A DNA stretch of 64,000 nucleotides from an uncultured Gammaproteobacteria bacterium. GTDB taxonomy: Bacteria; Pseudomonadota; Gammaproteobacteria; Natronospirales; REEB76. The notes beneath the pieces are model-generated. The model had not been told where the DNA came from. It was given only the letters and a program-made list of their open reading frames with translations, and searched no databases. Within the stretch, counting starts at the first letter, position 1; every line of letters begins with the position of its first letter. Of the stretch, positions 1 through 64,000 are shown piece by piece. Location of the stretch: NCBI GenBank assembly GCA_964584665.1, contig CAZPAO010000001.1, positions 83,681 through 147,680 on the forward strand. The letters are read 5' to 3'. The translations under genes were made by a program, and so were the position numbers.

Positions 1-2
1 GC

Positions 3-245
3 GTGATATCCCGCTTCGTGGACTCCTTCCTCATGGTGGTGTCCGCCCATCGCACGCCGCGCCCGATGCTGGAGGAGGCCCTCGACCTCGTCGGCCCGGA
101 CAAGCTGATGGGACTCATCTACAACCGCGGGGAACTGATGCCGCGCAGCTATTATGGCTACTATCGCTACGGCAAGCCGATGTCCGAGCAGATCAAGCGG
201 CGCGAGCCGCGCGTGCAGGTGCAGGGCGTCCCGAGCGATGGCTGA
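3..245 (+). CDS. 3' end of a chain-length-determinant / BY-type tyrosine autokinase (EpsG/Wzc/CpsD-like); the gene starts upstream of the window
   Basis: ORF is open to the window edge. The C-terminal tyrosine cluster SYYGYYRYG is typical of bacterial tyrosine autokinases. Its stop overlaps the next start (ATGGCTGA). Confidence 0.65.
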   Translation: MISRFVDSFLMVVSAHRTPRPMLEEALDLVGPDKLMGLIYNRGELMPRSYYGYYRYGKPMSEQIKRREPRVQVQGVPSDG

Positions 246-1398
246 TTCGGTCGTCATCCTCGGCACCAGTCCGCTCGCCGTGAGGATCGCGGCGGAGATC
301 CACGGCCGCGCGGGTCGCGAGACCCTGTCGGGCGTGATCAGCGAGGTGCCTGGGGTGCGGCCTGAGTTCGAATGCCAGCATCTGGGTTCGTTGCCAGACC
401 TGCAGCGGATACTCGCTGGCCTGCGCCCGGACCGGGTAATCGTCGCCATGGAGGAGCAGTACGGCCAGTTGAGCGCGGACCTGCTGGTGGAGATCCAGGC
501 GGGCCGCAACCTGACCGTCGAGACCGGCATGGATGCCTATGAGCGGCTCACCGGCAAGCTCGCCATCGAGTCGCTCACCGCGAAGACCGTGCTTTTCTCC
601 AGCGGCTTCCGCCCCTCGCGTCCGGCGCTCTTGTTCGCGAGGGCTTATAGCCTCATCGCCGGCGCCGTCGGGTCCGTGCTGTTCCTCCCGTTCATGGCAT
701 TGGTGGCGCTGGCCATCCGTCTCGAGTCCGATGGTCCCGTCCTGTTCGTGCAGGAGCGGGTGGGTCTGGGCGGCAAGCGTTTCAAACTCCTCAAGTTCCG
801 CAGCATGCGTGCCGCCGATGGCAGGCACAGCGAATGGGCGGGGGACAATGAGCAGCGCATAACCCGCGTCGGGCGCGTGCTGCGCAAATTCCGGCTCGAT
901 GAGTTGCCCCAGTTCATCAACGTCCTTCGTGGCGACATGAACCTGGTGGGGCCGCGCCCGCACCCGGACAGCAACCGCCGCCTTTTCATCCTGGTCTCGC
1001 GCAATACGCCCGAATGCGGGGAGCAGATACCGTATTACTCGCTGCGTTCATCGATACGTCCCGGGATCACCGGCTGGGCCCAGGTCCGTTACAAGTATGC
1101 CAATGGCCTGGATGAGGAGATCGAGAAGCTGCGCTATGACCTGTACTACATCAAGCATCACTCGGCCTGGCTGGACCTGCGCATCCTGTTCGAGACCGTG
1201 AAGGTGGTGCTCATGGGCCACCGCAAGGTCGAGCCCGAAGCTCCGCGCATGCCGGCCCTCGAGGACTTCGAACCGATCGACTCCGAAGCCAGCCAGCCGC
1301 TGCTGCCAGGACTGGCCCGTGCGTTGCAATCCCGCGATTACGGGCGCCGGCCGCCGCGTCACCAGCTCGGCCCGGACCGCCTCGGTGGCGCACCGTGA
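238..1398 (+). CDS. Polyprenyl-phosphate sugar phosphotransferase (bacterial sugar transferase family, WbaP/EpsB-like initiating enzyme)
   Basis: Family motifs FKLLKFRSM, DELPQFINVLRGDMNLVGPRP and RPGITGWAQV, with a TM helix before the catalytic domain. I moved the start from ORF-track 154 to ATG 238 (MADSVVILG), which overlaps the upstream stop. Confidence 0.85.
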   Translation: MADSVVILGTSPLAVRIAAEIHGRAGRETLSGVISEVPGVRPEFECQHLGSLPDLQRILAGLRPDRVIVAMEEQYGQLSADLLVEIQAGRNLTVETGMDAYERLTGKLAIESLTAKTVLFSSGFRPSRPALLFARAYSLIAGAVGSVLFLPFMALVALAIRLESDGPVLFVQERVGLGGKRFKLLKFRSMRAADGRHSEWAGDNEQRITRVGRVLRKFRLDELPQFINVLRGDMNLVGPRPHPDSNRRLFILVSRNTPECGEQIPYYSLRSSIRPGITGWAQVRYKYANGLDEEIEKLRYDLYYIKHHSAWLDLRILFETVKVVLMGHRKVEPEAPRMPALEDFEPIDSEASQPLLPGLARALQSRDYGRRPPRHQLGPDRLGGAP

Positions 1399-2447
1399 TC
1401 CTGGAATCCACCCCGGACTACGCCCTGGGTTCACGTCTCGGTGAGGCGGAATTCCTGGACGCCCGCACCACGCCTCTGCGCATCACGGCCCTGGGCGGCG
1501 GCACCGGCCTCGCCGCAGTGCTGCAAGGTCTGCGGATGGAGCACTTCCCCCACGGGATGCGCGATGAGTACGACCATGAGCGCCTCACTGCCATCGTCAC
1601 GGTGGCGGATGACGGCGGCAGCTCCGGCGCACTACGCCGCGGCTACAACATCCTGGCCCCGGGCGACATCCGCAACTGCCTGCTGGCCTTGTCGGACGCG
1701 GACCCGACGTTGCAGGAGCTGTTCAACTTCCGTTTCGACGGCGCCCTGGACGGCCACAGCCTCGGCAACCTGATGCTGACGGCGTTGGCGCTGATGGAGA
1801 AGGATTTCGGCAGGGCGGTGGAGCGGGCCGGCAAGCTCCTGGAGATCCGCGGCCGGGTCCTCCCGGCGACCCTGGATGACGTGGAGCTATTGGCGGAGTT
1901 CGCCGACGGCAGCTGCAGCATCGGCGAGTCCTGCATCACCGCCGCTGGTCGGCGCATCCAGCGGGTCTCGCTGGTGCCGCGCCTGATCCGTGCCTTGCCC
2001 CAGGCCCTGAACGCCATCGCGGGTTCGCACCTCGTGGTGTTAGGCCCCGGCAGCCTTTATACCAGCCTCATCCCCGTGCTGCTGGTGCGCGGCATCGTCG
2101 AGGCCATCGCGAACTCCGGCGCGAAGGTGGTGGTGGTGATGAACCTCATGACCGAACCGGGCGAGACCGACGGCTATTCCGCCGCCGACGTCGTCAACGC
2201 CTTGCGCGACCATGCGCCCGAACTTCCCATACACGGCGTGCTGTTCAACAGCACTCGCCCTTCGGCAGAGCATCTCAGGCGGTATGCCGCCTCCGGCTCT
2301 GAACCGATAGTCGTCGATCCTGTTTTCATAAAGGCCCTGGGCTGCCGCGCACTCAAGTGCGATCTGCTCGGCGATGGGCCGAAAGTCCGCCATGAGCCGC
2401 GCAAGCTGGCCAAGGCTCTCCTGAACCTGGCTCTAGAGGAAAAGTAA
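1395..2447 (+). CDS. YvcK/GlmR-family (UPF0052, CofD-like) protein
   Basis: Motifs ALGGGTGLAAVLQGL, IVTVADDGGSSG and PGDIRNCL. GTGA overlap with the upstream stop and TAATG overlap with the downstream start. Confidence 0.75.
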   Translation: MILESTPDYALGSRLGEAEFLDARTTPLRITALGGGTGLAAVLQGLRMEHFPHGMRDEYDHERLTAIVTVADDGGSSGALRRGYNILAPGDIRNCLLALSDADPTLQELFNFRFDGALDGHSLGNLMLTALALMEKDFGRAVERAGKLLEIRGRVLPATLDDVELLAEFADGSCSIGESCITAAGRRIQRVSLVPRLIRALPQALNAIAGSHLVVLGPGSLYTSLIPVLLVRGIVEAIANSGAKVVVVMNLMTEPGETDGYSAADVVNALRDHAPELPIHGVLFNSTRPSAEHLRRYAASGSEPIVVDPVFIKALGCRALKCDLLGDGPKVRHEPRKLAKALLNLALEEK

Positions 2448-3757
2448 TGAACGCCAAAGTTTTGAGTGAACGCATCGAGAACCGCGCCGCGCGCATCACC
2501 GTCATCGGCCAGGGCTATGTAGGCCTGCCGCTGGCGATCGCCTTCGCGCACGCCGGTTTCAAGGTGACCGGCCTGGACTCCAGTCTCGAGCGCGTGGAAG
2601 CCCTGAACCAGGGCCGCTCACCCATCGCCGATGTCCCGCATGCGGAACTGCAGCATCTGCGCGGCACCGGCCACTACACCGCCACCACGGACTACGCGGC
2701 GCTCGCTGACACGGACGTGGCCATCATCTGCGTGCCCACGCCGCTGCGCAAGACCAAGGACCCGGACATCTCCTACGTGATGGCCGCCTCGGAAGAGGTC
2801 GCTGAACACCTGCATCCCGGTCAGCTGGTGGTGCTCGAGTCCACGACCTATCCCGGCACAACCGAGGAGATCCTGCTGCCGCTGTTCTCGGATAAGGGCG
2901 GCGAGGCGGGCGTGGACTTCTTCCTGGCTTTCTCGCCGGAGCGCATCGACCCCAACAACGCCAAGTTCAAGGTGGGCGACATCCCGAAGGTCGTGGGCGG
3001 CGTGACCAATGAATGCGCGCGCCTCGCGGCCCAGGTCTACAAGACCATCGTGCCCAAGGTCATGGAGGTCTCCAGCCCGCGCGTGGCGGAGATGGCCAAG
3101 CTCTACGAGAACGTGTTCCGTAACGTCAACATCGCTCTCGCCAACGAGCTGGCACTCATGTGCCACCGCCTGGGGGTAAACACCCGCGAAGTGATCGACG
3201 CGGCAGCCACCAAGCCCTTCGGCTTCATGCCGTTCCACCCGGGTCCGGGCGTGGGCGGCCACTGCATCGGCATCGATTCCCAGTATCTCGCCTGGAAGAT
3301 GAAGTTGAACGGCTATGACGCCCGTTTCATCCACCTGGCCGAGGAGATCAACCAGTCCATGCCCGCGCGCGTGGTGCAGATGCTCTCCGACGCCCTCAAT
3401 ACCCGGCAGCGGTCGCTGAAGGGAGCCAAGGTGCTGGCCCTCGGCGTCGCCTACAAGTCGAACGTTGACGACATCCGCGAATCTCCCGCCCTCGAGGTGA
3501 TCCACTTGCTGCAGCAGCGCGGCGCCCAGGTCACTTATGCCGACCCGCACGTGCCCAAGGTCGCCTTCAACGGCACCCGGCTGGAAGCGGTGCTGCCGGA
3601 CGACAAGGCGGTGCGCGATTCGGACTGCGTGCTGATCCTCACGGACCACAGCGGCTTCGACTATAACCACATCACCGATGCCGCCTCGCTGGTGGTGGAT
3701 ACCCGCAACGCCACCTGGGGGATACTGAATCCCAAGGCCGAAGTGATCCGCCTGTGA
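2447..3757 (+). CDS. Nucleotide-sugar 6-dehydrogenase, UDP-N-acetylhexosamine type (WbpA/TviB/WecC-like)
   Basis: N-terminal NAD loop VIGQGYVGLPLA and catalytic-Cys region PGPGVGGHCIGID. 436 aa, a typical family length. Confidence 0.85.
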   Translation: MNAKVLSERIENRAARITVIGQGYVGLPLAIAFAHAGFKVTGLDSSLERVEALNQGRSPIADVPHAELQHLRGTGHYTATTDYAALADTDVAIICVPTPLRKTKDPDISYVMAASEEVAEHLHPGQLVVLESTTYPGTTEEILLPLFSDKGGEAGVDFFLAFSPERIDPNNAKFKVGDIPKVVGGVTNECARLAAQVYKTIVPKVMEVSSPRVAEMAKLYENVFRNVNIALANELALMCHRLGVNTREVIDAAATKPFGFMPFHPGPGVGGHCIGIDSQYLAWKMKLNGYDARFIHLAEEINQSMPARVVQMLSDALNTRQRSLKGAKVLALGVAYKSNVDDIRESPALEVIHLLQQRGAQVTYADPHVPKVAFNGTRLEAVLPDDKAVRDSDCVLILTDHSGFDYNHITDAASLVVDTRNATWGILNPKAEVIRL

Positions 3758-5109
3758 GCACTGAGGTCTCGGGCTGGTGGCGGCCGGCGACGGCCGCCAC
3801 CGGGCCCGCACTCCTGCCGGTAGAGACCGGCACGGACGTCTCCCGCGGCAGCAAGCTGGCGTTCTGGGCGCTCATGGCCTTCACCTGCCTGCTGCTGCTC
3901 TCGCCCCAGTCCTTCGTACCGGCCTTGGGTGCGCTGCACCTGCCGCTGCTCACGGCGGTGGTGGCCGGGGCGGCATACGTCACGAGCCGGCTCGCGCGGC
4001 ATGCATCGCCGTTCGGCATCCGGCCCGAGGTGCGTATCGCGCTGTTCCTCGCTGCCTGGGCCCTGCTCAGCGTGCCGCTGTCCCTCTGGCCGGGCGGAAG
4101 TGTCGGTTTCTTCTTCGGTATCTATTTCAAGGCGCTCATCGTGTTCTGGCTGCTGACCGGCGTCGTGGACAGCCCGGAGCGCCTCCGGGTCGCCTCCTGG
4201 GTGCTGAGCCTGCTGGCCGCGCCGCTGGCGCTCGCGGCCATCAAGAACTACCTGTCGGGCGCGGGTCAGATGCAGGCCCAGACCCACGGTCTGGACCGGA
4301 TCAGCGGTTATGACGGCTCGCTCACCGCCAACCCCAACGACTTGGCCCTCATGCTAAACCTGATCCTCCCCCTCAGCATCGCGCTGTTCCTGTCCGCCCG
4401 CAGCCTGGTTGCCCGCTGTGTGCTGGCGGGGTTGATCGCCCTGGATGCGGTGGCCATCATCGCGAGCTTCTCCCGCGCCGGCTTCCTGGTGCTGGGACTC
4501 ACCGGTGCCGTCTATCTCGTGATCCTGTTCCGCCGCCGGCGCCACGGTCTCGCCGTGCTGGTACTGGGCGGAGCCCTGGCGGGTGTGGCGCTGTTGCCGG
4601 GGGCTTATCTCGACCGCCTCAGCACCATCACCGACATCAAGGCTGACCAGACTAATTCCGCCCAGACCCGCGCCCGCGACTACCTCACGGCTGCGAAGTA
4701 TGTGGTCGAACATCCCGTCATCGGCGCCGGTGTCGGCATGGACATCCTGGCCCTGAACGACGCGCGCGGAGCCACCTGGACCAAGGTGCATGACGTCTAT
4801 CTCGAATACGCCGTGGACCTGGGTCTGCCGGGCCTGATCCTGTTCCTGTGGTTGCTGCGGGCCATCTTCCGCAGCCTGAAGCGGGCGCGTCGCATAGCGG
4901 CGGCGGATCCGGAAGCGCTGAGCCTGCAATGCCTGCTCGAAGGGATCACCGTGAGCCTGGTGGGATTCATGCTGGCGGCATTGTTCTACCCCGATGCCTA
5001 TCAGTTCTATTTCTACTACATGGGTGGCCTCGCCATCGCCGGCGCGGCCATCGTCACCGCCCGGGACAGCATTCCAGCGGAACGACACGCTGCGGCGGTG
5101 GCTGCTTGA
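3754..5109 (+). CDS. O-antigen ligase/polymerase-like (Wzy_C) polytopic membrane protein
   Basis: About 10 hydrophobic helices and a Wzy_C-like segment SFSRAGFLVLGLTG. GTG start in a GTGA overlap with the upstream stop. Confidence 0.7.
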   Translation: MSTEVSGWWRPATAATGPALLPVETGTDVSRGSKLAFWALMAFTCLLLLSPQSFVPALGALHLPLLTAVVAGAAYVTSRLARHASPFGIRPEVRIALFLAAWALLSVPLSLWPGGSVGFFFGIYFKALIVFWLLTGVVDSPERLRVASWVLSLLAAPLALAAIKNYLSGAGQMQAQTHGLDRISGYDGSLTANPNDLALMLNLILPLSIALFLSARSLVARCVLAGLIALDAVAIIASFSRAGFLVLGLTGAVYLVILFRRRRHGLAVLVLGGALAGVALLPGAYLDRLSTITDIKADQTNSAQTRARDYLTAAKYVVEHPVIGAGVGMDILALNDARGATWTKVHDVYLEYAVDLGLPGLILFLWLLRAIFRSLKRARRIAAADPEALSLQCLLEGITVSLVGFMLAALFYPDAYQFYFYYMGGLAIAGAAIVTARDSIPAERHAAAVAA

Positions 5110-6320
5110 ACGCCGTCAACCCGCTCGCTGTCGGCGTCGAGACCGATCGTATCCGCCTGGTGAAGTTCCTGGCCCAGTTCGGGGTCGGGGGCACCGAGAA
5201 GCAGGTAGCGAACCTGACCAAGCGCATGGACCGCGAAGCCTTCGATCTCAGCTTCGCCTGTCTCAAACGCTGGGGCACCTTGCTGGAGGAGATCGAGGGC
5301 CGCCAGGGCCTCGCGGTCGCCGAATACCCGCTCAGCAGTTTCTACGAACCCAACGCCTTCTGGCAGCAGTTCCGGTTCGCGCGGATGCTGCGCCGCAATG
5401 GGACCCAGATCGTCCACAGCTACAACTTCTACGGCAACATGTTCAGCGTACCGGCCGCGCGGTTGGCCGGCGTGCCCTGCATCGTCGCCTCCATCCGCGA
5501 CATGGGGGTGTACAACACACCATTCCAACTCAAGGCCCAGAGGCTGGTCTGCAAGCTCGCAGACCGGGTGCTGGTGAACGCCGGCGCCATCCGCGACTGG
5601 CTGGTGGAAGAGGGCTACCCGACGCGTAAGATCGAAGTGGTCAGGAACGGCGTGGATACCTCGCGCTTCGTGCCACGCAACGATGGCGCGGCGCTGCGCC
5701 GCGAACTCCAGCTGCCCCCTGGCGTGCCCCTCGTGCTTATGTTGGCGCGCATCAATCCCAAGAAGGGCATCGATACGTTCATCGACGCCGCAGTGCGCAT
5801 ACATGCCCGCCACCCGCAAGCCTATTTCCTGGCGGTGGGTGAGTCCTTCATCCGCGATGCCGATGGCGTCGTGCACGTGGATGCCTCCTACAAGCGTTCC
5901 TTGCAGGAGCAGGTGGACCGGCTCGGCCTCACCGAACGCTTCCGTTTCACGGGTCTGCGCAAGGACGTACCACAGGTGTTGGCCGCCGCCGCGGTGTCGG
6001 TGCTGCCGTCCCTGAGCGAAGGCATCTCCAACACGCTGCTGGAATCCATGGCGGCGGGCGTACCGGTGGTGGCGAGCCGCGTGGGCGGCACACCCGAAGC
6101 CATCACCCACGGCCAGCACGGCCTGCTGGTGGAACCGCAGGACCCGCAGGGTCTGGCTGATGCGGTATGCGCCATCCTCGATGATCCCGCGCTCGCAGAC
6201 CGGCTCAGCCGACAGGGGCGCGAGCGCATGGTGGCCGAATTCTCCTTCGAGGCGGTGGTACGCCGCACCGAAGAGATCTACCGGGAGCTGCTCGCCGAGA
6301 AGACCGGCCGCGCCGCCTAA
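5106..6320 (+). CDS. Glycosyltransferase family 4 (GT-B)
   Basis: C-terminal GT4 signature PSLSEGISNTLLESMAAGVPVVASRVGGTPE. The ORF-track start 4848 lies inside the previous gene. A TTG at 5106 overlaps the upstream stop (cTTGA). The start is uncertain because a downstream GTG is also possible. Confidence 0.8.
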   Translation: MNAVNPLAVGVETDRIRLVKFLAQFGVGGTEKQVANLTKRMDREAFDLSFACLKRWGTLLEEIEGRQGLAVAEYPLSSFYEPNAFWQQFRFARMLRRNGTQIVHSYNFYGNMFSVPAARLAGVPCIVASIRDMGVYNTPFQLKAQRLVCKLADRVLVNAGAIRDWLVEEGYPTRKIEVVRNGVDTSRFVPRNDGAALRRELQLPPGVPLVLMLARINPKKGIDTFIDAAVRIHARHPQAYFLAVGESFIRDADGVVHVDASYKRSLQEQVDRLGLTERFRFTGLRKDVPQVLAAAAVSVLPSLSEGISNTLLESMAAGVPVVASRVGGTPEAITHGQHGLLVEPQDPQGLADAVCAILDDPALADRLSRQGRERMVAEFSFEAVVRRTEEIYRELLAEKTGRAA

Positions 6321-6379
6321 CGACTTCCACGGCCTGTCCCATACCGGCACGGGCCCCTCAAGACTCCTTCGAGGCATAC

Positions 6380-7756
6380 ATGACCGAGATGCTCCAACAC
6401 TGGGTGACCGGCCAGGCCGGTCGCCGCGGCGACGCCACGGCGGTGGTGCTGCAGGACGAACGCCTTAGCTATGGCGAACTGGAGGTGCTCTCCAACCAGT
6501 TGGCCCGGGCTCTCAAGGAGCGAGGCTGCGTACGCGGCGACCGCATCGCGCTGTTCCTGCCGAAGTCGCCCCTGGCCATCGTCTGCATGCTCGGCATCTA
6601 CAAGGCCGACTGCATCTATGTGCCCCTGGACACCACGAGTTCGAGTCAGCGCCTGGCGCGCATCATCGCCGCGAGCGGCAGCCGTTGCATGCTGACCGCT
6701 GCGAGTCTGGCAGCCCAGGTGCGCGAACTGCTCGCCGAACCGGGCCTCCCGTCCCTGCGGGTGGGCTGGCTGGGCACCCCGGCGGATCCCGCCGGCCTGC
6801 CTCTCAGCTTCCGTTTCTCGGATATCGGCATGCTGCCCGGCATACCGGTGCAAAGCGCCTACCGTGCCCAAGACCCTGCCCAGATCCTCTATGACCCCGC
6901 CGACGGCGCGCCGTTGCGGGGCGTGGTGCTGAGCCATGCCAACACGGTGGCAACCGTGGCCTGGGCGGCCCGTCACTTCCGTCTCGGTGAGTCCGACCGG
7001 CTGGCGGGTCACGCCTCGCTTTCGTCCCAGCACTCGCTGTTGGACGTGTTCGGCAGCGCTGCCGCGGGCGCCGAACTGCACCTGGTTCCGGCTGACTGCC
7101 ACCATCTGCCCAAGCGCCTCGCCGCCTGGATACGCGATTCGGGCATCACCCATTGGTCCTCGTCCCCGAGCGTGCTCGACACCATGGCGCGCCTGGATGC
7201 GGTGCAGCCCTGGGACTTCCCGGACCTGCGACGCGTGCTGTGGCACGGCGATGCCTTGCCGGGGGACTCCCTGGGCTACTGGATGGAGCGCCTGCCGCAT
7301 GCGGCCTTCACCGGTCTGCATGGCAGTGCCGAGACCCTCGTCGCCGGCCATCACACCGCGGCGAGCTTCCCGGAAGGGGAGAGCGCATTCCCCATCGGTT
7401 CGGCCGCGGGCGCAGAACTGCTGGTGCTGGACCATAACCTGCAGCCGGTGTCGGCCGGCGCGACCGGCGAACTCTACATCAAGGGCCCGAGCCTGAGCGG
7501 TGGGTACTGGGACGATCCCGAATCCACCGCGCGCATCTTCCCGACGCTGGAGGGGGTGGGGCGTGTGTACCGCAGCGGATTGCAGGCGCGCCTGGGCGAG
7601 GACGGTCTCGTCTACCCCGCCTCAGATGCCAGCGCCGTCGAAGCCGTGGCGTCCGCCTCACCCGATGAGGCTGAGGGGCGGCTGACGCGGCCTTTGCCCG
7701 CCGGACGCTGGAGCGCCTGGCAGGAGCTTCCCGGTGGCGTGGACCGGCCGGTCTAG
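6380..7756 (+). CDS. AMP-dependent synthetase/ligase (adenylate-forming) homolog with degenerate catalytic motifs and no recognisable C-terminal subdomain
   Basis: A1 LSYGEL, A2 YKADCIYVPLD and A6 GELYIKGPSLSGGYW are recognisable. A3 reads ILYDPADGAPLRG instead of YTSGSTGxPKG, and A7 reads YRSGLQAR instead of YRTGDL. A8 and A10 are absent. Confidence 0.7.
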   Translation: MTEMLQHWVTGQAGRRGDATAVVLQDERLSYGELEVLSNQLARALKERGCVRGDRIALFLPKSPLAIVCMLGIYKADCIYVPLDTTSSSQRLARIIAASGSRCMLTAASLAAQVRELLAEPGLPSLRVGWLGTPADPAGLPLSFRFSDIGMLPGIPVQSAYRAQDPAQILYDPADGAPLRGVVLSHANTVATVAWAARHFRLGESDRLAGHASLSSQHSLLDVFGSAAAGAELHLVPADCHHLPKRLAAWIRDSGITHWSSSPSVLDTMARLDAVQPWDFPDLRRVLWHGDALPGDSLGYWMERLPHAAFTGLHGSAETLVAGHHTAASFPEGESAFPIGSAAGAELLVLDHNLQPVSAGATGELYIKGPSLSGGYWDDPESTARIFPTLEGVGRVYRSGLQARLGEDGLVYPASDASAVEAVASASPDEAEGRLTRPLPAGRWSAWQELPGGVDRPV

Positions 7757-7767
7757 GCGAGGCAGAC

Positions 7768-8304
7768 ATGGAACTGATACCTCTCGATGACGAAGGGACC
7801 CTGCGGCTGGTGTCCCGCTGGCTGGCGGACGGCGAGGACCATCCCTGGCTCCACCTCGGTGGCAGCGAGCAGCGTCTCAGCGCCGGCAACATGCGGCGCA
7901 TGATCGATGACGAGGCGCACATTGTGCGCGTCTTCACCTCGGACGAGGCGGGCGTGCCCATCGGCCTCGTCGCCCTGAGCAGCGTGAACCCGGACTTCCG
8001 CACCGCGGTGTTATGGGCATTCCTCGCCGACCGTGGCCATGAGCCGGGCAGTTACCTGCGCCGCGCCGCTTCCGCGATGCTGACCCTGGGTTTCTCGGAA
8101 CACGGTCTCGAGTGCATCAACGCATGGACGCTCGAGGGTAACCAGGATTCCCTGCGCGTACTCCAGGAACTTAACTTCAGGCCCATCGGGCGCGAACGCC
8201 GCGCCGAGTCCAAGGATGGACGCGATTTCGACAAACTGCTCTTCGAACTCATGGCGGCTGAACACAGGAGTGACGATGCACGTGACGCCCGCACTGCTGG
8301 ATAG
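7768..8304 (+). CDS. GNAT-family N-acetyltransferase (RimJ/RimL-like)
   Basis: 178 aa. The C-terminal half (LECINAWTLEGNQDSLRVLQELNFRPIGRER) resembles Acetyltransf_3-type GNATs. Confidence 0.6.
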   Translation: MELIPLDDEGTLRLVSRWLADGEDHPWLHLGGSEQRLSAGNMRRMIDDEAHIVRVFTSDEAGVPIGLVALSSVNPDFRTAVLWAFLADRGHEPGSYLRRAASAMLTLGFSEHGLECINAWTLEGNQDSLRVLQELNFRPIGRERRAESKDGRDFDKLLFELMAAEHRSDDARDARTAG

Positions 8305-8593
8305 GGTCTACGGACTGTTCGAGCGGGTCCTGAACCAACCGGCCCCGGCGCCGGAGGCTGATCTGTTCGAGAGCGGCACGCTGGATTCGCTCGAGTTCAC
8401 CAACCTGCTGTTGGTGCTGGACCGCGAGTTCGACCTGAAGCTCAGTTTCCAAAACATGAACCTGGAGTGTTTCCGCTCCCTGGGCAGCATCGCCCGCTTC
8501 GTCGCCGGCCACACCGGCCTCGATGCGGCACTGACTGGGCTCAGCGGAGACGATGTGGACCGGCCGCTGCTGGTGCGGTTGGAGAACAGCTGA
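8276..8593 (+). CDS. Acyl/peptidyl carrier protein (DltC/ACP-like)
   Basis: Phosphopantetheine attachment motif GTLDSLEF in a ~100-aa acidic protein. ATG 8276 is preceded by AGGAG. The ORF-track start 8216 overlaps the GNAT gene. Confidence 0.75.
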   Translation: MHVTPALLDRVYGLFERVLNQPAPAPEADLFESGTLDSLEFTNLLLVLDREFDLKLSFQNMNLECFRSLGSIARFVAGHTGLDAALTGLSGDDVDRPLLVRLENS

Positions 8594-9822
8594 TGATGGC
8601 AAGGCGCACGGAGACTGGAATGCAGATCGATACCTATATACCGAACCCCCTCACCTCGCCTCGGCGTCGCGGGCACGGCCATGGCGAGCGTCCCGCGCTC
8701 AAGGTGGAGTGCATCGAGGACACGGACACCCTGACCTTGCTGCGTCCGGAATGGGACGCGCTGCTGAAGGCGAGTGGGGCCGACTGCCTGTTCCTCACCT
8801 GGGAGTGGATGGCCACATGGTGGAAGCACCTTGCCCAGGGCCGCCGCCTCAACGTGCTGGTGGTGCGACGCGGCGATGAGCTCCTGGCCATCGCGCCCCT
8901 GGCCTTGCGCCCGCCGCAGCTCGGGCGTCTGCTGCCGTTCCGGACCCTCGAGTTCCTGGGCATGGGCACGGTGGGCTCCGACTACCTTGACATCATCACC
9001 CGGCCGGACGAGGAGGAACGGACGCTGAAGGCTTTGGCCGAATACCTCCAGCAGAACAAGTTCGTCATCGAGTTCACCCGCGTAAAGCCCGGTTCCCGGC
9101 GCATCGCTGCGCTGGTGTCGCTGCTCGGTCAGGCGGGCTGGCATTCCCATCAAGCCGTCACCGACAACTGCCCCTACATACCCCTCACCGGCCACAGCTG
9201 GGAGTCCTACATGTCAGGGGTGAGTGGGCCGCACCGGCGCAACGTGCGCCGCCGTCTCAAGATCCTCCACGAGAAGTTCGGGCAGGTGGAGTTCCAGCAG
9301 GCACGTACCGAGGAGGAGCGGGAAGCCTGTTTCCAGGCCTTCGTCGAGTTGCATGCCAAACGCTGGTCCGGTGACGAGAGTTCCACCGCGTTCACCGGGC
9401 CGCAAGTGCAGGCTTTCCACGAAGAGTTCAGCCGTCTGGCGCTGGCCCAGGGCTGGTTGCGGCTCTGCGTCCTGAAGCTGGACGGCAAACCCGTCGGCGC
9501 GACCTATTCATTCCGCTACGGCGAAGCCTATTACTATTACCAGGCGGGATATGACCCGGCCTACAACGAATACAGCGTAGGCCTCGTGACGCTCGCGCTC
9601 TTGGTGCAGACCGCGATCGGCGAGGGTGCCTGCGAGTTCGACATGCTGCACGGCTACGAGGAATACAAGTTCCTGTGGACCCGCGCCGGCCGTGACCTCG
9701 CCCGGGTGCGCTGCTTCCCGCCCAATGCCGCTGGCCTCATGTACCGGCAGGCCATGAACCTGCGACAAGGCATCAAACGCGTCGCTACCTGGCGTTGGCG
9801 CCTGCAGGAGTTGAAGGCATGA
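8593..9822 (+). CDS. CelD/BioF2-like (FemAB-related) GNAT acyltransferase
   Basis: N-terminal LRPEWDALL...FLTWEWMATWWKH and C-terminal YYYYQAGYDP...FDMLHGYEEYKFLW are typical of the cellulose-biosynthesis CelD / PEP-CTERM-locus FemAB-like family. TGATG junction with the carrier-protein stop. Confidence 0.7.
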   Translation: MMARRTETGMQIDTYIPNPLTSPRRRGHGHGERPALKVECIEDTDTLTLLRPEWDALLKASGADCLFLTWEWMATWWKHLAQGRRLNVLVVRRGDELLAIAPLALRPPQLGRLLPFRTLEFLGMGTVGSDYLDIITRPDEEERTLKALAEYLQQNKFVIEFTRVKPGSRRIAALVSLLGQAGWHSHQAVTDNCPYIPLTGHSWESYMSGVSGPHRRNVRRRLKILHEKFGQVEFQQARTEEEREACFQAFVELHAKRWSGDESSTAFTGPQVQAFHEEFSRLALAQGWLRLCVLKLDGKPVGATYSFRYGEAYYYYQAGYDPAYNEYSVGLVTLALLVQTAIGEGACEFDMLHGYEEYKFLWTRAGRDLARVRCFPPNAAGLMYRQAMNLRQGIKRVATWRWRLQELKA

Positions 9823-11321
9823 GCGAGGTCCAGGCGCGCGGCTCAGTCTTCAAGCCCGCTTTCATGCTCATGTCGGGTCGGGCATTGGGCTTCATCGCTG
9901 CCTTCGCCATCCCGGTGGTGCTGGTCCGCATCTTCGACCAGACCGAGTTCGGCACTTACAAGCAGCTGTTCCTGATCTACACCACTCTCTACGGCATCGC
10001 CCAGCTCGGCATGGCGGAGAGCCTCTATTACTTCCTGCCCACAGCCCCCGAGGACCGCGGCAGTTACCTGGTGAACTCGGTGGTGGCACTGGGCGCCACA
10101 GGGTTGCTCTGTTTCGCCGTATTGACGGTGAAAGCGGATGCAATCGCCGGCTGGTTCCACAACCCGGCGCTTGCGGCCTACCTGCCGCAGGTGGGCATCT
10201 TCCTCACCCTGATGCTGATGGCGGCGGTGTTCGAGATCGTGATGATCACCCGCAAGCACCATCTGTTCGCCTTCGGCGCCTATGCGGTCTCAGATCTCGT
10301 GCGGGCGAGCCTGTTCGTGCTGCCGGCCTTGCTGTTCCATAGCCTCGCCGCGCTGTTCGCAGGTGCCGTGCTGTTCGCGGCGCTCAGGCTCACGACCGCG
10401 GCGTTCTACATCCGCCGCCAGTTGCCGGCGCGACCGCACCTGGAGCCCGCGCTCCTGAAGCGGCATCTAGCCTATGCCTTGCCGTTCGCCCTGGCCGTGT
10501 CCCTGGAGACCTTGCAGACCAACCTGCACATGTACGTGGTCTCCACCCATTTCGATGCCGCCGTGTTCGCGGTCTATTCCGTGGGTTGCCTGCAGGTGCC
10601 GCTGGTGGACTTCATGATGACATCCACCAGCAGCGTGATGATGGTGCGCATGAGCGAGGACTTGCGGGACGGCCGGCGCGAGGAAGCCCTTGAACTCTGG
10701 CGCGACACCACCCGCAAGCTGACCATGGTCTTCGCCCTGTTGGTAGGCGGCCTGATGGTGACCGCCGACAAGCTCATCGTGCTCCTGTTCACCGCCAACT
10801 ATGCCGGCAGCGTGCCGCTGTTCACCGTCTGGACCATCAGCATGCTGTTCGCGGCCATCATGACTGACAGTGTGTTACGGGTCAGGGCCGACACGCGTTT
10901 CCTCATCCTGCTGAACGTCATCCGCCTATCCGTCGTGGCCTTGAGCATCGGCCTCCTGATGGCGGGGTTCGGCCTGATGGGTGCGGTGCTGGCGACGCTG
11001 CTCTCTACTGTCACCGCCAAGACCGTGGGCATCGTTCGCATACGCAAGCTCATGGACTGCCGTTTCGCCGACATCCTGCCGTGGAAGGCGCTGGCCGAGA
11101 TCGTCCTCATCGCCGCCGTGGCCATGGTCCCGGCCCTCTTGCTGAAGTCGCTGCTGGCGCTGCCTCTGCTGCCGTCGCTGCTGCTTACGGGCATCGTCTA
11201 CGGCCTGGGTTATCTGGGCCTCATGTGGGGTTTCGGCCCGCTGCGCGACGACGAGCGGCGCCTGACCCTGCAATACCTGCAACTGCCTGCCGCATGGGCC
11301 GGCGGAAACCGGCGTGCCTGA
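9819..11321 (+). CDS. Wzx-type oligosaccharide flippase (MOP superfamily polysaccharide biosynthesis protein)
   Basis: About 500 aa and 12 or more hydrophobic helices. ATGA overlap with the upstream stop. Confidence 0.75.
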   Translation: MSEVQARGSVFKPAFMLMSGRALGFIAAFAIPVVLVRIFDQTEFGTYKQLFLIYTTLYGIAQLGMAESLYYFLPTAPEDRGSYLVNSVVALGATGLLCFAVLTVKADAIAGWFHNPALAAYLPQVGIFLTLMLMAAVFEIVMITRKHHLFAFGAYAVSDLVRASLFVLPALLFHSLAALFAGAVLFAALRLTTAAFYIRRQLPARPHLEPALLKRHLAYALPFALAVSLETLQTNLHMYVVSTHFDAAVFAVYSVGCLQVPLVDFMMTSTSSVMMVRMSEDLRDGRREEALELWRDTTRKLTMVFALLVGGLMVTADKLIVLLFTANYAGSVPLFTVWTISMLFAAIMTDSVLRVRADTRFLILLNVIRLSVVALSIGLLMAGFGLMGAVLATLLSTVTAKTVGIVRIRKLMDCRFADILPWKALAEIVLIAAVAMVPALLLKSLLALPLLPSLLLTGIVYGLGYLGLMWGFGPLRDDERRLTLQYLQLPAAWAGGNRRA

Positions 11322-11345
11322 GGGCCGCCGCATGGAGGAGGGAAC

Positions 11346-12428
11346 ATGATCCGGAACATGGTCAAGGCCGCCGCCGCAGCCACGCTGCAGCGGACCGGGA
11401 TGAGCGCGCTGATCGGCGCCCGCTCCCGCAAGGGAACCTTGCCGCTGGTGCTCGGTTATCACCGCGTGGTGCAGGACTTCGACAAGCAGTCGGAGGGCTA
11501 TATCGCGCCCATGCTCATCAGCACCAAGACACTCGAGAAGCAATTGGATTGGATAGGCCGGCGCTTCGACTTCGCCGACCCGGACGGTATGGATGCCTGG
11601 TTGTATGGCGCCAAGCCCACCGGCAAGCCTGTGGCCGTGATCACCTTCGACGACGGCTACCGGGACGTGTATGAGAACGCATTCCCGATCCTGAAACGGA
11701 AGGGCATCCCTGCGGTGGTGTTCGTGGTCACGGACCTGGTGGGCACCGGCGGCCTGCAGGTGCACGACGAACTGTATCTGCTCATGAAGCGCGCCCTCAA
11801 GAACTGGGATGCGCCACGCCTCAAGCTGGTGGAGGCGCTGTGCGAAGCCAAGGTCTCAGCCTTCGGCATGAAGGACATCGCCGCCACCCTGGGCGACCCG
11901 GTGGAGGCCACGCGCTCCCTGCTCGGGGCGCTCACCCAGGCTCAGCTGCTCAGGCTCATGAGCATCCTGCGCCACAAGATCGGCCTGCCGCCGGCTGGGC
12001 TCGAGGGCTACGGCGCCATGGACTGGGACATGCTCATCGAGATGCAGAGGGCGGGCATCAAGATCGGTTCACACACCCGCAGCCATGCGCTTCTCACCAA
12101 CGAATCAGCCGACAAGATCAAGGAAGAGGTGCAGAGTTCGCGCCTCATGCTGGAGCAGAAGCTGAAGGCCGACATCGCCCACTTCGCGTACCCCGACGGG
12201 CGCTTCGACGCCCTGGCGGTGCGCGCCGTGGCTGGAGCTGGCTATCGTTTCGCCTATACGGCCTGCCTGCACCGTGATTCAGATCATCCCTCGCTGACCA
12301 TCCCGCGGCGCTTGCTGTGGGAGAACTCGTGCCTGGACGCCTTCGGCCAGTTCTCGCCGGCGGTGATGGACTGCCAGGTGAACGGCATATTCGATTTCGC
12401 AGCGCATTGCGCCAACCACGTCGATTGA
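11346..12428 (+). CDS. Polysaccharide deacetylase (CE4, NodB homology domain)
   Basis: VITFDDGYRDVYENAFPILKRKGIPAVVFV and GSHTRSH motifs. Confidence 0.8.
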   Translation: MIRNMVKAAAAATLQRTGMSALIGARSRKGTLPLVLGYHRVVQDFDKQSEGYIAPMLISTKTLEKQLDWIGRRFDFADPDGMDAWLYGAKPTGKPVAVITFDDGYRDVYENAFPILKRKGIPAVVFVVTDLVGTGGLQVHDELYLLMKRALKNWDAPRLKLVEALCEAKVSAFGMKDIAATLGDPVEATRSLLGALTQAQLLRLMSILRHKIGLPPAGLEGYGAMDWDMLIEMQRAGIKIGSHTRSHALLTNESADKIKEEVQSSRLMLEQKLKADIAHFAYPDGRFDALAVRAVAGAGYRFAYTACLHRDSDHPSLTIPRRLLWENSCLDAFGQFSPAVMDCQVNGIFDFAAHCANHVD

Positions 12429-12465
12429 GCGCGCGCGCCATCCCATCCCAAGGAGTCAGACTCTC

Positions 12466-14385
12466 ATGTGCGGTATAGCAGGCATATTCAGCACCAGCGA
12501 ACGCGGCGTGCAGCAGGCGGAGGTGCAGGCCATGTGCGACGCCATCTATCACCGAGGTCCCGACGACGCGGGTTACTACGTGCGCGGCAGGGTGGGACTG
12601 GGAATGCGGCGCCTCAGCATCATCGACCTGGCCACCGGCCACCAGCCGGTGCAGAACGAGGATGGCAGTGTGCGAGTGGTGCTGAACGGCGAGATCTACA
12701 ACTACCGTGAGTTGCGCAAGGAGCTTGAGGCCCGCGGCCACCGCTTCTATACCGCCACCGACACCGAGACCATCGTGCACCTCTATGAGGAATACGGCGC
12801 AGATTGCGTCACCAAGTTGCGCGGCATGTTCGGCCTCGCGGTCTGGGACGAGCGGCGCCAGAGCCTGCTTCTGGCCCGGGATCGCCTCGGCATTAAGCCC
12901 CTGTACTATGCCGAGGTGGATGGCCGGGTGCTATTCGGTTCAGAGCTGAAGGCGATCCTGGAACTCCCGGATGTGGAACGGGAGCTGAACTGGAGCTCGG
13001 TGAACCATCTGTTCACCAGCCTGCACACACCCAGCTCCGAGAGCATCATCGCCGGCGTGCACAAGCTGCCGCCGGGCCATACCCTGTTGCTGCAGGCGGA
13101 CGGTGCCCAGCGCCTGACGCGCTACTGGGACGTGGAGTTCGCCCCGGACTACACCCACGACGAGCAATATTTCGCGGAGCATCTGCGGCAGCTCCTCGAG
13201 GAGTCTGTGGACCTGCATCTGGTGAGCGACGTGCCCGTGGGCGCGTTCCTCAGCGGCGGCCTCGATTCTAGTTCCGTGGTCGCCATCATGGCGCGCCGCA
13301 GCGAACGCCCGGTCAAGACCTTCTCCATCGGTTTCTCCGAGCGGGCATATGACGAGACCCATGCGGCCCGGCGCGTGGCCGAGCAGTTCGGCACCGAGCA
13401 TACCGAGCTGATCATGAACCCGGACGTGGAGCAGCTGATCCAGGATATCGTCTGGCACCTGGACGAGCCCTTCGGCGATTCCTCCGCCATCCCCACCTAC
13501 ATGGTCTCCAAGCTCGCCTCCCAGCAGGTCAAGGTCGTGCTCTCCGGTGACGGCGGCGACGAGCTGTTCGCGGGCTACGACCGCTATAGGGTGGAAGAGC
13601 GCGAGCGCCGCTACGAATACGCGCCGGCTTCGTTGCGGCGCATGCTCGGCCATATCGGCGCCTCCATGCCCGAGGGCGCCAAGGGCCGTAACTTCCTGCG
13701 GCACCTGGCCTTGTCCGGTTCGGAGCGCTACCTCGATTCGTCGACCCTCTTCAAGTCGGACCAGAAGCTCCGCCTGTTCCGTCCTGAGGCCGCGGCGTTA
13801 TTTGCAGGCCATGATCCATGGCATGAGGCCCGCGCGAGCCTTAAGCATTACGACGGTGACTGGCTCTCAGCGCTGCAACGCTGGGACATCAAGAGCTACC
13901 TGCCGCTGGACATCCTCACCAAGGTGGACCGCATGAGCATGGCCCATTCCATCGAGGCCCGCGTGCCGCTGCTGGACCACAAACTGGTGGAGTTCGCTGC
14001 CACCATTCCGCCGGAGTTCCGCCTGCGCAACGGCGAGACCAAGAGCATCTTCAAGCGCGCGATGCGTGGGATCCTGCCGGACGAGATCATCGATAGGCCG
14101 AAGCAGGGTTTCGCCGTCCCCCTTGGCGCCTGGTTCCGCGGCAGGCTCTCTGGTTTCGCGCGTGAATTGCTGCTGGACGGTAGCGCCCGCTGCCAGGTGT
14201 TCGATCGGGCCTACATCAGTGAACTCCTGGACATGCACGACCGGGGCCGCGATCTCAACATGCAGCTCTGGACGCTGATGTCCTTCGAGCTTTGGTGTCG
14301 CCGCTTCCTGGATACACCCGCTCCCGCTGCGCGTTTCCAACCGGTGCCCCTCAGCACCGTCTCCATGACGGGGGTTAACGCGTGA
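12466..14385 (+). CDS. Asparagine synthase (glutamine-hydrolysing) family amidotransferase, EPS-locus type (EpsI/WbpS-like), copy 1
   Basis: N-terminal nucleophile MCGIAGIF and PP-loop FLSGGLDSS. 639 aa. Confidence 0.9.
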   Translation: MCGIAGIFSTSERGVQQAEVQAMCDAIYHRGPDDAGYYVRGRVGLGMRRLSIIDLATGHQPVQNEDGSVRVVLNGEIYNYRELRKELEARGHRFYTATDTETIVHLYEEYGADCVTKLRGMFGLAVWDERRQSLLLARDRLGIKPLYYAEVDGRVLFGSELKAILELPDVERELNWSSVNHLFTSLHTPSSESIIAGVHKLPPGHTLLLQADGAQRLTRYWDVEFAPDYTHDEQYFAEHLRQLLEESVDLHLVSDVPVGAFLSGGLDSSSVVAIMARRSERPVKTFSIGFSERAYDETHAARRVAEQFGTEHTELIMNPDVEQLIQDIVWHLDEPFGDSSAIPTYMVSKLASQQVKVVLSGDGGDELFAGYDRYRVEERERRYEYAPASLRRMLGHIGASMPEGAKGRNFLRHLALSGSERYLDSSTLFKSDQKLRLFRPEAAALFAGHDPWHEARASLKHYDGDWLSALQRWDIKSYLPLDILTKVDRMSMAHSIEARVPLLDHKLVEFAATIPPEFRLRNGETKSIFKRAMRGILPDEIIDRPKQGFAVPLGAWFRGRLSGFARELLLDGSARCQVFDRAYISELLDMHDRGRDLNMQLWTLMSFELWCRRFLDTPAPAARFQPVPLSTVSMTGVNA

Positions 14386-15419
14386 GTCTCATAGCCCGAC
14401 TGACCCAGGGACTGCGCATGTCCAACGCCGCCCAGGTGCTGCTGGATGACTCGCGCGGGCGCGAGCCAGCGCCGCTGGAGGCCCTGCAGCCTGTACCCGT
14501 GTCGGCGCCCGCCAAGCCGCTGACTGTGGTCTACATCGCCGGTGACGGCCGCAGCGGCTCGACGTTGCTGGACCGGCTCATCGGCGCCTATCCAGGGACC
14601 TTCTCCTGCGGCGAACTCGGCAACCTGCTGCAATCCGCGGCGGCTGACGATGAGTTCTGCGCCTGCGGCAGCCTCGCGGCCAGCTGCGGTTTCTGGCGCG
14701 AGGTGCTGACCCGCTGGGGCGCCTCCGTGCCGGGGTTCTCTGAACGCGAGTATCGCTTGCTGCAGCTGCGCTACGAACGGCTCAGGTCTCTACTCAGGCC
14801 CGGCAGCGACATGACCTTCGACAGCGAAAACTTCGCGCGCTACGCGGAATATACCCGCGCGCTGTTCACGACCATCGCCGATCTCTCCGGCGCCAGCGTG
14901 ATCATCGATTCCTCCAAGGGACCGGCTCGCGCTCTGGCCCTGTCCCGGGTGCCGGGACTGGATATCCGCATGCTGCACCTGGTGCGGGATGTGCGCGGCG
15001 TGGCCTACTCCTTGCGTAATCCAAACCGGGGCAAGCCGAAGGAGGGTGCGCCGGTCAAGAAGCGCAGCAACCTGCGCTTCGCCGGGACCTGGGCCACCAT
15101 CAACTATTTCTGTGAGTACGTGCGGCCCAAGATCGCCGGCCCCAACCTGTTCCTGCGCTACGAGGACTACACCGCGGACCTGGATGCGACTCTCGCTCAG
15201 GTGGCGGAGTTGCTCAGCACCCAGCGCATCGGCTTCGAAGCGAGCTCGGGGCACCTCATGAAGCAGGGCCATCAGGTGGCTGGCAATGACGGACGTATGC
15301 GCCCGGTGCAACGCATCTCGACGGACGAAGCCTGGCGCCGCCAGTTCGGTTTCGTCATGCGGAAGGGTCTGTACCTGCTGGTCCTCCCGCTCATGCTCCG
15401 CTACCGCTACCGCCCCTGA
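14382..15419 (+). CDS. Sulfotransferase family protein
   Basis: 5'-PSB-like loop GDGRSGSTLL and 3'-PB-like HLVRDVRGVAYS (RDxRxxxxS). GTGA overlap with the asnB-like stop. ATG 14418 is an alternative start. Confidence 0.7.
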   Translation: MSLIARLTQGLRMSNAAQVLLDDSRGREPAPLEALQPVPVSAPAKPLTVVYIAGDGRSGSTLLDRLIGAYPGTFSCGELGNLLQSAAADDEFCACGSLAASCGFWREVLTRWGASVPGFSEREYRLLQLRYERLRSLLRPGSDMTFDSENFARYAEYTRALFTTIADLSGASVIIDSSKGPARALALSRVPGLDIRMLHLVRDVRGVAYSLRNPNRGKPKEGAPVKKRSNLRFAGTWATINYFCEYVRPKIAGPNLFLRYEDYTADLDATLAQVAELLSTQRIGFEASSGHLMKQGHQVAGNDGRMRPVQRISTDEAWRRQFGFVMRKGLYLLVLPLMLRYRYRP

Positions 15420-15447
15420 CCCAAGCCATTCCGGCGAGGAAGATCCC

Positions 15448-16572
15448 ATGCATGTCACGGCCATCGTGCTCGCGCGCGCAGGTGCTGGTGCACTCGCCCT
15501 AGCGCTGACTTCTGGCACCGCGGCGCTCGCCGGCTGGAACGAGCCGGCCCTGCCGCGCTACCAGGTCATCGACCTCGGCACCCTCGGCGGCGCCAGCAGC
15601 ACAGCCCAAGCGCTCAACGACAAGGGTCAGGTGGTGGGTTGGTCCGAGACCGCCTCTGGCACCCGCCATGCGTTCATCTATGACCACGGCATGATGCAGG
15701 ATCTGGGGACCCTCGTCGGTGGCAGCCATAGCTATGCCACCGGCATCAATGAGCACGGCCAAGTGGTCGGCTACAGCGGGATCAACGCATTCGGCTCCCA
15801 ATTCCCCGAGATAGATCAGGGGTTCGTCTGGGACCCGACCGGCATGCGCAGCCTGGGCGCCTTGTTCTGCCCCTGTTCCTACAACGACCGCTACGGCGCC
15901 AGCAGCGGCTATGCGATCAACGACAAGGGTTGGGTATCGGGTTCCTCCGAGACGGTGCGCGGCTCCTGGGTTCTGCATGCGGCCCTCTGGCGGGATGGCG
16001 TGGCTGAGGATCTGGGCGGCGGTGCGGGCGATTGGTCCATAAGCCGCAGCTTCGGCATGAACGCGCGCGGTTTCGTGGTGGGCGACTATGCGCAGGACGC
16101 CGGCAAGGTCAACGCTTACGAACGCGAGGCTAGCCTGTGGCGCGGAAGCACCCGCACCGCTCTCGGCACCTTGCCGGGTTCCACCTCGAGCATCGCGCTG
16201 GCTGTGAACCTGCAGGGAGCCGTGGTGGGCTGGTCCGGGACCTTCGATGGTGCCGCTTCCCATGCCTTCATCTGGCGCCGCGGCAGCATGCAGGATATCG
16301 GCGCACTGAAGCACGATGCCAATAGCGCCGCCCTCGCCATAGACGCCGCCGGCGACGTGGTGGGCTGGTCCGGCGCCTCGCGCAGCGGGGACTCCCACGC
16401 CTTCCTGTGGCGGTTCGGCGAGATGCTGGACCTCAACCAGTCCATACCCAGCTATTCCGGCTGGGTGCTGAACGAAGCCGCCGGCATCAACCGCCGCGGC
16501 GAGATCGTCGGCACCGGTCTGCACGACGGCGAGACCCATGCTTTCCTACTCATACCGGTGATCAAACCATGA
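15448..16572 (+). CDS. Secreted HAF-family extracellular repeat protein
   Basis: Signal peptide MHVTAIVLARAGAGALALALTSGTAALA. Repeated units end in HAFIY / HAFIW / HAFLW / HAFLL and are each followed by G.MQDLG-type segments. The ORF-track start 15286 overlaps the previous gene. Confidence 0.7.
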   Translation: MHVTAIVLARAGAGALALALTSGTAALAGWNEPALPRYQVIDLGTLGGASSTAQALNDKGQVVGWSETASGTRHAFIYDHGMMQDLGTLVGGSHSYATGINEHGQVVGYSGINAFGSQFPEIDQGFVWDPTGMRSLGALFCPCSYNDRYGASSGYAINDKGWVSGSSETVRGSWVLHAALWRDGVAEDLGGGAGDWSISRSFGMNARGFVVGDYAQDAGKVNAYEREASLWRGSTRTALGTLPGSTSSIALAVNLQGAVVGWSGTFDGAASHAFIWRRGSMQDIGALKHDANSAALAIDAAGDVVGWSGASRSGDSHAFLWRFGEMLDLNQSIPSYSGWVLNEAAGINRRGEIVGTGLHDGETHAFLLIPVIKP

Positions 16573-17651
16573 GCACGGCTGATAACTATCGTCCCCGCGT
16601 CACTCTGGTGGCGGCGGGCATGGAGATCCTCGGCGGGCAGGGGGTGCAGGCGCTCGCGCTGGTGCAGGGCCTGCGGCGCGAAGGCTATGCCGTGAGTTTC
16701 CTGCCCATCAATCCGCGCTTCCCCGTGGGGCTACGCTGGCTCAGGGAACTGCGCTACGTGCGCACCTTCTTCAACCAACTCTTCTACCTGCCGAGCTTGC
16801 TGGCGCTGCGCCGTAGCGACGTGGCTCACGTGTTCTCCGCTTCATATTGGTCGTTCCTGCTGGCGCCGGTGCCGGCGCTGCTGGTTGCCAGGCTCTTCGG
16901 CAAGCGCTCAGTGCTGCACTACCACAGCGGCGAAGCGGAGGATCACCTCTCCCGCTGGGGCGCGCTCGTGCATCCCTGGTTGCATCTCGCGGACGAGATC
17001 GTGGTGCCCTCCGAATATCTGCATGAAGTGTTCGCCCGCTACGGCTATCACACGAGAGTGGTGAAGAACGTGGTGGATACCGCACGCTTCGCCTACCGGG
17101 AGCGCAGCGACCTGCGGCCGCGGCTGCTGTCCGTTCGCAACCTGGAGCCCCACTACAGGGTGGACACGGTGATCGAGGCTTTCGCCTTGCTCAAGAAACG
17201 TTACCCAGAGGCGACCCTGGCGGTGGCCGGTTACGGCAGCCAGGAAGCCGAGCTGCGTGAGCTGGCCGCCGGCCTCGGCGTGAGCGGCATCCGCTTCCTC
17301 GGCCGCGTGGAGCCGGAGAACGTGCCTGCCCTCTATGCGGACGCGGACATATTCGTCAACGCCGCGGTCATCGACAACCAGCCCGTCTCGGTGCTGGAAG
17401 CCTTCGCCTCCGGCCTGCCGGTGGTGAGCACCGGCACCGGCGACATCGCCGCCATGCTGCGCCATGGTGAAGCCGGGCTGCTGGTCCCTCCGGGCGATCC
17501 ACCGGCCATAGCCCAGGCAGTCACGAGCCTCCTGGAGCAGCCGCAGCGTGCCGTGGGGATCGCGCGGCGTGCCCGCGCGGAAGTTGAACTCTATACGTGG
17601 TCAAACATCTCGGCCGACTGGGCCGACGTCTATCGCAAGGAAGCCGCATGA
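16569..17651 (+). CDS. Glycosyltransferase family 4
   Basis: GT4 C-terminal signature NAAVIDNQPVSVLEAFASGLPVVSTGTGD. ATGA overlap with the upstream stop. Confidence 0.8.
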   Translation: MSTADNYRPRVTLVAAGMEILGGQGVQALALVQGLRREGYAVSFLPINPRFPVGLRWLRELRYVRTFFNQLFYLPSLLALRRSDVAHVFSASYWSFLLAPVPALLVARLFGKRSVLHYHSGEAEDHLSRWGALVHPWLHLADEIVVPSEYLHEVFARYGYHTRVVKNVVDTARFAYRERSDLRPRLLSVRNLEPHYRVDTVIEAFALLKKRYPEATLAVAGYGSQEAELRELAAGLGVSGIRFLGRVEPENVPALYADADIFVNAAVIDNQPVSVLEAFASGLPVVSTGTGDIAAMLRHGEAGLLVPPGDPPAIAQAVTSLLEQPQRAVGIARRARAEVELYTWSNISADWADVYRKEAA

Positions 17652-19900
17652 AGATCGATAACCTGTTGCGTGCAGATCTCTCGGATATCGCCAGCCGGGG
17701 CTGGCAGGAAGTCTGGCGCACCGTAGACCGCATGGCGGTAGGTGGAGCCGTGCCAGAAGGGGCCCGCAACCTGTCTCTATTCGAGCATCTGGCTCCGCAG
17801 CCGGTGGCGCGCCTGAGTCGCCGAAGCGACGGCACACCGCAGGACCCCGCCCAGGCTGAGTTCGAGCATTTCCGTCGCCATGGCGCGGTGCGGTTCTTCG
17901 CCGGCCCTGGTGACGCACGCCTGCCCCAGTTCTTCGAGGAACGCCTGCCCGACGCACGCCTCCGCAGCGTCGCCACGGCAGATGCGCTCTGCGACCGCAG
18001 CTTCAGCTTGCTGGGGCACCGCGCCCTGTTCCTGGATGCGCCCTTGGACTGGCACCGGGACGCGGTCTCGGGCCAGCGCGCGCCGCTGGTACATTGGAGC
18101 CGGATCAACCCTCTCGACGCCGAGCGGGTGGGGGACAGCAAGGTCACCTGGGAGCTCAACCGGCACCAGTGGTTGGTGCACCTCGGCCAGGCTTACCGCC
18201 TTACCGGCGACGAGCGCTATTCAGAGATCTTCGCCGCCAGCGTGCGCGACTGGATGCAGGCCAACCCGGCGGGCATGGGCATCAACTGGGCCAGCAGCCT
18301 GGAGGTGGCTTATCGCCTCATCAGCTGGTGCTGGGCCCTGAACCTGTTCCGCGATTCGGCGGTGCTCACGCCGCGCCTGTACGTGGAGATGCTGGGCTGG
18401 CTCAAGGCCCACGCCGGGCACGTGGAGCGCTATCTTTCACACTACTTCTCACCCAACACCCATCTCACCGGCGAGGCCTTGGGCCTCTTCTATGCCGGCG
18501 TGCTGTTCCCGGAACTGCCGCGGGCCGCCCGCTGGCGCAAGCTCGGCGCGAAGATCCTCATCCGGCAGCTGCCGCGCCAGGTGCATGGGGATGGCGTCTA
18601 CTTCGAGCAGTCCACCTGTTACCAGCGCTACACCGCCGAGATATACCTGCACTTCCTGATATTGGCCGAGCGCAACGACGTGACGTTACCTGATGCGGTG
18701 AAGCAACGGGTGGCGTTGATGCTGGACAACCTGTTGGCGGTCTGCCGTCCGGATGGCAGCATGCCGCAGATCGGCGATTCCGACGGCGGCCGCCTGCTGC
18801 CGCTGGCGCAACGCGGCGCCGACGACTGCCGCGACGTGTTCTCGCTGGCAGCGGTGTTCTTCAAGCGGCCCGATTATGCCTGGGCGGCCCGTGGCACCTC
18901 ACCGGAAGTGGCTTGGCTCTTCGGCACCAGCGGCTGCAAGGTCCTGGACGGCTTGCAGCCGGCGCCGCCCGCCGATGCTCCTTCACAACTCTATGCCGAG
19001 GGTGGGCATGCGGTGATGCGCAGCGGATGGGAACGCCATGCCCACCAGATGCTCTTCGACACGGGCCCCCTGGGTTGCCGCGTGAGCGGCGGCCACGGCC
19101 ATGCGGACCTCCTCAGCATCCAGTGCAGCGCCTTCGGCCAAGCCCAACTGGTGGATCCGGGCACCTACTGCTACACCGGCAACGCCCACTGGCGCGACCA
19201 TTTCCGGGGCAGTTCCGCCCATAACACCGTGGTGGTGGACCACAAGAGCCAGGCGGTGCCGGTGGGCCCGTTCTCCTGGCAGCGCCGCCCCGCGGCAAGC
19301 CTCAAGGATTGGATCTCGACCGCTGCCTATGACTATGCCGATGCGGAGCACGGCGCCTATCGCCGTCTGCGGGACCCGGTGCAGCACCGGCGTCGTGTGC
19401 TGTTCGTGAAATCGCGCTACTGGGTGGTGGTGGACGATCTCACGGGCGCCGATGCACATTCGGTGGAACTCATGTTCCAGTTCGCGCCCATGCCGGTCAG
19501 CCTGGATGCGGACGGCTGGGCCCGCAGCGGCGGTCCCAATGGGCGCGGCTTGTTCCTGCGGGCATTCTCCGCCGCCACCCTGCAAGCCAAGGTGAGCCAG
19601 GGCGGGCTCGATCCCATCCGCGGCTGGATCTCGCCGGACTACGGTCTGCGCGTGCCGGCGCCCGTCCTGAGCTACGCCACGGTAGAGAAACTGCCCTTGC
19701 GCATCGTCACCCTCATCGTACCCCGCGAAGCGGGGGAGACCACGCCGCCGGACATCACCGCGGTGCGGCCCGCCGGCAGCTCCCTGAGCCTGCTGTTCGC
19801 GGACGGACGCGAGACGGTACGGGTGGACGACGACCAGATCATGGTGGATTGCGCCGACGGCTCCTCCATCATCCCTCTCAACGACCGGAACGAGGCCTGA
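17648..19900 (+). CDS. Heparinase II/III-like protein (alginate-lyase-like N-domain plus Hepar_II_III C-domain)
   Basis: WELNRHQWLVHLGQAYRLTGDERY...INWASSLEVAYRLISWCW and GHGHADLLSIQCSAFGQAQLVDPGTYCY motifs. ATGA overlap with the upstream stop. Confidence 0.78.
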   Translation: MKIDNLLRADLSDIASRGWQEVWRTVDRMAVGGAVPEGARNLSLFEHLAPQPVARLSRRSDGTPQDPAQAEFEHFRRHGAVRFFAGPGDARLPQFFEERLPDARLRSVATADALCDRSFSLLGHRALFLDAPLDWHRDAVSGQRAPLVHWSRINPLDAERVGDSKVTWELNRHQWLVHLGQAYRLTGDERYSEIFAASVRDWMQANPAGMGINWASSLEVAYRLISWCWALNLFRDSAVLTPRLYVEMLGWLKAHAGHVERYLSHYFSPNTHLTGEALGLFYAGVLFPELPRAARWRKLGAKILIRQLPRQVHGDGVYFEQSTCYQRYTAEIYLHFLILAERNDVTLPDAVKQRVALMLDNLLAVCRPDGSMPQIGDSDGGRLLPLAQRGADDCRDVFSLAAVFFKRPDYAWAARGTSPEVAWLFGTSGCKVLDGLQPAPPADAPSQLYAEGGHAVMRSGWERHAHQMLFDTGPLGCRVSGGHGHADLLSIQCSAFGQAQLVDPGTYCYTGNAHWRDHFRGSSAHNTVVVDHKSQAVPVGPFSWQRRPAASLKDWISTAAYDYADAEHGAYRRLRDPVQHRRRVLFVKSRYWVVVDDLTGADAHSVELMFQFAPMPVSLDADGWARSGGPNGRGLFLRAFSAATLQAKVSQGGLDPIRGWISPDYGLRVPAPVLSYATVEKLPLRIVTLIVPREAGETTPPDITAVRPAGSSLSLLFADGRETVRVDDDQIMVDCADGSSIIPLNDRNEA

Positions 19901-19903
19901 GCC

Positions 19904-21835
19904 ATGTGCGGCATAGCAGGCATCCTGAAGTTCGATGCCACGGCGGCGGTGGAATACGTGCGTCTCTCGCGCATGCGCGATGTACTCGGTCACCGGGGAC
20001 CCGATGACAGCGGCATCGTGATACGCGGCCGCGCGGGTCTGGCACACAACCGGCTCTCCATCATAGACCTCAGCAGCGGCCAGCAACCCATGGCGGACAC
20101 CCATGGCGCCTGGATCAGCTTCAACGGGGAGATCTATAACTTCCGCGAACTGCGCAAGCAGCTGGAAGCGCGCGGTTGCCACTTCGCGACGAATTCTGAC
20201 ACCGAGGTGATCCTGCAGGCCTACCAGGTCTATGGCGAGGACTGCGTGAAGCATCTGCGCGGCATGTTCGCTTTCGCCATCTGGGACAAGAAGCGCCAGA
20301 AGCTGTTCCTGGCCCGGGACCGGCTCGGCATCAAGCCCCTGTACTACACCTCCAATGGCGGCGAGCTGGTCTTCGCCTCGGAGATCAAGGCGATCCTCAC
20401 TTCCGGAGCCCTGGCGCCGGCTTTGAATGAGGCCATTCTCCCTGAATACCTGGCCACGCGCTTCGTCGCGGGCGACGAGACCTTCTTCCAGGGCGTGCGC
20501 AAGCTCATGCCCGGCCATACTCTGAGTTGGACCCCCGTGGAGGGCCTGCGCCTGACCCGCTACTGGAAGCTGCCGGACCAGCTATCTGACGCAGACGTGC
20601 CCTTCGAGGAGCACGCGCGCGAAGTGCGCCGCCGCCTGGAGGAGGCGGTCAGCATCCATCTCATGAGCGACGTGCCGCTGGGTCTTTTCCTCTCCGGCGG
20701 CATCGACTCCAGCGCGCTCGCCGCGCTCATGGCGCCCATGGTCAGCAAGCCGATCCAGAGCTTCGCCGTGGGTTTTGCAGAGCATGGTTACAATGAACTG
20801 GACTACGCGAGGCTGATGGCGAAATCGGTGGGTGCCGAGCACCGCGACATCCTGCTCTCCAGCTCCGACTTCCTGCGGGCACTCCCGCGGATGGTCTGGC
20901 ACGAGGATGAGCCCATCGCCTTCCCCTCCAGCATCTGCCTGTACCACGTGTCGCGCCTGGCCAAGCAGCACGTCAAGGTGGTGCTGACCGGGGAGGGCGC
21001 CGATGAGCTGTTCCTGGGCTACAACAAGTATCGCGTCACTGCCTGGAACGAGCGGCTCGGCCGGCCGTATTGGGCCACCATGCCGAGAGCGGTCCAGAAC
21101 GGCATCCGCCGCCTGGTGCAGAGCTGCCCCAGGGGCGTGCGCCGCTACGCGGAGCGCAGCTTCCTCGGACCTGAGCCCGGTATCCGCGGGCTCTTCTACG
21201 AGAACTTCGCCGTGTTCCCCGCCGCGCACCAGAGCCGCCTGCTCACGGGCTCCGGTCCGCGCCGCGATCCCTATGCCGAGGGCCTGCGCCGCTATGCCCA
21301 AGCTCCGGGCGGCAGCCTTGAGCGCATGAGCCATGCGGACATCCAGACCTACATGGTGGAACTGCTCATGAAGCAGGACCAGATGAGCATGGCGGCATCG
21401 CTCGAGAGCCGCGTGCCGTTCCTTGACCACGAACTGGTGGAATACGTGGCTGCCATGCCCGCCAAACACAAGCTGCAGGGCTTCCAGACGAAATCGGTGT
21501 TGCGCGCCGCCGTGAAAGACATCCTGCCCAAGGAGATCCTGACGCGCGGCAAGATGGGCTTCCCTGTCCCGGTGGGGCGCTGGTTGCGCGGCAGCCACGC
21601 CTCGCTGCTGGACGAGCTGGTGCTCAGCCAACGCGCCCTCGGCCGCGGCCTGTTCGATTCCGACTATGTCCGGCAGCTCGCCGCCGAGCATAAGCGCGGC
21701 GATGCGGAGCACGGCGATCGCCTGTGGATGCTCATCAACCTCGAACTCTGGCAGCGGATGTTCCTGGAAGGTGAAGCCCCCGACGCGATCCTGGACGAGG
21801 CATTGTTCAATCCCAGCTTGGGTGTCGCGGCCTGA
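19904..21835 (+). CDS. Asparagine synthase (glutamine-hydrolysing) family amidotransferase, copy 2
   Basis: MCGIAGIL N-terminus and FLSGGIDSS PP-loop. 643 aa. Paralog of 12466-14385. Confidence 0.9.
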   Translation: MCGIAGILKFDATAAVEYVRLSRMRDVLGHRGPDDSGIVIRGRAGLAHNRLSIIDLSSGQQPMADTHGAWISFNGEIYNFRELRKQLEARGCHFATNSDTEVILQAYQVYGEDCVKHLRGMFAFAIWDKKRQKLFLARDRLGIKPLYYTSNGGELVFASEIKAILTSGALAPALNEAILPEYLATRFVAGDETFFQGVRKLMPGHTLSWTPVEGLRLTRYWKLPDQLSDADVPFEEHAREVRRRLEEAVSIHLMSDVPLGLFLSGGIDSSALAALMAPMVSKPIQSFAVGFAEHGYNELDYARLMAKSVGAEHRDILLSSSDFLRALPRMVWHEDEPIAFPSSICLYHVSRLAKQHVKVVLTGEGADELFLGYNKYRVTAWNERLGRPYWATMPRAVQNGIRRLVQSCPRGVRRYAERSFLGPEPGIRGLFYENFAVFPAAHQSRLLTGSGPRRDPYAEGLRRYAQAPGGSLERMSHADIQTYMVELLMKQDQMSMAASLESRVPFLDHELVEYVAAMPAKHKLQGFQTKSVLRAAVKDILPKEILTRGKMGFPVPVGRWLRGSHASLLDELVLSQRALGRGLFDSDYVRQLAAEHKRGDAEHGDRLWMLINLELWQRMFLEGEAPDAILDEALFNPSLGVAA

Positions 21836-21937
21836 CGCCGGGGTTTTACCCGCATCTGATTGCGGGGTTCACCGGATATCTTGCACGGGCTTTGGATGCG
21901 AGAGTTGCCGCCCGGGGATGCAGGTGCAACCCGGATT

Positions 21938-22735
21938 ATGTCCAAGGACGCGGCAGTGATGACTCAGAACGGATTCGTGGGCGGACAGCTGGGCTACAAG
22001 CTCCTGTGCCGCTTGGGACGCGAGGCGACCCGCGAGCAGGACCCCTGCGCTGGCGAGGCCTATACGGGCACCAGCAAGCTCGAGTCCCTGTTCGGCGAGG
22101 ACGTCTGGGACAGCGTGCAGGGCAGGACGGTGCTGGATTTCGGTTGCGGCACCGGCCGTGAGGCCATCGAGATCGCCCAGCACGATGCTGGCCTGGTCGT
22201 CGGCGTGGACATACGCCAGAAGCTCCTGGACGTCGCTACCGCCGAGGCGCGCGCCGCCGGGGTGGCGGATCGCTGCAGCTTCGGCACCCATACCTACGGC
22301 AAGTTCGACGTCATCTTTTCAGTGGATGGCTTCGAGCACTACCAGGACCCTGGCAAGGTGCTGCGCCAGTTCCACAGCCTGCTGCTTCCGGGCGGTCGGG
22401 TCTACATCGCCTTCGGCCCCCCCTGGCTGCATCCGCTCGGCGGACACCTGTTCTCCGTGTTCCCCTGGGCCCATCTCATATTCACCGAAGAAGCGCTGTT
22501 GCGCTGGCGCGCGGACTTCAAATCCGATGGCGCCCGGCATTTCCACGAAGTGGAAGGCGGCCTCAACCAGATGACGCTCAGTCGCTTCCGCCAGCTGGTG
22601 GCGGAGAGCGGCTTCGATGTCGAATCCCTGGAGCCCATGCCGATCAAACGCTTCCGGCGCCTCTTCAACCCGCTCACCCAAGAATTCCTCACCTCCGTCG
22701 TCCGCTGCGCCCTGGTGCGCCGCGAGACGGCCTGA
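21938..22735 (+). CDS. Class I SAM-dependent methyltransferase
   Basis: Motif I VLDFGCGTGREAIEIA. The start is uncertain among 21860, 21938 and 21959. Confidence 0.75.
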   Translation: MSKDAAVMTQNGFVGGQLGYKLLCRLGREATREQDPCAGEAYTGTSKLESLFGEDVWDSVQGRTVLDFGCGTGREAIEIAQHDAGLVVGVDIRQKLLDVATAEARAAGVADRCSFGTHTYGKFDVIFSVDGFEHYQDPGKVLRQFHSLLLPGGRVYIAFGPPWLHPLGGHLFSVFPWAHLIFTEEALLRWRADFKSDGARHFHEVEGGLNQMTLSRFRQLVAESGFDVESLEPMPIKRFRRLFNPLTQEFLTSVVRCALVRRETA

Positions 22736-22756
22736 CGGCAGGGTCAAGGCAGATAC

Positions 22757-23956
22757 ATGCGCATCCTGTGGGTCAAGATCGGCGGACTCTGGCCGCCCAA
22801 CACCGGCGGCCGCCTGCGCAGCCTCAACATCCTGTCTGAACTCGCCCGCGAGCACGAGCTTAGCGTGCTCACCACCCACGTCCCGGGGGATGACCCCGAG
22901 GCGCTCGCGCGGCAGCTGCCCCAGTGCAAGCGTGTGCTGTCCTTCCCCTTCGCGGCGCCGAAATGGCGTGACCCGCGTTTCCCCTGGATGCTGCTGAAGT
23001 CCTGGTTCACGAAGATGCCGGTGGACGTCTATAAGCACCGGGTCCAGGCGCTGCGGTCTGAAGTCGAGAAGCTGATGGCAGCGGGGGAGGTGGACCTCTG
23101 CATCGCTGACTTCGTGTTCGCCGCACCCAACGTCCCCTTGGACGGACCGATCCCGGTGGTGTTCTTCTCCCATAACGTCGAATACATGATCCTGAAGCGC
23201 CTGGCGGCGATCCAGGACAACCCGATCAAGCGCGCGCTGCTCGGCATCGAGTGGCGCAAGATGCGCGGCTACGAGGCGGAAGTCTGCCGCCATGCCAAGC
23301 TCACGGTAGCGGTCTCACCCCAGGACCGGGCGCTCCACAGCGCCGACGCCCAGGGCGCTGCCATCTTCGACGTCCCCACCGGCGTAGATACCGGTTACTT
23401 CAAGGCCAACGGCACGCCCGAAGATCCCGTGGAAGTGGTGTTCACCGGTTCCATGGACTGGCATCCCAACGAGGACGCCATCCGCCACTTCATCGACGAG
23501 ATCCTGCCGGCAGTGCGCCGGGAAGTCCCGCGGGTCGGCGTCACCATCGTCGGCCGCAACCCCAGCGATGACCTGCGCCGCGCCGCCAAGGCGGCCGGGG
23601 TGCGGGTCACCGGCACCGTGGACGATGTGCGCCCTTATATAGATGCAGCGGCGGTCTACGTGGTACCGCTGCGCATCGGCGGCGGCACCCGCCTCAAGAT
23701 CTTCGAGGCCCTCTCCATGGGCAAGGCGGTGGTCTCCACCACCGTCGGGGTGGAAGGTCTGCCCCTTGCTCCAGGGGAGCATTACCTGCGGGCCGACGAT
23801 CCCCAGAGCTTCGCCTCTGCCGTGGTCTCGCTGCTGCGGGACCCGGAACATCGCCGTGCCCTGGGCGATGCCGGCCAACGTCTCACCCACGAACGCTATG
23901 GCTGGCCCCAGGTGGCGCGGCAGTTCGGCGCGCACTGCGAGTCCGCCCGTGGTTGA
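22757..23956 (+). CDS. Glycosyltransferase family 4
   Basis: MRILWVKIGGLWPPNTGGRLRS N-terminus and C-terminal PLRIGGGTRLKIFEALSMGKAVVST signature. Confidence 0.8.
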   Translation: MRILWVKIGGLWPPNTGGRLRSLNILSELAREHELSVLTTHVPGDDPEALARQLPQCKRVLSFPFAAPKWRDPRFPWMLLKSWFTKMPVDVYKHRVQALRSEVEKLMAAGEVDLCIADFVFAAPNVPLDGPIPVVFFSHNVEYMILKRLAAIQDNPIKRALLGIEWRKMRGYEAEVCRHAKLTVAVSPQDRALHSADAQGAAIFDVPTGVDTGYFKANGTPEDPVEVVFTGSMDWHPNEDAIRHFIDEILPAVRREVPRVGVTIVGRNPSDDLRRAAKAAGVRVTGTVDDVRPYIDAAAVYVVPLRIGGGTRLKIFEALSMGKAVVSTTVGVEGLPLAPGEHYLRADDPQSFASAVVSLLRDPEHRRALGDAGQRLTHERYGWPQVARQFGAHCESARG

Positions 23957-24785
23957 GTTGCACCGCCCCGGCGTACCGCGAGTGGTGCTCATGTGCCATG
24001 AGGGCGACCGCATCGACACCGAAGGCCTCACTGCCTGGATCGCCACCAGCATGGATCTGGTGGGTGTCATCAAGCTGCGCGAAGGCCGTGAGCGGATGTG
24101 GCAGCGGGTCCGCCGCGAGATCCGCCGCGTGGGCCTGCTGCGTTTCCTGGACGTATTGGCCTTCCGGCTCTACTACAAGGTCTTCCTGGCTCGCCGCGAT
24201 ACTGAATGGATGGAAGACGAACTCGCGCGCCTGCATGCGCGCTATCCGGTCGATCCTACCGGCGTCATGACCCTCGTCACCAGCGAGCCCAACGGGGCCG
24301 CCGTGAAGTCATTCCTGAAATGGCTGAAGCCGGATCTCATGGTGGCCCGCTGCAAGACCATCCTGAAGCAGGACATTTTCAGCCTGCCGCGCCACGGCAC
24401 CTATGTACTGCATCCCGGCATCTGCCCCGAATACCGCAATGCCCATGGCTGCTTCTGGGCCCTGGTGAACCGCGACCTGGAGCGTGTGGGCATGACCCTG
24501 CTGCGGGTGGATCCGGGTGTGGACACGGGCCCGATGCTGCTGCAGTCCTCCTACGGGTTCGATGAGCTCAAGGAATCCCATACGGTGATGCAGTACCGGG
24601 TGGTGCTGGAGAACCTGGACAAGGTCGCCGAGCAGCTCAAGGCCGCCTGGCGCGGCCATTCTGAGCCCCTACCGGTGGCCAAGCGCAAGTCCGCCACCTG
24701 GGGCCAGCCCTGGTTGAGCGCCTACCTGCGCTGGAAGCACGCGGCGCGGCGCAGCGGCGCCCAGCAGCAGCGGGCCACGTCATGA
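23949..24785 (+). CDS. Formyltransferase-like protein (Fmt/ArnA N-domain family) with a variant active-site motif
   Basis: VLHPGICPEYRNAHGCFWAL...VDPGVDTGPML aligns to the family segment HxSLLPxYRG...D.G.DTG. A GTG start at 23949 overlaps the upstream stop. ATG 23991 is an alternative but would remove the first beta-strand. Confidence 0.6.
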   Translation: MVELHRPGVPRVVLMCHEGDRIDTEGLTAWIATSMDLVGVIKLREGRERMWQRVRREIRRVGLLRFLDVLAFRLYYKVFLARRDTEWMEDELARLHARYPVDPTGVMTLVTSEPNGAAVKSFLKWLKPDLMVARCKTILKQDIFSLPRHGTYVLHPGICPEYRNAHGCFWALVNRDLERVGMTLLRVDPGVDTGPMLLQSSYGFDELKESHTVMQYRVVLENLDKVAEQLKAAWRGHSEPLPVAKRKSATWGQPWLSAYLRWKHAARRSGAQQQRATS

Positions 24786-25585
24786 AGCGCCTGCTCTCGC
24801 TGCTCTACCACGACGTCTATGCCGTCGATCCCACCGAGAGCGGCTTCGCCGGTGCCGGTGCGGACCGCTACAAGCTGCCGCTGCCGGAGTTCGATCTCCA
24901 GCTTGCGGGTCTCGCCTTCGTGCTGGACGCACCGCCGGTGGTGATCACACAACCGCAGGCCGAAGGCACCGAGGTGCCGGTGGCCATCACCGTGGATGAC
25001 GGCGGACTCTCATACCACAGCGAGGTGGCGGACCGGCTCGAGATGCGCGGCTGGCGGGGCCACTGCTTCATGACCAGCGACTGGATCGGCCGTCCGGGCT
25101 TCCTGGACAAGCATCACTTGCGCGAGCTGCACGCCCGCGGCCATGTGATCGGTAGCCACTCTGCCAGCCATCCGGCGCGGTTCGCCGCCTGCAAACCCTC
25201 AGAGATGCTGCGGGAATGGCGCGAGAGCCGCGCGGAACTGCAGGACGTGCTAGGTGCGCCGGTGACCACGGCATCGGTGCCCGGCGGTTACTTCTCGGCG
25301 CGGGTCGCGGAGACCGCCGCGGAGGCGGGGCTCACCACGCTTTTCACCTCAGAGCCCGAGACCCGTGTGCGCCGCATCGGCGGCTGCACCGTGCTTGGAC
25401 GCTACGCCATCCGCCGCGGTGACGACAGCGGCTATGCGGCGGAACTCGCCGCACGCAAACCCAGTGCCGTCTATGCGGCCTGGCTGAAATGGAACGGCAA
25501 GAAAGTGCTCAAGGCCATGCTCGGCGCGGGCTACCCGCAGCTCGCCGGGCGGCTTGCTGGCCTCGCCGGAAACCACGAACCCTGA
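24782..25585 (+). CDS. Polysaccharide deacetylase (CE4), second copy
   Basis: ITVDDGGLSYHSEVADRLEMRGWRGHCF and GSHSASHP motifs. ATGA overlap with the upstream stop. Confidence 0.75.
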   Translation: MKRLLSLLYHDVYAVDPTESGFAGAGADRYKLPLPEFDLQLAGLAFVLDAPPVVITQPQAEGTEVPVAITVDDGGLSYHSEVADRLEMRGWRGHCFMTSDWIGRPGFLDKHHLRELHARGHVIGSHSASHPARFAACKPSEMLREWRESRAELQDVLGAPVTTASVPGGYFSARVAETAAEAGLTTLFTSEPETRVRRIGGCTVLGRYAIRRGDDSGYAAELAARKPSAVYAAWLKWNGKKVLKAMLGAGYPQLAGRLAGLAGNHEP

Positions 25586-25630
25586 CCCCGCTGGAGCGGG
25601 GCATACAGATCACAACAGGAGATTAGAGAC

Positions 25631-27013
25631 ATGCGTATCAGCATATTCGGACTCGGTTACGTCGGTTGCGTGAGCGCCGCTCGCCTGGCGGAAGCCGGGC
25701 ACGAGGTCATCGGCGTGGACGTGAACCCGGAGAAGGTGGCCATGGTCAACGCCGGCATCTCGCCGATCGTGGAACCTGGCCTGGAGTCGCTGCTGGCCTT
25801 CACGGTCAACAGCGGCCGGCTGCGCGCCACCGTCTCGGCACCGGAAGGCATCGCCGGCTCGGACATGGCCCTCATCTGCGTCGGCACCCCCGGTTACAGC
25901 AACGGCCAGCTAAACGTGGACGTATTGCGCCAGCTCTGCGGCGAGATCGGCCGTGAGCTGCACCACCGTGACCAGCCTTTCGTGGTGGTGGTGCGCAGCA
26001 CCGTGCTGCCCGGCACCATCGAGGATGTGGTGATCCCGGCGCTGCGCGCCGGCATGCAGCGCCGCCACCGCTCCTGCCTGCGGGTGGCGGTGAACCCCGA
26101 GTTCATCCGCGAGGGCAGCGCCCTGCAGGACTTCCTGCAGCCGCCGTTCACCCTGGTGGGTTGCGAGGACGAGGAGACCGCCGGCCGCCTGCGCGAACTC
26201 TATGCCACGGTCGAGGCGCCGTTCGTGCACACCTCCATCAAGACCGCCGAGATGATCAAGTACACCGCCAACACCTTCCATGCGCTGAAGGTGTGCTTCG
26301 CCAACGAAGTGGGCGACGTGTGCGAGGCCTTCGGCGTGGAGCCGCAGGAAGTCATGCGCATATTCCGCATGGACCGCAAGCTCAACGTCTCCGAGGCCTA
26401 TCTCAAGCCCGGCTTCGCTTTCGGCGGCTCCTGCCTGCCCAAGGACATACGCGCGCTCACTTACGCGGCCCGCAGCGTGGACGTGGACCTGCCGCTCATC
26501 GGCCGCATCCTTGAGTCCAACAGCGCCCAGATCCGCCGCGCCGTGGATGCGGTGGTGGCCACGCGCAAGAAGCGCATCGGCGTCATCGGCCTCTCCTTCA
26601 AGCCGGGCACCGACGACCTGCGCGAGAGCCCCATGGTCACGCTGGTAGAGACGCTCATCGGCAAGGGCCTGGACGTGCGCATCCTCGATCATAACGTCTC
26701 AGTCGCGCGCCTGACTGGAGCCAACCGCCGTTACATCGAAGAAGAAATCCCGCATATCGCCTCGCTCATGTGCACCGAGGGCGCCGACCTCCTGGTCCAC
26801 GCGGAGCTGTTGGTGGTGGGCAACGCCGGGGAAGAGACGGACGTCGTACTCGCGGCGGCGGATTCCGACGTGGACGTAATCGATCTCACCCGCGGCATCG
26901 CCCGCGCTAACCAGAAATCACGCAGCAAGGTGGATGAGTCATGCCAAGTACCGTCATCTTCCGGACCCTATACGCCGGCTTACTCGCCTCAGGTGTCGCC
27001 GGCCCGCTCCTGA
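25631..27013 (+). CDS. GDP-mannose 6-dehydrogenase (AlgD-like)
   Basis: The N-terminus MRISIFGLGYVGCVSAARLAEAGHEVIGVDVNPEKVAMVNAGISPIVEPGL is close to my recollection of Pseudomonas AlgD. Catalytic FGGSCLPKD is present. A ~24-aa low-complexity C-terminal tail overlaps the next gene. Confidence 0.85.
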   Translation: MRISIFGLGYVGCVSAARLAEAGHEVIGVDVNPEKVAMVNAGISPIVEPGLESLLAFTVNSGRLRATVSAPEGIAGSDMALICVGTPGYSNGQLNVDVLRQLCGEIGRELHHRDQPFVVVVRSTVLPGTIEDVVIPALRAGMQRRHRSCLRVAVNPEFIREGSALQDFLQPPFTLVGCEDEETAGRLRELYATVEAPFVHTSIKTAEMIKYTANTFHALKVCFANEVGDVCEAFGVEPQEVMRIFRMDRKLNVSEAYLKPGFAFGGSCLPKDIRALTYAARSVDVDLPLIGRILESNSAQIRRAVDAVVATRKKRIGVIGLSFKPGTDDLRESPMVTLVETLIGKGLDVRILDHNVSVARLTGANRRYIEEEIPHIASLMCTEGADLLVHAELLVVGNAGEETDVVLAAADSDVDVIDLTRGIARANQKSRSKVDESCQVPSSSGPYTPAYSPQVSPARS

Positions 27014-28701
27014 TCGCGCCGGGCTGCCACAGCGAGGCGGCGGTCGCCGCCTCGCCCACGCAGCCTGCGCATCACAGCCCGGTTCCGCCGCAGGCGTACG
27101 TCGACGCCCGCTACGTGAAGCCCCAGGGCAAGACCGTCACGGTCGCGTCCGGCGGCGACCTGCAGGCGGCGCTGGATGCCGCCAAGCCCGGTGACACCCT
27201 CGTGCTGCAGCCAGGCGCCGTCTACAGCGGCGGCTTCACGCTGCCCGCAAAGCCGGAGGACACGAGCGGTTGGATCACCATCGAGTCCGCCGCCGTGGCC
27301 CAGGGCCAGCTGCCACCCGGGACGCGGGTGGATCCGGACGATGCGGCGCGCATGCCCAAGCTCGAAGCTTCGAGCGGGCCGGTGCTGCGCACCGACCCCG
27401 GCGCGCACCATTACCGTTTCATCGGCATTGAACTCAGGCCCGGCCCGGCCAAGTCCGGCAGCGCGCTCGGCTGGCTGAAGAACCTGGGTGGTTCGGGCAA
27501 GGATGCGCCGAAGACCGCATTCCTCGAGAACCTGGTGGTATTGGGCAACGGCGACACCAAACTGGACACGCTACCCCATCACTTCATCTTCGACCGCTGC
27601 TACCTGCATGGCGACCCGGTGGTCGGAGCCAAGCGCGGCATCGCGCTGAACGCACGCAACGCCGCGGTCATCGATTCCTACTTCGCCGACTTCAAGAAGG
27701 TGGGGGAGGACAGCCAGGCTATCGCGGCCTGGAACAGCCCAGGCCCGTTCATGATCGTGGACAACTACCTGGAGGCGGCGGGCGAGAACGTGATGTTCGG
27801 CGGGACCGACCCCACCATCCAGGGCGTGGTGCCTTCGGACATCGAAGTGCGCGGCAACCACTTCACCAAGGATCCAGCCTGGCGTGCGGATGCACCGGGC
27901 TACCAGGGCGCCACCTGGAGCATCAAGAACATCTTCGAGCTCAAGAACGCCCAGCGCGTGCTCGTGGAAGGCAACCTGTTCGAGTACAACTGGGCCCAGG
28001 CCCAGGATGGCTTTTCCATCCTGTTCACGGTACGGGACCAGGACGGCACGGCTCCCTGGTCGGTGGTGCAGGACGTGACCTTCAAGGACAACGTGGTCCG
28101 CCACGTCGCCAACGGGGTCAACATCCTCGGTTACGACAACAACCACCCCAGCCAGCAGACCCAGCGCATCCTGGTGGCCAATAACCTGTTCGAGGATGTG
28201 GGCGGTCCTTGGGGCCAGGGTGTATTGCTGCTGATGGGCGACGGCAGCCGCGACGTGACCTTCACCCATAACACCGCAATCCAGACCGGCACCATCGTGT
28301 TCAGCGACGGGCGCGCCGACGAGGGGTTCAGCTACACCGACAACATCGCCCTGCACAACCGCTACGGCATCATCGGCACCAACAAGGGCGTGGGTGTATC
28401 GACCATCTCCGCCTATTTCCCCGATGCCAGGCTACGCCGGAACGTGATCATAGGCGCGGCCTCCAACGAATATCCCTCGGACAACTTCTTCCCCAAGAGC
28501 CTGCAGGGCGTTGGTTTCGCCGGCAACGGCGACTACAGGCTCTCGGCCACCAGCGCCTATAAGTCCGAGGCGGATGACGGCGGTGACATAGGGGTTGATG
28601 CAGACGAACTCTGCATCTCCCTCAAGGCCTACGACCCGCATCTGGGGGACACGGTGGTCTCCTGCACCCCCAACAAGACTGCCGTCAACACGGAGCACTG
28701 A
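26941..28701 (+). CDS. Secreted (possibly lipoprotein) right-handed parallel beta-helix protein; candidate polysaccharide lyase, epimerase or hydrolase
   Basis: Signal peptide with LIAPGC (atypical lipobox). Beta-helix-type repeats include GDTLVLQPGAVYSGGFTL, NARNAAVIDSYF, DNYLEAAGENVMFGG and VTFKDNVVRHVANGVNI. Confidence 0.6.
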   Translation: MPSTVIFRTLYAGLLASGVAGPLLIAPGCHSEAAVAASPTQPAHHSPVPPQAYVDARYVKPQGKTVTVASGGDLQAALDAAKPGDTLVLQPGAVYSGGFTLPAKPEDTSGWITIESAAVAQGQLPPGTRVDPDDAARMPKLEASSGPVLRTDPGAHHYRFIGIELRPGPAKSGSALGWLKNLGGSGKDAPKTAFLENLVVLGNGDTKLDTLPHHFIFDRCYLHGDPVVGAKRGIALNARNAAVIDSYFADFKKVGEDSQAIAAWNSPGPFMIVDNYLEAAGENVMFGGTDPTIQGVVPSDIEVRGNHFTKDPAWRADAPGYQGATWSIKNIFELKNAQRVLVEGNLFEYNWAQAQDGFSILFTVRDQDGTAPWSVVQDVTFKDNVVRHVANGVNILGYDNNHPSQQTQRILVANNLFEDVGGPWGQGVLLLMGDGSRDVTFTHNTAIQTGTIVFSDGRADEGFSYTDNIALHNRYGIIGTNKGVGVSTISAYFPDARLRRNVIIGAASNEYPSDNFFPKSLQGVGFAGNGDYRLSATSAYKSEADDGGDIGVDADELCISLKAYDPHLGDTVVSCTPNKTAVNTEH

Positions 28702-28702
28702 G

Positions 28703-29869
28703 ATGACCGGCTTCATGGCATACGCGTCCCTCTGCTTCTGGATATCGATGATGCTGCTGTCCTACACCTACGTGGGCTATCCGCTGCTGATCCGGCTGTG
28801 GGGTGGCTTGAAGCGGCGCGAGCCCGTGACCGGCTGGATGCAGCCCAAGGTCACGCTGGTGGTGGTGGCATACAACGAATCGCGCCGCATCAAGCAGCGC
28901 CTGGAGAACTTCCTCGACCTGGACTATCCCTGGGACCACATGGAGGTGATCGTGGCCTCGGATGGTTCCACCGACGGCACCGCCGCCAAGGCCCGGGCCT
29001 ACGCCTCGGAGCAGGTGACGGTGGTGGAGTTCAAGCAGCGGCGCGGCAAGAGCGCCGTTCTGAACGACGTTATGCGCATGGCCAGCGGCGAGATCGTGGT
29101 GCTGGCGGACGCGCGCCAGAAGTTCGAGACCGGCGCGCTCAAGGCGCTGGTGGCCTGCTTCGCCGATCCCAAGGTGGGGGCGGTCAGCGGCGAACTCGTG
29201 CTGCTGGACAGCACCGGGCGCGGCTCCGAAGTGGGGAAGGGCGTGGATTTCTACTGGCGCTACGAGAAGTTCATGCGTCTGCACGAGAGCCGCATCGACT
29301 CCACCGTGGGCGTGACCGGGGCCATCTACGCCTTGCGGCGCAAGTTGTTCCAGCCCATCCCTGAGTCGTTGATCCTGGACGACGTGCTCATCCCCATGCA
29401 GGCGGTGCGGCAGGGTTACCGGGTCCTGTTCGAACCCCGCGCCCGGGCCTATGACTGGGTCGCCACCAACGCGCAGCAGGAGTTCACCCGCAAGCTGCGC
29501 ACCATCGCCGGCAATTACCAGCTCTTCTTCCTCAAGCCCTGGCTGCTGAACCCTTTCATGAACCGGCTTTGGCTGCAGACCGTGTCCCACAAGCTGTTCC
29601 GGCTCTTGAGCCCGATCTGCCTGGTGCTGGCGTTCGTCGCCAGCCTGGCATTGGCGCGGGACGCGGGCATCTTCCGCGCCTTGTTCGTGCTGCAGCTCTT
29701 GTTCTACGGGGCCGCGGCCCTGGGTTACTTCACGCGTCACGCGGCGCGCAAGCCTTTCTTCCTCAACATCCCTTATGCCTTCTGCCTGCTCAACTGGGCC
29801 ACGGTGATGGCGCTCGTCCATCTCCTGAATGGCCGGCAGCAGGTCACCTGGGAACGTACCGCCGGTTGA
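28703..29869 (+). CDS. Glycosyltransferase family 2, membrane-bound
   Basis: N-terminal TM helix, GT-A core VVVAYNE...VASDGSTDGT...VLADARQ, and C-terminal TM helices. Confidence 0.8.
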   Translation: MTGFMAYASLCFWISMMLLSYTYVGYPLLIRLWGGLKRREPVTGWMQPKVTLVVVAYNESRRIKQRLENFLDLDYPWDHMEVIVASDGSTDGTAAKARAYASEQVTVVEFKQRRGKSAVLNDVMRMASGEIVVLADARQKFETGALKALVACFADPKVGAVSGELVLLDSTGRGSEVGKGVDFYWRYEKFMRLHESRIDSTVGVTGAIYALRRKLFQPIPESLILDDVLIPMQAVRQGYRVLFEPRARAYDWVATNAQQEFTRKLRTIAGNYQLFFLKPWLLNPFMNRLWLQTVSHKLFRLLSPICLVLAFVASLALARDAGIFRALFVLQLLFYGAAALGYFTRHAARKPFFLNIPYAFCLLNWATVMALVHLLNGRQQVTWERTAG

Positions 29870-29890
29870 TCCCGGCGCTGGAGAACGCAC

Positions 29891-31717
29891 ATGTGTGGGA
29901 TCGTGGGAGCCGTGGGCAGCCGTAACGTGGTGCCTATGTTGATCGAGGGCCTGCAGAGGCTCGAGTACCGCGGCTATGACTCCGCGGGCATCGCCGTGGT
30001 CAACGGCAGCATCAAGCGGGTTCGCAGCGTCGGCCGCGTGGCGGAGATGCAGAGCAAGGCCAACGCCACCCAGCTCGCGGGCGTCACCGGCATCGGACAT
30101 ACCCGCTGGGCCACCCATGGCGGCGTCACCGAGCCGAACGCCCATCCCCACATCTCGCGCGGCGAGATCGCGGTGGTGCACAACGGCATCATCGAGAACC
30201 ATGAGGAACACCGGGCCCGCCTCATGGGCCTCGGCTATACCTTCGAGTCCCAGACCGATACCGAGGTCATCGCCCACCTCATCCATCATCACCTGCAGCA
30301 GCACGGCGACCTGTTCCGGGCTACCCAGGAGACCGCCCGGGAGCTGATCGGCGCCTATGCCATCGGCGTGCTCTCCCTCAAGAACCCGGACGTGGTCACC
30401 GGCGCCCGCATGGGCTGTCCCTTGCTGGTGGGCCTGGGGGAGGGGGAGAACTTCCTCGCCTCCGACGTCTCAGCGGTGCTCTCGGCGACGCGCCGGGTGC
30501 TGTACCTCGAAGACGGCGACGTGGTGGAACTGCGTGGCCAGAGGGTCACGGTCACGGACCGCAACGGCCAGAAGGTGGAACGCCTGCCGCGGGTGAGCGA
30601 CGTCTCCCTCGCCAACATGGATCTCGGCAGCCACCAGCACTACATGCAGAAGGAGATCCACGAGCAGCCGGCCGTGCTCGCCGACACGCTGCGGCCGCTG
30701 GTGGAGGAAGGCTTCACGCCAGCCCTGTTTGGCCTTCGCGCCGATGAGGTATTCCGCGACGTGGATGCGGTGCTGATCCTCGCTGCCGGCACAAGCTACT
30801 ACGCCGGCCTCACCGCCAAGTACTGGCTGGAGGGCGTGGCGGGCATCCCCACCTCAGTGGAGATCGCCAGCGAATACCGCTACCGGGAATCGGTGGCCCG
30901 CCCCCGCCAGCTCGTGGTCACCATCTCCCAATCCGGCGAGACCCTGGACACCCTGGAAGCCCTGAAGCACGCCAAGGCCATGGGCCACGAGAAGACCCTG
31001 TCCATCTGCAACGTGCCTGAGAGCGCCATCCCGCGCGCTTCGGAACTGGTCTTCTACACCCGGGCCGGCGCCGAGATCGGCGTCGCTTCCACTAAGGCCT
31101 TCACCACCCAGCTCATCGCGCTGTTCGGCCTGGCTGGCACCCTCGCCAAGCTCAACGGCCGCCTGTCGGCCGCCAAGGAACAGGACTACATCGCGAGCCT
31201 GCGCCGTCTCACGGAGTGCGTGCAGCACGCCCTCAACCTGGAGCCGCAGATACAGGCCTGGGCCGCGCGCTTCGCCGAACGGGACCATGCGCTGTTCCTG
31301 GGCAGGGGCGTGCACTACCCCATCGCTCTGGAAGGCGCGCTGAAGCTCAAAGAGATCTCGTATATCCACGCCGAGGCGTATCCCGCGGGCGAACTGAAGC
31401 ACGGCCCCCTGGCGCTCGTGGATAGCGACATGCCGGTGGTGGTGATCGCGCCCAACGACTCGCTGCTGGAGAAGGTGAAGTCGAACATGCAGGAAGTGCG
31501 CGCCCGCGGCGGCGAGCTCTTCGTGTTCGCGGACCAGGATAGCCAGTTCACCGAGAGCGAGGGCGTGCACGTGATCCGCACGCCGCGCCATGCCGGCATC
31601 CTCTCGCCCATCGTGCATGCCATACCGGTGCAGCTCCTGGCCTACCACACGGCCCTGCAGCGCGGCACCGACGTGGACAAGCCCCGTAACCTCGCCAAAT
31701 CGGTGACCGTCGAATGA
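29891..31717 (+). CDS. glmS: Glutamine--fructose-6-phosphate aminotransferase (isomerising)
   Basis: MCGIVGAV N-terminus, two SIS domains and the canonical C-terminus [12 protein letters not shown]. 608 aa. Confidence 0.95.
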
Positions 31718-32169
31718 CCATCGAGCAACACAGCAAGTCCTACATGGACGAATACCTGGGCAAGCTGCCCGGACCGCGTCATCTGCCGTCCAATCTGGAC
31801 ACCGACAGCTTCGCCATCGAGACCGACGAACGCCCCTGGGGCCGCTGGAGCCTCCTGCATGAGGGGCCAGGCTACAAAGTGAAGCTCATCGAGGTGCACC
31901 CCGGCCGGCGCCTGAGCCTGCAGTACCACCACCACCGCAGCGAGCTCTGGACCTGCGTGGGCGGCGTGGCCAGTGCGCTGGTGGGCGAGCGGCTGCTGGA
32001 ACTGAAGCCCCGCGAATCCGTGCGCATCGGTCTCGGCGAGGTCCACCGTCTCGGCAACGCCGGCCACGAGCCCGTGTTCATCGTCGAGGTGCAGCAGGGC
32101 GAGATCCTGCGCGAGGACGACATCGTGCGCCTCGAAGACGACTACCAGCGGGCGGGCACCACGCGCTGA
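31714..32169 (+). CDS. Stand-alone cupin, type II phosphomannose-isomerase C-terminal-domain-like
   Basis: [38 protein letters not shown] resembles the cupin domain of bifunctional ManC/AlgA/XanB. ATGA overlap with the glmS stop. Confidence 0.7.
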
Positions 32170-32257
32170 ACCGCCCCGAGTCCCCAAGGACAGCATCCAT
32201 CACTCGCGTGCACGCACGCGGGCTCAAGCCCTACGCATCATAAATGAGGTGATTGCC

Positions 32258-33250
32258 ATGAAATGTCTAGTGACAGGCGGTGCCGGATTCATCGGCTCGC
32301 ACCTGACCCGCGGCTTGCTCCACCAGGGGCACGACGTGTGGGTGCTCGATAATCTCTCCACCGGCAAGCGCGAGAACATCGAGAGCCTGCCCATCGAGTT
32401 CATCGAAGGCGACGTGCGCGACCGTGAGACGGTGCGCAAGGCCGTGCAGGGCATGGACTATGTGTTCCACCTGGCGGCCCTGGCCTCCGTGGGCCGATCC
32501 CTGAAGGACCCCCTCGCCACCCACGCGGTGAACGAGACCGGCACGCTCACGGTGCTGGATGCGAGCCACAAGGCAGGGGTGAAGCGGGTGGTGTTCGCCG
32601 CTTCCTCCTCGGCCTACGGCAACGCGGTGGCCCTGCCCAAGCGCGAGGATGCCACTCCGGATCCCCTCTCGCCCTATGCCGTCTCGAAACTCACCGGCGA
32701 GCACTATTGCAAGGTGTATTGGCAGGCCTTCGGCCTGGAGACCGCCTGCGTGCGCTACTTCAACGTCTTCGGCCCGCGCCAGGACCCGGAGTCGGAATAT
32801 GCCGCGGTGATCCCGCGCTTCATCGACACTGCCCTGAACGGCGGCTCGCCGGTGATCTATGGCGACGGCACCCAGTCCCGTGACTTCACCTACGTGGCGA
32901 ACGCGGTGCAGGCCACCATCGCCGCCGCCACCGCGCCGGAAGCGGCGGGGCAGGTGTTCAACGTGGCCTGCGGCGAGCGCCGCAGCCTGCTGGACCTCGT
33001 CGACATGCTGGAGGACCTCCTGGGGGACCGTATCGTCCCGCAGTTCGAGGCTCCCCGCACCGGTGACGTGAAGCACTCGCAGGCTTCCATCGAGAAGGCC
33101 CAGAAGTACCTGGGCTACGCGCCCGAGGTGCCGTTCAAGGAAGGCCTCAAGGAGACCGTCGACTGGTACCGCAAGTGGCTGGCCCTGGAGCAGTACCAGG
33201 CCCGCGCCCCGCATCTGCAAAGTATCCCGGGCCTGGCCGCTCAGCCGTAA
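32258..33250 (+). CDS. NAD-dependent sugar-nucleotide epimerase/dehydratase (extended SDR; UDP-hexose / UDP-HexNAc(A) 4-epimerase-like)
   Basis: VTGGAGFIGSHL NAD loop and the catalytic YAVSK motif. ATG 32258 sits 9 nt after GAGG. The ORF track shows a GTG at 32249. Confidence 0.85.
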   Translation: MKCLVTGGAGFIGSHLTRGLLHQGHDVWVLDNLSTGKRENIESLPIEFIEGDVRDRETVRKAVQGMDYVFHLAALASVGRSLKDPLATHAVNETGTLTVLDASHKAGVKRVVFAASSSAYGNAVALPKREDATPDPLSPYAVSKLTGEHYCKVYWQAFGLETACVRYFNVFGPRQDPESEYAAVIPRFIDTALNGGSPVIYGDGTQSRDFTYVANAVQATIAAATAPEAAGQVFNVACGERRSLLDLVDMLEDLLGDRIVPQFEAPRTGDVKHSQASIEKAQKYLGYAPEVPFKEGLKETVDWYRKWLALEQYQARAPHLQSIPGLAAQP

Positions 33251-33290
33251 CCTGGAGATATCGGGGACCGCAGAAGTCCCCCAGCCCTGA

Positions 33291-33326
33291 CCGGCCGCCG
33301 GAACTGTCCGGCGGCCGGTTTTTTTT
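33291..33326. terminator. Rho-independent terminator between the convergent EPS locus and the 1,025-aa protein gene
   Basis: Stem CCGGCCGCCG / CGGCGGCCGG with loop GAACTGT, followed by T8 on the plus strand. Confidence 0.85.
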
Positions 33327-33328
33327 GC

Positions 33329-36300
33329 CTATTGGGTCTTGATGAGGGCGTCGGTGACGGTGCCGCCCAGGGTGTTCACGCTCGCCGCCGCCCGCAGGAT
33401 GGAGGCCGGCGCGGTCTTGCTGGTGTAGAACACGGTGCCGTTCTTGTAGTAGTTCACCGTGCCCGCACCCACGGCGATGCGGAACACGTCGCCGGAGGCG
33501 AACTTGGTGTCGGTCTTGTAGGCGCCTTTCTCGTGCACCTCCACGCTGCCACTCTGCAGGCGCAGGGCGTAGTCCATGTTGGCCATGCCGGGGCCGGCTG
33601 CCGGGTTCTCCAGGCCCACGCTGCGCAGGGTGTTGGTCTCCGAGACCACGAACTCCACGTAGCCGTTGCCACCCTGGGTCAGCTGCTGCTGGGAGTCAGC
33701 GATGGCATCCTCGCAGCCGTCGCAGCCGCTGGTCTTCTGCAACGAGCCGCCGTCGGCGGTCACATTGCGAAGGGCGGTCCAGGCCACGGGCAGCACCCGC
33801 GGGAAGCTGGCATAGAGCGCCGCCACCTGCGAGGCATTGAGGGCGGAGCTATAGAGCCGCACTTCGTCCACGGAGGCCGCCAGGTAGGGCTGGGTCGCGC
33901 CGGGGTAACGGGCGAAGTACAGCGAGTCGGTGCTGCTCACGGCACCGGCACGGCCGGTCCAGGCACGGCTGGTCTTGAGCACGCCATCCACATAGAGCTT
34001 GCCGCCGCTAGCGTCGACCGTGTAGGTCACCATGTGCCACTGGCCATCGTTGTAACCCGCGGTCTTCAGCGGACAGCCGCTGTCACCAACGTGATCCGCG
34101 CTGTCGCGCACATACCAGGCGCAGAGGCTGCCGTTGCTCAGGAACACCTGGTAGCCCTTGTAGGAACCGGAAGCGTACTTGTTGATGAGCGCGTGGGTGC
34201 CGCTCGTGTCGGTGGTGTTGAACCAGACCGATGCCGTAAGCGGGTAGGCATCCAGCGCCGCGACATGAGGGACGCTCGCATACTGGTCCACACCGTCGAA
34301 GTTGAGGGCATCGCCCACCACACCCTGGACCCAGACCGGGCTCTTGTGGAGGGTGGCGGTATAAGCGTGACCGGAGCTGTCGGCGGCAGTGGTGCCGGTG
34401 CCGGTGCCGGCGTCGAACTGCCAGTTGCCCAGGGGCTTCGGCAACGTGACCGAACCGCCCGCCTGGGTGGTGAAGGTCTGGTCGGACGAGACGGATTGCT
34501 GCCCCGAGGGATTGCTCGAGATCACCTGGTAGTGATACAGGGTGCCGGGTGTGAGCCCCGCCATGGCCACCGAATGTGCCGTCACCATGCCGGTGTTCAG
34601 CGTGGTGGTGCTGCCGTAGCTCTGGCTGGTGCCATAGGCGACCTGGGAGTTGGCGGACTGGTCGGTGTTCCAGCTCACGGTGGCTGAAGCTGAGCCGGTC
34701 ACGCTGGATGCGACGCCTGAGATCACCGGCGGCAACACCGCGACGTAGGTGGTCACGGAGACGGAGGCTGCCGTCGTGGTGTTCCCCGCCGCGTCGCGCG
34801 CGATGGCGCTGAGCACATGCGCGCCGATAACCTGCTTGGAGGTATCCCAGCTGATCGAATAGGGCGCCTGGGTCACTTCCGCGCCCAGGTTCACGCCATC
34901 CAGCTTAAATTGCACGCCTGCCACGCCCACGTTGTCGGCGGCATCGGCGGAGACGGTGACGCTGCCGGTGAGGGCTGCGCCCAAGAAGGGGGCGGTGAGC
35001 GTGACGCTGGGGGGCGTCGTGTCACTGCTGCTGCCGCCACCGGTCAGGAGCTGATAAGGGATCTTCACCATGAAGGCTTCCATACGGGTGCCGCCCATGT
35101 TGCTGACCCAGAAGAAGTACTGGCCGGTGGGGTCGATGTTCCCCTTCGGGTCCTTGCCGTAGTCGGTGCAACTCGGGCAAGTGGCGTTGCCGCCGGTGGC
35201 GTTGAGGTCGGTCATGACCGGAGCCACCACCAGCGCCTGCTGGGAGGCATGGGGGATGGAACTGTCCAGGCTGAAGCAGATGATCTCGTTGGCGCGGGGC
35301 GAGTTGGTGCGGTTGGCGCCGCTGCCGCAGGCGTACTGCTGGCTGATGGGCAGGGTCGGGCTCGCGTTCTCGAAGCTCACATGGGACGGAGAGAAGGCGC
35401 TCCAATCGTTATCATGGTAGGTCAGCCCTCCCGCCAAGGGGCTCGAGCCTAGGTTCCATACCCGCCAGGCATTGGCATAGTTGTTCCAGTTATCCACGGC
35501 CACGTATGTGCCATAGCCCATGTCCGAGTGGCCGCCGGCGCCGTTCTGGTCTGTAAGTACGGTCTGGGTGCCTGTCTGCAGGTCAACGAACAGGTTGTCC
35601 TCGTCGCAGCTGGCGCAGGTGTCGGAGGGTAGTTTCTCCTTGATGAGGAGGTAGCGGCCGCTCTTGTCTATCTGGCACTCGTCGAACTTGCCCTGGGCGG
35701 GATAGTAGTAGAACTGCTTGGTGCTAACCTTGTAGGCCATGCAGCCCAAGGTCGCATAAGTGCCCGCATCTTCCAGGGTGGCGGAATGGACGTCGTCATC
35801 GTTGCTGGAGTTGGTCTGCTTGATGACTGAGTTGGGGTACTGAGTGGTGGAATCGAACACGGTCTCCATGACGTGGGTCAGCACGTCATAGCGCAGGAGC
35901 TTGGAGCCGGACTGCATGTAGATCTTGGTGGGCATGCCGTAACTGAAGTACCAGCCTTCGGCGCTGTTCCAGCTGTAGGGACTGGAACTCGCGAACAGCG
36001 GGCCCACTTCGGTCAGGGCTTCCGTGGTCTTGTCGTAGCTGAACAGGGTCGGGCCCTGACCGCCGCGATTGCGATCGAGCCCGATGAAGATGTACATCGT
36101 GTTGCTGCCGGCGCTGTTGCTCATGTTGCGCCAGTAGCTGTAGATCATGTCCACGCAGTCCTGGCCGCCGCAGTCGGTGGCGGTGGTGATGCGCACGCCG
36201 CGGGTGTTGTACGGCGCCGGGAAGCTGAAGGCGCCCCGGTCCGGCAGGAAGGCGCTGGTCTGCGCCTGGGTCATCAGGGTGCGCGCGGTAGCGGTCTCAT

Positions 36301-36406
36301 CGTTCTCCAGGAAGCCGCCAGGGGCGGTGGAGGCGGCATGAGCTACGCCGGTGAGGGCCAGGGCGAAGAGCGCGAGGAGGGCGGATAAGGGTCGCCGGAT
36401 GGACAT
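33329..36406 (-). CDS. Large secreted multidomain protein: unassigned N-domain (~450 aa, possibly beta-propeller), Ig-like domain, FN3 domain, LamG/concanavalin-like domain and an unassigned C-domain
   Basis: Signal peptide MSIRRPLSALLALFALALTGVAHA. Ig-like: DNVGVAGVQFKLDGVNLG...ARDAAGN. FN3: ATVSWNTDQSANSQVAYG...GTLYHYQV. LamG: ALNFDGVDQYASVPH...DGQWHMVTYTVD...VDEVRLYSSALNASQVAAL. Confidence 0.8.
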   Translation of the reverse strand: MSIRRPLSALLALFALALTGVAHAASTAPGGFLENDETATARTLMTQAQTSAFLPDRGAFSFPAPYNTRGVRITTATDCGGQDCVDMIYSYWRNMSNSAGSNTMYIFIGLDRNRGGQGPTLFSYDKTTEALTEVGPLFASSSPYSWNSAEGWYFSYGMPTKIYMQSGSKLLRYDVLTHVMETVFDSTTQYPNSVIKQTNSSNDDDVHSATLEDAGTYATLGCMAYKVSTKQFYYYPAQGKFDECQIDKSGRYLLIKEKLPSDTCASCDEDNLFVDLQTGTQTVLTDQNGAGGHSDMGYGTYVAVDNWNNYANAWRVWNLGSSPLAGGLTYHDNDWSAFSPSHVSFENASPTLPISQQYACGSGANRTNSPRANEIICFSLDSSIPHASQQALVVAPVMTDLNATGGNATCPSCTDYGKDPKGNIDPTGQYFFWVSNMGGTRMEAFMVKIPYQLLTGGGSSSDTTPPSVTLTAPFLGAALTGSVTVSADAADNVGVAGVQFKLDGVNLGAEVTQAPYSISWDTSKQVIGAHVLSAIARDAAGNTTTAASVSVTTYVAVLPPVISGVASSVTGSASATVSWNTDQSANSQVAYGTSQSYGSTTTLNTGMVTAHSVAMAGLTPGTLYHYQVISSNPSGQQSVSSDQTFTTQAGGSVTLPKPLGNWQFDAGTGTGTTAADSSGHAYTATLHKSPVWVQGVVGDALNFDGVDQYASVPHVAALDAYPLTASVWFNTTDTSGTHALINKYASGSYKGYQVFLSNGSLCAWYVRDSADHVGDSGCPLKTAGYNDGQWHMVTYTVDASGGKLYVDGVLKTSRAWTGRAGAVSSTDSLYFARYPGATQPYLAASVDEVRLYSSALNASQVAALYASFPRVLPVAWTALRNVTADGGSLQKTSGCDGCEDAIADSQQQLTQGGNGYVEFVVSETNTLRSVGLENPAAGPGMANMDYALRLQSGSVEVHEKGAYKTDTKFASGDVFRIAVGAGTVNYYKNGTVFYTSKTAPASILRAAASVNTLGGTVTDALIKTQ

Positions 36407-36491
36407 GCTGCATAACCTCAGTAGTCATATATGTCGGATGCCCTTGCGGGCGGATGCCGACGGCCACTGGTGGTCTGTGAGCAGAGGAGCT

Positions 36492-36503
36492 GGGGTAATA
36501 CCC
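36492..36503. promoter_or_regulatory. Palindrome GGGGTAATACCC (GGGTA-A-TACCC) ~90 nt upstream of the 1,025-aa protein gene; candidate LuxR/NarL-type operator
   Basis: Read directly from the sequence. It belongs to a family of similar palindromes in neighbouring intergenic regions. Confidence 0.3.
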
Positions 36504-36679
36504 TTAAGGTCCCTGCCTTATCGGCAGGAGATATATACCTGCCATGGGTAACAGAGGTTTAAAGATAGAGGAACGCGTGAGTAAACAGCGACAGAAGCGT
36601 GACCTATGTCACATCGGATTGTCGTCGCCTCGCGGTGACAGCGGAAATCAATCAGGGACTGGAGGAAGCGGGGGTCAGG

Positions 36680-37420
36680 TCAGGGCGTGATGAGCTGTCG
36701 GCGGATGGCGTAGCGGATGAGTTCCGCGGCCCTATGTACGTGCAGCTTGTGCATGATGCGGCTGCGATGGGATTCGATGGTCTTGGTGCTGAGGCCCAGC
36801 TCCTGGGCGATCATGCGCGTGGTGTTGCCTTGGGCGATGAGCATGAGCACCTCGCGCTCCCGTTCGCTCAAGGCCTCCGGCTCCGCCTCGCTGCCAGACA
36901 CCAGGGATGAGAGCGCTCCCGAAGAGAGGCGGGTATTGAAGTGGATGATCCCACGGGCGACCTGGCGGATGGTGTTCACGAGTTCTTCGCCGGTCTGGGA
37001 CTTGTGCACATAGCCGTGCATTCCGGCGCGCAGCGCTTCCACGGCGCTGCCATTGTCTTCCTCGTTGGTGAGCAGCACCGTCTGGATCTCCGGCACCGAG
37101 CGCTGCAGCTCGCGGGCCACGGCGATGCCGTCCATCAGGGGCATGTCGTAGTCCAGGATCGCGACATCCGGATGCCGGGTCTCGGCCATCCGCAGGGCCT
37201 CAGGGCCGTCGGTCGCTTCACCGACCACTTCGAAACCCTCATCCTGCAACAGCACTCCCAGGCTCTCGCGGAAGATGGCATGGTCATCCGCCAGCAGGAC
37301 ACGTGTCGGCGTGCCATGGGCGGAGTGATGGATGTCGTTCACCGTCGGCCCTGGGGCTGCATGGTCATGCCTTGATGAAACCGCGGCGTACCGCGTAGCG
37401 CACCAGGCTCGCCGTGTCAT
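36680..37420 (-). CDS. LuxR/NarL-family response regulator (REC plus HTH_LuxR), third regulator of the stressosome locus (RR3)
   Basis: REC: VLLADDHAIFRE...VAILDYDMP. HTH: LSEREREVLMLIAQGNTTRMIAQELGLSTKTIESHRSRIMHKL. The longest ORF (ATG 37420) overlaps the upstream gene by 56 nt. A GTG at 37342 would give 221 aa, so the start is unresolved. Confidence 0.8.
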   Translation of the reverse strand: MTRRAWCATRYAAVSSRHDHAAPGPTVNDIHHSAHGTPTRVLLADDHAIFRESLGVLLQDEGFEVVGEATDGPEALRMAETRHPDVAILDYDMPLMDGIAVARELQRSVPEIQTVLLTNEEDNGSAVEALRAGMHGYVHKSQTGEELVNTIRQVARGIIHFNTRLSSGALSSLVSGSEAEPEALSEREREVLMLIAQGNTTRMIAQELGLSTKTIESHRSRIMHKLHVHRAAELIRYAIRRQLITP

Positions 37421-37994
37421 GGATCTCGAGCTTCTGCATGATGCGGGTGCGGTGTGAATCCGCTGTCTTGGCGCTCAGGCCCAGCACTTGCGCCACTTCT
37501 TTGGTGGTCTTGCCCTCGGCCACGAGCTGCAGCACCTGGCGCTCGCGGTCGGTGAGGGGGTCTGCGGGGAGTTCGGACTTGCCGATGTAGGCATCCACCA
37601 CGGTCTTGGAGATGCCGGGGCTGAGATAGACCGAGCCCCGGCCCACCTCGCGGATGGCGCCGACCAGGTCGGAGGCGGCCTGGGCCTTCAGTACATAGCC
37701 GCGGATGCCCGCGCGCAGGGCTTCCAGCACGTAGGCTTCCTCTTCGTACATGGTGAGGACGATGACCTGGATGCCGGCGGTCTGCTTGAGTATCTGCTTC
37801 GCGGCATCTATGCCGTTCAACAGCGGCATGCCGAGGTCCAGCACCGCGAGTTCCGGTGAGAGCTGGCGGGCGAGGCGCACGGCCTCGTGCCCATCGGCCG
37901 CTTCCGCCACCACGTCGAAACCCTCTCGCTCCAGCAGGGCTTTCAGACCCTGGCGGAACATGGGGTGATCATCAGCGAGCAGGATACGTTTCAT
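37365..37994 (-). CDS. LuxR/NarL-family response regulator, second regulator of the stressosome locus (RR2) and paralog of 38161-38793
   Basis: REC with ADDHPMFRQGL...LAVLDLGMP. HTH: LTDRERQVLQLVAEGKTTKEVAQVLGLSAKTADSHRTRIMQKL. Confidence 0.9.
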   Translation of the reverse strand: MKRILLADDHPMFRQGLKALLEREGFDVVAEAADGHEAVRLARQLSPELAVLDLGMPLLNGIDAAKQILKQTAGIQVIVLTMYEEEAYVLEALRAGIRGYVLKAQAASDLVGAIREVGRGSVYLSPGISKTVVDAYIGKSELPADPLTDRERQVLQLVAEGKTTKEVAQVLGLSAKTADSHRTRIMQKLEIHDTASLVRYAVRRGFIKA

Positions 37995-38099
37995 CCGGGG
38001 GGCACTCGTCCCGCATGCCGCCGTGCGGGAGCACGGGGCAGCGGGGACATATTACCCCCTGACTATGCAGGTGTATTGCCCAAGGCGGAATCGAGGAAA

Positions 38100-38126
38100 T
38101 ACCCCTAATCCGCTGGGTAATCACCC
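38100..38126. promoter_or_regulatory. NarL-type heptamer TACCCCT (38100-38106) plus the imperfect palindrome GGGTAATCACCC (38115-38126), in the spacer between the duplicated regulator genes
   Basis: TACCCCT matches the NarL heptamer consensus TACYYMT as I recall it. A further GGGG-N8-CCCC element containing TTACCCCC lies at 38043-38058. Confidence 0.3.
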
Positions 38127-38160
38127 CAAGGGCGCGACGATGTGACGATAAACCGCGCGA

Positions 38161-38793
38161 TCAGGCCTTGATGAAGCCGCGACGGATGGCATAACGCACC
38201 AGGCTCGCGGTCTCGTGTATCTCGAGCTTCTGCATGATGCGAGTGCGGTGCGAATCGGCGGTCTTGACGCTCAAGCCCAGCACCTCCGCCACCTCCTTGG
38301 TGGTTTTGCCCTCGGCTACCAGCTGCAGCACCTGGCGTTCGCGGCCGGTGAGGGGTTCCGCCGGCAGTTCGGACTTGTTCACGTAGGCATCCACCACGGC
38401 CTTGGAGATGCCGGGGCTGAGATATACGGCTCCGCGCAGCACTTCGCGGATCGCGCCCAGGAGGTCCGCGGCGGCCTGGGCCTTCAGCACGTAGCCGCGG
38501 ATGCCCGCGCGCAACGCTTCAAGCACGTAGGCATCCTCCTCGTACATGGTGAGCAGGACCACCTCGGTATCGGGTGCCTGCTTGTGGATCTCGCGGGCGG
38601 CATCGATGCCGTTCAGCAAGGGCATACCGAGGTCCAGCACCGCCACACGCGGGTTCAGTTGCCGCGCATGCCGCACGGCCTGGTGGCCATCGGCGGCTTC
38701 CGCCACGATCTCGTAGCCCTCGCGCTCCAGCAGGGCTTTCAGGCCCTGGCGGAACATGGGATGGTCATCTGCCAGCATGACTGTCTGCATCAT
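38161..38793 (-). CDS. LuxR/NarL-family response regulator, first regulator of the stressosome locus (RR1), translationally coupled to the kinase
   Basis: Same architecture as 37365-37994 (about 82% aa identity by my manual alignment). The start overlaps the kinase stop by 4 nt. Confidence 0.9.
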   Translation of the reverse strand: MMQTVMLADDHPMFRQGLKALLEREGYEIVAEAADGHQAVRHARQLNPRVAVLDLGMPLLNGIDAAREIHKQAPDTEVVLLTMYEEDAYVLEALRAGIRGYVLKAQAAADLLGAIREVLRGAVYLSPGISKAVVDAYVNKSELPAEPLTGRERQVLQLVAEGKTTKEVAEVLGLSVKTADSHRTRIMQKLEIHETASLVRYAIRRGFIKA

Positions 38794-39722
38794 AGATTGC
38801 TCCCCAGCGGTATGCTGATTCTCAGCTCGGTGCCCGATCCGGGCGTGGAATTGACTTCGAAGGCGCCATAGAGACTGCTGATACGCTCGCGTATGCCCAT
38901 GAGCCCGAGGCCATGGCGCGCGGGAGTACCCGGAGCAGGGGAGGCGAAGCCCCGTCCGTCATCGCGGATCGTGCAGTAGATCAACTGCTGGTCGATCCAG
39001 ATCTTGATCCATACGCACTGCGCCTGGGCGTGGCGCACGATGTTGTTGAGCGCTTCCTGCACGGCCCGGTAGAGCGCGGTCTCCACCTGAGGTGGCAGCC
39101 GGCCATGGTCGAGGATGTCGTTGTCGATGACGATGGTCAGGCCCGCGCGCTTGCGGAAACCGTCCGTGAGGAACTGCAGGGCGGGCATCAGGCCGAGCTG
39201 GTCGAGGATGGGCGGGCGCAGCTCATGGGAGAGGCGCCGCAACTGGTCCGACACCATGTCCAGCTGCTCGGAGATGCGGTCGACATGCTTTCGTACCTCC
39301 GCCGGAGGCGTCTGGCGCTGTATCTCCGCGAGCTCGAGATACACGGAGGCCAACAGCTGCGCCGCCTCGTCGTGCAGGGTATGGGCGATGCGCTTGGCTT
39401 CTTCCTCGAGGATGTTGTTCAGGCGCCGCAAGGCGGCGTTCGACTCGCGGTTCCCGATCTGCATCATCTCGAAAGGGGACATGCTCTCGATGAGGAAATG
39501 ATAGGCGCCATCCAGCTTGCGCGCCTCACCGTCGTGGGTCTCCACCAGCGTTGACACTGCGGAATGATGGATGTTGACGAGGCCCAGCAGCCCGATGCCG
39601 GAGCCGAGCGCCTGGCGACCGAGTTCATAGGCCTGATGCAGCGGCGCTTCGCCGCCGTCTTTCAGGTAGTCCTTCAGGGCCTTGCGGTAGGTCTCGTGGA
39701 GATCGGGGGAGTAGCCGTGCAT
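38790..39722 (-). CDS. Soluble histidine kinase: RsbU_N-like N-terminal domain plus HisKA_3 and HATPase_c
   Basis: No TM segment. The N-terminal ~100 aa (YRKALKDYL...LHQAYELGRQAL...NIHHSAV...FLIESMSPFEM) resemble the RsbU N-terminal (RsbT-docking) domain. H-box HTLHDEAAQLL, N-box QEALNNIVRHA, G-boxes DDGRGF and GLGLMGIRER. Confidence 0.8.
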   Translation of the reverse strand: MHGYSPDLHETYRKALKDYLKDGGEAPLHQAYELGRQALGSGIGLLGLVNIHHSAVSTLVETHDGEARKLDGAYHFLIESMSPFEMMQIGNRESNAALRRLNNILEEEAKRIAHTLHDEAAQLLASVYLELAEIQRQTPPAEVRKHVDRISEQLDMVSDQLRRLSHELRPPILDQLGLMPALQFLTDGFRKRAGLTIVIDNDILDHGRLPPQVETALYRAVQEALNNIVRHAQAQCVWIKIWIDQQLIYCTIRDDGRGFASPAPGTPARHGLGLMGIRERISSLYGAFEVNSTPGSGTELRISIPLGSNL

Positions 39723-39728
39723 GGCGGC

Positions 39729-40340
39729 CTACCCCAGGTAACGCGCGACCAACGCCAGGGCGTCGTCGGTCTTCTTGCAGTAGCGGGAGATGATGCGCTC
39801 AGCGATGTCAGTGACGCTGCCATCGCCGCGGATCTCGTCGGCGAAGTCGGGTGCGATGCCATCGGTGGCGAAGATGATCATGTCGCCGGGCTGCACGCGG
39901 GTCACCGCGGTCTGCAGCGAGGGCAGGCGCTGGCCCACCACGCCGGGGCGCAACAGCAGGTTCTGCTTCACATACCCGGAGCTGGTGGTCTTCAGTAGCA
40001 AGCGGCCCTCCACGTTACCTATGCCGAGCCAGGTCAGGGTGCCTTCATTGGCGTCGAAGCATGCCAGGTTCATGACTGCGCCACGGCTGCCGGTGAGGGC
40101 AGTATGGCAGCGTTTCGCGAGGCTGATGAGGGATTCCTCGCCGGCATGCCGTTCCACGCAGTCCACGGCCCGTTCCGCCGCTGCTGCCGCCTCGCGGCCG
40201 TGGCCCAGGCCGTCGATGACGGCGGCCACCATGCCATTGGGTACGCCCACCATGGCGTGGCGGTCTCCGGACTCAGCCTGGCCCGGCAGCGTGAAGACCG
40301 CTGCGGCCGACTCGATCACATCGCGCATCACTGTAGCCAT
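39729..40340 (-). CDS. rsbX: PP2C-type (SpoIIE-family) phosphatase, RsbX-like
   Basis: 203 aa. ESGDRHAM...AAVIDGLGHGREAA...IFATDGI motifs. Position directly after rsbT. Confidence 0.8.
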   Translation of the reverse strand: MATVMRDVIESAAAVFTLPGQAESGDRHAMVGVPNGMVAAVIDGLGHGREAAAAAERAVDCVERHAGEESLISLAKRCHTALTGSRGAVMNLACFDANEGTLTWLGIGNVEGRLLLKTTSSGYVKQNLLLRPGVVGQRLPSLQTAVTRVQPGDMIIFATDGIAPDFADEIRGDGSVTDIAERIISRYCKKTDDALALVARYLG

Positions 40341-40783
40341 TTCTTGGCCGTGACGGTGGTGCCCTTGTCGGTGCCCGTGTCTATGTAGAATTCATCCACC
40401 ATGCGGCGTACGCCGCATAGGCCGAGGCCCAGGCCGCCGGACGTGGAGTACCCACCCACCAGGGCGCGCTGTACGTCGGGGATGCCGGGGCCGTTGTCCC
40501 GGCTGATGATGATGACGCCGTGCTGGTTCTCGCTGCCGTTCGCCTTGCCGAGCACGATCTCGCCGGTCTGGGCATAGAGCACGATGTTGCGCGCCAGCTC
40601 CGAGATGATGGTGGCGATGAGCGTCGACTCCGTCTCCGAGAAACCGGATTGGAGTGCCAGCTCGCGTCCATGCTGGCGGGCGGTGACGATATCCATCACT
40701 GTCCGGATGGGGATGACTGCCTTGTCGTCCAATTTCCCTTCCGTTGCGCTTCCGCTCTGCGGTGGGTTGACGGGCCTGTTCAT
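40328..40783 (-). CDS. rsbT: Stressosome serine/threonine kinase RsbT (GHKL ATPase)
   Basis: ARQHGRELA...ATIISELARNIVLYA...ISRDNGPGIPD...STSGGLGLGLCGVRRMVDEF. 151 aa. Confidence 0.85.
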   Translation of the reverse strand: MNRPVNPPQSGSATEGKLDDKAVIPIRTVMDIVTARQHGRELALQSGFSETESTLIATIISELARNIVLYAQTGEIVLGKANGSENQHGVIIISRDNGPGIPDVQRALVGGYSTSGGLGLGLCGVRRMVDEFYIDTGTDKGTTVTAKKWLQ

Positions 40784-41166
40784 CTGGATCCCGCTGGCGG
40801 CCCCACGCTCGTACGCTTGGGCCGTGCGTCCAGATAAGCCAGACCTTCTTCCAGGTCGAGGGCAGTGGGCACGCCTTCCAGGCTGAGACCCAGCTGCACC
40901 ATGGAGAACGCCACCTCCGGTTGGATGCCGACGATCACCGTGTCGGCACCGCGCAGGCGGATCATGTGGGCCATGTCCCGCAGCGTTCGCACTGAGAAGG
41001 AATCCATCACGTCCAGGCCCGTCACGTCCAGGATCACGCCGACCGAACGGTAGCGGCCCACCTGGGCCACCAGCCGGTCGCGCAGCGTCACCAGGTCCTG
41101 GTCGGTCAGCACGGCCTGCACCGACGCGATGAGGTAGTTCCTCTGTTTTAGGATAGGGACTTCCAC
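40780..41166 (-). CDS. rsbS: Stressosome STAS-domain protein RsbS
   Basis: Single STAS domain with the phosphorylatable-serine context DVTGLDVMDSFSVRTL. 128 aa. 4-nt overlap with rsbT. Confidence 0.85.
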   Translation of the reverse strand: MEVPILKQRNYLIASVQAVLTDQDLVTLRDRLVAQVGRYRSVGVILDVTGLDVMDSFSVRTLRDMAHMIRLRGADTVIVGIQPEVAFSMVQLGLSLEGVPTALDLEEGLAYLDARPKRTSVGPPAGSR

Positions 41167-41178
41167 GCCGGCGTGTCC

Positions 41179-42105
41179 TTACTCGTTGTTCTTTTCAGTG
41201 ATGGGCATGACCTTGTAACCCAGGAGCTTCTCGGCCTCTTCGATGCCGCCCTGGAGGTCGCCCACCGTGGCCATCTTGCCCAGGTCCACGCCGATGGTGA
41301 CCAGGGTCTGCGCCAGTTCCGGCGCGAGGCCCGTGACGATCACGTCGGCACCGACCAGTCGGGCGGCTTCCACCGTCTGCACCAGGTGGTTGGCGACCGC
41401 GGCGTCCACCGCGGGCACACCGGTCAGGTCCATCACGACCACTCGTGCGCGGTTTACGCGGATGCCGCGCAGCAGCTGTTCCGTCAGCTGACGGGCGCGT
41501 TGCGGGTCGAGGATGCCGATGATGGGCAGGATCAGCAGTCGTTCGCGCACGGCGAGCACTGGGGTGGACAGCTCGCGGATGGCTTCCTGTTGCTGGCGGA
41601 TGATGCGCTCGCGTTCCTGCACGAAGCCCACCGCCACCGTGGTGGCGATGCGGTTCGCGGCGGGCTCATAGGCGTCCAACACGCGGGTCAGCAGTTGCTG
41701 GTTCTGGCCGTATTTGGCGAAGAGGGAGCGTGCCAGCACGTCGCGCAGCAAGAGCACGATACCCACCACTTCGTGCGTCTCGACGCCTCGGGGGATGATT
41801 CGTTCCGACAGGTCGCGGGCGTAGGCTTCGAGGGCTTCGATCGAGCCGGTCTCCAGCGCTCCCAGGTAGTTGTCGTACACCGAGCTTGCTTCCGCCATGA
41901 TCTCTTCGTTGGTCATGGCGGTGAGGAAGCGGGCGCTCATGATCCGGCTGGCCCATACCTCCCGCAGCTGCGTGCGGTTCTGGCGCAAGTGCGCCACCAG
42001 TTCTCGCAGTACCTCGGCGTGGGATTCGTCGTTAGGCGAGCCTACGTTGCCGGACATCTCCGGCTGCAGTGTGCGGTCTCGGCCTTTGCCCTTGTTATCA
42101 GCCAT
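41179..42105 (-). CDS. rsbR: Stressosome sensor RsbR (N-terminal non-heme-globin-like sensor domain plus C-terminal STAS)
   Basis: The C-terminal STAS LILPIIGILDPQRARQL...VVVMDLTGVPAVDAAVANHL...VIVTGLAPELAQTL is preceded by a ~180-aa helical N-domain. First gene of the operon. Confidence 0.85.
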   Translation of the reverse strand: MADNKGKGRDRTLQPEMSGNVGSPNDESHAEVLRELVAHLRQNRTQLREVWASRIMSARFLTAMTNEEIMAEASSVYDNYLGALETGSIEALEAYARDLSERIIPRGVETHEVVGIVLLLRDVLARSLFAKYGQNQQLLTRVLDAYEPAANRIATTVAVGFVQERERIIRQQQEAIRELSTPVLAVRERLLILPIIGILDPQRARQLTEQLLRGIRVNRARVVVMDLTGVPAVDAAVANHLVQTVEAARLVGADVIVTGLAPELAQTLVTIGVDLGKMATVGDLQGGIEEAEKLLGYKVMPITEKNNE

Positions 42106-42487
42106 GATTCGCTCCTCGTCCTTCCCTCTGTCAGCGGGGATTCAGTTGCAAAGCGGCGTCGCCGCCGGGGTTCAGTTCAGGACAGTCTCGCTGCGGTCGA
42201 TCGCGGATCCCTGAATCCGCCTGTAACCTCAAGACAAACGCTCCATCGGCCCTGGGGTGATGTGCGACAGACATGGTACACAAAATGCCGTGCCGGCCGA
42301 CGAGCGCATATGTCAAGAAACAAGTGCAACATATGCCTCGAATTTCAGCCGTGGAATCCCGCGAAAAACCCTTAATCGCTGTGCGACCCGGGTCTCAATA
42401 CATGCTGTCTTTTGATCGTCTTGAGGCGCTCCGCTGCGCCTGTCCCTGGAATAAGTAAACCTTAGCGGGGCAGGGATATGTAGATAT

Positions 42488-42505
42488 ATAGGGTAAATAC
42501 CCTAT
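42488..42505. promoter_or_regulatory. Palindrome ATAGGGTA-AA-TACCCTAT between the OmpR-type regulator stop and the rsbR upstream region
   Basis: An 8-2-8 inverted repeat read from the sequence, of the same GGGTA/TACCC type as the other sites. It could alternatively be a weak terminator hairpin. Confidence 0.3.
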
Positions 42506-42547
42506 TTGGATGATTGGAAAGACCCCATGGTGAAAAACCAAGCACGT

Positions 42548-43291
42548 TCAGCCGCCAGTGAGCCACTCCGGCAGGAGATCGAAGCGGAAACCCACGTTAC
42601 GCACGGTGATGATGTAGCGGCCCGCATCCCCCAGTTTGCGGCGCAGGCGGCCGATATGCACATCCACGGTGCGGGTGTCGAGGCCGTGGATGGTCCCGTG
42701 GGACCAAGCCTCCTGCAGGAGGTAATCGCGCGTGAGCGCACGGCCCTTGGCTTCAAGAAGCGTCTGCAGGAGCCGGAACTCCTTCTTGGTGAGCTCGATG
42801 GGCTGCCCCGAGACCTTCACGGTCCAGCGATCCAGGTCCATGTCGATCGGTCCCGCCCGCAGCCTATGGTTGGGCGTCACGGCCTGCAGGGCTCGGCGGG
42901 CGATGGCCTTGATATGCGCCATCAACACGTCGACGTTCAGCGGCTTACCCACGCAATCGTCCGCACCGGTCTCCAGCGCCTCGATCTTTTCGGCGTTGCC
43001 CTCGCCACCGGTCACCATGATGATGGGGATGCCCGCGGTATTGGGGTCCTCCCGCAGGCGTCGGCAAGCTTCCAGGCCTCCGGCTTCGGGCAAGTCCGCG
43101 TCCAGGATCACGAGATCCGGCTTCTCGGCATGGATGCTGTGCAGCATCTCGCCTTCGTCATGGGCGGAGACGGCGTCGAAATGCAGTTGTTTGAGGGCAG
43201 AATGCTCCACGCTGCCGGACGCTGCGTCATCGGTGGCGATGAGGGCCTTGAACGGTGCGCGCGATGCGGTCGGTGAGATTCTCAGGTCCAC
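42548..43291 (-). CDS. OmpR/PhoB-family response regulator (REC plus winged helix), no adjacent kinase
   Basis: REC: ALIATDD...DLVILDADLP...IIMVTG. Winged-helix domain: ELTKKEFRLLQTLLEAKGRALTRDYLLQEAW...TRTVDVHIGRLRRKL...ITVRNVGFRF. Confidence 0.85.
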   Translation of the reverse strand: MDLRISPTASRAPFKALIATDDAASGSVEHSALKQLHFDAVSAHDEGEMLHSIHAEKPDLVILDADLPEAGGLEACRRLREDPNTAGIPIIMVTGGEGNAEKIEALETGADDCVGKPLNVDVLMAHIKAIARRALQAVTPNHRLRAGPIDMDLDRWTVKVSGQPIELTKKEFRLLQTLLEAKGRALTRDYLLQEAWSHGTIHGLDTRTVDVHIGRLRRKLGDAGRYIITVRNVGFRFDLLPEWLTGG

Positions 43292-43489
43292 TTTTTTTCC
43301 GGGTCCGCCGGGGGTGCCTTGGCGGAGATGCCAGGAAGTTGGACACCGTCCTTGGCGTCCATGGGTCGAGACTAGTTGAGTCGTGCCTGTGCAGGAAGCG
43401 GGTGAACCCCTGATTAACCGGGGTGTAACACCCGAGGCCGGGATTCAGGGCATATGTCTAAACCCGGCACAGCGCCCTAAACCGGGCCG

Positions 43490-43520
43490 CCAAAAAGAAA
43501 CGCCTCTTTCGAGGCGTTTC
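43490..43520 (-). terminator. Terminator-like hairpin inside a divergent intergenic region (a T-run follows only on the minus strand)
   Basis: Stem GAAACGCCTC / GAGGCGTTTC with loop TTTC at 43497-43520, preceded on the plus strand by CAAAAA (a U-run on the minus strand). No annotated minus-strand gene ends here. Confidence 0.45.
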
Positions 43521-43672
43521 AGTCGACGCGGATGATAGGGAGGATCATCCGCATCGCAGGCCGTGACGTTGCATCTCGGCTTGTGCGGCCGATGGGGAAC
43601 ATCGGCCGTTTGGATCGTGAGGGGTGCACGACCCGAGGCAAAGTCTGGACCGGGCAGGACGTTTTTTATATT

Positions 43673-43684
43673 GGGTAAAAACCC
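43673..43684. promoter_or_regulatory. Palindrome GGGTAAAAACCC ~125 nt upstream of the GT9 gene
   Basis: Read from the sequence. It is flanked by further inverted repeats AACCCGA-A-TCGGGTT (43680-43694) and AGGGG-TAGT-CCCCT (43695-43708). Confidence 0.3.
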
Positions 43685-43807
43685 GAATCGGGTTAGGGGT
43701 AGTCCCCTATATGTCGTGGGAGGCGGTCAGGGGGAGGGGGATTCGACCTTTATGTCGTGCTTGGTTAATATCCCGCGGCGCAGCCCGCGTTCCCTGCCGA
43801 TGGCCTC

Positions 43808-44833
43808 ATGCCTGCACCTGCCGCATCCAAGATACTGGTCATCCGCAACGACAAGCTTGGCGATTTCATGCTCGCCTGGCCGGCCCTGGCCCTCTTGCGG
43901 GCTGCCCAGCCTAAGGCCCACATCGCCGTGCTGGTGCCGGCCTATACGGCGCCCCTGGCGGAGGCCTGTCCTTATATAGATGAGGTGATCCTGGACCCGA
44001 GGCAGAAGGGGGAGTGGCGGAACGGCCGGGCCTTAAGCCGGCTCCTCAAGCCCAAGGGCTTCGATGCGGTCATCACGCTCTTCTCGCGCTTCGACACCGG
44101 CCTCGGCGTATGGCTCGCCGGCATCCCGCGCCGCTATGCGCCCGCCACCAAGCTCGCGCAACTCTTCCACAACCGCCGCATCCCCCAGCGGCGTTCCCGC
44201 TCCGAGAAGCCGGAGTACGTGTACAACCAGGATCTGGTGCGCGTGTTCCTGGAAGAGCAGGGCGTGACCAAGCTGAAGCCGACCGAAGCGCCCTATCTCG
44301 AGTTCAAACCGGCCGAGATCAAGAAGCTGAAGCAAGCCTTCCTGAAGGAACACAAGATCGCCGCGACGAAGCAACTGCTGTTCGTGCATGCAGGGCATGG
44401 CGGTTCGGCCAACAACCTCTCACTGGGGCAGTACGGCCATCTCGCGCGCGCGCTGGCCGGCGCCAAGCGCCATCTCGTGCTCACGGCGGGCCCGACCGAG
44501 GAAGCGCAGGCCCGGCGGCTCTCCAGCCTCATCGAGGGTCCGCACACGGTGCTGGTATCGAAAGAGGGGCTGCTGGATTTCGCGCAACACCTGGCCTTCG
44601 CCGATCTTTTCATCAGCGGGTCCACCGGTCCCTTGCATGTGGCGGCGGCGCTGGACCGCCCCACGGCCGCGTTCTATCCGCGCCGCCGTTCCTCCACCGC
44701 CCTGCGCTGGCAGACCGTGAATCACGCGGACCGGCGCCTGGCTTTCATGCCGCCGGAAAGCGCCGATGAGAGCGACATGGGGAGCATCGACCTGGATAAG
44801 GCGGCCGCCGCCATCGTGAAAGGGCTGTTGTGA
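43808..44833 (+). CDS. Glycosyltransferase family 9 (heptosyltransferase-like)
   Basis: ILVIRNDKLGDFMLAWPALALLR N-terminus and C-terminal FISGSTGPLHVAAAL, typical of the RfaF/RfaC family. Confidence 0.8.
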   Translation: MPAPAASKILVIRNDKLGDFMLAWPALALLRAAQPKAHIAVLVPAYTAPLAEACPYIDEVILDPRQKGEWRNGRALSRLLKPKGFDAVITLFSRFDTGLGVWLAGIPRRYAPATKLAQLFHNRRIPQRRSRSEKPEYVYNQDLVRVFLEEQGVTKLKPTEAPYLEFKPAEIKKLKQAFLKEHKIAATKQLLFVHAGHGGSANNLSLGQYGHLARALAGAKRHLVLTAGPTEEAQARRLSSLIEGPHTVLVSKEGLLDFAQHLAFADLFISGSTGPLHVAAALDRPTAAFYPRRRSSTALRWQTVNHADRRLAFMPPESADESDMGSIDLDKAAAAIVKGLL

Positions 44834-45120
44834 CCCAAAGCCTGCCGGCATCCCGGAACCCGCTCGCGCGGGCCTTGACCATGTTGGCGGTGTTGGCGGC
44901 CTTCGCCGTGTCCTTGTTCCTCGGCACCGTGCTGTTCCTGGTGGTGTTGGGTGCTTTGTTGATCCTGGGCGTGGCGCTCTATCTGCGCTTCTGGTGGCTG
45001 CGCCGCAAGTGGACGCAGCAGATGCAGGGGCGCGGCCCCGGCCATGCCAAGCCGGGCGGCGTCACCCTGGAAGGGGAATACACCGTGCACCGGGATTCCG
45101 ATGCACGGCGTGATGACTGA
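44830..45120 (+). CDS. Small hypothetical membrane protein (two TM helices, charged tail)
   Basis: GTGA overlap with the GT9 stop. The hydrophobic stretch LTMLAVLAAFAVSLFLGTVLFLVVLGALLILGVALYL is followed by RFWWLRRKW. I recognise no family. Confidence 0.5.
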   Translation: MTQSLPASRNPLARALTMLAVLAAFAVSLFLGTVLFLVVLGALLILGVALYLRFWWLRRKWTQQMQGRGPGHAKPGGVTLEGEYTVHRDSDARRDD

Positions 45121-45127
45121 CGGGGAC

Positions 45128-45823
45128 TTAAGGCAGATCGAACAGCAGGGCTTCCGTGCCGGTCACCGCTTCCAGCTTTAGCGCCGCTTCCTTCTCCAGC
45201 ATCGCACCATCGCCTTCCTTGAGTAGCGTGCCGTTCAGTTTCAACGAGCCTTCCGCCACCTGCAGGTAGGCGTGGCGTCCCGCATCCAGCGGGTGCTGCA
45301 CGGTCGTGCCTGCATCCAGGCGGCCTGCGTAGATCGTCGCATCCTGCTGGATGCGCACCGAGCCCTCCCGTCCGTCCGGCGAAGCCACCAGGCGCAGCTT
45401 GTTGCGCAGGTCCATATCGTCGAAATGGATCTGTTCGTAGCCCGGGGCGCCGCCGCGGGAGCGGGGCAGGATCCATATCTGCAAGAGGCGCGTCTCGCCA
45501 TCGGCGGCGTTAGCCTCGCTGTGCACCACGCCGGTGCCGGCGCTCATGCGTTGCACGTCGCCCGGCCGGATCACCGAACCGTTGCCCATGCTGTCCTTAT
45601 GGCCGATGGCGCCCTTCAGGATGTAGGTGATGATCTCCATGTCCCGGTGCGGGTGCGCGCCGAAGCCGCCACCCTTGGCGATGCGGTCGTCATTGATGAC
45701 CCGCAGCGCCGAATAGCCCATGTGCTCCGGGTCGTGGTAGTCCGCGAAGGAGAAGCTGTGCCAGCTGTCGAGCCAGCCATGGTCGGCATGGCCGCGTTCG
45801 GTGGCGGGACGCAGGGTGAGCAT
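45128..45823 (-). CDS. Pirin-family protein (YhhW-like bicupin)
   Basis: [23 protein letters not shown]...[17 protein letters not shown] motifs. ATG 45823 has a GGAGA RBS. The ORF-track start 45880 is an upstream extension. Confidence 0.85.
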
Positions 45824-45944
45824 GGATGTCTCCGGTGGCGTGTATGGCGGGGATATTGTGCCGGAAACCGCGGTTTTCAAGCTGCAGGGTTGGAAGCGGC
45901 CGGCCCGGCCGGTACAATGCGCGCCCCCAACCGGTGAAACGCAG

Positions 45945-46568
45945 ATGAAGCCCTATAACCAGTGGCGACCCCACCCCTGGCACGGCCTCGAACTGGGCGA
46001 AGAAGCCCCGGCCGTGGTCAACGCCTACATCGAGATCACGCCCTTCGACGTGGTGAAGTATGAGGTGGACAAGGCCACGGGTTACCTGCGGGTCGACCGT
46101 CCCCAACGCAGTTCCGCCCACATGCCGGCGCTCTACGGCTTCGTGCCGCGCACCTACTGCGGCCCGCGGGTCGGCAAGCTGGCGGGCGAGGGCATCCCGG
46201 GCGACAAGGACCCCTTGGACATCTGCGTATTCTCCGAGCGGCCCATCGCGCGTTCCGAGGTGCTCATGAGCGCGCGGGTCATCGGCGGCCTGCGCATGAT
46301 CGATGGTGGCGAGGCGGACGACAAGATCATCGCCGTGTTGGCCAGCGACAACCTATGGGGACACGCCCGTGAACTGCAGGATTTGCCCCACGTGATGGTG
46401 GAGCGGCTGGTGCATTACTTCAGCACTTACAAGTGGGTTCCGGGCCAAGCCCATAAGGTTGACGTGCAAGCGGCCTACAACCACGAGCAGGCCTATGCCG
46501 TCATCAAGGCGGCCCATGCGGATTATCTGGAGCATTTCGGCGAGAGCGACGTCCCGGTCGACATCTGA
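45945..46568 (+). CDS. ppa: Inorganic diphosphatase (family I)
   Basis: [18 protein letters not shown]...DKDPLDICV...[12 protein letters not shown] motifs. The start is placed at ATG 45945. Confidence 0.88.
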
Positions 46569-46584
46569 CGGTTTCTGCCGTCAG
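46565..46584. terminator. Hairpin between convergent ppa and the suf-operon tail (no T-run)
   Basis: CTGACGG-TTTCTG-CCGTCAG spans both stop codons. Confidence 0.35.
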
Positions 46585-46985
46585 TGGCCCAGGGTGTAGG
46601 TCAGCTTGATATGGAAATGAGTTACCCCAGCCAATTCAGATGGCTTGGGCGGAAACTTGGCGTTCTCAACTGAACGGATCGCAGCGCGATTCAGGTCGCG
46701 GCTAGCGGTGGTGGCGCCCAGCGTCACGTTGGTGGCTTTGCCGTCGCCTGCATAATCGAACTCCACTACGACTACGCCTTGCTCGCCGTTCATCGCCGCT
46801 TCCTTCGGATAGTAGCCTCCCTTCTCGACCGCAGCCTGAAGTTTTGCTTCGAAGGCGGTCAGGGCCTGACTGTTGTCAGCGATGGCGTCGGGAATGGAAG
46901 CAGCGGAGGGAGCAGGGTTGGCGGCGTTGACCGCCATCGCGAAGATGAGCAGGGGCAGGTAAGTCAGCGTTTTGACGGTAGTCAT
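46581..46985 (-). CDS. Small periplasmic TonB C-terminal-domain-like protein
   Basis: Signal peptide MTTVKTLTYLPLLIFAMAVNA. TonB_C-like YPKEAAMNGEQGVVVVEFDY...NVTLGATTASRDLNRAAIRSVENAKF. Starts 17 nt after the Rieske gene and has an AGGGGGA RBS. Confidence 0.6.
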   Translation of the reverse strand: MTTVKTLTYLPLLIFAMAVNAANPAPSAASIPDAIADNSQALTAFEAKLQAAVEKGGYYPKEAAMNGEQGVVVVEFDYAGDGKATNVTLGATTASRDLNRAAIRSVENAKFPPKPSELAGVTHFHIKLTYTLGH

Positions 46986-47002
46986 TGGGTCCCCCTTTGC
47001 AG

Positions 47003-47323
47003 TCAGTCCCAGCGATCGTCTTTCACCTGGACGATACCATCCTGGATGCGGACTGGGAAAGCGGCTGTCGGCTCATAGGCCGGGGCTGTGAGGGCTTCGC
47101 CGCTGCGGATGTCGAAGGTGGCGCCGTGGCGGGGGCAGGTGATGATGCAGCCTTGTATCGGGCCGCCCGTGAGGATGCCGCCGTCATGGGTGCAGACGTC
47201 CTCGATGGCGTAGAACTTCCCGTCCACGTTGAACACCGCGATCATCACGTCGGCCACGTCCACCACCTTGTGGCTCCCGGGCGGGATCTCGCTCGCGGGA
47301 CCGACAGCTACCCATTCAGCCAT
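47003..47323 (-). CDS. Rieske [2Fe-2S] ferredoxin
   Basis: CTHDGG...CPRHGATF Rieske ligand motifs. 106 aa. TGATG junction with sufT. Confidence 0.8.
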   Translation of the reverse strand: MAEWVAVGPASEIPPGSHKVVDVADVMIAVFNVDGKFYAIEDVCTHDGGILTGGPIQGCIITCPRHGATFDIRSGEALTAPAYEPTAAFPVRIQDGIVQVKDDRWD

Positions 47324-47871
47324 CAGTAGTACATCCCGGTCTGGAGTTTCGCCTCTTCCGACATCATCTCCCGGCTCCAGGGCGGATCGAACACCAGTTC
47401 CACATCCGCGCCCTGGATGGTGGGGACCTGCTCAAGCTTATCCTTCACGTCCTGCACCAGGATGCCGCCCATGCCGCAGCCGGGGGCCGTAAGGGTCATC
47501 TTCACGCCCACCTTCTTCTTGTTCGCATCGCCGGGCATGAGCTTGCACTCATACACGAGGCCGAGGTCGACGATGTTGATGGGGATCTCCGGGTCATAAC
47601 AGGTCTTCAGCTGCTCCCACACGAGCTTCTCCACGTCCGCGTCGCTGGGATTCTCCGGCAGCTTGGGGCCCTCCTGGACCTCGCGGCCGAGGGCATCCGC
47701 ATCCTTGCCGGCGATGCGCAGCAGGTTCCCGTCCACGTAGACGGTGAAGCTGCCGCCCAGGGATTGGGCCACGTTCACCTCGGTGCCTTCCGGGATCACC
47801 ACGCGAGTGCCGGCGGGGATCATCACCGCCTCGCAGGAACGTAGGAGCTTGATGGGTTCGCGGTCGTACAT
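47323..47871 (-). CDS. sufT: SUF-system Fe-S assembly protein SufT (long DUF59 type)
   Basis: C-terminal DUF59 motif VWEQLKTCYDPEIPINIVDLGLVY. ~180 aa. Position in the suf operon. Confidence 0.72.
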   Translation of the reverse strand: MYDREPIKLLRSCEAVMIPAGTRVVIPEGTEVNVAQSLGGSFTVYVDGNLLRIAGKDADALGREVQEGPKLPENPSDADVEKLVWEQLKTCYDPEIPINIVDLGLVYECKLMPGDANKKKVGVKMTLTAPGCGMGGILVQDVKDKLEQVPTIQGADVELVFDPPWSREMMSEEAKLQTGMYY

Positions 47872-47874
47872 GCT

Positions 47875-48330
47875 CTATTCCGTGGATATCGGTTTGGCGC
47901 CATCACCTTGCAGCGCACCTTTCAATGTATGCCAGCAGAGACTCGCGCATTTCACCCGCGAGGGGAATTCCCGCACGCCTGAGAGGGCCGCGAGCTTGCC
48001 GAGGTCTTCGGCATCCGCCGGAGCATCGGCGCGGGTGAGGAGGTCATGCATGGTATCGAACAACTGTTCCGCCTCGGCACGGGTCTTGCCCTTCAGCCGC
48101 TCGGTCATGAGGGAGGCCGAAGCCACAGAGATGGCACAGCCACTACCCTCGAAACTCACGTCCGAGAGGGTCTCGCCATCCAGCTTCAGGTACACCGTGA
48201 GCTTATCGCCGCAGAGGGGGTTGAAGCCCTCCACGCATCGGTCCGCGTCCGGGATCTTGCGGAAGTTCCTGGGGGCACGGTTGTGATCGACGATCACGTC
48301 ACGGTAAAGGTCCTTCAGGCTGTCGTTCAC
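47875..48330 (-). CDS. sufU: SufU (NifU/IscU-like sulfur-transfer/scaffold protein of the SUF system)
   Basis: LYRDVIVDHNRAPRNF...NPLCGDKLTVYL...FEGSGCAISVASASLMTE...KCASLCW. GTG 48330 sits in a GTGA overlap with the sufS stop. The ORF-track start 48459 lies inside sufS. Confidence 0.85.
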   Translation of the reverse strand: MNDSLKDLYRDVIVDHNRAPRNFRKIPDADRCVEGFNPLCGDKLTVYLKLDGETLSDVSFEGSGCAISVASASLMTERLKGKTRAEAEQLFDTMHDLLTRADAPADAEDLGKLAALSGVREFPSRVKCASLCWHTLKGALQGDGAKPISTE

Positions 48331-49577
48331 GCCAGCACTCCGCGGGCCTTGTCCAGGGCTGCGACAAGCGCATCGATGTCCTCGCGGGTGTTGTAGAAGG
48401 CGAGGGAGGCGCGGGCCGTGGCCGGCAGGTCGAAGCGCTCCATCACAGGCATGGCGCAATGATGGCCGGTGCGGATGGCGACCCCTTCCTGGTCCACGAT
48501 AGTGCCAAGGTCATGGGGATGGACGCCCTGCATGACGAAGGACACCACGCCGGCCTTGTGACGGGCAGTACCCACGAGCCGCACGCCCTTGACCGAGCCG
48601 ATGCGGTCCGTGGCGTAAGCCAGGAGTCCGTGCTCATAAGCTTCGATGGCCGCGAGTCCCACCTGGTTCAGGTAATCCACCGCGGCGCCGAGGCCCACGG
48701 CACCGCCGATGTCCGGCGTGCCAGCCTCGAACTTGTGGGGCAGGTCGTTGTAGGTGGTCTCATCGAATCGCACGATGCGGATCATCTCGCCGCCACCCTG
48801 CCAGGGCGGCATGGCTTCAAGCAGCGCTTGCTTGCCGTAGAGGATGCCGATGCCCGTGGGGGCAAACATCTTGTGGCCGGAGAAGGCATAGAAGTCGCAA
48901 TCCAGGTCCCGCACGTCCACGGCCATATGGGGCACCGCCTGGGCACCGTCCACCAGCACCAGCACGCCGCGGGCATGGGCCTGTGCGGTCATCTCTTTCA
49001 CAGGATTGATGGTGCCGAGGGCATTGGAGACGTGGCCGAACACCGCGATGCGGGTCCTGGGGCTGAGCAGCCTCTCGAAGGCGCCGGGCTCGAGTTCGCC
49101 GGTATCGGTGATGGGGACAACCTTCAGCACGGCACCGGTCAGGCCGGCCACCAGCTGCCAGGGCACGATGTTGGAGTGGTGCTCCATCTGGGTGAGCAGG
49201 ATCTCGTCGCCGGATTTCAGCATAGGGCGCACGAAACTCTGGGCGACTAGGTTTATGGCCTCGGTGGTGCCGCGGGTGTAGACCACTTCCTTCGTGGAAC
49301 GGGCGTTGATGAAGGCACGCACTTTCTCGCGGGCGCCCTCGTAGTCGGCGGTGGCGAGCTCGCTCAGGCGATGCACACCCCGGTGCACGTTGGCGTTGTG
49401 GTGCTCGTAGTACCGCGACACCGCATCGATCACGGCCCGAGGCTTCTGGGACGTGGCGGCGTTGTCGAGATACACGAGGGGCTTGCCGTGCACTTTCTCG
49501 CTGAGGATCGGGAAGTCGCGGCGCCAGCGCAGCGGATCGAAACCGGAAGTCTCTTGAAGAGGGTGGGCTGTGCTCAT
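48327..49577 (-). CDS. sufS: Cysteine desulfurase SufS (class V aminotransferase, group II)
   Basis: FPILSEKVHGKPLVYLDNAATSQKP...FSGHKMFAPTGIGILYG...RTGHHCAMP. ATGA overlap with the sufD stop. Confidence 0.9.
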   Translation of the reverse strand: MSTAHPLQETSGFDPLRWRRDFPILSEKVHGKPLVYLDNAATSQKPRAVIDAVSRYYEHHNANVHRGVHRLSELATADYEGAREKVRAFINARSTKEVVYTRGTTEAINLVAQSFVRPMLKSGDEILLTQMEHHSNIVPWQLVAGLTGAVLKVVPITDTGELEPGAFERLLSPRTRIAVFGHVSNALGTINPVKEMTAQAHARGVLVLVDGAQAVPHMAVDVRDLDCDFYAFSGHKMFAPTGIGILYGKQALLEAMPPWQGGGEMIRIVRFDETTYNDLPHKFEAGTPDIGGAVGLGAAVDYLNQVGLAAIEAYEHGLLAYATDRIGSVKGVRLVGTARHKAGVVSFVMQGVHPHDLGTIVDQEGVAIRTGHHCAMPVMERFDLPATARASLAFYNTREDIDALVAALDKARGVLA

Positions 49578-50856
49578 GACTGCTCCGGCAGGGCGATCTG
49601 GCTGATGGCCGCACTCAGGCGGCGGCGGGCATGGGCGGCAAGGGCGGGCAGGGGCAATAAGGCCATCAGCCGCTCGGCGAAGGCGCCCACGAGCAGACCG
49701 CGGGCCGCTTCCGCGTCGATGCCGCGGGAGCGCAGGTAGAAGAGTTGCTGCTCGTCCAACTGGCCGACGGTGGCGCCGTGGCTGCACTTCACGTCGTCGG
49801 CGTAGATCTCGAGTTCCGGCTTGGTGTCGATCTCGACGCCACGGGAGAGCAGGAGGTTGTGGTTCGCCTGTGCGGCATCGGTCTTGACCGCGTGGGGAGC
49901 CACCACCACCTTGCCGTTGAACACCGCGCGGCCCTGGCCGTCCAGGATGCCGCGATACAGTTCCCGGCTCGTGGTGTGGGGCGCGAGATGATCCACGCGG
50001 GTATGGTTATCCAGATGCTGGCGGCCGTTGACGGCATAGAAGCCGTTGAGTTCAGCCTCGGCACCGGCGGCGCTCAGGCTCACCGCGAGATCCAGCCGGC
50101 TCCAGGCCGCGCCGGCCTGGAAGTTATGGGAGATGTAGCTGCTGTCGGCCGCCTGCTCCACCAGCACGCGGCCCAGGTGGAAGGCTTGGAGGCTCTCGTC
50201 CTGGATGCGCACGTGGGTGAGCTTCGAGCCCGCGTCCAGATGGATCTGCACGCTGCTGTTGGTGAAGTGCTTGGCGCCGTCCAGGCCCGCATAGCGCTCG
50301 ATGAGCATGGCTCGAGCATGCTTGCCCAGCTTCACGACGCTGCGCAGATGATGGGAGGCGGAGTCTATCGTCGGCACGCTCACGTGCAGGAACTCAAGCG
50401 GCTCAGCCGGTTCACCATCCAGGGTCAGCACCAGGGCTTCCTGGAAGAGGGCGGTGTTGAGGTCGAGGAAAGTGTCCTCTTCCCATCCCTTGGGCGCGAT
50501 GAGCAGGGCACGCAGGCTCTCATCGGCATCCACGCTCTGGACCACGCGCACGCCCTGCGGCAGGCGCGAGAGCGCGGCGTCGTAGCGGCCGTTCACGAAC
50601 ACGGCCCGCGGGCAGTCGAGGCCCGGCAGGGTGAGCTTGGCGAAAGCGGCGGCATCCAGCGGCGTCTTGGAACGAGCGGGCTTGAAGCCGCGCTTCTCCA
50701 GCACGGCGAGAGAGGTGTATTTCCAGGCTTCATCCCGCGCCACCGGGAAGCCGCGCGCGGATGCCCGCTGCAGGGCCTGTTCTTTCAGGGCATGCAGCCA
50801 AGCTTGCGGCTTCGGTTGCGCCGCGAAACCTTCGAGATAGGGGGCGAGAGCGCTGC

Positions 50857-50860
<4 letters not shown>
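49574..50860 (-). CDS. sufD: Fe-S cluster assembly protein SufD
   Basis: C-terminal beta-helix region with KCSHGATVGQLDEQQLFYLRSRGI. Position between sufC and sufS. Confidence 0.85.
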
Positions 50861-51615
<755 letters not shown>

Positions 51616-51624
51616 TCGCCTTTC

Positions 51625-53075
<1,451 letters not shown>

Positions 53076-53079
<4 letters not shown>

Positions 53080-53543
53080 TGCTCCCGGCGGCGCGGCGCG
53101 CCTTCGAGCATGCCGCCGAAGTCGAGTCGCGGCGGCAGGGCCACCGGCCGGGCCAGCTGCGCGAGCGTCACGCCACTCAGGGCATCGCGGATGGCGAGGC
53201 TGATGCGCTGCCAGTTGTGGCCGATGCCGCACACCGCCTCGATGCCGCAGCGGCTGTGGCTCATGCTGCACTGGGTGATGGCGACGGGCCCTTCGACCGC
53301 ATCGATGATTTGCACCGCGGTGATCTCTTCCGCCGGGCGCGACAGTGAGTAGCCGCCCTTGGCGCCGCGCTGGGAGCTGACGAGGCCGGCGCGGGCGAAA
53401 TGCTTCAGGAGCTTGCTGACCGTGGGGGCGGCGAGATGCAGCGCGGTGGCGAGTTCGGCCGCTGTATAGAGCCGTTTGGGGTCCCGGGCCATCTCCGCCA
53501 GCACCACGGTGCCGTAGTCGGTCAATTTGCTGAGGCGCAGCAT
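53076..53543 (-). CDS. Rrf2-family transcriptional regulator (IscR/SUF-regulator type) with a Cys cluster
   Basis: [11 protein letters not shown]...wHTH...GAKGGYSL and candidate cluster ligands [15 protein letters not shown]. First gene of the suf operon. Confidence 0.85.
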
Positions 53544-53567
53544 GGGTTTAGCTCGACTTGCGTAAAG

Positions 53568-53584
53568 AGGACTATTTTAGTCCT
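53568..53584. promoter_or_regulatory. Perfect 7-3-7 palindrome AGGACTA-TTT-TAGTCCT upstream of the Rrf2 regulator; IscR type-1-like operator
   Basis: The core GACTATTTTAGTC matches the GACTRWWWYAGTC core of the IscR type-1 site as I recall it. It lies 25-41 nt upstream of the regulator ATG (53543) and also faces the divergent DUF962 gene. Confidence 0.55.
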
Positions 53585-53645
53585 ATTACACGTCCGGATA
53601 AAGCCCGGCGCTATAGTGGCGCCAGGCCCCGGAGGATCAGCAGGC

Positions 53646-53951
53646 ATGAGCCAGGATTACCGCCGTTTCCATGATTTCTACCCCTTCTATCTGGGGGAGC
53701 ACAGCGACCGCGTCTGCCGGCGCCTGCATTTCATCGGCACCAGCCTGGTGCTGCTGACCTTCCTGGCGCTCTTGGTCACGGGCCGCTGGCAATGGTGGTT
53801 CCTGCTCCCGCTGTTCGGCTACGGCTTCGCCTGGGTGGGGCATTTCTTCTTCGAGAAAAACCGGCCCGCTACCTTCACCCATCCCATCTACAGTTTCATC
53901 GGGGATTGGGTCATGTTCCGCGACATACTTTTCGGGAAAATTCCGTTCTGA
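53646..53951 (+). CDS. DUF962 (Mpo1-like) small membrane protein
   Basis: FHDFYPFYLGEHSDRVCRRLHFIGTSL plus two TM helices and FFFEKNRPATF. The start is placed at ATG 53646. Confidence 0.6.
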   Translation: MSQDYRRFHDFYPFYLGEHSDRVCRRLHFIGTSLVLLTFLALLVTGRWQWWFLLPLFGYGFAWVGHFFFEKNRPATFTHPIYSFIGDWVMFRDILFGKIPF

Positions 53952-54038
53952 GACTCGCGTCGTCATCCTGACCCATTCCGTTACAATACGCGCCGCCGGA
54001 GGGGTCCGGCATCGTCTTCAAGCAGAGGGCTGCGCGCA

Positions 54039-54644
54039 ATGACTCAGGCCTGGTACGACAACTGGCTGCTGTGGACGGTGCTGGGCGCTGCCACGGCGCT
54101 GCTGCTCATCGGCTTCGGGCTGTGGGTATGGTCGCGCATGACCGCGGTGCACCGCGACGTGACCCGCACCCTGCGCATCATCTCCGACCGCGTGGTGCGG
54201 GACGTGGTGGTGCCGGACGGCGTCGGCGGTTTCGTGCCGGTGGATGCGCTGGTGCTGAGGGACCGCAAGCTCTACGTGCTGGACATCCGCGACGTGGAAG
54301 GCGCCGTCTTCGGTTCCGAGAAGATGGACATCTGGACCGCCATGGGCAAGCGGCGCCGCTATCAGTTCAACAACCCCATCCGTCCCATGCATGACCGGGT
54401 GGCGGCGGTGAAGTACCTGGTGCCGGGCGTCGAGGTGATGCCGCGTATCTTGTTCACTTCTCGTGGGCACTTCCCCAAGGGGCGTCCCGAAGGCGTGCAG
54501 CTCCTGGAGGAGTTCGCCCAGCCGCTGCTGCGCGCGAAGCCGAAGGCTCCCGTGGAACTGGACTCTCAGATGGACGGGATCTGGCTCAAGGTCTGCGAAG
54601 CGGCCAACGTGCCACCTGGCAAGGAACGGCCGCTGCCACGCTGA
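54039..54644 (+). CDS. NERD-domain-like membrane-anchored protein
   Basis: N-terminal TM helix followed by VPDGVGGFVPVDALVLRDRKLYVLDIRDVEGAVFG...NPIRPMHDRVAAVKYL, which resembles the nuclease-related NERD domain. Confidence 0.5.
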   Translation: MTQAWYDNWLLWTVLGAATALLLIGFGLWVWSRMTAVHRDVTRTLRIISDRVVRDVVVPDGVGGFVPVDALVLRDRKLYVLDIRDVEGAVFGSEKMDIWTAMGKRRRYQFNNPIRPMHDRVAAVKYLVPGVEVMPRILFTSRGHFPKGRPEGVQLLEEFAQPLLRAKPKAPVELDSQMDGIWLKVCEAANVPPGKERPLPR

Positions 54645-54653
54645 AAGCTCAAG

Positions 54654-54686
54654 AAGACGCCGTGGCCCTCCACGGCGTCTTTCGTT
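54654..54686. terminator. Rho-independent terminator between convergent genes
   Basis: 12-bp stem AAGACGCCGTGG / CCACGGCGTCTT with loop CCCT, followed by TCGTT on the plus strand. Confidence 0.65.
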
Positions 54687-54693
54687 GGGGCGC

Positions 54694-56103
<1,410 letters not shown>

Positions 56104-56149
56104 CGTCGTCTCCAGGGATGCAGGCTTGGAAAATGGGGGGATGCCGAGT

Positions 56150-56977
56150 TTAACCCAGGCCCCGTTCCGGCGGCAGCTTGAAGAACCGCTCCGCATTGCG
56201 GGTGGTCTCTTCTATCAATTGCCCGGCGGGTTTGCCTAGGCAAGCCGCGACCACTTCCGCGATATGCGGCAGGTGCATGGGCTCGTTGCGGTTGGAGGTG
56301 GGTCGGGGCTTGAGGTCCCGCGGGATGAGGTAGGGCGCGTCCGTCTCCAGCATCAGCTTGTCCGCGGGGATGAGGCCCACGCATTCACGCAGATGCAGGC
56401 CGCGGCGCTCATCGCAGATCCAGCCGGTGATGCCGATGTGGCAGTCCAGCGCCAGGTAGTCCTTCAGTTGCACCGCATCACCCGTGAAGCAATGGACCAC
56501 TGCCTTGGAGATACGTGGGCGCCAGTCGCCGAGTATGCGCATGAAGTCCTCGTGTGCGTCCCGCTGGTGCAGGAACACGGGCTTGCCGCACTCCGCGGCC
56601 AGCCCGAGCTGCATCCCGAACACATCCCGCTGCGTCTCCGGCGGCGAGAAGTTGCGGAAGTAATCCAGGCCGCATTCGCCCGCTGCCACCACCTGGGAAT
56701 TTTCCAGCAGGTTGCGCAGTTCGGCAGGTGTGTCGGGAGTGACGTCTTTCGCATGATGCGGATGCACGCCGGCGGTGGCATAGAGGCCGGGATAGGCGCG
56801 GCAGAGTTCCAGCGCCTTGCGGCTGTGCGCCGCGTCGCTGCCGGTGACCACGAAGCGGCCCACACCGGCGCGATGCGCCCGTTCGATGACCTCGGTCCGG
56901 TCCGCATCGAAGCTGTCATGGGTGAGGTTGGCGCCGATGTCCACCAGCCGGGCCGGGGAGGGCATGACATCTGTCAT
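56150..56977 (-). CDS. tatD: TatD-family metal-dependent hydrolase/DNase
   Basis: LVDIGANLTHDSF...AGVHPHH...GECGLDY...FLHQRDAH...HCFTG...LETDAPYL. The start is placed at ATG 56977. Confidence 0.85.
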   Translation of the reverse strand: MTDVMPSPARLVDIGANLTHDSFDADRTEVIERAHRAGVGRFVVTGSDAAHSRKALELCRAYPGLYATAGVHPHHAKDVTPDTPAELRNLLENSQVVAAGECGLDYFRNFSPPETQRDVFGMQLGLAAECGKPVFLHQRDAHEDFMRILGDWRPRISKAVVHCFTGDAVQLKDYLALDCHIGITGWICDERRGLHLRECVGLIPADKLMLETDAPYLIPRDLKPRPTSNRNEPMHLPHIAEVVAACLGKPAGQLIEETTRNAERFFKLPPERGLG

Positions 56978-57110
56978 TCCGAATTCCTGATGATTAGGAC
57001 TGCCGGGACCTGTGAGGAGCGCCCACAATGGGCGCCATCCGAAGGGATCGCGGCGGCGCAAGTGTAGACTAAATGTCCGCCCGGCAAATATCACGCATTT
57101 GGGGAGCCCC

Positions 57111-58355
57111 ATGCCACTGGATCGAGACGCCCTGGAAGCCCTGCGCATGGATCGCGGTGCAGACGACGTGGCCATGAAGCGCCGCAGCCGTCCGCTGATC
57201 GCCGGCGCCGTGCTGCTGTCGGTGGCGGTCGCGGGCCTGGTGGCCTGGCTGCTGCTCAAGCCCACCTATATATCAGTGCAGACCGTCGGCGCCCGGGTAG
57301 TGCAGGACAACCCTGCCGCCGGTGCAGGTGCGAGGGTTCTGAACGCCTCCGGCTACGTAGTGCCGCGCCTGCAGGCGGTGGTCTCCTCCAAGGTCACCGG
57401 CAAGGTAAGCGAAGTCCTGATCGAGGAAGGCCTGCATGTGAAGGCCGGCCAGGTGTTGGCGCGCCTCGACGATGCCACGGCACGGGATCAGGTGAACGTG
57501 GCCAGGAGCCAGTTCGCCGCAGCCCAGGCGCTGGCGGCCCAGACCGTGGTGGAGCACGACAACGCGGGGCGCGACCTGGAGCGGACGAAGACGCTCTATG
57601 CGCGCCATCTCGTCAGCCAGTCGGACATGGATGCGTCCACCACCAAGGATGCGAGCCTGGGAGCCTCTCTTGAGAGCGCGCGCCAGCAGGCCGCGGTGGC
57701 GGAGAACAACCTGCAGCTGGACCAGCAGTACCTGGACGACACGGTGATCCGCGCGCCCTTCGCCGGCGTGGTGGTCTCCAAAGATGCCCAGCCGGGCGAG
57801 ATGATCTCCCCCAACTCCGCTGGCGGCGGCAACACCCGCACCGGCATCGCCACCATCGTGGACATGAGTTCGTTGGAGGTGGAGGTGGACGTGAACGAGG
57901 CCTACATCGGCCGCGTGCATGCGGGGCAGAAGGTGGATGCGGTGCTGGATGCCTACCCGGATTGGCACATCCCGTCCCACGTGGTTAGCATCATCCCCAC
58001 GGCGGACCGGGACAAGGCCACTGTGAAGGTGAGGGTCGGCTTCGACAAGCTCGACCTGCGCATCCTGCCGCAGATGGCCATCCAGGTCTGGTTCCTGGGC
58101 GACGACACCACCGGCGCTGCGGCGCCTACGGCTCGGGTGCAGGTGCCCCAGGCAGCCGTGCACAAGGACGGCGCCAGCCCCTACGTGTTCATCTACGACG
58201 ATGGTCGCGTGGAGCGGCGTGCCGTGAAGCTCGGTGCCGTCACCGGTTCCGACGTGGAGATACTGGCCGGCGTGAGCGGCGACGAGAAGGTGATCCTCAC
58301 CTCCGACAAACCCCTGAGTGATGGTGTCCGCGTGCGCGAGACATCCAACCCCTGA
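57111..58355 (+). CDS. Efflux periplasmic adaptor (HlyD/MFP family, MacA-like)
   Basis: N-terminal TM anchor, a coiled-coil hairpin region and beta-barrel motifs (VIRAPFAGVVVSKDAQPGEMI). GGGGAG RBS before ATG 57111. Confidence 0.8.
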   Translation: MPLDRDALEALRMDRGADDVAMKRRSRPLIAGAVLLSVAVAGLVAWLLLKPTYISVQTVGARVVQDNPAAGAGARVLNASGYVVPRLQAVVSSKVTGKVSEVLIEEGLHVKAGQVLARLDDATARDQVNVARSQFAAAQALAAQTVVEHDNAGRDLERTKTLYARHLVSQSDMDASTTKDASLGASLESARQQAAVAENNLQLDQQYLDDTVIRAPFAGVVVSKDAQPGEMISPNSAGGGNTRTGIATIVDMSSLEVEVDVNEAYIGRVHAGQKVDAVLDAYPDWHIPSHVVSIIPTADRDKATVKVRVGFDKLDLRILPQMAIQVWFLGDDTTGAAAPTARVQVPQAAVHKDGASPYVFIYDDGRVERRAVKLGAVTGSDVEILAGVSGDEKVILTSDKPLSDGVRVRETSNP

Positions 58356-58368
58356 TGAGGAGCGAGAC

Positions 58369-59091
58369 ATGAGCAGGCCCAACCCCGTGCAGAAGCCCCA
58401 GGCCGGCACCCCTCTGGTGGAGCTGCATGGCATCCGCAAGGAATACCATCGCGGCAGCGAGACCGTGCACGTGCTGCAGGAACTGAACCTCAGCATCCCG
58501 CGCGGAGACTTCCTGGCGCTGATGGGTCCCTCCGGCTCCGGAAAGACCACGCTGCTGAACCTCCTGGGTGGGATCGACCGGCCCACCGCCGGCAGCCTGG
58601 CGGTGGATGGCACCGACATCGCCAAGTACAGCGAATCGGATCTCGCCCGCTGGCGCGCCCGCAACGTGGGCTTCGTGTTCCAGCTCTACCATCTGCTGCC
58701 CGTACTTTCGGCCGAGCGCAACGTGGAGCTGCCGCTCCTGCTCACGGGCCTCTCGGCTTCGGAGCGTAAGCGCCGCGTGCAGGCGGCCATGCAGCTCTCC
58801 AACATTGCCGATCGTGCCAAGCACAAGCCCTCCGAACTCTCGGGTGGTCAGGAGCAGCGCGTGGGCATCGCCCGGGCCATCGTCGGCGATCCGCTACTGC
58901 TGCTCTGCGACGAGCCCACCGGAGACTTGGACCGCAAGTCCGGCGATGAGATCCTGGATCTCCTGCAGGCGCTCAACCGGGAGCAGGGCAAGACCATCGT
59001 GATGGTCACCCATGACCCGCACGCCGCCGCGCGCGCGCGCCGGATCCTCTACATGAACAAGGGCCGGCTCGCGGCGGAGCCCGAGAAGTGA
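58369..59091 (+). CDS. ABC transporter ATP-binding protein (MacB/LolD-type)
   Basis: Walker [10 protein letters not shown], signature LSGGQEQR and Walker [13 protein letters not shown]. Confidence 0.9.
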
Positions 59092-60230
59092 AATACCTAC
59101 CCCTCATCTGGGCCAACCTGCTGCGCCGCAAGGTGCGGACGCTGTTCACCCTGCTCTCGGTGTTCATCGCCTTCATGCTGTTCGCGGTGTTGGGCGCCGT
59201 GGACCAGGCCTTCACCGGCGGCGTGCAGCTGGCGGATGCCAACCGGCTGGTGGTGACGAACAAGGTGGGCCTCATCAATTCGATGCCCATCAACTATGCC
59301 GACCGTATCGCCACGGTGCCCGGCGTCTCCACCATCACCTGGCAGGAGTGGGTGGGAGCTTATTTCCAGGATCCGCGCCAGCCCATCACCGCCTTCGGCG
59401 TGGATGAGAACTCGTTCCTGGACGTCCACGACGACATGCACCTGCTCCCCGAGCAGGCAGAGGCCTGGCGCAAGGACCGGCAGGGCGTGATCATTGGCGA
59501 GGGCGTGGCCAAGCGCTACGGCTGGAAGGCCGGCGACCACATCCCGCTGCGCTCCAACATCTGGCGCGATAAGCAGGGCAAGAGCACCTGGGACGTGACC
59601 GTGAGCGGCATCTACCACGGTGGCCCGGGCGACGAGCTGCTGATGCACTACAAGTACCTGGACGACTCGCGGGCTTTCCGCAACAACCAGGTTGGCATGT
59701 TCATGTTCAAGATCAGCGACCCGGCGCGGGCCGGCGCCGTCAGCGAGCAGATAGACCAGATGTTCGCCAACTCGGACGCCGAGACCAAGACCTCCACCGA
59801 GAAGGCCTTCGTGCAGGGCTTCGCGGCCATGCTCGGCAACATCGGCAAGATCGTCACCGGCATCGTCACCGCGGTACTGTTCAGCATGTTGCTGGTGATC
59901 GCCAACACCATGGCGCAGTCCATCCGCGAGCGCACGAGCGAACTCGCTGTGCTGAAGGCCCTGGGATTCAGCCGCGGCGGCGTGGCTTCGATGGTGCTGG
60001 CGGAATCACTGCTGGTGACCGTGCTCGGCGGCGCGTTGGGCCTGTCCCTGGGCGCCGGCTTCGCCCACGGCATCGGTTCGAAGCTCCCCTTCGTGCAGGA
60101 TTTCCGCACCACGCCGAGCGACATCGCCATCGGCATCGTGCTGATGCTGATGCTGGGCCTGCTTGCCGGTCTCCTGCCCGCCATCCAGGCCATGCGCCTG
60201 CAGGTGGCTGCCGCCCTGAGGAGGGCCTGA
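59088..60230 (+). CDS. ABC transporter permease, FtsX/MacB-type, copy 1
   Basis: TM1, a large periplasmic domain and the FtsX-like C-terminal 3-TM bundle (ERTSELAVLKALGFSR). GTGA overlap with the ATPase stop. Confidence 0.8.
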   Translation: MKYLPLIWANLLRRKVRTLFTLLSVFIAFMLFAVLGAVDQAFTGGVQLADANRLVVTNKVGLINSMPINYADRIATVPGVSTITWQEWVGAYFQDPRQPITAFGVDENSFLDVHDDMHLLPEQAEAWRKDRQGVIIGEGVAKRYGWKAGDHIPLRSNIWRDKQGKSTWDVTVSGIYHGGPGDELLMHYKYLDDSRAFRNNQVGMFMFKISDPARAGAVSEQIDQMFANSDAETKTSTEKAFVQGFAAMLGNIGKIVTGIVTAVLFSMLLVIANTMAQSIRERTSELAVLKALGFSRGGVASMVLAESLLVTVLGGALGLSLGAGFAHGIGSKLPFVQDFRTTPSDIAIGIVLMLMLGLLAGLLPAIQAMRLQVAAALRRA

Positions 60231-60231
60231 C

Positions 60232-61416
60232 ATGATCCGTTGGATATACCAGTTATATACGGTATGCCTGCTCAACCTGGGCAACCTCAAGAGCCGCCTG
60301 GACTCGTCCCTGGTGGCGGTGATCGGGTTCACCGGCGTCATCATGGTGTTCGTGGCGGTGTTCGCCATACGTGATGGTTTCGATGCGACCCTGCGCGAGT
60401 CCGGTTCGCCGGACGTGGCGGTGGTGCTGCGTGGCGGGGCCGGGGCGGAAGTGAACAGCGTGCTCGGCGTCAACGACGCCAAGCTGGTGGCGGAAGCCCC
60501 GGGCATCAAGACCAACGCCGGTGGCGCGCTGGCATCCAGCGAGCTGCTGGTCCAGCTCAGCATGCCAAAACTCGACAGCGGCACCGACGCCAATGTTCCG
60601 TTCCGCGGCGTGGATGGAGTCGCCTTCCTGGTGCATGACCGGGTGCGCATGGTGGAAGGGCGCGGCTTCCAGCCGGGCCTGAACGAAGTGGTGGTGGGCC
60701 TGCGCGCGTCCCACGAGTACCGGGGCCTGAAGCTCGGCGACACCATCCATTCCGGCCCTTACCAATGGAAGGTGGTGGGCCTGTTCGACGACGGCGGCGT
60801 GTACTCCTCCGAAGTGTGGGGGGACCTCACCGTCATGCAGGCGGCCTACAAGCGCGGCAGCTCCGTGGAGTCGGTGTACGTGAAGCTGGATTCGCCCGGG
60901 GCCTTCCAGCAGTTCAAGGACTACCTCACCACCAACCCGCAGCTCACCGTGAGCGTGGACCGGGAGACGGACTTCTATGCCGAGCAGTCCAAGGCCATGA
61001 ACAGTTTCATCACCTATGCCGGCGCCTTCATCGCCTTCCTCATGGGCATCGGCGCCATCTTCGGCGCGGTCAATACCATGTACAACTCGGTGTCGAGCCG
61101 CGCCGGCGAGATCGCGACTCTGCGGGCGCTCGGATTCGGCCGTTCGCCGGTGCTGCTCTCGGTGCTGGTGGAGGGGATGCTGCTGGGTCTGGTAGGCGGC
61201 GTGGTCGGCGGCATCTTGGCTTATCTGATGTTCAACGGCATCGAGACCAGCACCATGGGCTCAAACTTCGCTCAGGTGGCGTTCTCGTTCCGGGTGACGC
61301 CGGGACTGCTGGTGCGCGGCGCCATCTACGCCTTGCTGATGGGCCTGCTCGGGGGGCTATTGCCGGCGCTCCGGGCGGTGCGGATGCCCATCGCTTCGAG
61401 CTTGAGACAGTTGTAG
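60232..61416 (+). CDS. ABC transporter permease, FtsX/MacB-type, copy 2
   Basis: Same topology. FtsX motif SRAGEIATLRALGFGR. Confidence 0.8.
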   Translation: MIRWIYQLYTVCLLNLGNLKSRLDSSLVAVIGFTGVIMVFVAVFAIRDGFDATLRESGSPDVAVVLRGGAGAEVNSVLGVNDAKLVAEAPGIKTNAGGALASSELLVQLSMPKLDSGTDANVPFRGVDGVAFLVHDRVRMVEGRGFQPGLNEVVVGLRASHEYRGLKLGDTIHSGPYQWKVVGLFDDGGVYSSEVWGDLTVMQAAYKRGSSVESVYVKLDSPGAFQQFKDYLTTNPQLTVSVDRETDFYAEQSKAMNSFITYAGAFIAFLMGIGAIFGAVNTMYNSVSSRAGEIATLRALGFGRSPVLLSVLVEGMLLGLVGGVVGGILAYLMFNGIETSTMGSNFAQVAFSFRVTPGLLVRGAIYALLMGLLGGLLPALRAVRMPIASSLRQL

Positions 61417-61419
61417 AAA

Positions 61420-62184
61420 TCATTCCGGCAGCGGACGCTGCCGGTAGAAGAGACTGAGCTGGGTATAAAGCTCCGGCGAGAAGTTGCGCAGACGCCGCGG
61501 CGCCTCGAAGAAGGTCTCGCTGGCCACGGCGAAGAACTCTCCCGGGCTCTCCAATCCATAGGGGTCGAGGGGCGGCGGATAGCCGGCCTCGACCCGCTGT
61601 TCCAACTGCCGGTAAGCACCGCCCATCACCTGGACCCAGGCGCGGCGGTTCATGCGCGCGTGCAGGGGCGGGAATCCGTTGGCGTCTCCGTTCAGCATGT
61701 CGAGCTTGTGGGCCATCTCGTGTATCACCACGTTGTGGCCTTGCCCGTCGCCAGCGCGGGCTACCGCTTCCCACGCGAGGATCACCGGCCCCTGGGACCA
61801 GGCTTCTCCCGAGAGGGGCGTGTGGTGGCTATGCACCACACCGGCTGCATCCACATGCTCCCGCTCCGGCACGAAAGTGTCGGGGTAGATGACCATGGAA
61901 TGCCATTCCCGGTACCAATTCAGCCCGAGCTTCAGGATCGGCAGGCAGGCGAGGGTGGCCAGCAGGGCACGCATGCCTCCATCGAGTTCCAGGCCCTGCA
62001 CCGGCTCGATGCTCTTGTCATGCAGCAGCAAGGTCGCGAGCACCCGCAAGCGCGCCTGGTCGGAGGCATCCAGGCGCCGCATGGCCGGGGATCGGGACAG
62101 GGCCGAGCGCCAGTCGGCTTCGGCGATGGGCTGGCGCTTGAGGATGCGGCGTTCGCGCCAGCGGTCGAGGAAGGAGAACATCAC
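61420..62184 (-). CDS. mtfA: MtfA-like zinc metallopeptidase (M90 family)
   Basis: VVIHEMAHKLD HEXXH motif, plus a C-terminal ESPGEFFAVASETFFEAP...LYTQLSLFYRQ closely resembling my recollection of E. coli MtfA. Confidence 0.72.
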   Translation of the reverse strand: MMFSFLDRWRERRILKRQPIAEADWRSALSRSPAMRRLDASDQARLRVLATLLLHDKSIEPVQGLELDGGMRALLATLACLPILKLGLNWYREWHSMVIYPDTFVPEREHVDAAGVVHSHHTPLSGEAWSQGPVILAWEAVARAGDGQGHNVVIHEMAHKLDMLNGDANGFPPLHARMNRRAWVQVMGGAYRQLEQRVEAGYPPPLDPYGLESPGEFFAVASETFFEAPRRLRNFSPELYTQLSLFYRQRPLPE

Positions 62185-62225
62185 GGGGATATGGGGTCGA
62201 CGTGCCTCAAGGGAAGGGGCGTCGC

Positions 62226-63248
62226 CTACTCATTCTTCCACTTGAAGCCGAAGGAGCCGAGTCCCAGGAACAAGGCGCTCATGCAGGCCATGGACAGGAG
62301 CTGCGGCCACACATCAGTGATCCCAGCGCCGTCCAGCATGATCTTGCGCGCGCCGATGAGCATCTGGGTGAGGGGGAAGATGCTGGAGAAATCCTGTATC
62401 CACCAGGGCGCGCCTTCCAGCGAGAACCAGACTCCGGACAGGAACATCATGGGCCAGGAGGCGAGGTTGAGCAGCCCGCCGGCGAACTCCTCGCTGGCGA
62501 CACGGGCAGCCACCAGGAGGCCGAGCGAGATCATGCACACCGCCCCCAGCACCGCATCCAGCAGCAACAGCGCGTAGCTGCCTGCCATGTAGAAGCCGAT
62601 CAGGAGGTGCGTGCCGATGAACACGATGAGCGTGATGCTCATGATGAGCAGGAGACGCGAGGTCACCTGGGCCGCGATGAACTCGAAAGCCTTGAGCGGC
62701 GTTGCGTTGAGACGCTTCAGGAAGCCGTTCTTGCGGTAGCGCACGATCACGTAGCCCACGCCGAACAGGCAGGAGAACATCATGTTCATGCCCAGCACGC
62801 CCGGTATCAGCCAGTCCACGTAGTTGATGGCACGGCCGCTCACGGTCGCGCGGCTGTAGCGCACGTCGGTCTCGCCCGCCAGTATCTTCTCCAGCATGTA
62901 GCCCTTGGGCGAGGTCTCGTTGATCCAATAGCGCGGCGCCTTCTGGTCACGCAGGTCCAGCAGCATGTCTATCTGGTTGTGGGCGACCTTGGACTGGGTC
63001 TGCTCCGCATCCGTGACCTCGTAGAAATCCACGTAGCGGGTCTTGAGGAAAGCCTGGTCTATCTGCGCGATGGGGACGCCTCCGTCCAGCACCGCCACCT
63101 TGAAGAGCGGCTTCTCGCCGCCTGAGAAGATGAACCACATGCCGATGACGATGAGCACCGGCAGCACGATGTTCCAGCCGAGGGCAGCCCGGTCCCGCAG
63201 GAACTCGAGGTTGCGGGCTTTCAGCACCGCCAGGAAGCGCCGCGTCAT
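62226..63248 (-). CDS. ABC-2-type exporter permease
   Basis: N-terminal cytoplasmic segment, a long extracytoplasmic loop and 5-6 C-terminal TM helices. 4-nt overlap with the upstream ATPase gene. Confidence 0.75.
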   Translation of the reverse strand: MTRRFLAVLKARNLEFLRDRAALGWNIVLPVLIVIGMWFIFSGGEKPLFKVAVLDGGVPIAQIDQAFLKTRYVDFYEVTDAEQTQSKVAHNQIDMLLDLRDQKAPRYWINETSPKGYMLEKILAGETDVRYSRATVSGRAINYVDWLIPGVLGMNMMFSCLFGVGYVIVRYRKNGFLKRLNATPLKAFEFIAAQVTSRLLLIMSITLIVFIGTHLLIGFYMAGSYALLLLDAVLGAVCMISLGLLVAARVASEEFAGGLLNLASWPMMFLSGVWFSLEGAPWWIQDFSSIFPLTQMLIGARKIMLDGAGITDVWPQLLSMACMSALFLGLGSFGFKWKNE

Positions 63249-64000
63249 GCCCGTAGCTCCTTGCCGGTGAGTTCCAGGAACAGGTCCTCGAGGGTGCGGG
63301 CGCGGATCTGCAATCTACCCAGGGACACCTTCTTCTCGATGAGTTTCTGCAGGGCGCCGTCCACGTCGGCGGTGGGGATCTCCACGTTCTCGCCCACGTC
63401 ATGCACCTCCAACCCGAGTTCGGCGGCGCTGCTGCGGAAGTCCTCTTTCGGCAGTTGCAGGATCACGTCATGGAAGTGCTTCGCGAGCAGGGTGTTGGGT
63501 GGCCCCTCGGCGATGATGTGGCCGTGGTCCATGATGGCGATGCGGTCGCAGAGCAGGAAGGCCTCTTCCATGTAATGGGTGGTGAGGATCACGGTCTTGT
63601 TGCGGGCCTTGATGGCGCGGATCAGGTCCCAGAAGTTGCGGCGCGCCTGGGGATCGAGTCCGGTGGTGGGCTCGTCCAGGAACAGTACTTCCGGGTCGTT
63701 GACCAACGCGAGGGCCAACAGCAGCCGCTGACGCTGTCCGCCTGAGAGCTTGCGCGCATCCCGGTCGGCGTATTCCTGCAGGGTGCACATCTGCACGAGC
63801 TCATCCACGTCCAGGCCGCGGCTGTAGAAGCTACGGAAGAGTTTCAGGGTCTCCCGCACCGTGAGGAAGTCCTGCAGCGCCGTGGATTGGAACTGGATGC
63901 CCACCTCCTGGCGGAAATGCGCGTCCACGGGCTTGCCCTGGTACAGCACCTCTCCGGCGCTGGGCTGGGTGATGCCTTCCATCATCTCCACGGTGGTGGT
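63245..64000 (-). CDS. ABC transporter ATP-binding protein (ABC-2/DrrA-type), 5' end beyond the window
   Basis: Signature LSGGQRQR, Walker B VLFLDEPTTGLD and H-loop TTHYMEE. The reading frame stays open to position 64000 (..TTVEMMEG..), so Walker A lies outside the window. Confidence 0.85.
   Translation of the reverse strand, partial: TTTVEMMEGITQPSAGEVLYQGKPVDAHFRQEVGIQFQSTALQDFLTVRETLKLFRSFYSRGLDVDELVQMCTLQEYADRDARKLSGGQRQRLLLALALVNDPEVLFLDEPTTGLDPQARRNFWDLIRAIKARNKTVILTTHYMEEAFLLCDRIAIMDHGHIIAEGPPNTLLAKHFHDVILQLPKEDFRSSAAELGLEVHDVGENVEIPTADVDGALQKLIEKKVSLGRLQIRARTLEDLFLELTGKELRA

Follow-up and report, generated by a model that had tools for sequence, protein, structure and literature searches.

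Why would a surface-polysaccharide locus retain an uninterrupted gene for an adenylate-forming enzyme whose catalytic motifs have been lost? This question is raised by a 458-codon gene of the 64-kb window (the whole stretch of DNA analyzed here), for which the first-pass annotation had left two readings, a decaying pseudogene and a pseudoenzyme retained as partner of the adjacent proteins. We examined the gene, its orthologs and its neighbors. The results indicate a gene under purifying selection whose product is probably non-catalytic.

Results

The frame is unbroken over 458 codons and a stop, and a Shine-Dalgarno-like GAGG lies 5 nt upstream of the ATG, in agreement with the intact ORF reported previously. 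GC3 in this frame is 0.84, as in the neighbor genes. The same GC-rich DNA carries an antisense ORF of 372 aa at 6317-7435, an example of a long spurious frame. The coordinates of all features are collected in Table 1.

Table 1. Features of the degenerate adenylation gene and of its neighborhood (window coordinates)
Feature	Position	Strand	Evidence
GT4 glycosyltransferase gene, immediately upstream of the degenerate gene; marks conserved polysaccharide-locus context	5106..6320	+	profile match, synteny
59-bp intergenic gap; LLM (luciferase-like) oxidoreductase gene here in intact loci	6321..6379	.	synteny with L004
Degenerate adenylation-domain homolog gene (458 aa; adenylation core plus short tail)	6380..7756	+	intact ORF; PF00501; no PF13193; dN/dS
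Adenylation core (Acore), residues 1-412	6380..7615	+	AlphaFold pLDDT; Foldseek; core dN/dS 0.12-0.29
Clade-specific conserved segment, residues 106-163; with residues 3-50 a candidate new functional surface	6695..6868	+	entropy contrast
Degenerate A3 P-loop, YDPADGAPLRG for FTSGSTGxPKG	6890..6922	+	column entropy; related loci
Degenerate A4, SSQHS for HFDLS	7022..7036	+	alignment; entropy 1.77 (degenerate) vs. 0.39 bits (intact)
Degenerate A5, GLHGSAE for NLYGPTE	7313..7333	+	entropy 1.09 (degenerate) vs. 0.01 bits (intact)
Degenerate A7, YRSGLQ, ribose-binding Asp to Leu	7568..7585	+	alignment with orthologs
Disordered tail in place of the C-terminal subdomain, residues 413-458	7616..7756	+	pLDDT <50; dN/dS 0.32-1.0; indels between orthologs
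Tail motif RWSAWQEL, remnant of the strand before A10	7706..7729	+	conservation; alignment to RWRAWDELPKNAAGRIDR of full-length forms
GNAT gene (Acetyltransf_3, RimJ/RimL-like)	7768..8304	+	profile match; dN/dS 0.08-0.35
Carrier protein (PP-binding) gene, phosphopantetheine Ser kept (LDSLEF)	8276..8593	+	profile match
Acetyltransf_6 (FemAB/CelD-like) gene; start overlaps carrier-protein stop by 1 nt	8593..9822	+	profile match, synteny

Fold and Family Assignment

The Pfam AMP-binding profile (PF00501) matched residues 12-377 with 200.5 bits (cut-off 29.9), spanning profile positions 4-384 of 384, and comparison of the three-dimensional core likewise placed the protein in the AMP-binding fold. 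The AlphaFold model reached a pLDDT of about 90 (90.3) over residues 1-416 and stayed below 50 over 417-458. The best structural matches found by Foldseek were NRPS A-domain cores, namely TycA (5n81; TM 0.90 by target), PheA (1amu) and DltA (3e7w), and a TM of about 0.9 (by target) was also obtained with the PheA and teicoplanin A1 cores. As modeled, the adenylation-core fold is complete and predicted with confidence. Only AMP-binding families were reported by the Pfam and NCBIfam profiles, and the protein remained outside the more narrowly defined ones: it scored 219.5 bits with TIGR01733 (amino-acid adenylation domain; cut-off 317.4), 139.7 and 144.9 with the DltA models TIGR01734 and NF003417 (cut-offs 559.85 and 476), and 108.2 with TIGR03098 (cut-off 592.35).

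Loss of the Catalytic Motifs and of the C-Terminal Subdomain

Every motif string quoted in the first-pass annotation was recovered at its place in the protein. The A1-type LSYGEL lies at aa 29-34, YKADCIYVPLD (A2) at aa 74-84 and the A6 string GELYIKGPSLSGGYW at aa 363-377, and the degenerate strings YDPADGAPLRG, GLHGSAE, and YRSGLQ occupy aa 171-181, 312-318, and 397-402, respectively. Neither the TIGR01733-type P-loop of A3 ([ST][ST]G[ST][ST]GxPKG; here DPADGAPLRG), nor A5 (NxYGPTE; here GLHGSAE), nor the Asp of A7 (Y[RK]TGD; here YRSGL) is present. The A4 residue, which we take to be Asp235, the substrate alpha-amino-binding Asp in standard NRPS numbering, is lost as well.

These motifs vary within the clade of degenerate orthologs. 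Column entropy in A3 is 1.98 bits there versus 0.36 bits in the intact relatives, and the canonical A3 loop is kept in 154 related loci. Glu (E318) is the only invariant residue of A5, and the position of the A7 Asp holds D, H, S, E, A or L, differing by sub-lineage. In addition to A3, A4 and A5, residues 259-266 and 340-347 of the old pocket are free to vary. The adenylation motifs are thus gone and unconstrained in this clade, and their free variation among orthologs argues against a non-canonical active site. Judging from its sequence, the 458-aa protein would probably perform no catalysis of any kind.

The C-terminal domain PF13193, which would carry the hinge of A8 and the Lys of A10, was not found in the Pfam search of the protein, and tblastn with intact homologs detected no remnant of it in any frame of the window. 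A frameshift hiding the subdomain was rejected, as three-frame translation of 7440-8320 and tblastn revealed no remnant. In its place stands a tail which is Ala/Pro-rich (20% Ala, 13% Pro), as described earlier, but which measures 46 aa and not about 60. Its final 16 residues, RWSAWQELPGGVDRPV, align with the A10-flanking strand of full-length relatives (SRWRAWDELPKNAAGRIDR), and among the truncated forms the conservation of W444, A446, and W447 is 90% or higher. Because this strand is kept, the loss is best described as a deletion within the gene, which took out the catalytic Lys and spared a conserved W-x-A-W motif; the earlier statement that the A8 hinge and the A10 region are missing is correct for A8 and the Lys but not for the flanking strand. 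Furthermore, the full-length degenerate group is nested among truncated groups in a single NJ tree without support values, which suggests that the subdomain was lost repeatedly after one death of the P-loop.

Orthologs, Selection, and Shifted Constraint

The identical protein was found on 8 contigs of separate assemblies, and a closer relative (L173) has GLHGSPE, YRSGLQ, and RRWSAWQELPG in common with it. Since the exact protein recurs on separately assembled contigs, the motif substitutions are not sequencing errors, and the earlier proviso that resequencing might restore the canonical motifs found no support. About 30 orthologs with 51-74% identity form one clade, all with intact frames. A metagenome scan added only four loci to this clade (L091-L094), a fifth (L095) being an intact ortholog accompanied by the LLM gene. 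The relatives P0012 and P0005 are MAGs labeled "Gammaproteobacteria bacterium," and a Sulfurifustis sp. MAG is the nearest named genome carrying an intact ortholog.

By pairwise NG86 estimates, which were used throughout and are crude at the fairly high dS involved, the degenerate gene showed a dN/dS of 0.07-0.30 over about 450 codons at dS 0.7-1.3. The neighboring GT4, Wzy, and flippase genes fall in the same range (GT4 itself 0.10-0.22), and the intact orthologs gave 0.07-0.43 (24 pairs). The degenerate gene is therefore real and under purifying selection. Being kept intact by selection across this clade of uncultured Gammaproteobacteria, it is a retained, probable pseudoenzyme rather than a decaying gene.

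The distribution of constraint has changed as well. Residues 106-163 have an entropy of about 0.6 bits in the degenerate clade versus about 2.4 bits in intact relatives. Measured against the average of the core, their variability is 0.71x versus about 2.0x in divergence-matched intact groups, and dS is not lowered in this segment. Together with residues 3-50, these positions are the most variable in the intact relatives and the most conserved in the degenerate clade, with R113, R115, E116, R127, R145, D148, R162, and D165 near-invariant in the newly constrained segments. Constraint has moved from the active-site motifs to residues 3-50 and 106-163. We assume that the newly conserved residues form a surface patch.

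Comparison With Intact Loci

Besides the genes of Table 1, the locus encodes a flippase, a deacetylase, an AsnB-like protein, and a sulfotransferase. It is syntenic with L004, whose positional ortholog is intact. That ortholog scored 385.1 bits with TIGR01733, above the cut-off of 317.4, and 272 with TIGR03098, below the cut-off of 592; by its profile scores it is an intact stand-alone amino-acid adenylation protein and not an exosortase-A ligase. The first-pass annotation had placed an active acyl-CoA ligase at this position in related exosortase-type loci, which was right about an adenylating ortholog with intact motifs and wrong about its type. No exosortase gene occurred among the ORFs scanned across the 64-kb window, although one could lie outside it.

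Several genes distinguish the two kinds of loci. Of 127 intact loci, 100 have an LLM gene no more than 2.5 kb away, versus none of 12 degenerate loci, and tblastn detected none in the window. A 391-aa gene, here called X, lies between the carrier-protein and Acetyltransf_6 genes of intact loci and is absent from every locus of the degenerate clade. Elsewhere in the 64-kb window there is no further adenylating enzyme, LLM or X gene; a second enzyme that could load the carrier protein, for which a check was suggested earlier, was accordingly not found within the window, which was the range covered. The cassette of LLM oxidoreductase, A domain, carrier protein, and 391-aa protein also occurs in Acidobacteriota, Gemmatimonadota, Nitrospira, Azospirillum, and others.

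The GNAT gene comes next after the degenerate gene in all loci of the clade with enough downstream sequence, and its family motifs are the same as in intact loci. It is missing from many intact loci, so that an ancestral complex between the A domain and GNAT is not required. No fusion of the two was seen among the 17 proteins returned by the GNAT search, all of which stand alone. In L004, L007, L008, and L009, the 3' end of the A gene and the start of the GNAT gene share 20-26 nt; the overlap is gone in the window (11-nt gap), L171, and L173 (gaps of 8-11 nt), and the degenerate gene is still conserved there.

The phosphopantetheine Ser of the carrier protein is kept in most loci, which hints that some thioester chemistry goes on. 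Two loci, L008 and L093, have no carrier-protein gene, and the degenerate gene in them still shows a dN/dS of 0.136. Because purifying selection persists in these two loci, the carrier protein is not an obligate partner. Of the earlier pseudoenzyme reading, retention and an apparently dead active site are upheld, and the proposed scaffolding of the GNAT, carrier, or CelD-like proteins is putative.

Discussion

In this study, an intact gene for an AMP-binding protein was found to be maintained by selection while the motifs of adenylation drift. We consider it probable that the 458-aa protein is an ANL protein reduced to its core, which has no catalytic role and is maintained because it serves a polysaccharide-modification module as a binding or scaffold subunit.

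Such a protein could have arisen as follows. The ancestor would have been a stand-alone amino-acid adenylation enzyme of the DltA/NRPS A-domain type, working in a polysaccharide-modification cassette together with, presumably, an LLM oxidoreductase, a GNAT, a carrier protein, and X. Its adenylation chemistry would have disappeared a single time, in one lineage of Gammaproteobacteria, and with it the P-loop, the substrate Asp of A4, motif A5, the hinge of A8, and the Lys of A10; the A7 Asp would have been lost in the 458-aa protein and several sub-lineages. LLM and X, if strictly dependent on the product, would then be absent from all loci of the clade. The C-terminal subdomain, by then useless, may have been removed in several independent deletions, and two loci would have lost the carrier-protein gene. 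The N-terminal core would have been retained, with normal purifying selection acting on other residues (3-50, 106-163, and the W-x-A-W of the tail). Its role would be the non-catalytic binding or scaffolding of the remaining polysaccharide-modification machinery, and the most plausible partners would be the adjacent GNAT and/or the FemAB-like acyltransferase, contacted via the newly constrained surface. Both the scaffold or binding role and the partners we infer.

Four other explanations were weighed. First, the core may have gained another catalytic or small-ligand-binding function (for a CoA/pantetheine thioester, nucleotide sugar, or acidic polymer, for example), in which case the new conserved residues would form an active or binding site and not a protein-protein interface. 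Residues 3-50 and 106-163, with near-invariant Arg, Asp, and Ser among them, have come under strong constraint, which is consistent with this, as are the carrier-protein Ser kept in most loci and an overall dN/dS as low as in real enzymes. However, the conserved segment is without a known catalytic motif, the old pocket is free to vary, the function persists without the carrier protein, and the profile searches show AMP-binding families only. We regard such a new function as unlikely.

Second, the protein could still be an active adenylating enzyme that loads the adjacent carrier protein from a non-canonical site. The intact fold, the conservation of E318 and of parts of A6, the Ser of the carrier protein, and the purifying selection on the gene might be taken in this sense, but the P-loop, A4 Asp, and A7 Asp positions differ between orthologs and no new conserved replacement is seen. 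In ANL enzymes the C-terminal subdomain is needed for both half-reactions, and here all of it is absent, A8 hinge and A10 Lys included. The TIGR01733 score below cut-off and the persistence of the gene where the carrier-protein gene is absent also speak against activity, which we judge very improbable.

Third, the ORF might be kept only for the passage of ribosomes to the downstream GNAT gene (translational coupling or polarity), so that translation matters and the protein does not. This would account for the overlap with the GNAT start in four loci and for independent deletions that spared the 3' end, but it predicts a dN/dS near 1 across the gene body, where the core shows 0.12-0.29, and the overlap is gone in the window, L171, and L173 while the gene is conserved; we give this explanation hardly more than a slender chance. 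The least credible is a decaying pseudogene with a frame open by chance, for although catalytic motifs are lost, the tail is of low complexity and GC-rich DNA yields long spurious ORFs such as the antisense one, the low dN/dS over nearly the whole gene, the intact frames in about 30 lineages, the GC3, the constraint gained in residues 106-163, and the independent subdomain deletions, all in frame and sparing the tail motif, contradict the decay proposed in the first-pass annotation.

The non-catalytic subunit that we favor resembles several known systems in part. With the DltA/DltC D-alanylation system and the NRPS A domains (TIGR01733) it shares fold and clear homology; its best NCBIfam matches are TIGR01733 and DltA, and its best PDB matches are NRPS A domains and DltA. 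As in DltA/DltC, a small carrier protein is encoded adjacent (DltC-like, 27 bits), here in a surface-polysaccharide locus, and the positional orthologs appear fully functional by sequence, like DltA and NRPS A domains. Unlike those, the 458-aa protein is under each of these family cut-offs and is without the P-loop, A4 Asp, A7 Asp, A8, A10 Lys, and C-terminal subdomain. The exosortase-A-associated acyl-CoA ligases (TIGR03098) are likewise ANL enzymes encoded in exopolysaccharide loci, and several neighbors in the window resemble families associated with XrtA/PEP-CTERM (stp2, EpsB_2, eps_aminotran_1, PEP_O_lig_1), all below cut-off; neither the protein nor its intact ortholog approaches the TIGR03098 cut-off, however, and the window has no exosortase.

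Degenerate A domains are also known within NRPSs (S. pombe Sib1 module 2 "dA"; albicidin, ramoplanin, enduracidin), where several core motifs are missing, the domain is retained, and another A domain supplies the carrier domains, either in cis or in trans (PMC2644324, PMC8949500). Those domains are locked in multidomain synthetases, the chain being kept for its neighbor domains. The gene described here differs in being free-standing in a polysaccharide locus, in having lost the subdomain, in its shifted constraint, and in persisting without a carrier protein.

More generally, the protein appears to fit what is understood by a pseudoenzyme, a class of dead enzyme homologs that serve as scaffolds, allosteric partners, or binders: it has lost residues on which the chemistry of its enzyme family depends, is maintained by purifying selection, and keeps the fold while constraint has moved to other surfaces. 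To our knowledge, and as far as our searches reach, the usual lists of pseudoenzyme families do not include ANL/adenylation domains. Our search of the literature on ANL/adenylation pseudoenzymes and on the LLM/A/carrier-protein cassette in exopolysaccharide loci yielded papers on E1 enzymes and the NRPS-embedded degenerate A domains only, and no such family.

A more far-reaching proposal, on which we find the balance about even, is that these proteins constitute an undescribed family of free-standing ANL pseudoenzymes. On this view, a single inactivation of the adenylation core would have been followed by repeated loss of the C-terminal subdomain. The core would have been exapted as a subunit without catalytic function on which the remaining polysaccharide-tailoring enzymes depend, acting through the surface that has come under constraint (residues 3-50 and 106-163, with the W-x-A-W of the tail), and the lineages sampled would preserve every intermediate from enzyme to pseudoenzyme. 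If true, the staged series would consist of intact, degenerate full-length, degenerate truncated, and degenerate truncated forms without carrier protein.

These findings bear first on annotation. Pipelines name such proteins "AMP-binding protein," "amino acid adenylation domain-containing protein," or "NRPS component F," and an aminoacyl or acyl decoration of the polysaccharide inferred from the annotation of the degenerate gene would be wrong. The cassette of LLM, A domain, carrier protein, and 391-aa protein is itself widespread and uncharacterized. In addition, an adenylation-core surface able to carry a non-catalytic function would be relevant to NRPS engineering and to the degenerate A domains of megasynthases, and the clade may serve as a natural series for studying the change from adenylation enzyme to pseudoenzyme.

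Gene integrity and selection

The dead A gene, which encodes an adenylate-forming enzyme homologue with degenerate catalytic motifs and no C-terminal subdomain, is a real gene and is under selection. A ribosome-binding-like GAGG lies 5 nt ahead of its ATG, and its GC3 (0.84) is like that of its neighbours. Sequencing error was ruled out, since the identical protein is encoded on 8 contigs of separate assemblies and a closer relative, at locus L173, has the same odd residues (GLHGSPE, YRSGLQ and RRWSAWQELPG). A database search recovered about 30 cluster representatives with 51-74% identity, 24 of 452-481 aa without the subdomain and 7 of 526-528 aa with it, and the P-loop was wrecked in all of them. 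Crude pairwise NG86 estimates placed the dN/dS of the dead A gene at 0.07-0.30 (dS 0.7-1.3), a range that cannot be told apart from that of the neighbouring GT4, Wzy, flippase, GNAT and FemAB-like genes (same genome pairs) or from that of catalytically intact orthologues (0.07-0.43, 24 pairs). When the gene was split, equally crude values were 0.12-0.29 for the core and 0.32-1.0 for the tail. The first-pass annotation had considered a decaying pseudogene; given the low dN/dS, the orthologues and the exact protein on 8 contigs, this reading was rejected, as was the view that the ORF need only be translated, whatever its product, against which the core values also count.

Features of the window discussed in the text
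Feature	Position	Strand	Remark
Polysaccharide cluster	roughly 150-33,000
CofD/YvcK-like gene	1395-2447
Antisense ORF	6317-7435	-	372 aa
Dead A gene	6380-7756	+	unbroken ORF, 458 codons
G-W-[RS]-A-W-[DEQ]-E motif	7706-7729		in dead A gene
AsnB-type amidotransferase	12466-14385		TIGR03108, 670 bits
Sulfotransferase-like gene	14382-15419
HAF-repeat protein	15286-16572		secreted-looking
Heparinase II/III-like lyase	17597-19900		Hepar_II_III_N + Hepar_II_III_C
AsnB-type amidotransferase	19904-21835		TIGR03108, 535 bits
Formyltransferase-domain protein	23643-24785		380 aa
Long ORF	26941-28701		586 aa
1025-aa protein	33329-36406	-	weak TafC-family fimbrial match and nothing more
NarL-type response regulator	36680-37420	-	next in line after 1025-aa gene
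Histidine kinase	38790-39722	-	after NarL-type regulator
Long ORF	57273-58664	-	463 aa

Lost motifs and shifted constraint

Every motif string listed in the first-pass annotation was confirmed in the dead A protein at its position. Pfam AMP-binding matched residues 12-377 (200.5 bits) and no AMP-binding_C was returned, in agreement with the reported absence of the C-terminal subdomain. The top NCBIfam model was TIGR01733 (amino-acid adenylation domain), followed by DltA and NRPS models, all under their curated cut-offs (219.5 against 317.4 for TIGR01733); the exosortase-A ligase model TIGR03098 also fell below its own (108 against 592). An AlphaFold model from an alignment of 119 homologues was confident over residues 1-416 (pLDDT 90.3) and disordered over 417-458, and its closest structures were NRPS adenylation cores (TycA, PheA, teicoplanin A1) and DltA, the same picture as that given by a PDB sequence search.

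Column entropies were compared between 31 proteins of the dead clade, the orthologues with degenerate P-loops, and 88 intact relatives with canonical motifs. The dead clade was far more variable at the A3 P-loop (1.98 versus 0.36 bits), A4 (1.77 versus 0.39 bits) and A5 (1.09 versus 0.01 bits); constraint was also lost in the pocket-lining stretches 259-266, 291-296 and 340-347, and the A7 Asp position held D, H, S, E, A or L across dead sub-lineages. Residues 3-6, 28-50 and 106-163 were much more conserved in the dead clade than in intact relatives (for 106-163, about 0.6 versus about 2.4 bits). With divergence matched (mean identity 0.64-0.66 in intact groups, 0.68 in the dead clade), the variability of segment 106-163 was about 2.0 times the core average in intact groups and 0.71 times in the dead clade; synonymous divergence did not drop there, and therefore the constraint acts on the protein. 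These patterns indicate that the adenylation machinery has gone and that another part of the core is now under selection. The motifs vary freely, with no new conserved solution, which speaks against the old pocket housing a non-canonical active site.

Evolutionary history

A remnant of the C-terminal subdomain was sought in all frames downstream of the dead A gene, and none was found. The A10 region had been described as missing too; the subdomain is indeed gone, but the final 16 residues, RWSAWQELPGGVDRPV, show homology to the A10-flanking strand, RWRAWDELPKNAAGRIDR in full-length relatives, and the loss was therefore an internal in-frame deletion rather than a simple truncation. The G-W-[RS]-A-W-[DEQ]-E motif, which sits within an otherwise fast-evolving disordered tail, is kept through every independent subdomain deletion, in the window and in all truncated orthologue tails.

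In a neighbour-joining tree on the core, which carries no support values, the dead proteins all fell into a single clade whose sister was the intact P0031-P0036 group, and the full-length dead group was nested among truncated groups. Taken at face value, this nesting would mean that the P-loop was lost once, followed by several independent in-frame subdomain deletions; repeated deletion fits the linker sequences, which differ between sub-lineages while all retain G-W-x-A-W-x-E. Purifying selection still acts on the subdomain in the full-length dead group (omega 0.119); in that group, however, the A8 hinge reads MQSGGRRIE instead of QIKSRGYRIE, and Arg has taken the place of the A10 Lys. In P0063, a homologue of 559 aa that is canonical in other respects, the P-loop is partly changed to TSGCAGTPRG (Ser to Cys, Thr to Ala, Lys to Arg), perhaps an early and independent move toward inactivation.

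A canonical P-loop was present in 154 of about 170 related loci. The intact homologue P0031 is 57% identical to the dead A protein, with every motif canonical and a TIGR01733 score of 385 bits, and its locus has exactly the gene order of the window plus two genes, one for a luciferase-like oxidoreductase (LLM) immediately upstream and one, flanked by the carrier-protein and Acetyltransf_6 genes, for a 391-aa protein (X). Of the 127 intact loci with sufficient flanking sequence, 100 have LLM adjoining the A gene, versus 0 of 12 dead loci, and X is missing from all dead loci among the related loci compared. The window has a 59-bp gap at the place of LLM and a 1-nt gene overlap at that of X, and neither was detectable across its 64 kb. 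The ancestor of the dead A gene encoded a stand-alone adenylation enzyme that belonged to a tailoring cassette.

The cassette of LLM, stand-alone A domain and carrier protein, often with X, has a wide distribution that spans phyla; it was seen at L004:6971-11570 and at about 100 further loci, among them L012 (Sulfurifustis sp.), L022 (Nitrospira moscoviensis) and L085 (Azospirillum sp.). LLM reached the cut-off of no NCBIfam model, and X had no NCBIfam match whatever, its only family signal being a weak Acetyltransf_9 match; the product of the cassette appears to be uncharacterised.

The polysaccharide locus and other ORFs

The dead A gene lies in a large polysaccharide cluster, in the order priming sugar transferase, CofD/YvcK-like protein, nucleotide-sugar dehydrogenase, Wzy-like polymerase, GT4 glycosyltransferase, dead A gene, GNAT, carrier protein, Acetyltransf_6, MOP flippase, deacetylase, AsnB-like amidotransferase and sulfotransferase-like protein, followed by further genes. 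The CofD/YvcK-like gene, from a UDP-GlcNAc-binding protein family, is conserved in every syntenic locus examined (L004, L007-L009, L171), to our knowledge an unusual place for this family. Both AsnB-type proteins are similar to the XrtA/PEP-CTERM amidotransferase TIGR03108 but stay under its 817-bit cut-off; they are probably uronamide-forming enzymes. The heparinase II/III-like lyase gene lies inside the biosynthetic cluster beside the sulfotransferase-like gene, which suggests that the polymer is sulfated, contains uronic acid and has a dedicated trimming enzyme. HAF repeats usually go with PEP-CTERM anchors; the C-terminus of the embedded HAF-repeat protein, HAFLLIPVIKP, shows no obvious PEP-CTERM motif, and no exosortase was found within the 64-kb window. 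The true start of the HAF-repeat protein is probably an internal Met near 15445, since the start listed for the ORF lies within the sulfotransferase-like gene upstream. In the 380-aa protein a formyltransferase domain is confined to the C-terminal half (residues 219-317), and the N-terminal roughly 200 aa had no family match. The 586-aa and 463-aa ORFs had no NCBIfam match, the former no Pfam match either. The antisense ORF overlapping the dead A gene is of a kind usual in GC-rich DNA and shows no sign of coding.

Proposed role

The dead A protein is homologous to DltA and NRPS A domains, but none of the tested hallmarks of an active adenylation domain is present in it. The alternative to decay in the first-pass annotation was a retained pseudoenzyme; its retention and motif loss are borne out by selection and entropy, and the scaffold or partner role is what we infer. 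The protein probably works like a pseudoenzyme, as a non-catalytic binding or scaffold subunit for the remainder of the module. The conserved segment might instead form a new ligand-binding or catalytic site, which we consider improbable. One candidate partner of the proposed scaffold would be GNAT, always present in dead loci, with its start overlapping the 3' end of the dead A gene in L007-L009 and its family motifs the same in intact and dead loci; the FemAB-like acyltransferase would be the other obvious candidate. Wherever the carrier-protein gene is present, the phosphopantetheine Ser is retained. That gene is missing from L008 and L093, where the dead A gene dN/dS is still 0.136 by a crude pairwise estimate, and the carrier protein presumably cannot be an obligate partner. 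In these loci the Acetyltransf_6 gene comes straight after the GNAT gene (L008:9409-11187; L093, about 7298-9173).

NRPS megasynthases can contain degenerate A domains whose lost function is covered by another A domain; examples are S. pombe Sib1 and the lines for albicidin, ramoplanin and enduracidin (PMC2644324; PMC8949500). Unlike these embedded domains, the dead A protein is free-standing and subdomain-less, and in the literature on ANL/adenylation pseudoenzymes and such cassettes we found no selection-maintained dead A protein of this kind in a polysaccharide locus. The evolutionary series is clean, and the consequence for annotation is real.

Follow-up and report, generated by a model that had tools for sequence, protein, structure and literature searches.

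A seven-bladed β-propeller family convergent with an exopolysaccharide operon: candidate depolymerase-like proteins of uncultured bacteria

The window analysed here, a stretch of 64,000 nucleotides from an uncultured Gammaproteobacteria bacterium, encodes a multidomain protein of 1,025 aa (33329..36406, minus strand) which is predicted to be secreted and whose N-terminal domain (aa ~30-457; 35036..36319, minus strand) was recognised as a seven-bladed β-propeller by structure modelling, Foldseek and conservation. Because of its neighbourhood to an exopolysaccharide (EPS) gene cluster and the use of its relatives at phage tail tips, the propeller most likely binds a surface polysaccharide and probably cuts it. 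It is judged about as likely as not that the whole protein acts as a secreted, depolymerase-like enzyme on an acidic EPS to which lectin-like modules direct it. What would be listed as a 'hypothetical Ig-like domain protein' now belongs to a defined domain family of ~1,100 clusters with a confident fold model, a short list of candidate active-site residues and a specific genomic partner, the EPS cluster of never-cultured soil, groundwater and marine bacteria; phage tail proteins use the propeller independently. If catalytic, it would constitute a new depolymerase family, help to annotate phage receptor-binding proteins and to dissect the EPS of environmental biofilms and flocs.

Gene, export signal and accessory modules

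The open reading frame is complete (1,025 aa plus stop) and starts with an ATG that is preceded by a GAGG Shine-Dalgarno sequence 9 nt upstream. Its GC3 of 0.87 is usual for genes of the window, and the identical protein is present on 5 contigs of ENA metagenome assemblies. The signal peptide (aa 1-24; MSIRRPLSALLALFALALTGVAHA then AS; 36335..36406, minus strand) has a hydrophobic stretch and an AXA site in the n-h-c layout MSIRRP, LSALLALFALALTGV and AHA/A; residues 6-28, ending in AHA/AS, are the only hydrophobic segment of the protein. From this layout we infer export by the Sec pathway. The RR pair would also allow a Tat reading, but the disulfides argue for Sec: all 14 Cys residues fall into 7 local pairs and therefore fit an exported protein. 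The initial annotation had described the gene in the same way, as an open reading frame for a 1,025-aa protein with a Sec signal peptide followed by several domains, and sequence features agree with it on both points.

The signal peptide is followed by an unassigned domain of ~430 aa, Big_7, FN3-like and LamG_3 modules and an unassigned C-terminal domain of ~155 aa. Pfam recovered all three middle domains that had been named beforehand (Ig-like, FN3 and LamG/concanavalin-like). The bacterial Ig-like domain Big_7 (PF17957; aa 466-534; 34805..35011, minus strand) scored 55.7 bits at a gathering cut-off of 24.1 (E 7.9e-15). The FN3-like domain (aa 565-647; 34466..34714, minus strand) was found with the Pur_ac_phosph_N model PF16656 (39.1 bits, cut-off 30, E 1.2e-9), whereas PF00041 (fn3) stayed below its cut-off with 16.9 versus 25 bits. 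The LamG/concanavalin-like domain (aa 663-867; 33806..34420, minus strand) has a Laminin_G_3 core at 704-862 (PF13385; 76.4 bits, cut-off 27.6, E 3.5e-21) and matches PDB entry 4qvs with an E-value of 1.5e-8. No Pfam family matched residues 1-465 or 868-1025 even at E ≤ 10, the SPRY model PF00622 gave no match for aa 858-1025 at the same threshold, and the NCBIfam search returned no match in either terminal domain. The earlier suggestion that both terminal domains represent undescribed families thus agrees with their missing Pfam and NCBIfam annotation.

As had been proposed as a check, AlphaFold (AF2) models of both terminal domains were compared by Foldseek, which yielded a seven-bladed propeller for the N-terminal and a SPRY-like sandwich for the C-terminal domain. 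The latter (aa 871-1025; 33332..33796, minus strand; pLDDT 93.6) matches SPRY domains of RanBP10, Ash2L and TRIM proteins (TM 0.6-0.69; SPRY matches with rmsd 3.2-3.7 Å at TM 0.64-0.69), with ~20% identity to the RanBP10 SPRY domain. Since GH16 enzymes and L-type lectins reach similar scores, the assignment should go no further than ConA-like or SPRY-like. The predicted jelly-roll with a CDGCED motif was a jelly-roll-type sandwich, more exactly a SPRY-like one. It shares the bent β-sandwich of SPRY/B30.2 domains (RanBP9/10, Ash2L, TRIM) and of the ConA-like superfamily, but differs from SPRY/B30.2 in being bacterial, extracytoplasmic, provided with a conserved CxxC loop and sometimes tandemly duplicated. 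The motifs KTSGCDGC (C895/C898) and GDVFRIAV...YYKNG are kept in homologues, CDGCED corresponds to aa 895-900, and its CxxC is nearly invariant in the alignment. This domain was found in 42 of the 78 related loci.

The propeller family and its comparison with PL22 lyases

The AF2 model of the N-terminal domain (pLDDT 86.9) consists of 28 strands, i.e. 7 blades of 4 strands each, and includes the segment IDKSGRYLLIKEK at aa 246-258. The initial annotation had likened this region to β-propeller hydrolases or lyases; the model is indeed a propeller and its nearest solved relative is a lyase. The family was defined by an alignment (A1) with a profile of 462 positions, for which the window sequence served as reference row and which it matches over the full length with the conserved polar core present. 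Counted as clusters at 50% identity, the family comprises 1,107 clusters at E ≤ 1e-3, while 435 clusters remain when the threshold is tightened to E ≤ 1e-30, and it has no Pfam, NCBIfam or PDB sequence match.

In an alignment of 217 propeller sequences (37-75% identity), conservation reaches 95% or more at 38 positions. The polar core is formed by 18 residues, namely R42, R72, K126, Q197, E243, H293, D295, N306, H342, Q357, N373, E374, Y416, K421, D425, N436, R441 and D/E443, the last one being Glu in the window protein and Asp in the family consensus. D247 is conserved among the bacterial members; two phage copies lack it. The propeller disulfides pair C79/C84, C222/C244 and C360/C377. Active sites of propeller enzymes are carried on or near the innermost strands, and conservation and model together place conserved R, K, H, D or E residues on or beside the innermost strand of each blade (R72; E150; Q197/S201; E243/D247; H293/D295; H342; K421/N423/D425). 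Many of the conserved residues are basic and would therefore suit an anionic substrate.

The propeller was also found alone, as a protein of ~450 aa. In 15 long relatives it is fused to Big_7, FN3, LamG_3, Big_13 and DUF1349 only, all of them non-catalytic sandwiches, and the scan of these 15 proteins detected no fused catalytic domain; therefore the function is expected to reside in the propeller. By analogy, this module layout matches that of secreted carbohydrate-active enzymes. In some long relatives the number of repeats rises to 7 (Ig) or 9 (FN3), as is typical of adhesins, and several genomes carry tandem arrays of 2-3 propeller paralogues with varied sandwich tails. Both observations would suit a non-catalytic, EPS-binding matrix protein or adhesin, in which the propeller, LamG and SPRY-like domains would all act as lectins that bind and cross-link EPS or tether it to the cell or to a surface, and from which phages would have borrowed the propeller purely as a receptor-binding tip. 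We regard this alternative as the main rival, though as less probable than the depolymerase reading: the nearest solved fold is that of an enzyme and not of a lectin propeller, and such strict conservation of H, D, E, R and K on the inner strands would be unusual in a lectin.

The best solved Foldseek matches of the propeller are 3pe7 and 3c5m (E 1e-12, TM 0.55/0.67), the PL22 oligogalacturonate lyases YeOGL and Vibrio VPA0088; they lead the TolB and WD40 scaffolds by four orders of magnitude in the comparison with the PDB. Although PL22 and the window domain have the seven-bladed propeller fold in common, their identity is 10-12% and profile similarity is absent. The PL22 model PF14583 did not match the window protein at E ≤ 10, and a profile search of PDB sequences with the propeller retrieved no OGL and nothing relevant. 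Profile-profile alignment by hhalign of the 217 propeller sequences gave Prob 4.4% with 2 OGL sequences and Prob 2.7% (P 0.017) with 121 OGL sequences. A relation to PL22 at the sequence level was rejected as unsupported.

The Mn2+ site of YeOGL is reportedly formed by H287, Q350, H353 and H355, with His242 as the base. These positions were confirmed in the 3pe7 sequence. In the low-confidence hhalign alignment, Q350-x-x-H353-x-H355 of PL22 falls on D-P-K-G-N-I-D of the propeller. Judged by strand positions, the inner strands of blades 5 and 6 would each open with a His in both families (CTH242EFW and CSH287LMS in PL22, GGH293SDM and PSH342VSF in the propeller), which would make H293 and H342 possible counterparts of H242 and H287. 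The conservation of the PL22 active site is partial at best, and the absence of the catalytic metal motif in this low-confidence alignment counts for the matrix-protein reading.

PL22 enzymes are said to be cytoplasmic and are Mn-dependent with Q-x-x-H-x-H in blade 7, whereas the window protein is predicted to be exported and lacks the motif in the low-confidence alignment. It further differs by three conserved disulfides, an extra N-terminal segment of ~70 aa and the fusion to Ig, FN3, LamG and SPRY-like modules, and no pectin-utilisation genes were found near its gene. That the protein might be a divergent true member of PL22 acting on pectin-derived oligogalacturonides, as the top PDB fold match could suggest, is therefore very improbable. 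The missing PF14583 match, the profile-profile probability of 2.7%, the predicted export of a disulfide-bonded protein, the metal motif absent from the low-confidence alignment and the lack of pectin genes nearby all oppose it, and together they effectively refute true PL22 membership.

Association with an EPS operon and with phages

Downstream, the propeller gene converges with a plus-strand EPS operon segment (19904..33250) identified by Pfam and synteny statistics. It encodes AsnB, a methyltransferase, GT4, a formyltransferase, a deacetylase, a UDP-sugar dehydrogenase, Hyp586, GT2, GlmS, a cupin protein and, as the last gene ending at 33250, an epimerase. The convergence noted in the initial annotation was confirmed in the window and recurs across many phyla, which ties the gene to EPS much more firmly than a single locus can. 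From 78 retrieved genome loci, all from metagenome-assembled genomes, 53 extend for at least 7 kb downstream; a convergent GT2 gene is present in 39 of these, and Hyp586 or the UDP-sugar dehydrogenase accompanies it in the same order in 36. Among the taxa represented are Gammaproteobacteria, Acidobacteriota, Rokubacteria/NC10, Nitrospirae, Binatia, Verrucomicrobiia and Natronospirales. The recurrent operon contains GT2, a ~530-aa protein without Pfam domains, UDP-sugar dehydrogenase, GT4, AsnB and a heparinase II/III-like protein. Uronic acids are substrates of lyases, and the conserved UDP-sugar dehydrogenase points to uronic acids in this EPS.

A GC-rich hairpin with a 14-bp stem and T7 (33289..33320, plus strand) separates the convergent genes. 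The T7 tract stands on the plus strand only, while the minus strand has an A-tract before and no U-tract after the hairpin. Its sequence makes it a canonical intrinsic terminator on the side of the EPS operon, and the propeller gene would have a hairpin-only one at best; the claim that both genes share it needs correction, since by sequence it is unidirectional.

The protein could alternatively be an enzyme or binder for another target, such as foreign glycans for nutrition or a different envelope polymer, with the EPS adjacency arising from a common biofilm or stress regulon. A paralogue type of ~600 aa (propeller-Big_7) stands in another conserved neighbourhood, which contains a gene for a Gcw_chp outer-membrane protein but none for EPS, and the convergent GT2 is missing from 14 of the 53 loci whose flank is long enough. 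We nevertheless regard this explanation as distinctly improbable, as distant phyla, among which regulons would not be conserved, share the order and convergence with GT2, Hyp586 and UDP-sugar dehydrogenase, and no transporter or catabolic genes accompany the propeller gene. The same paralogue type also weighs against the depolymerase reading. So do two further candidate polymer-modifying proteins in the EPS locus, the heparinase II/III-like protein and the β-helix-like Hyp586 (without a Pfam match at E ≤ 10), which are likewise in favour of a matrix protein.

AlgL, PslG, PelA, BcsZ and PgaB are dedicated EPS-processing enzymes encoded in EPS operons. Like them, the window protein is predicted to be exported and is genetically tied to one EPS cluster across many taxa; unlike them, it is of another fold and family, its activity is only predicted, and its gene lies outside the operon in convergent orientation with its own putative regulated promoter. 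Bap1 and RbmC of Vibrio cholerae are secreted proteins that bind or cross-link EPS with propeller and lectin domains and are encoded near the EPS cluster. The combination of a secreted β-propeller, lectin-type sandwiches and a gene beside an EPS cluster is shared by the window protein, an analogy that favours a matrix protein. However, Bap1 and RbmC are eight-bladed propellers with β-prism lectins, whereas the window propeller is seven-bladed; they were not among the best 50 Foldseek matches in the PDB, and a sequence relation was not found.

Tail-tip domains of phages can be purely binding, which is a further point against the depolymerase reading. In a scan of IMG/VR, the propeller domain was detected on 7 genuine phage contigs, in all cases adjoining terminase or phage replication genes, while tblastn against the INPHARED phage genomes gave no match. 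It forms the C-terminal domain of tail or virion proteins on 2 of the 7 contigs: in L091 it follows a 130-aa N-terminal part of a 571-aa protein encoded behind tail genes, and in L090 it occupies the C-terminal 430 aa of a virion protein of 2,963 aa, which is followed by a tail-fibre assembly chaperone. The phage propellers (35-44% identity) have kept the 18-residue polar core but lost the disulfides; the five stand-alone copies are also devoid of a signal peptide. The best structural neighbour overall is the viral protein A0A8E5NQ64 (E 1.9e-16, TM 0.65), and a literature search with this UniProt id returned no paper naming it.

The n-bladed propeller is among the folds recognised in phage depolymerases (PMC11326577). 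By analogy, the layout of L090 and L091 is that of receptor-binding or depolymerase proteins, and the use of the propeller in phage tails points to surface-glycan recognition. As in phage tail-fibre and tailspike depolymerase proteins (PMC11326577), the homologous phage propellers occupy the C-terminal part and are encoded near tail-assembly and chaperone genes. Unlike phage receptor-binding proteins, the window protein is encoded chromosomally between regulators and an EPS operon and has a signal peptide, disulfides, an N-terminal propeller and no virion anchor. The synteny and phage data speak for glycan targeting rather than catalysis, which would suit a matrix protein; against that alternative, the conserved residue set persists in phages at 35-44% identity, and lone propellers without a virion-anchoring part on four phage contigs fit a soluble enzyme better than a fibre tip.

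Returning to the depolymerase reading, we infer catalysis, substrate, module roles and regulation as follows. The protein would be exported via a cleavable signal peptide and stabilised by disulfides, with the propeller as its working part. The propeller would recognise the acidic, uronic-acid-containing EPS made by the convergent operon and would most likely cleave it by β-elimination or hydrolysis. The Ig and FN3 modules may serve as spacers, and the enzyme may be kept on the polymer by the LamG and SPRY-like sandwiches, acting as carbohydrate-binding modules. Against this reading, the propeller resembles neither PL22 nor any other enzyme in sequence or profile. A wider proposal is put forward tentatively and with less than even confidence: the domain may found a new polysaccharide-cleaving family (CAZy lyase or hydrolase) with a PL22-like fold and its own active site, situated beside a phylum-spanning EPS cluster and at phage tail tips, and a stressosome/RsbU_N kinase/NarL-type switch may use it for stress-triggered matrix remodelling or release.

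Upstream regulators and cis elements

Three tandem REC+GerE response regulators of the NarL/LuxR type (36680..38793, minus strand) are encoded directly upstream of the propeller gene; Pfam thereby bears out the placement downstream of three LuxR regulators. They follow a stressosome-type input module (38790..42105, minus strand) that comprises, according to Pfam, an RsbU_N-HisKA_3 histidine kinase, a PP2C protein, an RsbT/W-like kinase and RsbS-like and RsbR-like STAS proteins. The propeller gene comes after such a stressosome-kinase-LuxR module in 25 of 55 loci; a LuxR-type response regulator adjoins or precedes it in the same number, and an RsbU_N kinase adjoins it in 23 of 55. The REC+GerE proteins are candidate regulators of the propeller gene, and its synteny suggests stress-gated expression; the module itself is tied to the gene by synteny only. 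Transcription would start from an own promoter in the 273-nt gap, and control would probably run from the stressosome via the RsbT-like kinase and the RsbU_N-fused histidine kinase to the NarL/LuxR-type regulators. To our knowledge, the physiological targets of such Gram-negative stressosomes are poorly known, and the propeller gene is a candidate output gene of one wired into a two-component system. According to PMC10014275, which cites Pane-Farre 2005, the Vibrio vulnificus stressosome locus has a sensor kinase and response regulator(s) behind its RsbR/S/T/X-like genes. The window has the same succession of Rsb-like genes, kinase and response regulators, but its kinase is RsbU_N fused to HisKA_3, and its output consists of three NarL/LuxR DNA-binding regulators versus a c-di-GMP enzyme in the V. 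vulnificus type.

The sigma-70 consensus scan of the upstream region found no promoter, and Rfam gave no match there. A structured leader RNA is not claimed, as the folding z-score of -1.93 is not convincing and covariation of the CCTGCC/GGCAGG stem is confined to the two closest loci. Two conserved blocks, GGCAGGTATATATC and CCGATAAGG (36516..36543, minus strand), were seen in the alignment of 5 orthologous regions and represent a putative promoter or leader element. The palindrome GGGTA-A-TACCC (36493..36503), previously placed ~90 nt upstream, does lie 87-97 nt 5′ of the ATG. The window contains no second exact copy, and the four closest orthologous loci have not retained it. Elsewhere, exact copies occur upstream of the propeller genes of three more distant family members, in L011, L040 and L061, which account for three of four exact matches in 1.3 Mb. 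An interpretation as NarL 7-2-7 heptamers was rejected, since the half-sites, compared by eye, are wrongly oriented. The predicted CRP/FNR-type site TGTGACATAGGTCACG (36598..36613), a palindrome 192-207 nt 5′ of the ATG, is the better-conserved cis element, and a CRP-family protein probably also controls the gene. The palindrome is conserved in L007-L010, and CRP-type sites are present in 17 of 70 upstream regions versus 0.45 expected.

Domain architecture and fold of the predicted exported protein

The open reading frame at 33329-36406 on the minus strand, proposed in the initial annotation to encode a secreted multidomain protein, proved to be a real gene. It encodes 1,025 amino acids from an ATG start, its GC3 of 0.87 is like that of the neighbouring genes, a GAGG ribosome-binding site lies 9 nt upstream of the start, and an identical protein was called on five contigs from two ENA metagenome assemblies. 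The sole hydrophobic segment is the N-terminus (MSIRRP-LSALLALFALALTGV-AHA/AS) and all 14 cysteines fall into seven local pairs, features which, as judged from the sequence, would fit export and disulfide formation. The Ig-like, FN3 and LamG domains that had been placed in the middle of the protein were recovered by Pfam as Big_7 (aa 466-534), an FN3-like domain found with the Pur_ac_phosph_N model (aa 565-647) and Laminin_G_3 (aa 704-862), and in the PDB search the LamG part also matched the S-layer LamG structure 4qvs. The flanking regions (aa 1-465 and 868-1025) gave no Pfam match even at E≤10 and none in NCBIfam or among PDB sequences, in line with the earlier proposal that the N- and C-terminal domains lie outside described families.

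The N-terminal domain (aa ~30-457) was aligned with 26 homologues and the alignment was used for an AlphaFold model (pLDDT 86.9, pTM 0.86), in which 28 strands form seven four-stranded blades. The best PDB matches in Foldseek were two PL22 oligogalacturonate lyases, 3pe7 (E 1e-12, TM 0.55/0.67) and 3c5m, with TolB, WD40 and other generic propellers trailing from 2e-8; the initial comparison with beta-propeller hydrolases or lyases was therefore right at the level of the fold. By sequence, membership in PL22 was rejected: PF14583 was not matched by the domain in Pfam up to E≤10, the family profile found no oligogalacturonate lyase among PDB sequences, and when profiles of 217 family sequences and 121 oligogalacturonate lyases were compared, the probability was only 2.7%. 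In a low-confidence alignment, Q350-V-T-H353-P-H355 of PL22, which we take to be its blade-7 metal motif, stands opposite D-P-K-G-N-I-D of the propeller family. A true PL22 member, despite the Foldseek ranking, is considered highly improbable.

A word-indexed search for propeller relatives returned at least 1,252 matches (down to E 1e-233), none of which carried a Pfam annotation on the propeller and whose source names were only 'Ig-like', 'LamG domain-containing' or 'hypothetical'. In an exhaustive profile search, 1,107 clusters (50% identity) were obtained at E≤1e-3 and 435 at E≤1e-30. Family members are lone propellers (~450 aa) or fusions with Big_7, FN3, LamG_3, Big_13, DUF1349 or TSP3, and no known catalytic domain was found in the 15 long members scanned. 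Among 217 full-length domains (37-75% identity), 38 positions are conserved to at least 95%, including R42, R72, D78, K126, S201, E243, D247, H293, Y416, D425, N436, R441 and D/E443, and a further group is conserved to 88-95% (E150, Q197, D295, H342, Q357, N373, E374 and K421). Three Cys pairs are conserved across the family. In the model, the conserved polar residues group on or beside the innermost strand of each blade, the usual place of active or ligand sites in propellers. A modular, exported, glycan-directed propeller protein is a kind of protein already known; the propeller family itself is new, being without a Pfam or NCBIfam model, a PDB sequence match or a characterised member, and its association with an EPS cluster and its sharing between hosts and phages are new observations.

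The C-terminal domain (aa 871-1025) was modelled as a bent beta-sandwich (pLDDT 93.6). Since the SPRY domains of RanBP10, Ash2L and TRIMs were its best Foldseek matches (TM 0.64-0.69, rmsd 3.2-3.7 Å, ~20% identity), with GH16 and L-type lectins just behind, it is predicted to be a ConA-like, SPRY-type module. A KTSGCDGC loop is kept across its homologues, among which the domain is at times tandemly duplicated.

The convergent EPS locus and its conservation

The neighbourhood was as initially described, with a long plus-strand EPS locus that ends at 33250 and converges on the propeller gene, and three REC+GerE regulators upstream of the latter on the minus strand. The earlier statement that the terminator is shared holds only in part: the hairpin is present (33289-33320), but a T-tract follows on the plus strand only. 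Between this hairpin and the stop codon of the epimerase gene there is another short inverted repeat, GGGGAC-CGCAGAA-GTCCCC (33264-33283), with no T-tract after it on either strand. The locus encodes a priming transferase, two UDP-sugar dehydrogenases, Wzy-like and flippase-like proteins, several GT4 and GT2 glycosyltransferases, two AsnB-type amidotransferases, a heparinase II/III-like protein, deacetylases, GlmS, an epimerase and a sulfotransferase-like protein.

The same arrangement was seen in the three genomes looked up first, a bin from the Gammaproteobacteria and one MAG each from Verrucomicrobiia and Rokubacteria. A scan with one genome per species gave 181 relatives, and the 78 loci retrieved were all from MAGs of uncultured organisms. 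They belong to Gammaproteobacteria (soil MAGs, Pseudohongiellaceae, Lysobacterales, Porticoccaceae), Natronospirales, Acidobacteriota, Rokubacteria/NC10, Nitrospirae, Binatia and Verrucomicrobiia. When the window proteins were compared with the 78 loci by tblastn, GT2 was found in 49, the SPRY-like domain in 42, the ~530-aa protein Hyp586 in 38, UDP-sugar dehydrogenase (UGD) in 35, the LuxR response regulator in 33, GT4 in 30, the RsbU_N kinase in 27, AsnB in 24, the epimerase in 23 and the heparinase II/III-like protein in 19. The order is constant: regulators, one to three propeller genes, and a convergent EPS operon arranged as (epimerase)-GT2-Hyp586-UGD-(deacetylase-formyltransferase)-GT4-AsnB-heparinase-like. 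Of the 53 loci whose downstream flank reaches 7 kb or more, 39 have a convergent GT2 and 36 have it together with Hyp586 or UGD.

Of the syntenic partners of the propeller gene, Hyp586 (26941-28701, plus strand; 528 aa as called in the source assembly) is the most specific, and it too represents a family without annotation. Pfam gave no match to it at E≤10, and it lacks a TM helix; its N-terminus is signal/lipobox-like and its repeats recall a right-handed beta-helix. Among the EPS genes at 154-21835 (plus strand), NCBIfam models of the XrtA/PEP-CTERM system were matched below cut-off (O-antigen-ligase-like PEP_O_lig_1, stp2-type GT4 and two eps_aminotran_1-type AsnB), and a HAF-repeat protein inside the locus (15286-16572) ends without a PEP-CTERM motif.

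The window has a single propeller copy. In many genomes, the stretch from the regulators to the EPS operon holds two or three tandem propeller genes with differing sandwich tails (bacterial loci L004, L033, L035, L040, L043, L047, L050, L060, L061, L070 and L078). A paralogue type of smaller size (~600 aa, propeller-Big_7) occurs in L003 (P0007, from the same metagenome sample as the window, ERZ27245408) and L011-L015 in another conserved setting, where a Gcw_chp outer-membrane protein and a 170-aa protein precede it, a 75-aa protein follows and no EPS genes are near. Propeller genes at 52-72% identity were also found in MAGs L010 and L013, labelled Bacillota MAG97, and L051, labelled Patescibacteria; in L010 the synteny of the gammaproteobacterial type is complete, L051 has the regulator module upstream, and the taxon labels of the three probably reflect mis-binning.

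Phage copies and putative function

The best structural neighbour of the propeller overall was an unnamed 1,172-aa viral protein (BFVD A0A8E5NQ64; E 1.9e-16, TM 0.65), better than PL22. Seven relatives (35-44% identity) were found in IMG/VR, all adjoined by large terminase or phage replication genes and none with EPS genes nearby. In phage contig L091, a terminase, a virion protein, a minor tail protein and a tail assembly protein precede a 571-aa propeller protein with a 130-aa N-terminal part; in L090 a virion structural protein of 2,963 aa ends in the propeller (its last ~430 aa) and is directly followed by a tail-fibre assembly chaperone. Four high-GC contigs (L085, L087, L088 and L089) carry a lone propeller of 409-449 aa, without signal peptide or disulfide cysteines, at most ~2 kb from the large terminase gene, and L086 likewise has a lone copy, next to phage replication genes. 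In the phage copies, other residues stand in place of the disulfide cysteines. These copies retain R42, R72, K126, Q197, E243, H293, D295, N306, H342, Q357, N373, E374, Y416, K421, D425, N436, R441 and D443. In phages, the distal domains of tail proteins attach to polysaccharides on the host surface and often cut them. N-bladed propellers are one recognised depolymerase fold (PMC11326577).

Synteny and phage usage both indicate that the propeller has to do with a polysaccharide, either extracellular or on the cell surface; that its function has no connection with the adjacent EPS is considered rather unlikely. The best single reading, which we regard as about evenly balanced between right and wrong, is a putative depolymerase-type enzyme acting on acidic EPS, because among solved structures the closest fold belongs to an enzyme, the charged and His-containing core is strict and retained in phages, stand-alone copies occur (unanchored phage ones included), and the domain layout recalls secreted carbohydrate-active enzymes that carry binding modules. 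The conserved UDP-sugar dehydrogenase of the partner cluster and the sulfotransferase-like gene of the window's locus fit an anionic substrate. A purely binding role, in the matrix or as an adhesin, is a serious rival that we hold to be possible, if doubtful: the metal site of PL22 appears not to be conserved, and two further proteins of the locus, the heparinase II/III-like one and Hyp586 with its beta-helix-like repeats, are also candidate modifying enzymes.

Regulators and upstream region

On the minus strand at 38790-42105, RsbR-like and RsbS-like STAS proteins, an RsbT/W-like kinase and a PP2C form a stressosome-type set, followed by a histidine kinase with an RsbU_N sensor (RsbU_N-HisKA_3) and three tandem NarL/LuxR regulators. 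The set and the kinase together look like RsbT-to-histidine-kinase wiring. RsbT activates RsbU via the N-terminal domain of RsbU. Stressosome loci feeding two-component systems have been described (PMC10014275). By analogy with these two cases we infer a cascade in which the stressosome would act on the RsbT-like kinase, this on the RsbU_N-HisKA_3 kinase, and the latter on the NarL/LuxR regulators; the putative wiring is supported by synteny. Among 55 loci with at least 5 kb upstream, the LuxR response regulator is present in 25 and the kinase in 23. The proximal LuxR regulator, taken as its longest ORF (36680-37420, minus strand; 246 aa), overlaps the preceding gene (37365-37994, minus strand) by 56 nt; as it was called with 220 aa in the source assembly, its real start is probably downstream of 37420.

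The 273-nt gap upstream of the propeller gene was compared with the four closest orthologous loci (L007-L010). Conserved were a CRP/FNR-type palindrome, TGTGACATAGGTCACG, at 36598-36613 (192-207 nt upstream of the ATG), the blocks GTTTAC...TTTAA and CCGRTAAGG, the blocks GGCAGGTATATATC and CCGATAAGG (36516-36543), and a GGGT...ACCC inverted repeat. No sigma-70 consensus promoter was found in this region; the promoter may plausibly depend on an activator. In a CCTGCC/GGCAGG stem, a single compensatory change is seen, confined to L007; the Rfam search of the region gave no match and RNA folding (z-score -1.93) no convincing structure. CRP-type sites with at most one mismatch occur in 17 of 70 propeller upstream regions (0.45 expected), at 160-270 nt upstream of the genes and including the non-EPS paralogue type, and 16 of the 28 such sites in 1.3 Mb of loci fall within propeller upstream regions. 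This enrichment suggests that a CRP/Clp/Vfr-like regulator may control the propeller genes. The palindrome GGGTA-A-TACCC, noted earlier upstream of the gene, was located at 36493-36503; its exact form is absent from L007-L010 and is present upstream of propeller genes in L011, L040 and L061, which account for three of the four exact matches in 1.3 Mb.

Follow-up and report, generated by a model that had tools for sequence, protein, structure and literature searches.

The stressosome cluster

The window, a 64-kb stretch of DNA from an uncultured gammaproteobacterium analysed here at its full length, carries a stressosome gene cluster in which the genes for RsbR, RsbS, RsbT and a SpoIIE-type phosphatase precede a histidine kinase that presumably connects the stressosome with three response regulators (domains from Pfam). 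The HisKA_3 kinase and the three REC+GerE regulators belong to the cluster in every locus, and an orphan OmpR-type regulator gene, which the earlier note had placed on the wrong strand, lies directly upstream of rsbR in each of them.

36680-37420, minus strand: RR3, REC+GerE (NarL/LuxR-type) response regulator, candidate binder
37365-37994, minus strand: RR1, REC+GerE (NarL/LuxR-type) response regulator, candidate binder
38161-38793, minus strand: RR2, REC+GerE (NarL/LuxR-type) response regulator, candidate binder
38790-39722, minus strand: RsbU_N-HisKA_3-HATPase histidine kinase
39729-42105: RsbR, RsbS, RsbT and SpoIIE-type phosphatase
42548-43291, minus strand: OmpR-type regulator, orphan response regulator
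43493-43640, minus strand: small-RNA candidate; five hairpins, C-rich sequence in three of the loops (CACCCCU, YUCCC, CCUCCCU), rho-independent terminator at 43520-43497

RR1 and RR2 share 83% identity and have the same recognition helix, and RR3 is 48% identical; the best matches of these regulators among solved structures are VraR, DesR, NarL and DevR. The small-RNA candidate is near-invariant across six loci, RNAalifold assigns it 49 pairs (six with compensatory changes), and a comparison with Rfam returned no match; we propose it as a new RNA and as a target of the boxes described below.

A palindromic box family in non-coding DNA

The spacers of this cluster, and one gap in the exopolysaccharide (EPS) locus, had been described as harbouring a family of GGGTA-(N1-3)-TACCC palindromes confined to intergenic DNA. 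All of the quoted strings are present, including TACCCCT at 38100-38106 and the reverse-complementary pair GGGGTTCACC (21864-21873) and GGTGAACCCC (43401-43410). The strict pattern has only two exact matches in 64 kb (36493 and 42491); the family is real in the looser form GGGT-N2-5-ACCC, its true common denominator, with nine matches in the window. Eight are non-coding, and the ninth, at 3174, is the single match in about 61 kb of coding DNA, such that the confinement holds for all sites except one. The original list had also missed the box at 43694-43709 and the degenerate one at 38093-38106. The boxes and their associated hexamers are as follows.

21840-21851: EPS distal box, GGGGTTTTACCC, 5 nt past the asnB stop codon
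21864-21873: EPS proximal box, GGGGTTCACC, 24 bp from the distal box
36492-36503: box D, GGGGTAATACCC, GGGT-N3-ACCC type, before the giant secreted protein gene
38062-38067, minus strand: -10-like hexamer CATAGT, upstream of RR1, 25 nt downstream of box C-proximal
38093-38106, minus strand: box C-proximal, AGGGGTATTTCCTC on the minus strand, containing TACCCCT on the plus strand
38115-38126: box C-distal, GGGTAATCACCC, the reverse complement of GGGTGATTACCC, in the RR2-to-RR1 spacer
42459-42464, minus strand: -10-like hexamer TAAGGT at rsbR, 26 nt downstream of box B
42488-42505: box B, ATAGGGTAAATACCCTAT, a perfect 8+2+8 palindrome
43400-43410: box proximal to the OmpR-type regulator gene, GGGTGAACCCC, the reverse complement of GGGGTTCACCC, an 11-bp variant
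43421-43433: box distal to the OmpR-type regulator gene, GGGTGTAACACCC
43641-43646, minus strand: AGACTT, 26 nt past the box proximal to the small-RNA candidate and 7 nt before its first hairpin
43673-43684: box proximal to the small-RNA candidate, GGGTAAAAACCC
43694-43709: box distal to the small-RNA candidate, TAGGGGTAGTCCCCTA, a 6+4+6 palindrome

The core box has the consensus GGGTGATTACCC, which is two overlapping GGGTRA half-sites; the second form is the 11-bp variant GGGKTTCACCC. A further match to the loose pattern at 43622, absent from the original list, is the first hairpin of the small-RNA candidate and not a box.

Such words could arise as chance or compositional by-products of AT-richer spacers, in which short G/C-flanked, A/T-centred words might be commoner. 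The pattern is loosely defined and after the fact, GGGTA and TACCC generally have a four- to sevenfold higher density per kb in non-coding DNA than in coding DNA, and a total of nine across the window is near the naive whole-window expectation. Against this, a first-order Markov model fitted to the 2,376 non-coding bases of the window itself expects 0.27 matches in that DNA (~2.4 kb), where eight are observed, and none of 2,000 simulations under the model reached eight (maximum three). An enumeration of all 256 four-base arms with 13 spacer classes over this non-coding DNA of the window put GGGT/ACCC with N2-5 at the top of the 3,328 patterns (Poisson p = 4.7e-10), and post-hoc choice of the pattern therefore does not explain the enrichment. 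The scan was extended from the 64 kb of this genome to about 210 kb from relatives. Across the window and 12 loci, GGGT-N4-ACCC has 14 matches in 20 kb of non-coding DNA versus three in 251 kb of coding DNA, whereas control palindromes of the same composition have 0-5 non-coding matches; GGGTGATTACCC with at most two mismatches has 28 non-coding and eight coding matches, as opposed to 0-4 and 6-42 for twelve shuffled seeds, which show no enrichment. Together with the conservation of the sites at orthologous positions, these results effectively refute a chance or compositional origin already, to which we assign next to no probability, and they support the sites as genuine, non-random cis-elements. 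The remaining larger spacers, namely the one of 495 bp at 53544-54038 and the short ones of the EPS locus, contain no paired site and no match to the 12-mer with up to three mismatches.

Conservation at orthologous positions

Phylogenetic footprinting in related gammaproteobacterial MAGs, which the earlier note had suggested, shows box positions unchanged in as many as nine syntenic loci (kinase identity 59-80%, and 59-74% for loci with the boxes at orthologous positions). Column identity at the boxes at 42489, 38115, 43400 and 43673 is 0.71-0.91 versus 0.40-0.48 elsewhere in the same spacers, the orthologous copies being statistically non-independent. Box B is the best conserved of all boxes (0.88 versus 0.40 in the rest of its spacer), and TAGGGT-N4-ACCCTA occurs there in all aligned loci and also in L016 and L017. 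It had been described as far upstream of rsbR, which is accurate at about 385 nt; it equally lies 43 nt past the stop codon of the OmpR-type regulator gene. The exact 12-mer GGGTGATTACCC is found in the window (at 38115, as its reverse complement) and in box B of L006, L007, L008, L011 and L017. The asymmetric centre of the box flips in orientation between loci, the arm sequence being kept while the centre varies, and uncompensated arm changes are seen in L010 and L016.

In the RR2-to-RR1 spacer, column identity at box C-distal is 0.77 versus 0.43 in the remainder; box C-proximal, whose right arm is degenerate in the window, is the orthologue of a GGGYGAWTACC box in other loci and stands 21-22 bp from C-distal. 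Beyond the OmpR-type regulator gene, the proximal box reaches 0.91 versus 0.48 for the rest of its spacer. The distal one, read earlier as a palindromic site, is GGGTCGTTTCC in other loci and conserves only one arm (identity 0.51), not the palindrome. In the window, 43421-43433 also resembles the 5′ end of the small-RNA candidate, at 84% identity. At the latter, the proximal box (0.71 versus 0.48) reads, in reverse complement, GGGGTATTTACC in other loci, and its distal partner, about 22 bp upstream, reads GGGGGATAACC. The EPS boxes form a 24-bp direct repeat in the window, with the two-box arrangement also seen upstream of the OmpR-type regulator gene; this layout downstream of asnB is kept in four further EPS loci (L012/L013, L014, L015), where the distal box corresponds to GGTTTCTTCACC, GGTGTATCCGCC and GGGTGAAACCC in L012, L014 and L015.

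A recurrent layout of putative promoters

In five promoters, namely those of the rsbR operon, RR1, the OmpR-type regulator, the small-RNA candidate and the EPS genes, the proximal box stands 24-26 nt upstream of a conserved -10-like hexamer (the hexamers having been picked after inspection), often with a second box 21-24 bp further upstream. This spacing is kept in 9/9 loci at rsbR, 6/6 at the small-RNA candidate and four at the EPS genes. At rsbR, the hexamer TAAGGT (TAANGT in other loci) lies 26 nt from box B in eight loci, and TAAAGT lies at 25 nt in L017; TAAGGT is probably a promoter element. CATAGT before RR1 is invariant and at a fixed spacing in every aligning locus (the window, L001 and L006-L011); it was not found in L016 and is absent from L017. 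L010 and L016, in which an extra STAS gene has been inserted, carry a second copy of the arrangement of box and hexamer, with TATAAGT, in front of that gene. The box proximal to the OmpR-type regulator gene is followed at 25 nt by TAGTCT (43374-43369), or at 24 nt by TTTAAT or TTTAAC in other loci, and the EPS proximal box after 26 nt by GAGAGT (21900-21905). AGACTT keeps its distance to the proximal box in six loci; its position 2 is not conserved and lacks the key A, and it is tentatively a weak -10 element. As judged from position, the layout is of activator type, which would favour activation over repression and place the putative transcription starts.

Box D departs from this layout, sitting past the likely promoter. 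It lies 92 bp upstream of the giant-protein start codon and downstream of an invariant CAGGTATA(A/T)AT block, with a 3-nt arm spacing and outside the -44 activator arrangement. Its arms are kept in most loci, and its conservation (0.54) equals that of its spacer (0.54), which is itself well conserved.

What the boxes probably are and what may bind them

Palindromes between co-directional genes may act as RNA or DNA hairpins, that is, weak terminators, attenuators, or processing and stability signals, and most of the boxes do lie downstream of a gene as well (the OmpR-type regulator, RR2, RR3, asnB, or the small-RNA terminator). In predicted folding, box B and the 43694 box surpass 200/200 shuffles (z about -2.7), one symmetric A-T to C-G change occurs at box B in L017, and box D would fall in a 5′ leader if TATA(A/T)AT is a -10 element. 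The stems, however, span only 4-7 bp at -4 to -9 kcal/mol, and 6/8 are no better than shuffles; none has a U tract, and a terminator scan picked up no box. The arms are conserved in sequence rather than co-varying, with the uncompensated changes in L010 and L016, and the pair before the small-RNA candidate sits in a spacer between divergent units, where that strand carries no gene further upstream. The fixed 24-26 nt to the -10-like hexamers is likewise unexpected for hairpins, which we consider an improbable explanation.

We incline instead, with moderate confidence, to the boxes being operator sites of a putative dimeric helix-turn-helix transcription factor, the likeliest binders being the cluster's own NarL/LuxR-type regulators, above all RR1 and RR2, acting downstream of the RsbU_N-HisKA_3 kinase. 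This assignment is suggested because the site is palindromic, the positions are autoregulatory and a HisKA_3 kinase adjoins: HisKA_3 kinases partner NarL-family regulators, and GerE-type dimers bind inverted repeats. The proposed likeness to the NarL heptamer contributes little. TACCCCT at 38100 is an exact match, but in the NarL 7-2-7 site, TACYYMT-NN-AKRRGTA, the half-sites face the opposite way from the GGGTA..TACCC boxes, in which GGG is outermost, and the likeness is superficial.

Another regulator, either the orphan OmpR-type protein or a transcription factor encoded elsewhere, may occupy real operators here, an alternative that we regard as unlikely although well short of negligible. 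The OmpR-type gene and the NarL-type genes are equally tightly syntenic, so that synteny does not discriminate between them; the promoter of the OmpR-type gene itself has a strongly conserved box (identity 0.91), and several sites are direct tandem pairs 21-24 bp apart. That more than one factor is at work in these spacers is shown by further conserved words common to them, such as GTTTACT (11 non-coding versus no coding matches); a CRP-like TGTGA-N6-TCAC site is conserved as well. OmpR/PhoB-type winged-helix regulators, in contrast, usually recognise direct repeats that recur every 10-11 bp, and a 12-bp palindrome is atypical for them. The single box is an inverted repeat whose asymmetric centre flips between loci, as fits a symmetric dimer, and the operon's kinase is of the HisKA_3 type that partners NarL-type regulators.

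The spacing between arms varies from N2 to N5, more than a rigid dimer would tolerate, so that binding sites of at least two proteins may be combined in this family. A candidate binder of the 11-bp variant is RR3.

A proposed stress regulon

In the pathway that we propose, stress would free RsbT from the RsbR/RsbS stressosome, RsbT would activate the RsbU_N-HisKA_3 kinase, and the kinase would phosphorylate the regulators. Their dimers would then bind a box whose centre lies some 42-45 bp ahead of the transcription start, the usual place of the -35 element, often also occupying a second box two helical turns further upstream, and would thereby activate promoters with weak -35 elements. Candidate targets would be the rsbR-to-RR2 operon itself, which would create positive feedback, the RR1-RR3 genes, the OmpR-type regulator gene, the small RNA with C-rich loops and the EPS genes downstream of asnB. 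Given its fixed placement in promoters around the stressosome/two-component cluster and in the EPS locus, and its conservation among uncultured relatives within the Gammaproteobacteria, the box most likely marks target genes of a poorly understood stress pathway.

The sites had been suggested to tie the giant protein, the stressosome operon and part of the EPS locus into one regulon. For the latter two, the conserved boxes add comparative support, and we propose that the regulon extends to the small-RNA candidate and the OmpR-type regulator gene. The giant-protein link is the weakest of all, because box D lies downstream of the TATA(A/T)AT block and not at an activator position; box D may repress, or serve another paralogue.

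Stressosome locus and related loci

The locus encodes a stressosome with a two-component output: by Pfam, RsbR, RsbS, RsbT and an RsbX-like PP2C phosphatase are followed by an RsbU_N kinase, and the gene order RsbR-RsbS-RsbT-phosphatase-RsbU_N kinase is common to nine loci. Its genes and their neighbors are:

43808-44833, divergent to the OmpR-type regulator gene: GT9 gene
42548-43291, minus: OmpR-type regulator gene (Pfam)
41179-42105, minus: RsbR gene (Pfam, STAS with RsbRD_N)
40780-41166, minus: RsbS gene (Pfam, STAS)
40328-40783, minus: RsbT gene (Pfam, HATPase_c)
39729-40340, minus: SpoIIE-type phosphatase gene (Pfam, SpoIIE)
38790-39722, minus: RsbU_N-HisKA_3 kinase gene (Pfam, RsbU_N, HisKA_3, HATPase_c)
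38161-38793, minus: RR2, response regulator gene (Pfam, REC+GerE)
37365-37994, minus: RR1, response regulator gene (Pfam, REC+GerE)
36680-37420, minus: RR3, response regulator gene (Pfam, REC+GerE)
33329-36406, minus: gene of a giant secreted protein of 1,025 residues (Pfam, Big_7 / Laminin_G; Ig/laminin-G)

The OmpR-type gene had earlier been assigned to the wrong strand. Because it runs on the minus strand, the 18-bp palindrome at 42488 (box B) falls 43 nt 3′ of its stop codon and about 385 nt 5′ of rsbR.

A scan of a genome collection yielded one co-linear MAG locus (L001, 78% nucleotide identity), and a metagenome scan one 1.8-kb fragment. Further stressosome loci are encoding contigs from among the many kinase homologues of a protein search, with kinase identities of 69-73% (L006-L011), 63% (L016), and 59% (L017); four further EPS loci (L012-L015) came from an asnB search. 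The named relatives are without exception MAG Gammaproteobacteria. Gene order is kept in L006-L011 and L016 all the way from the OmpR-type regulator to the giant protein, and in L017 as far as RR3.

Definition and enrichment of the boxes

All strings quoted in the earlier note are present at their positions in the sequence, and the palindromes it described are real; the strict GGGTA-N1-3-TACCC pattern offered as the family definition, however, is too narrow, with exact matches only at 36493 and 42491, and was dropped in favor of a half-site/arm model. These sites have GGGT-N2-5-ACCC in common, a pattern that is matched nine times in the 64-kb window. Eight lie in the ~2.4 kb left as non-coding by a coding map based on frame-specific GC3 and Pfam, and the ninth, at 3174, lies inside a UDP-glucose dehydrogenase gene. 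Under a first-order Markov model trained on the window's own non-coding DNA, 0.27 non-coding matches are expected, and none of 2,000 simulations reached the observed eight; mononucleotide shuffles were used as well. To remove post-hoc pattern choice, all 256 four-base arms were combined with 13 spacer classes, and GGGT/ACCC with N2-5 ranks first of these 3,328 palindrome patterns in the same non-coding DNA (Poisson p = 4.7e-10). Among the remaining larger spacers, 53544-54038 and the short ones of the EPS locus yielded no paired site.

A similar density in coding sequence had been named as grounds for abandoning the motif. Across the window and 12 loci, the boxes are instead concentrated in non-coding DNA: GGGT-N4-ACCC has 14 matches in 20 kb of non-coding versus 3 in 251 kb of coding sequence, and control palindromes of the same composition have 0-5 non-coding matches. 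The exact 12-mer GGGTGATTACCC recurs at 38115 of the window (reverse complement) and in the rsbR-upstream box of L006, L007, L008, L011, and L017. With up to two mismatches it has 28 non-coding and 8 coding matches in the window and 12 loci, compared with 0-4 non-coding and 6-42 coding matches for 12 shuffled seeds. A literature search with the 12-mers returned unrelated primers only, and no description of the motif was found.

Judged from sequence, the box is best described as two GGGTRA half-sites that overlap. In its 12-bp form it reads GGGTGA|TTACCC; the OmpR-proximal, EPS, and giant-gene boxes have an 11-bp form, GGGKTTCACCC. Among orthologues, the asymmetric center flips orientation (AATC versus GATT), which fits the expectation for a symmetric dimer.

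Conservation at orthologous positions

Phylogenetic footprinting, one of the checks proposed earlier, was run on the related loci and finds the boxes kept at orthologous positions. TAGGGT-N4-ACCCTA occurs in the spacer between the OmpR-type regulator and rsbR in nine of nine loci, within an otherwise poorly conserved spacer (site identity 0.88 for box B versus 0.40 for the spacer). The RR2-RR1 spacer holds two boxes, GGTGATTACCC and GGGYGAWTACC, 21-22 bp apart, and the spacer between GT9 and the OmpR-type regulator holds two further pairs: GGGGGATAACC and GGGGTATTTACC, upstream of a nearly invariant block of ~150 nt, and GGGTCGTTTCC and GGGGTTCACCC, upstream of the OmpR-type regulator gene, where the proximal box has an identity of 0.91. 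The 43421 site is palindromic in the window only. The EPS spacer after asnB shows the same two-box layout in the window, L012/L013, L014, and L015, although the methyltransferase gene found after asnB (21860-22735 in the window) is confined, among these loci, to the window and L015; in L015 the conserved two-box spacer follows that gene rather than precedes it.

Palindromic boxes before the rsbR-to-RR2 operon and RR1-RR3 are conserved in the syntenic loci that align there, and palindromes of 11-18 bp upstream of these two units conform to a generic NarL/LuxR-family (GerE-domain) operator. Most loci retain GGGT-N3-ACCC in the region upstream of the giant-protein gene; this region is conserved throughout (0.54 for the box versus 0.54 for the region), so that its box does not stand out. 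A near-consensus box at 1780 of L010 (ATTGGGTGATTACCTGAT) occupies the divergent spacer between the gene of a large fn3 protein and hypothetical and Big_7 genes, and suggests that further large surface proteins may belong to the regulon.

Occurrence of the palindromes by chance is excluded by the Markov expectation, the pattern ranking, the shuffled seeds, and the conservation of site versus spacer. Read as RNA hairpins or terminators, the boxes would form stems of 4-7 bp at -4 to -9 kcal/mol, but six of the eight box stems are no more stable than shuffled sequence, and the arms do not co-vary but keep their sequence, L010 and L016 showing changes that are uncompensated. No box carries the U tract of a rho-independent terminator, and a terminator scan picked none of them; the reading was rejected. 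A dispersed repeat (REP or MITE-like) was likewise rejected: sharing is confined to the 10-19 nt boxes, and the box positions are orthologous at 59-74% protein identity, contrary to what a REP or MITE would show.

Promoter geometry

When the loci are aligned on conserved -10-like hexamers, which were picked by eye from conservation, the gene-proximal box stands at a constant distance from the hexamer.

Table. Distance from the gene-proximal box to the -10-like hexamer
rsbR promoter: box to TAANGT, 26 nt (25 nt in L017); 9 of 9 loci
RR1 promoter: box to CATAGT, 25 nt; window, L001, L006-L011
Small-RNA candidate promoter: box to A(G/A/C)ACTT, 26 nt, first hairpin 7 nt further on; 6 loci
OmpR-type regulator promoter: box to TAGTCT / TTTAAT / TAACTT / TAAGCT, 24-26 nt; window and relatives
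EPS promoter: box to GAGAGT / CAAAGT / CAGACT, 25-26 nt; 4 loci

Class II activator-dependent promoters carry their site at about -41.5. From the spacings in the table we infer a box center at about -42 to -44.5 relative to putative starts, a position that, unlike that of class II sites, derives from hexamers chosen by eye rather than from mapped starts, and a second box near -65. This geometry would be that of an activator substituting for a weak -35 element. Transcription is predicted to begin some 7 nt past 42459, 38062, 43641, 43369, and 21905. Further likenesses to the class II promoters of CRP/FNR and many response regulators are that the box lies against the -35 region or in its place, with its distance to the -10 element fixed, that an extra upstream site lies two helical turns away, and that the -35 hexamers are poor. 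A sigma-70 consensus scan of 36300-43900 found no promoter-like site, so the promoters would be weak or non-canonical. In kind, the element is a conventional one, a putative response-regulator box with class-II-like promoter geometry.

The RR1-type two-box promoter is duplicated in L010 and L016, before an extra single-domain STAS gene located between RR2 and RR1 (L010 11743-12150; L016 11724-12146). The giant-gene box falls outside the constant-distance layout, ~27 nt downstream of an invariant CAGGTATA(A/T)AT block. Sigma-54, sigma-28 (GCCGATAA), and standard -35/-10 promoters were rejected upstream of this gene, as their spacings do not fit.

Candidate binders and proposed pathway

NarL-family regulators are the partners of HisKA_3 kinases, and the DNA sites of GerE-type dimers are inverted repeats. 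RR1 and RR2 are 83% identical and have the same recognition helix (KTADSHRTRIMQKL); the helix of RR3, a protein of 48% identity, differs. The solved structures closest to these regulators, with RR2 as the query, are VraR, DesR, NarL, and DevR. The boxes are a real, conserved family of putative operators and, on sequence grounds, most likely represent a local regulon of the stressosome-linked NarL-type regulators, while binding by the OmpR-type regulator or by an unlinked factor is possible. If the NarL-type regulators are the binders, the most economical model would have the stressosome signal via RsbT to the RsbU_N-HisKA_3 kinase, and the kinase to RR1/RR2, and possibly RR3, which would act at the boxes; RR1/RR2 acting on their own operons would amount to positive autoregulation. 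The earlier proposal that the sites form one regulon is supported in outline by the conserved boxes at the promoters concerned, although several of its details needed correction. Stressosome-operon kinases with an RsbU N-terminal domain are documented in Proteobacteria (PMC12143880); in some Proteobacteria such kinases share an operon with rsbT (PMC12143880, citing Heinz et al. 2022; PMC9237108).

Relation to known systems

The NarL 7-2-7 site is TACYYMT-NN-AKRRGTA. A resemblance to its heptamer had been noted; it is partial at the level of the half-site and does not extend to the arrangement of the halves. Like the NarL/NarP heptamers of E. coli, the half-site has TACCC / GGGTA in it; TACCCCT, found at 38100-38106, agrees with the NarL heptamer (TACYYMT) at every position, the TACCCTA half-sites of box B match it at five of seven positions, and most other boxes keep (T)ACCC alone. 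Box B can be written in the 7-2-7 manner as TAGGGTA-AA-TACCCTA, yet all boxes read GGGT..ACCC, that is, AKRRGTA-NN-TACYYMT with GGG outermost, so the halves face the opposite way. The presumed binders are, like NarL, REC+GerE proteins, and NarL is among the best RR2 matches in solved structures; they are nevertheless closer to VraR and DesR, and their boxes lie in a stressosome cluster without nitrate/nitrite context.

The Staphylococcus NreC box, which Fedtke and colleagues reportedly described in 2002, is said to be a GC-rich palindrome, TAGGG-N4-CCCTA. The boxes share its GGG...CCC orientation, and box B and the 43694 box its TAGGG/CCCTA half-site, but in box B and at 43694-43709 the half-sites are 6 nt apart, not the N4 of that reported consensus. 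NreC is likewise a NarL-family regulator with a HisKA_3 kinase partner (NreB). Phosphorylated NreC binds a GC-rich palindrome at nar and nir promoters, which is as much of the box as PMC8139620 confirms, and RsbU_N-containing kinases of the present type are labelled 'NreB' in a Gammaproteobacterium (PMC12143880). NreB itself has a PAS domain with an Fe-S cluster, unlike the RsbU_N domain and RsbT input here.

The Mycobacterium DosR/DevR box has the core GGGAC-N4-GTCCC. It, too, is a G-triplet...C-triplet palindrome for a NarL-family dimer, in tandem upstream of stress-induced promoters, and DevR is among the solved-structure matches to RR2. However, the arms here are GGGT/ACCC rather than GGGAC/GTCCC, the span is GGG-N6-CCC rather than N8, and phylum and signal are different.

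As in the Vibrio vulnificus-type stressosome loci of Gram-negative bacteria, what comes after RsbR-RsbS-RsbT-RsbX is a set of two-component proteins, not RsbU and sigma-B. The downstream kinase of V. vulnificus is reported without a detectable RsbU_N domain (PMC9237108), whereas RsbU_N is present here (Pfam) and followed by three NarL-type regulators.

Implications

What Gram-negative stressosomes control is a largely open question on which the boxes bear. The V. vulnificus papers state that little is known of the physiological role of these stressosomes and describe an association with two-component genes only; in this literature neither a DNA target motif nor a direct regulon is given for a Gram-negative stressosome output (PMC9237108, PMC10014275). 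A conserved, position-fixed predicted operator motif gives a concrete list of candidate targets, namely, the stressosome operon itself, RR1-RR3, the orphan OmpR-type regulator, a new small-RNA candidate, and an EPS sub-operon, with the secreted Ig/laminin-G protein as a possible addition. It also provides a search pattern with which the regulon can be delimited genome-wide in this uncultured gammaproteobacterial lineage.

A bolder possibility, which we entertain with rather more doubt than belief, is that the boxes mark the direct regulon, the first of its kind, of a Gram-negative stressosome that works independently of sigma factors; this stressosome would serve as a switch toward a surface or biofilm state rather than drive a classical general stress response. 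RsbT would then act through the RsbU_N-HisKA_3 kinase on the paralogous NarL-type regulators, and these would activate their own operons, a novel small RNA whose three C-rich loops are anti-Shine-Dalgarno-like, the orphan OmpR-type regulator, and exopolysaccharide genes; the giant surface-protein gene would be controlled via a differently placed box.

Other elements in the spacers

The small-RNA candidate (43493-43640, minus) is nearly invariant in six loci and absent from L010, L016, and L017. It comprises five hairpins, a strong terminator, and six pairs with compensatory changes, and its three C-rich loops (CACCCCU, YUCCC, CCUCCCU) are reminiscent of anti-Shine-Dalgarno sRNAs and would be expected to pair with Shine-Dalgarno regions. 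Its predicted transcript, some 140 nt long, would run from 43634 to 43493 on the minus strand. Rfam returned no known RNA family for the window at gathering thresholds; with the cutoff relaxed to an E-value of 1, the sole match in 43300-43810 was a chance one of a CRISPR-DR family to the terminator. A 19-nt direct repeat of 84% identity links 43420-43438, at the distal box of the OmpR-type promoter, with 43621-43639, at the 5′ end of the small-RNA candidate; other loci likewise have CGGGTCGT at the two positions. A window-specific direct repeat, CCT(A/T)TATGTCGTG (43706-43718 and 43747-43759, 41 bp apart), separates the GT9 gene from the promoter region of the small-RNA candidate.

Upstream of the giant-protein gene, 36598-36613, minus (TGTGACATAGGTCACG), is a CRP/FNR-like TGTGA-N6-TCAC palindrome in which GATGTGACATAGCTCACG is essentially invariant in the eight of eight loci aligned. 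At 36513-36529 (CCTGCCTTATCGGCAGG), in an invariant CCG(A/G)TA(A/G)GG block that closely follows CAGGTATA(A/T)AT, there is a hairpin in which L001 has A-U in place of G-C, a compensatory change (CCTACC..GGTAGG); its stem is not kept in other loci.

GTTTACT(TAA) is a second word shared by the rsbR- and giant-gene-upstream spacers (42454 and 36580 in the window, minus; L006-L011, L016), with 11 non-coding versus 0 coding matches of GTTTACT across loci; its copy in the rsbR spacer coincides in part with the putative -10 and start region. GACATAT has five copies in four stressosome-flanking spacers (36429, 38046, 42308, 43452, 43709) and one coding copy, the rsbR-upstream copy (TTGACATAT) alone being conserved in other loci. 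Just upstream of the rsbR start codon, GC(G/C)GGG(A/G)TTCAGTT is directly repeated at 42134-42147 and 42164-42177, 30 bp apart.
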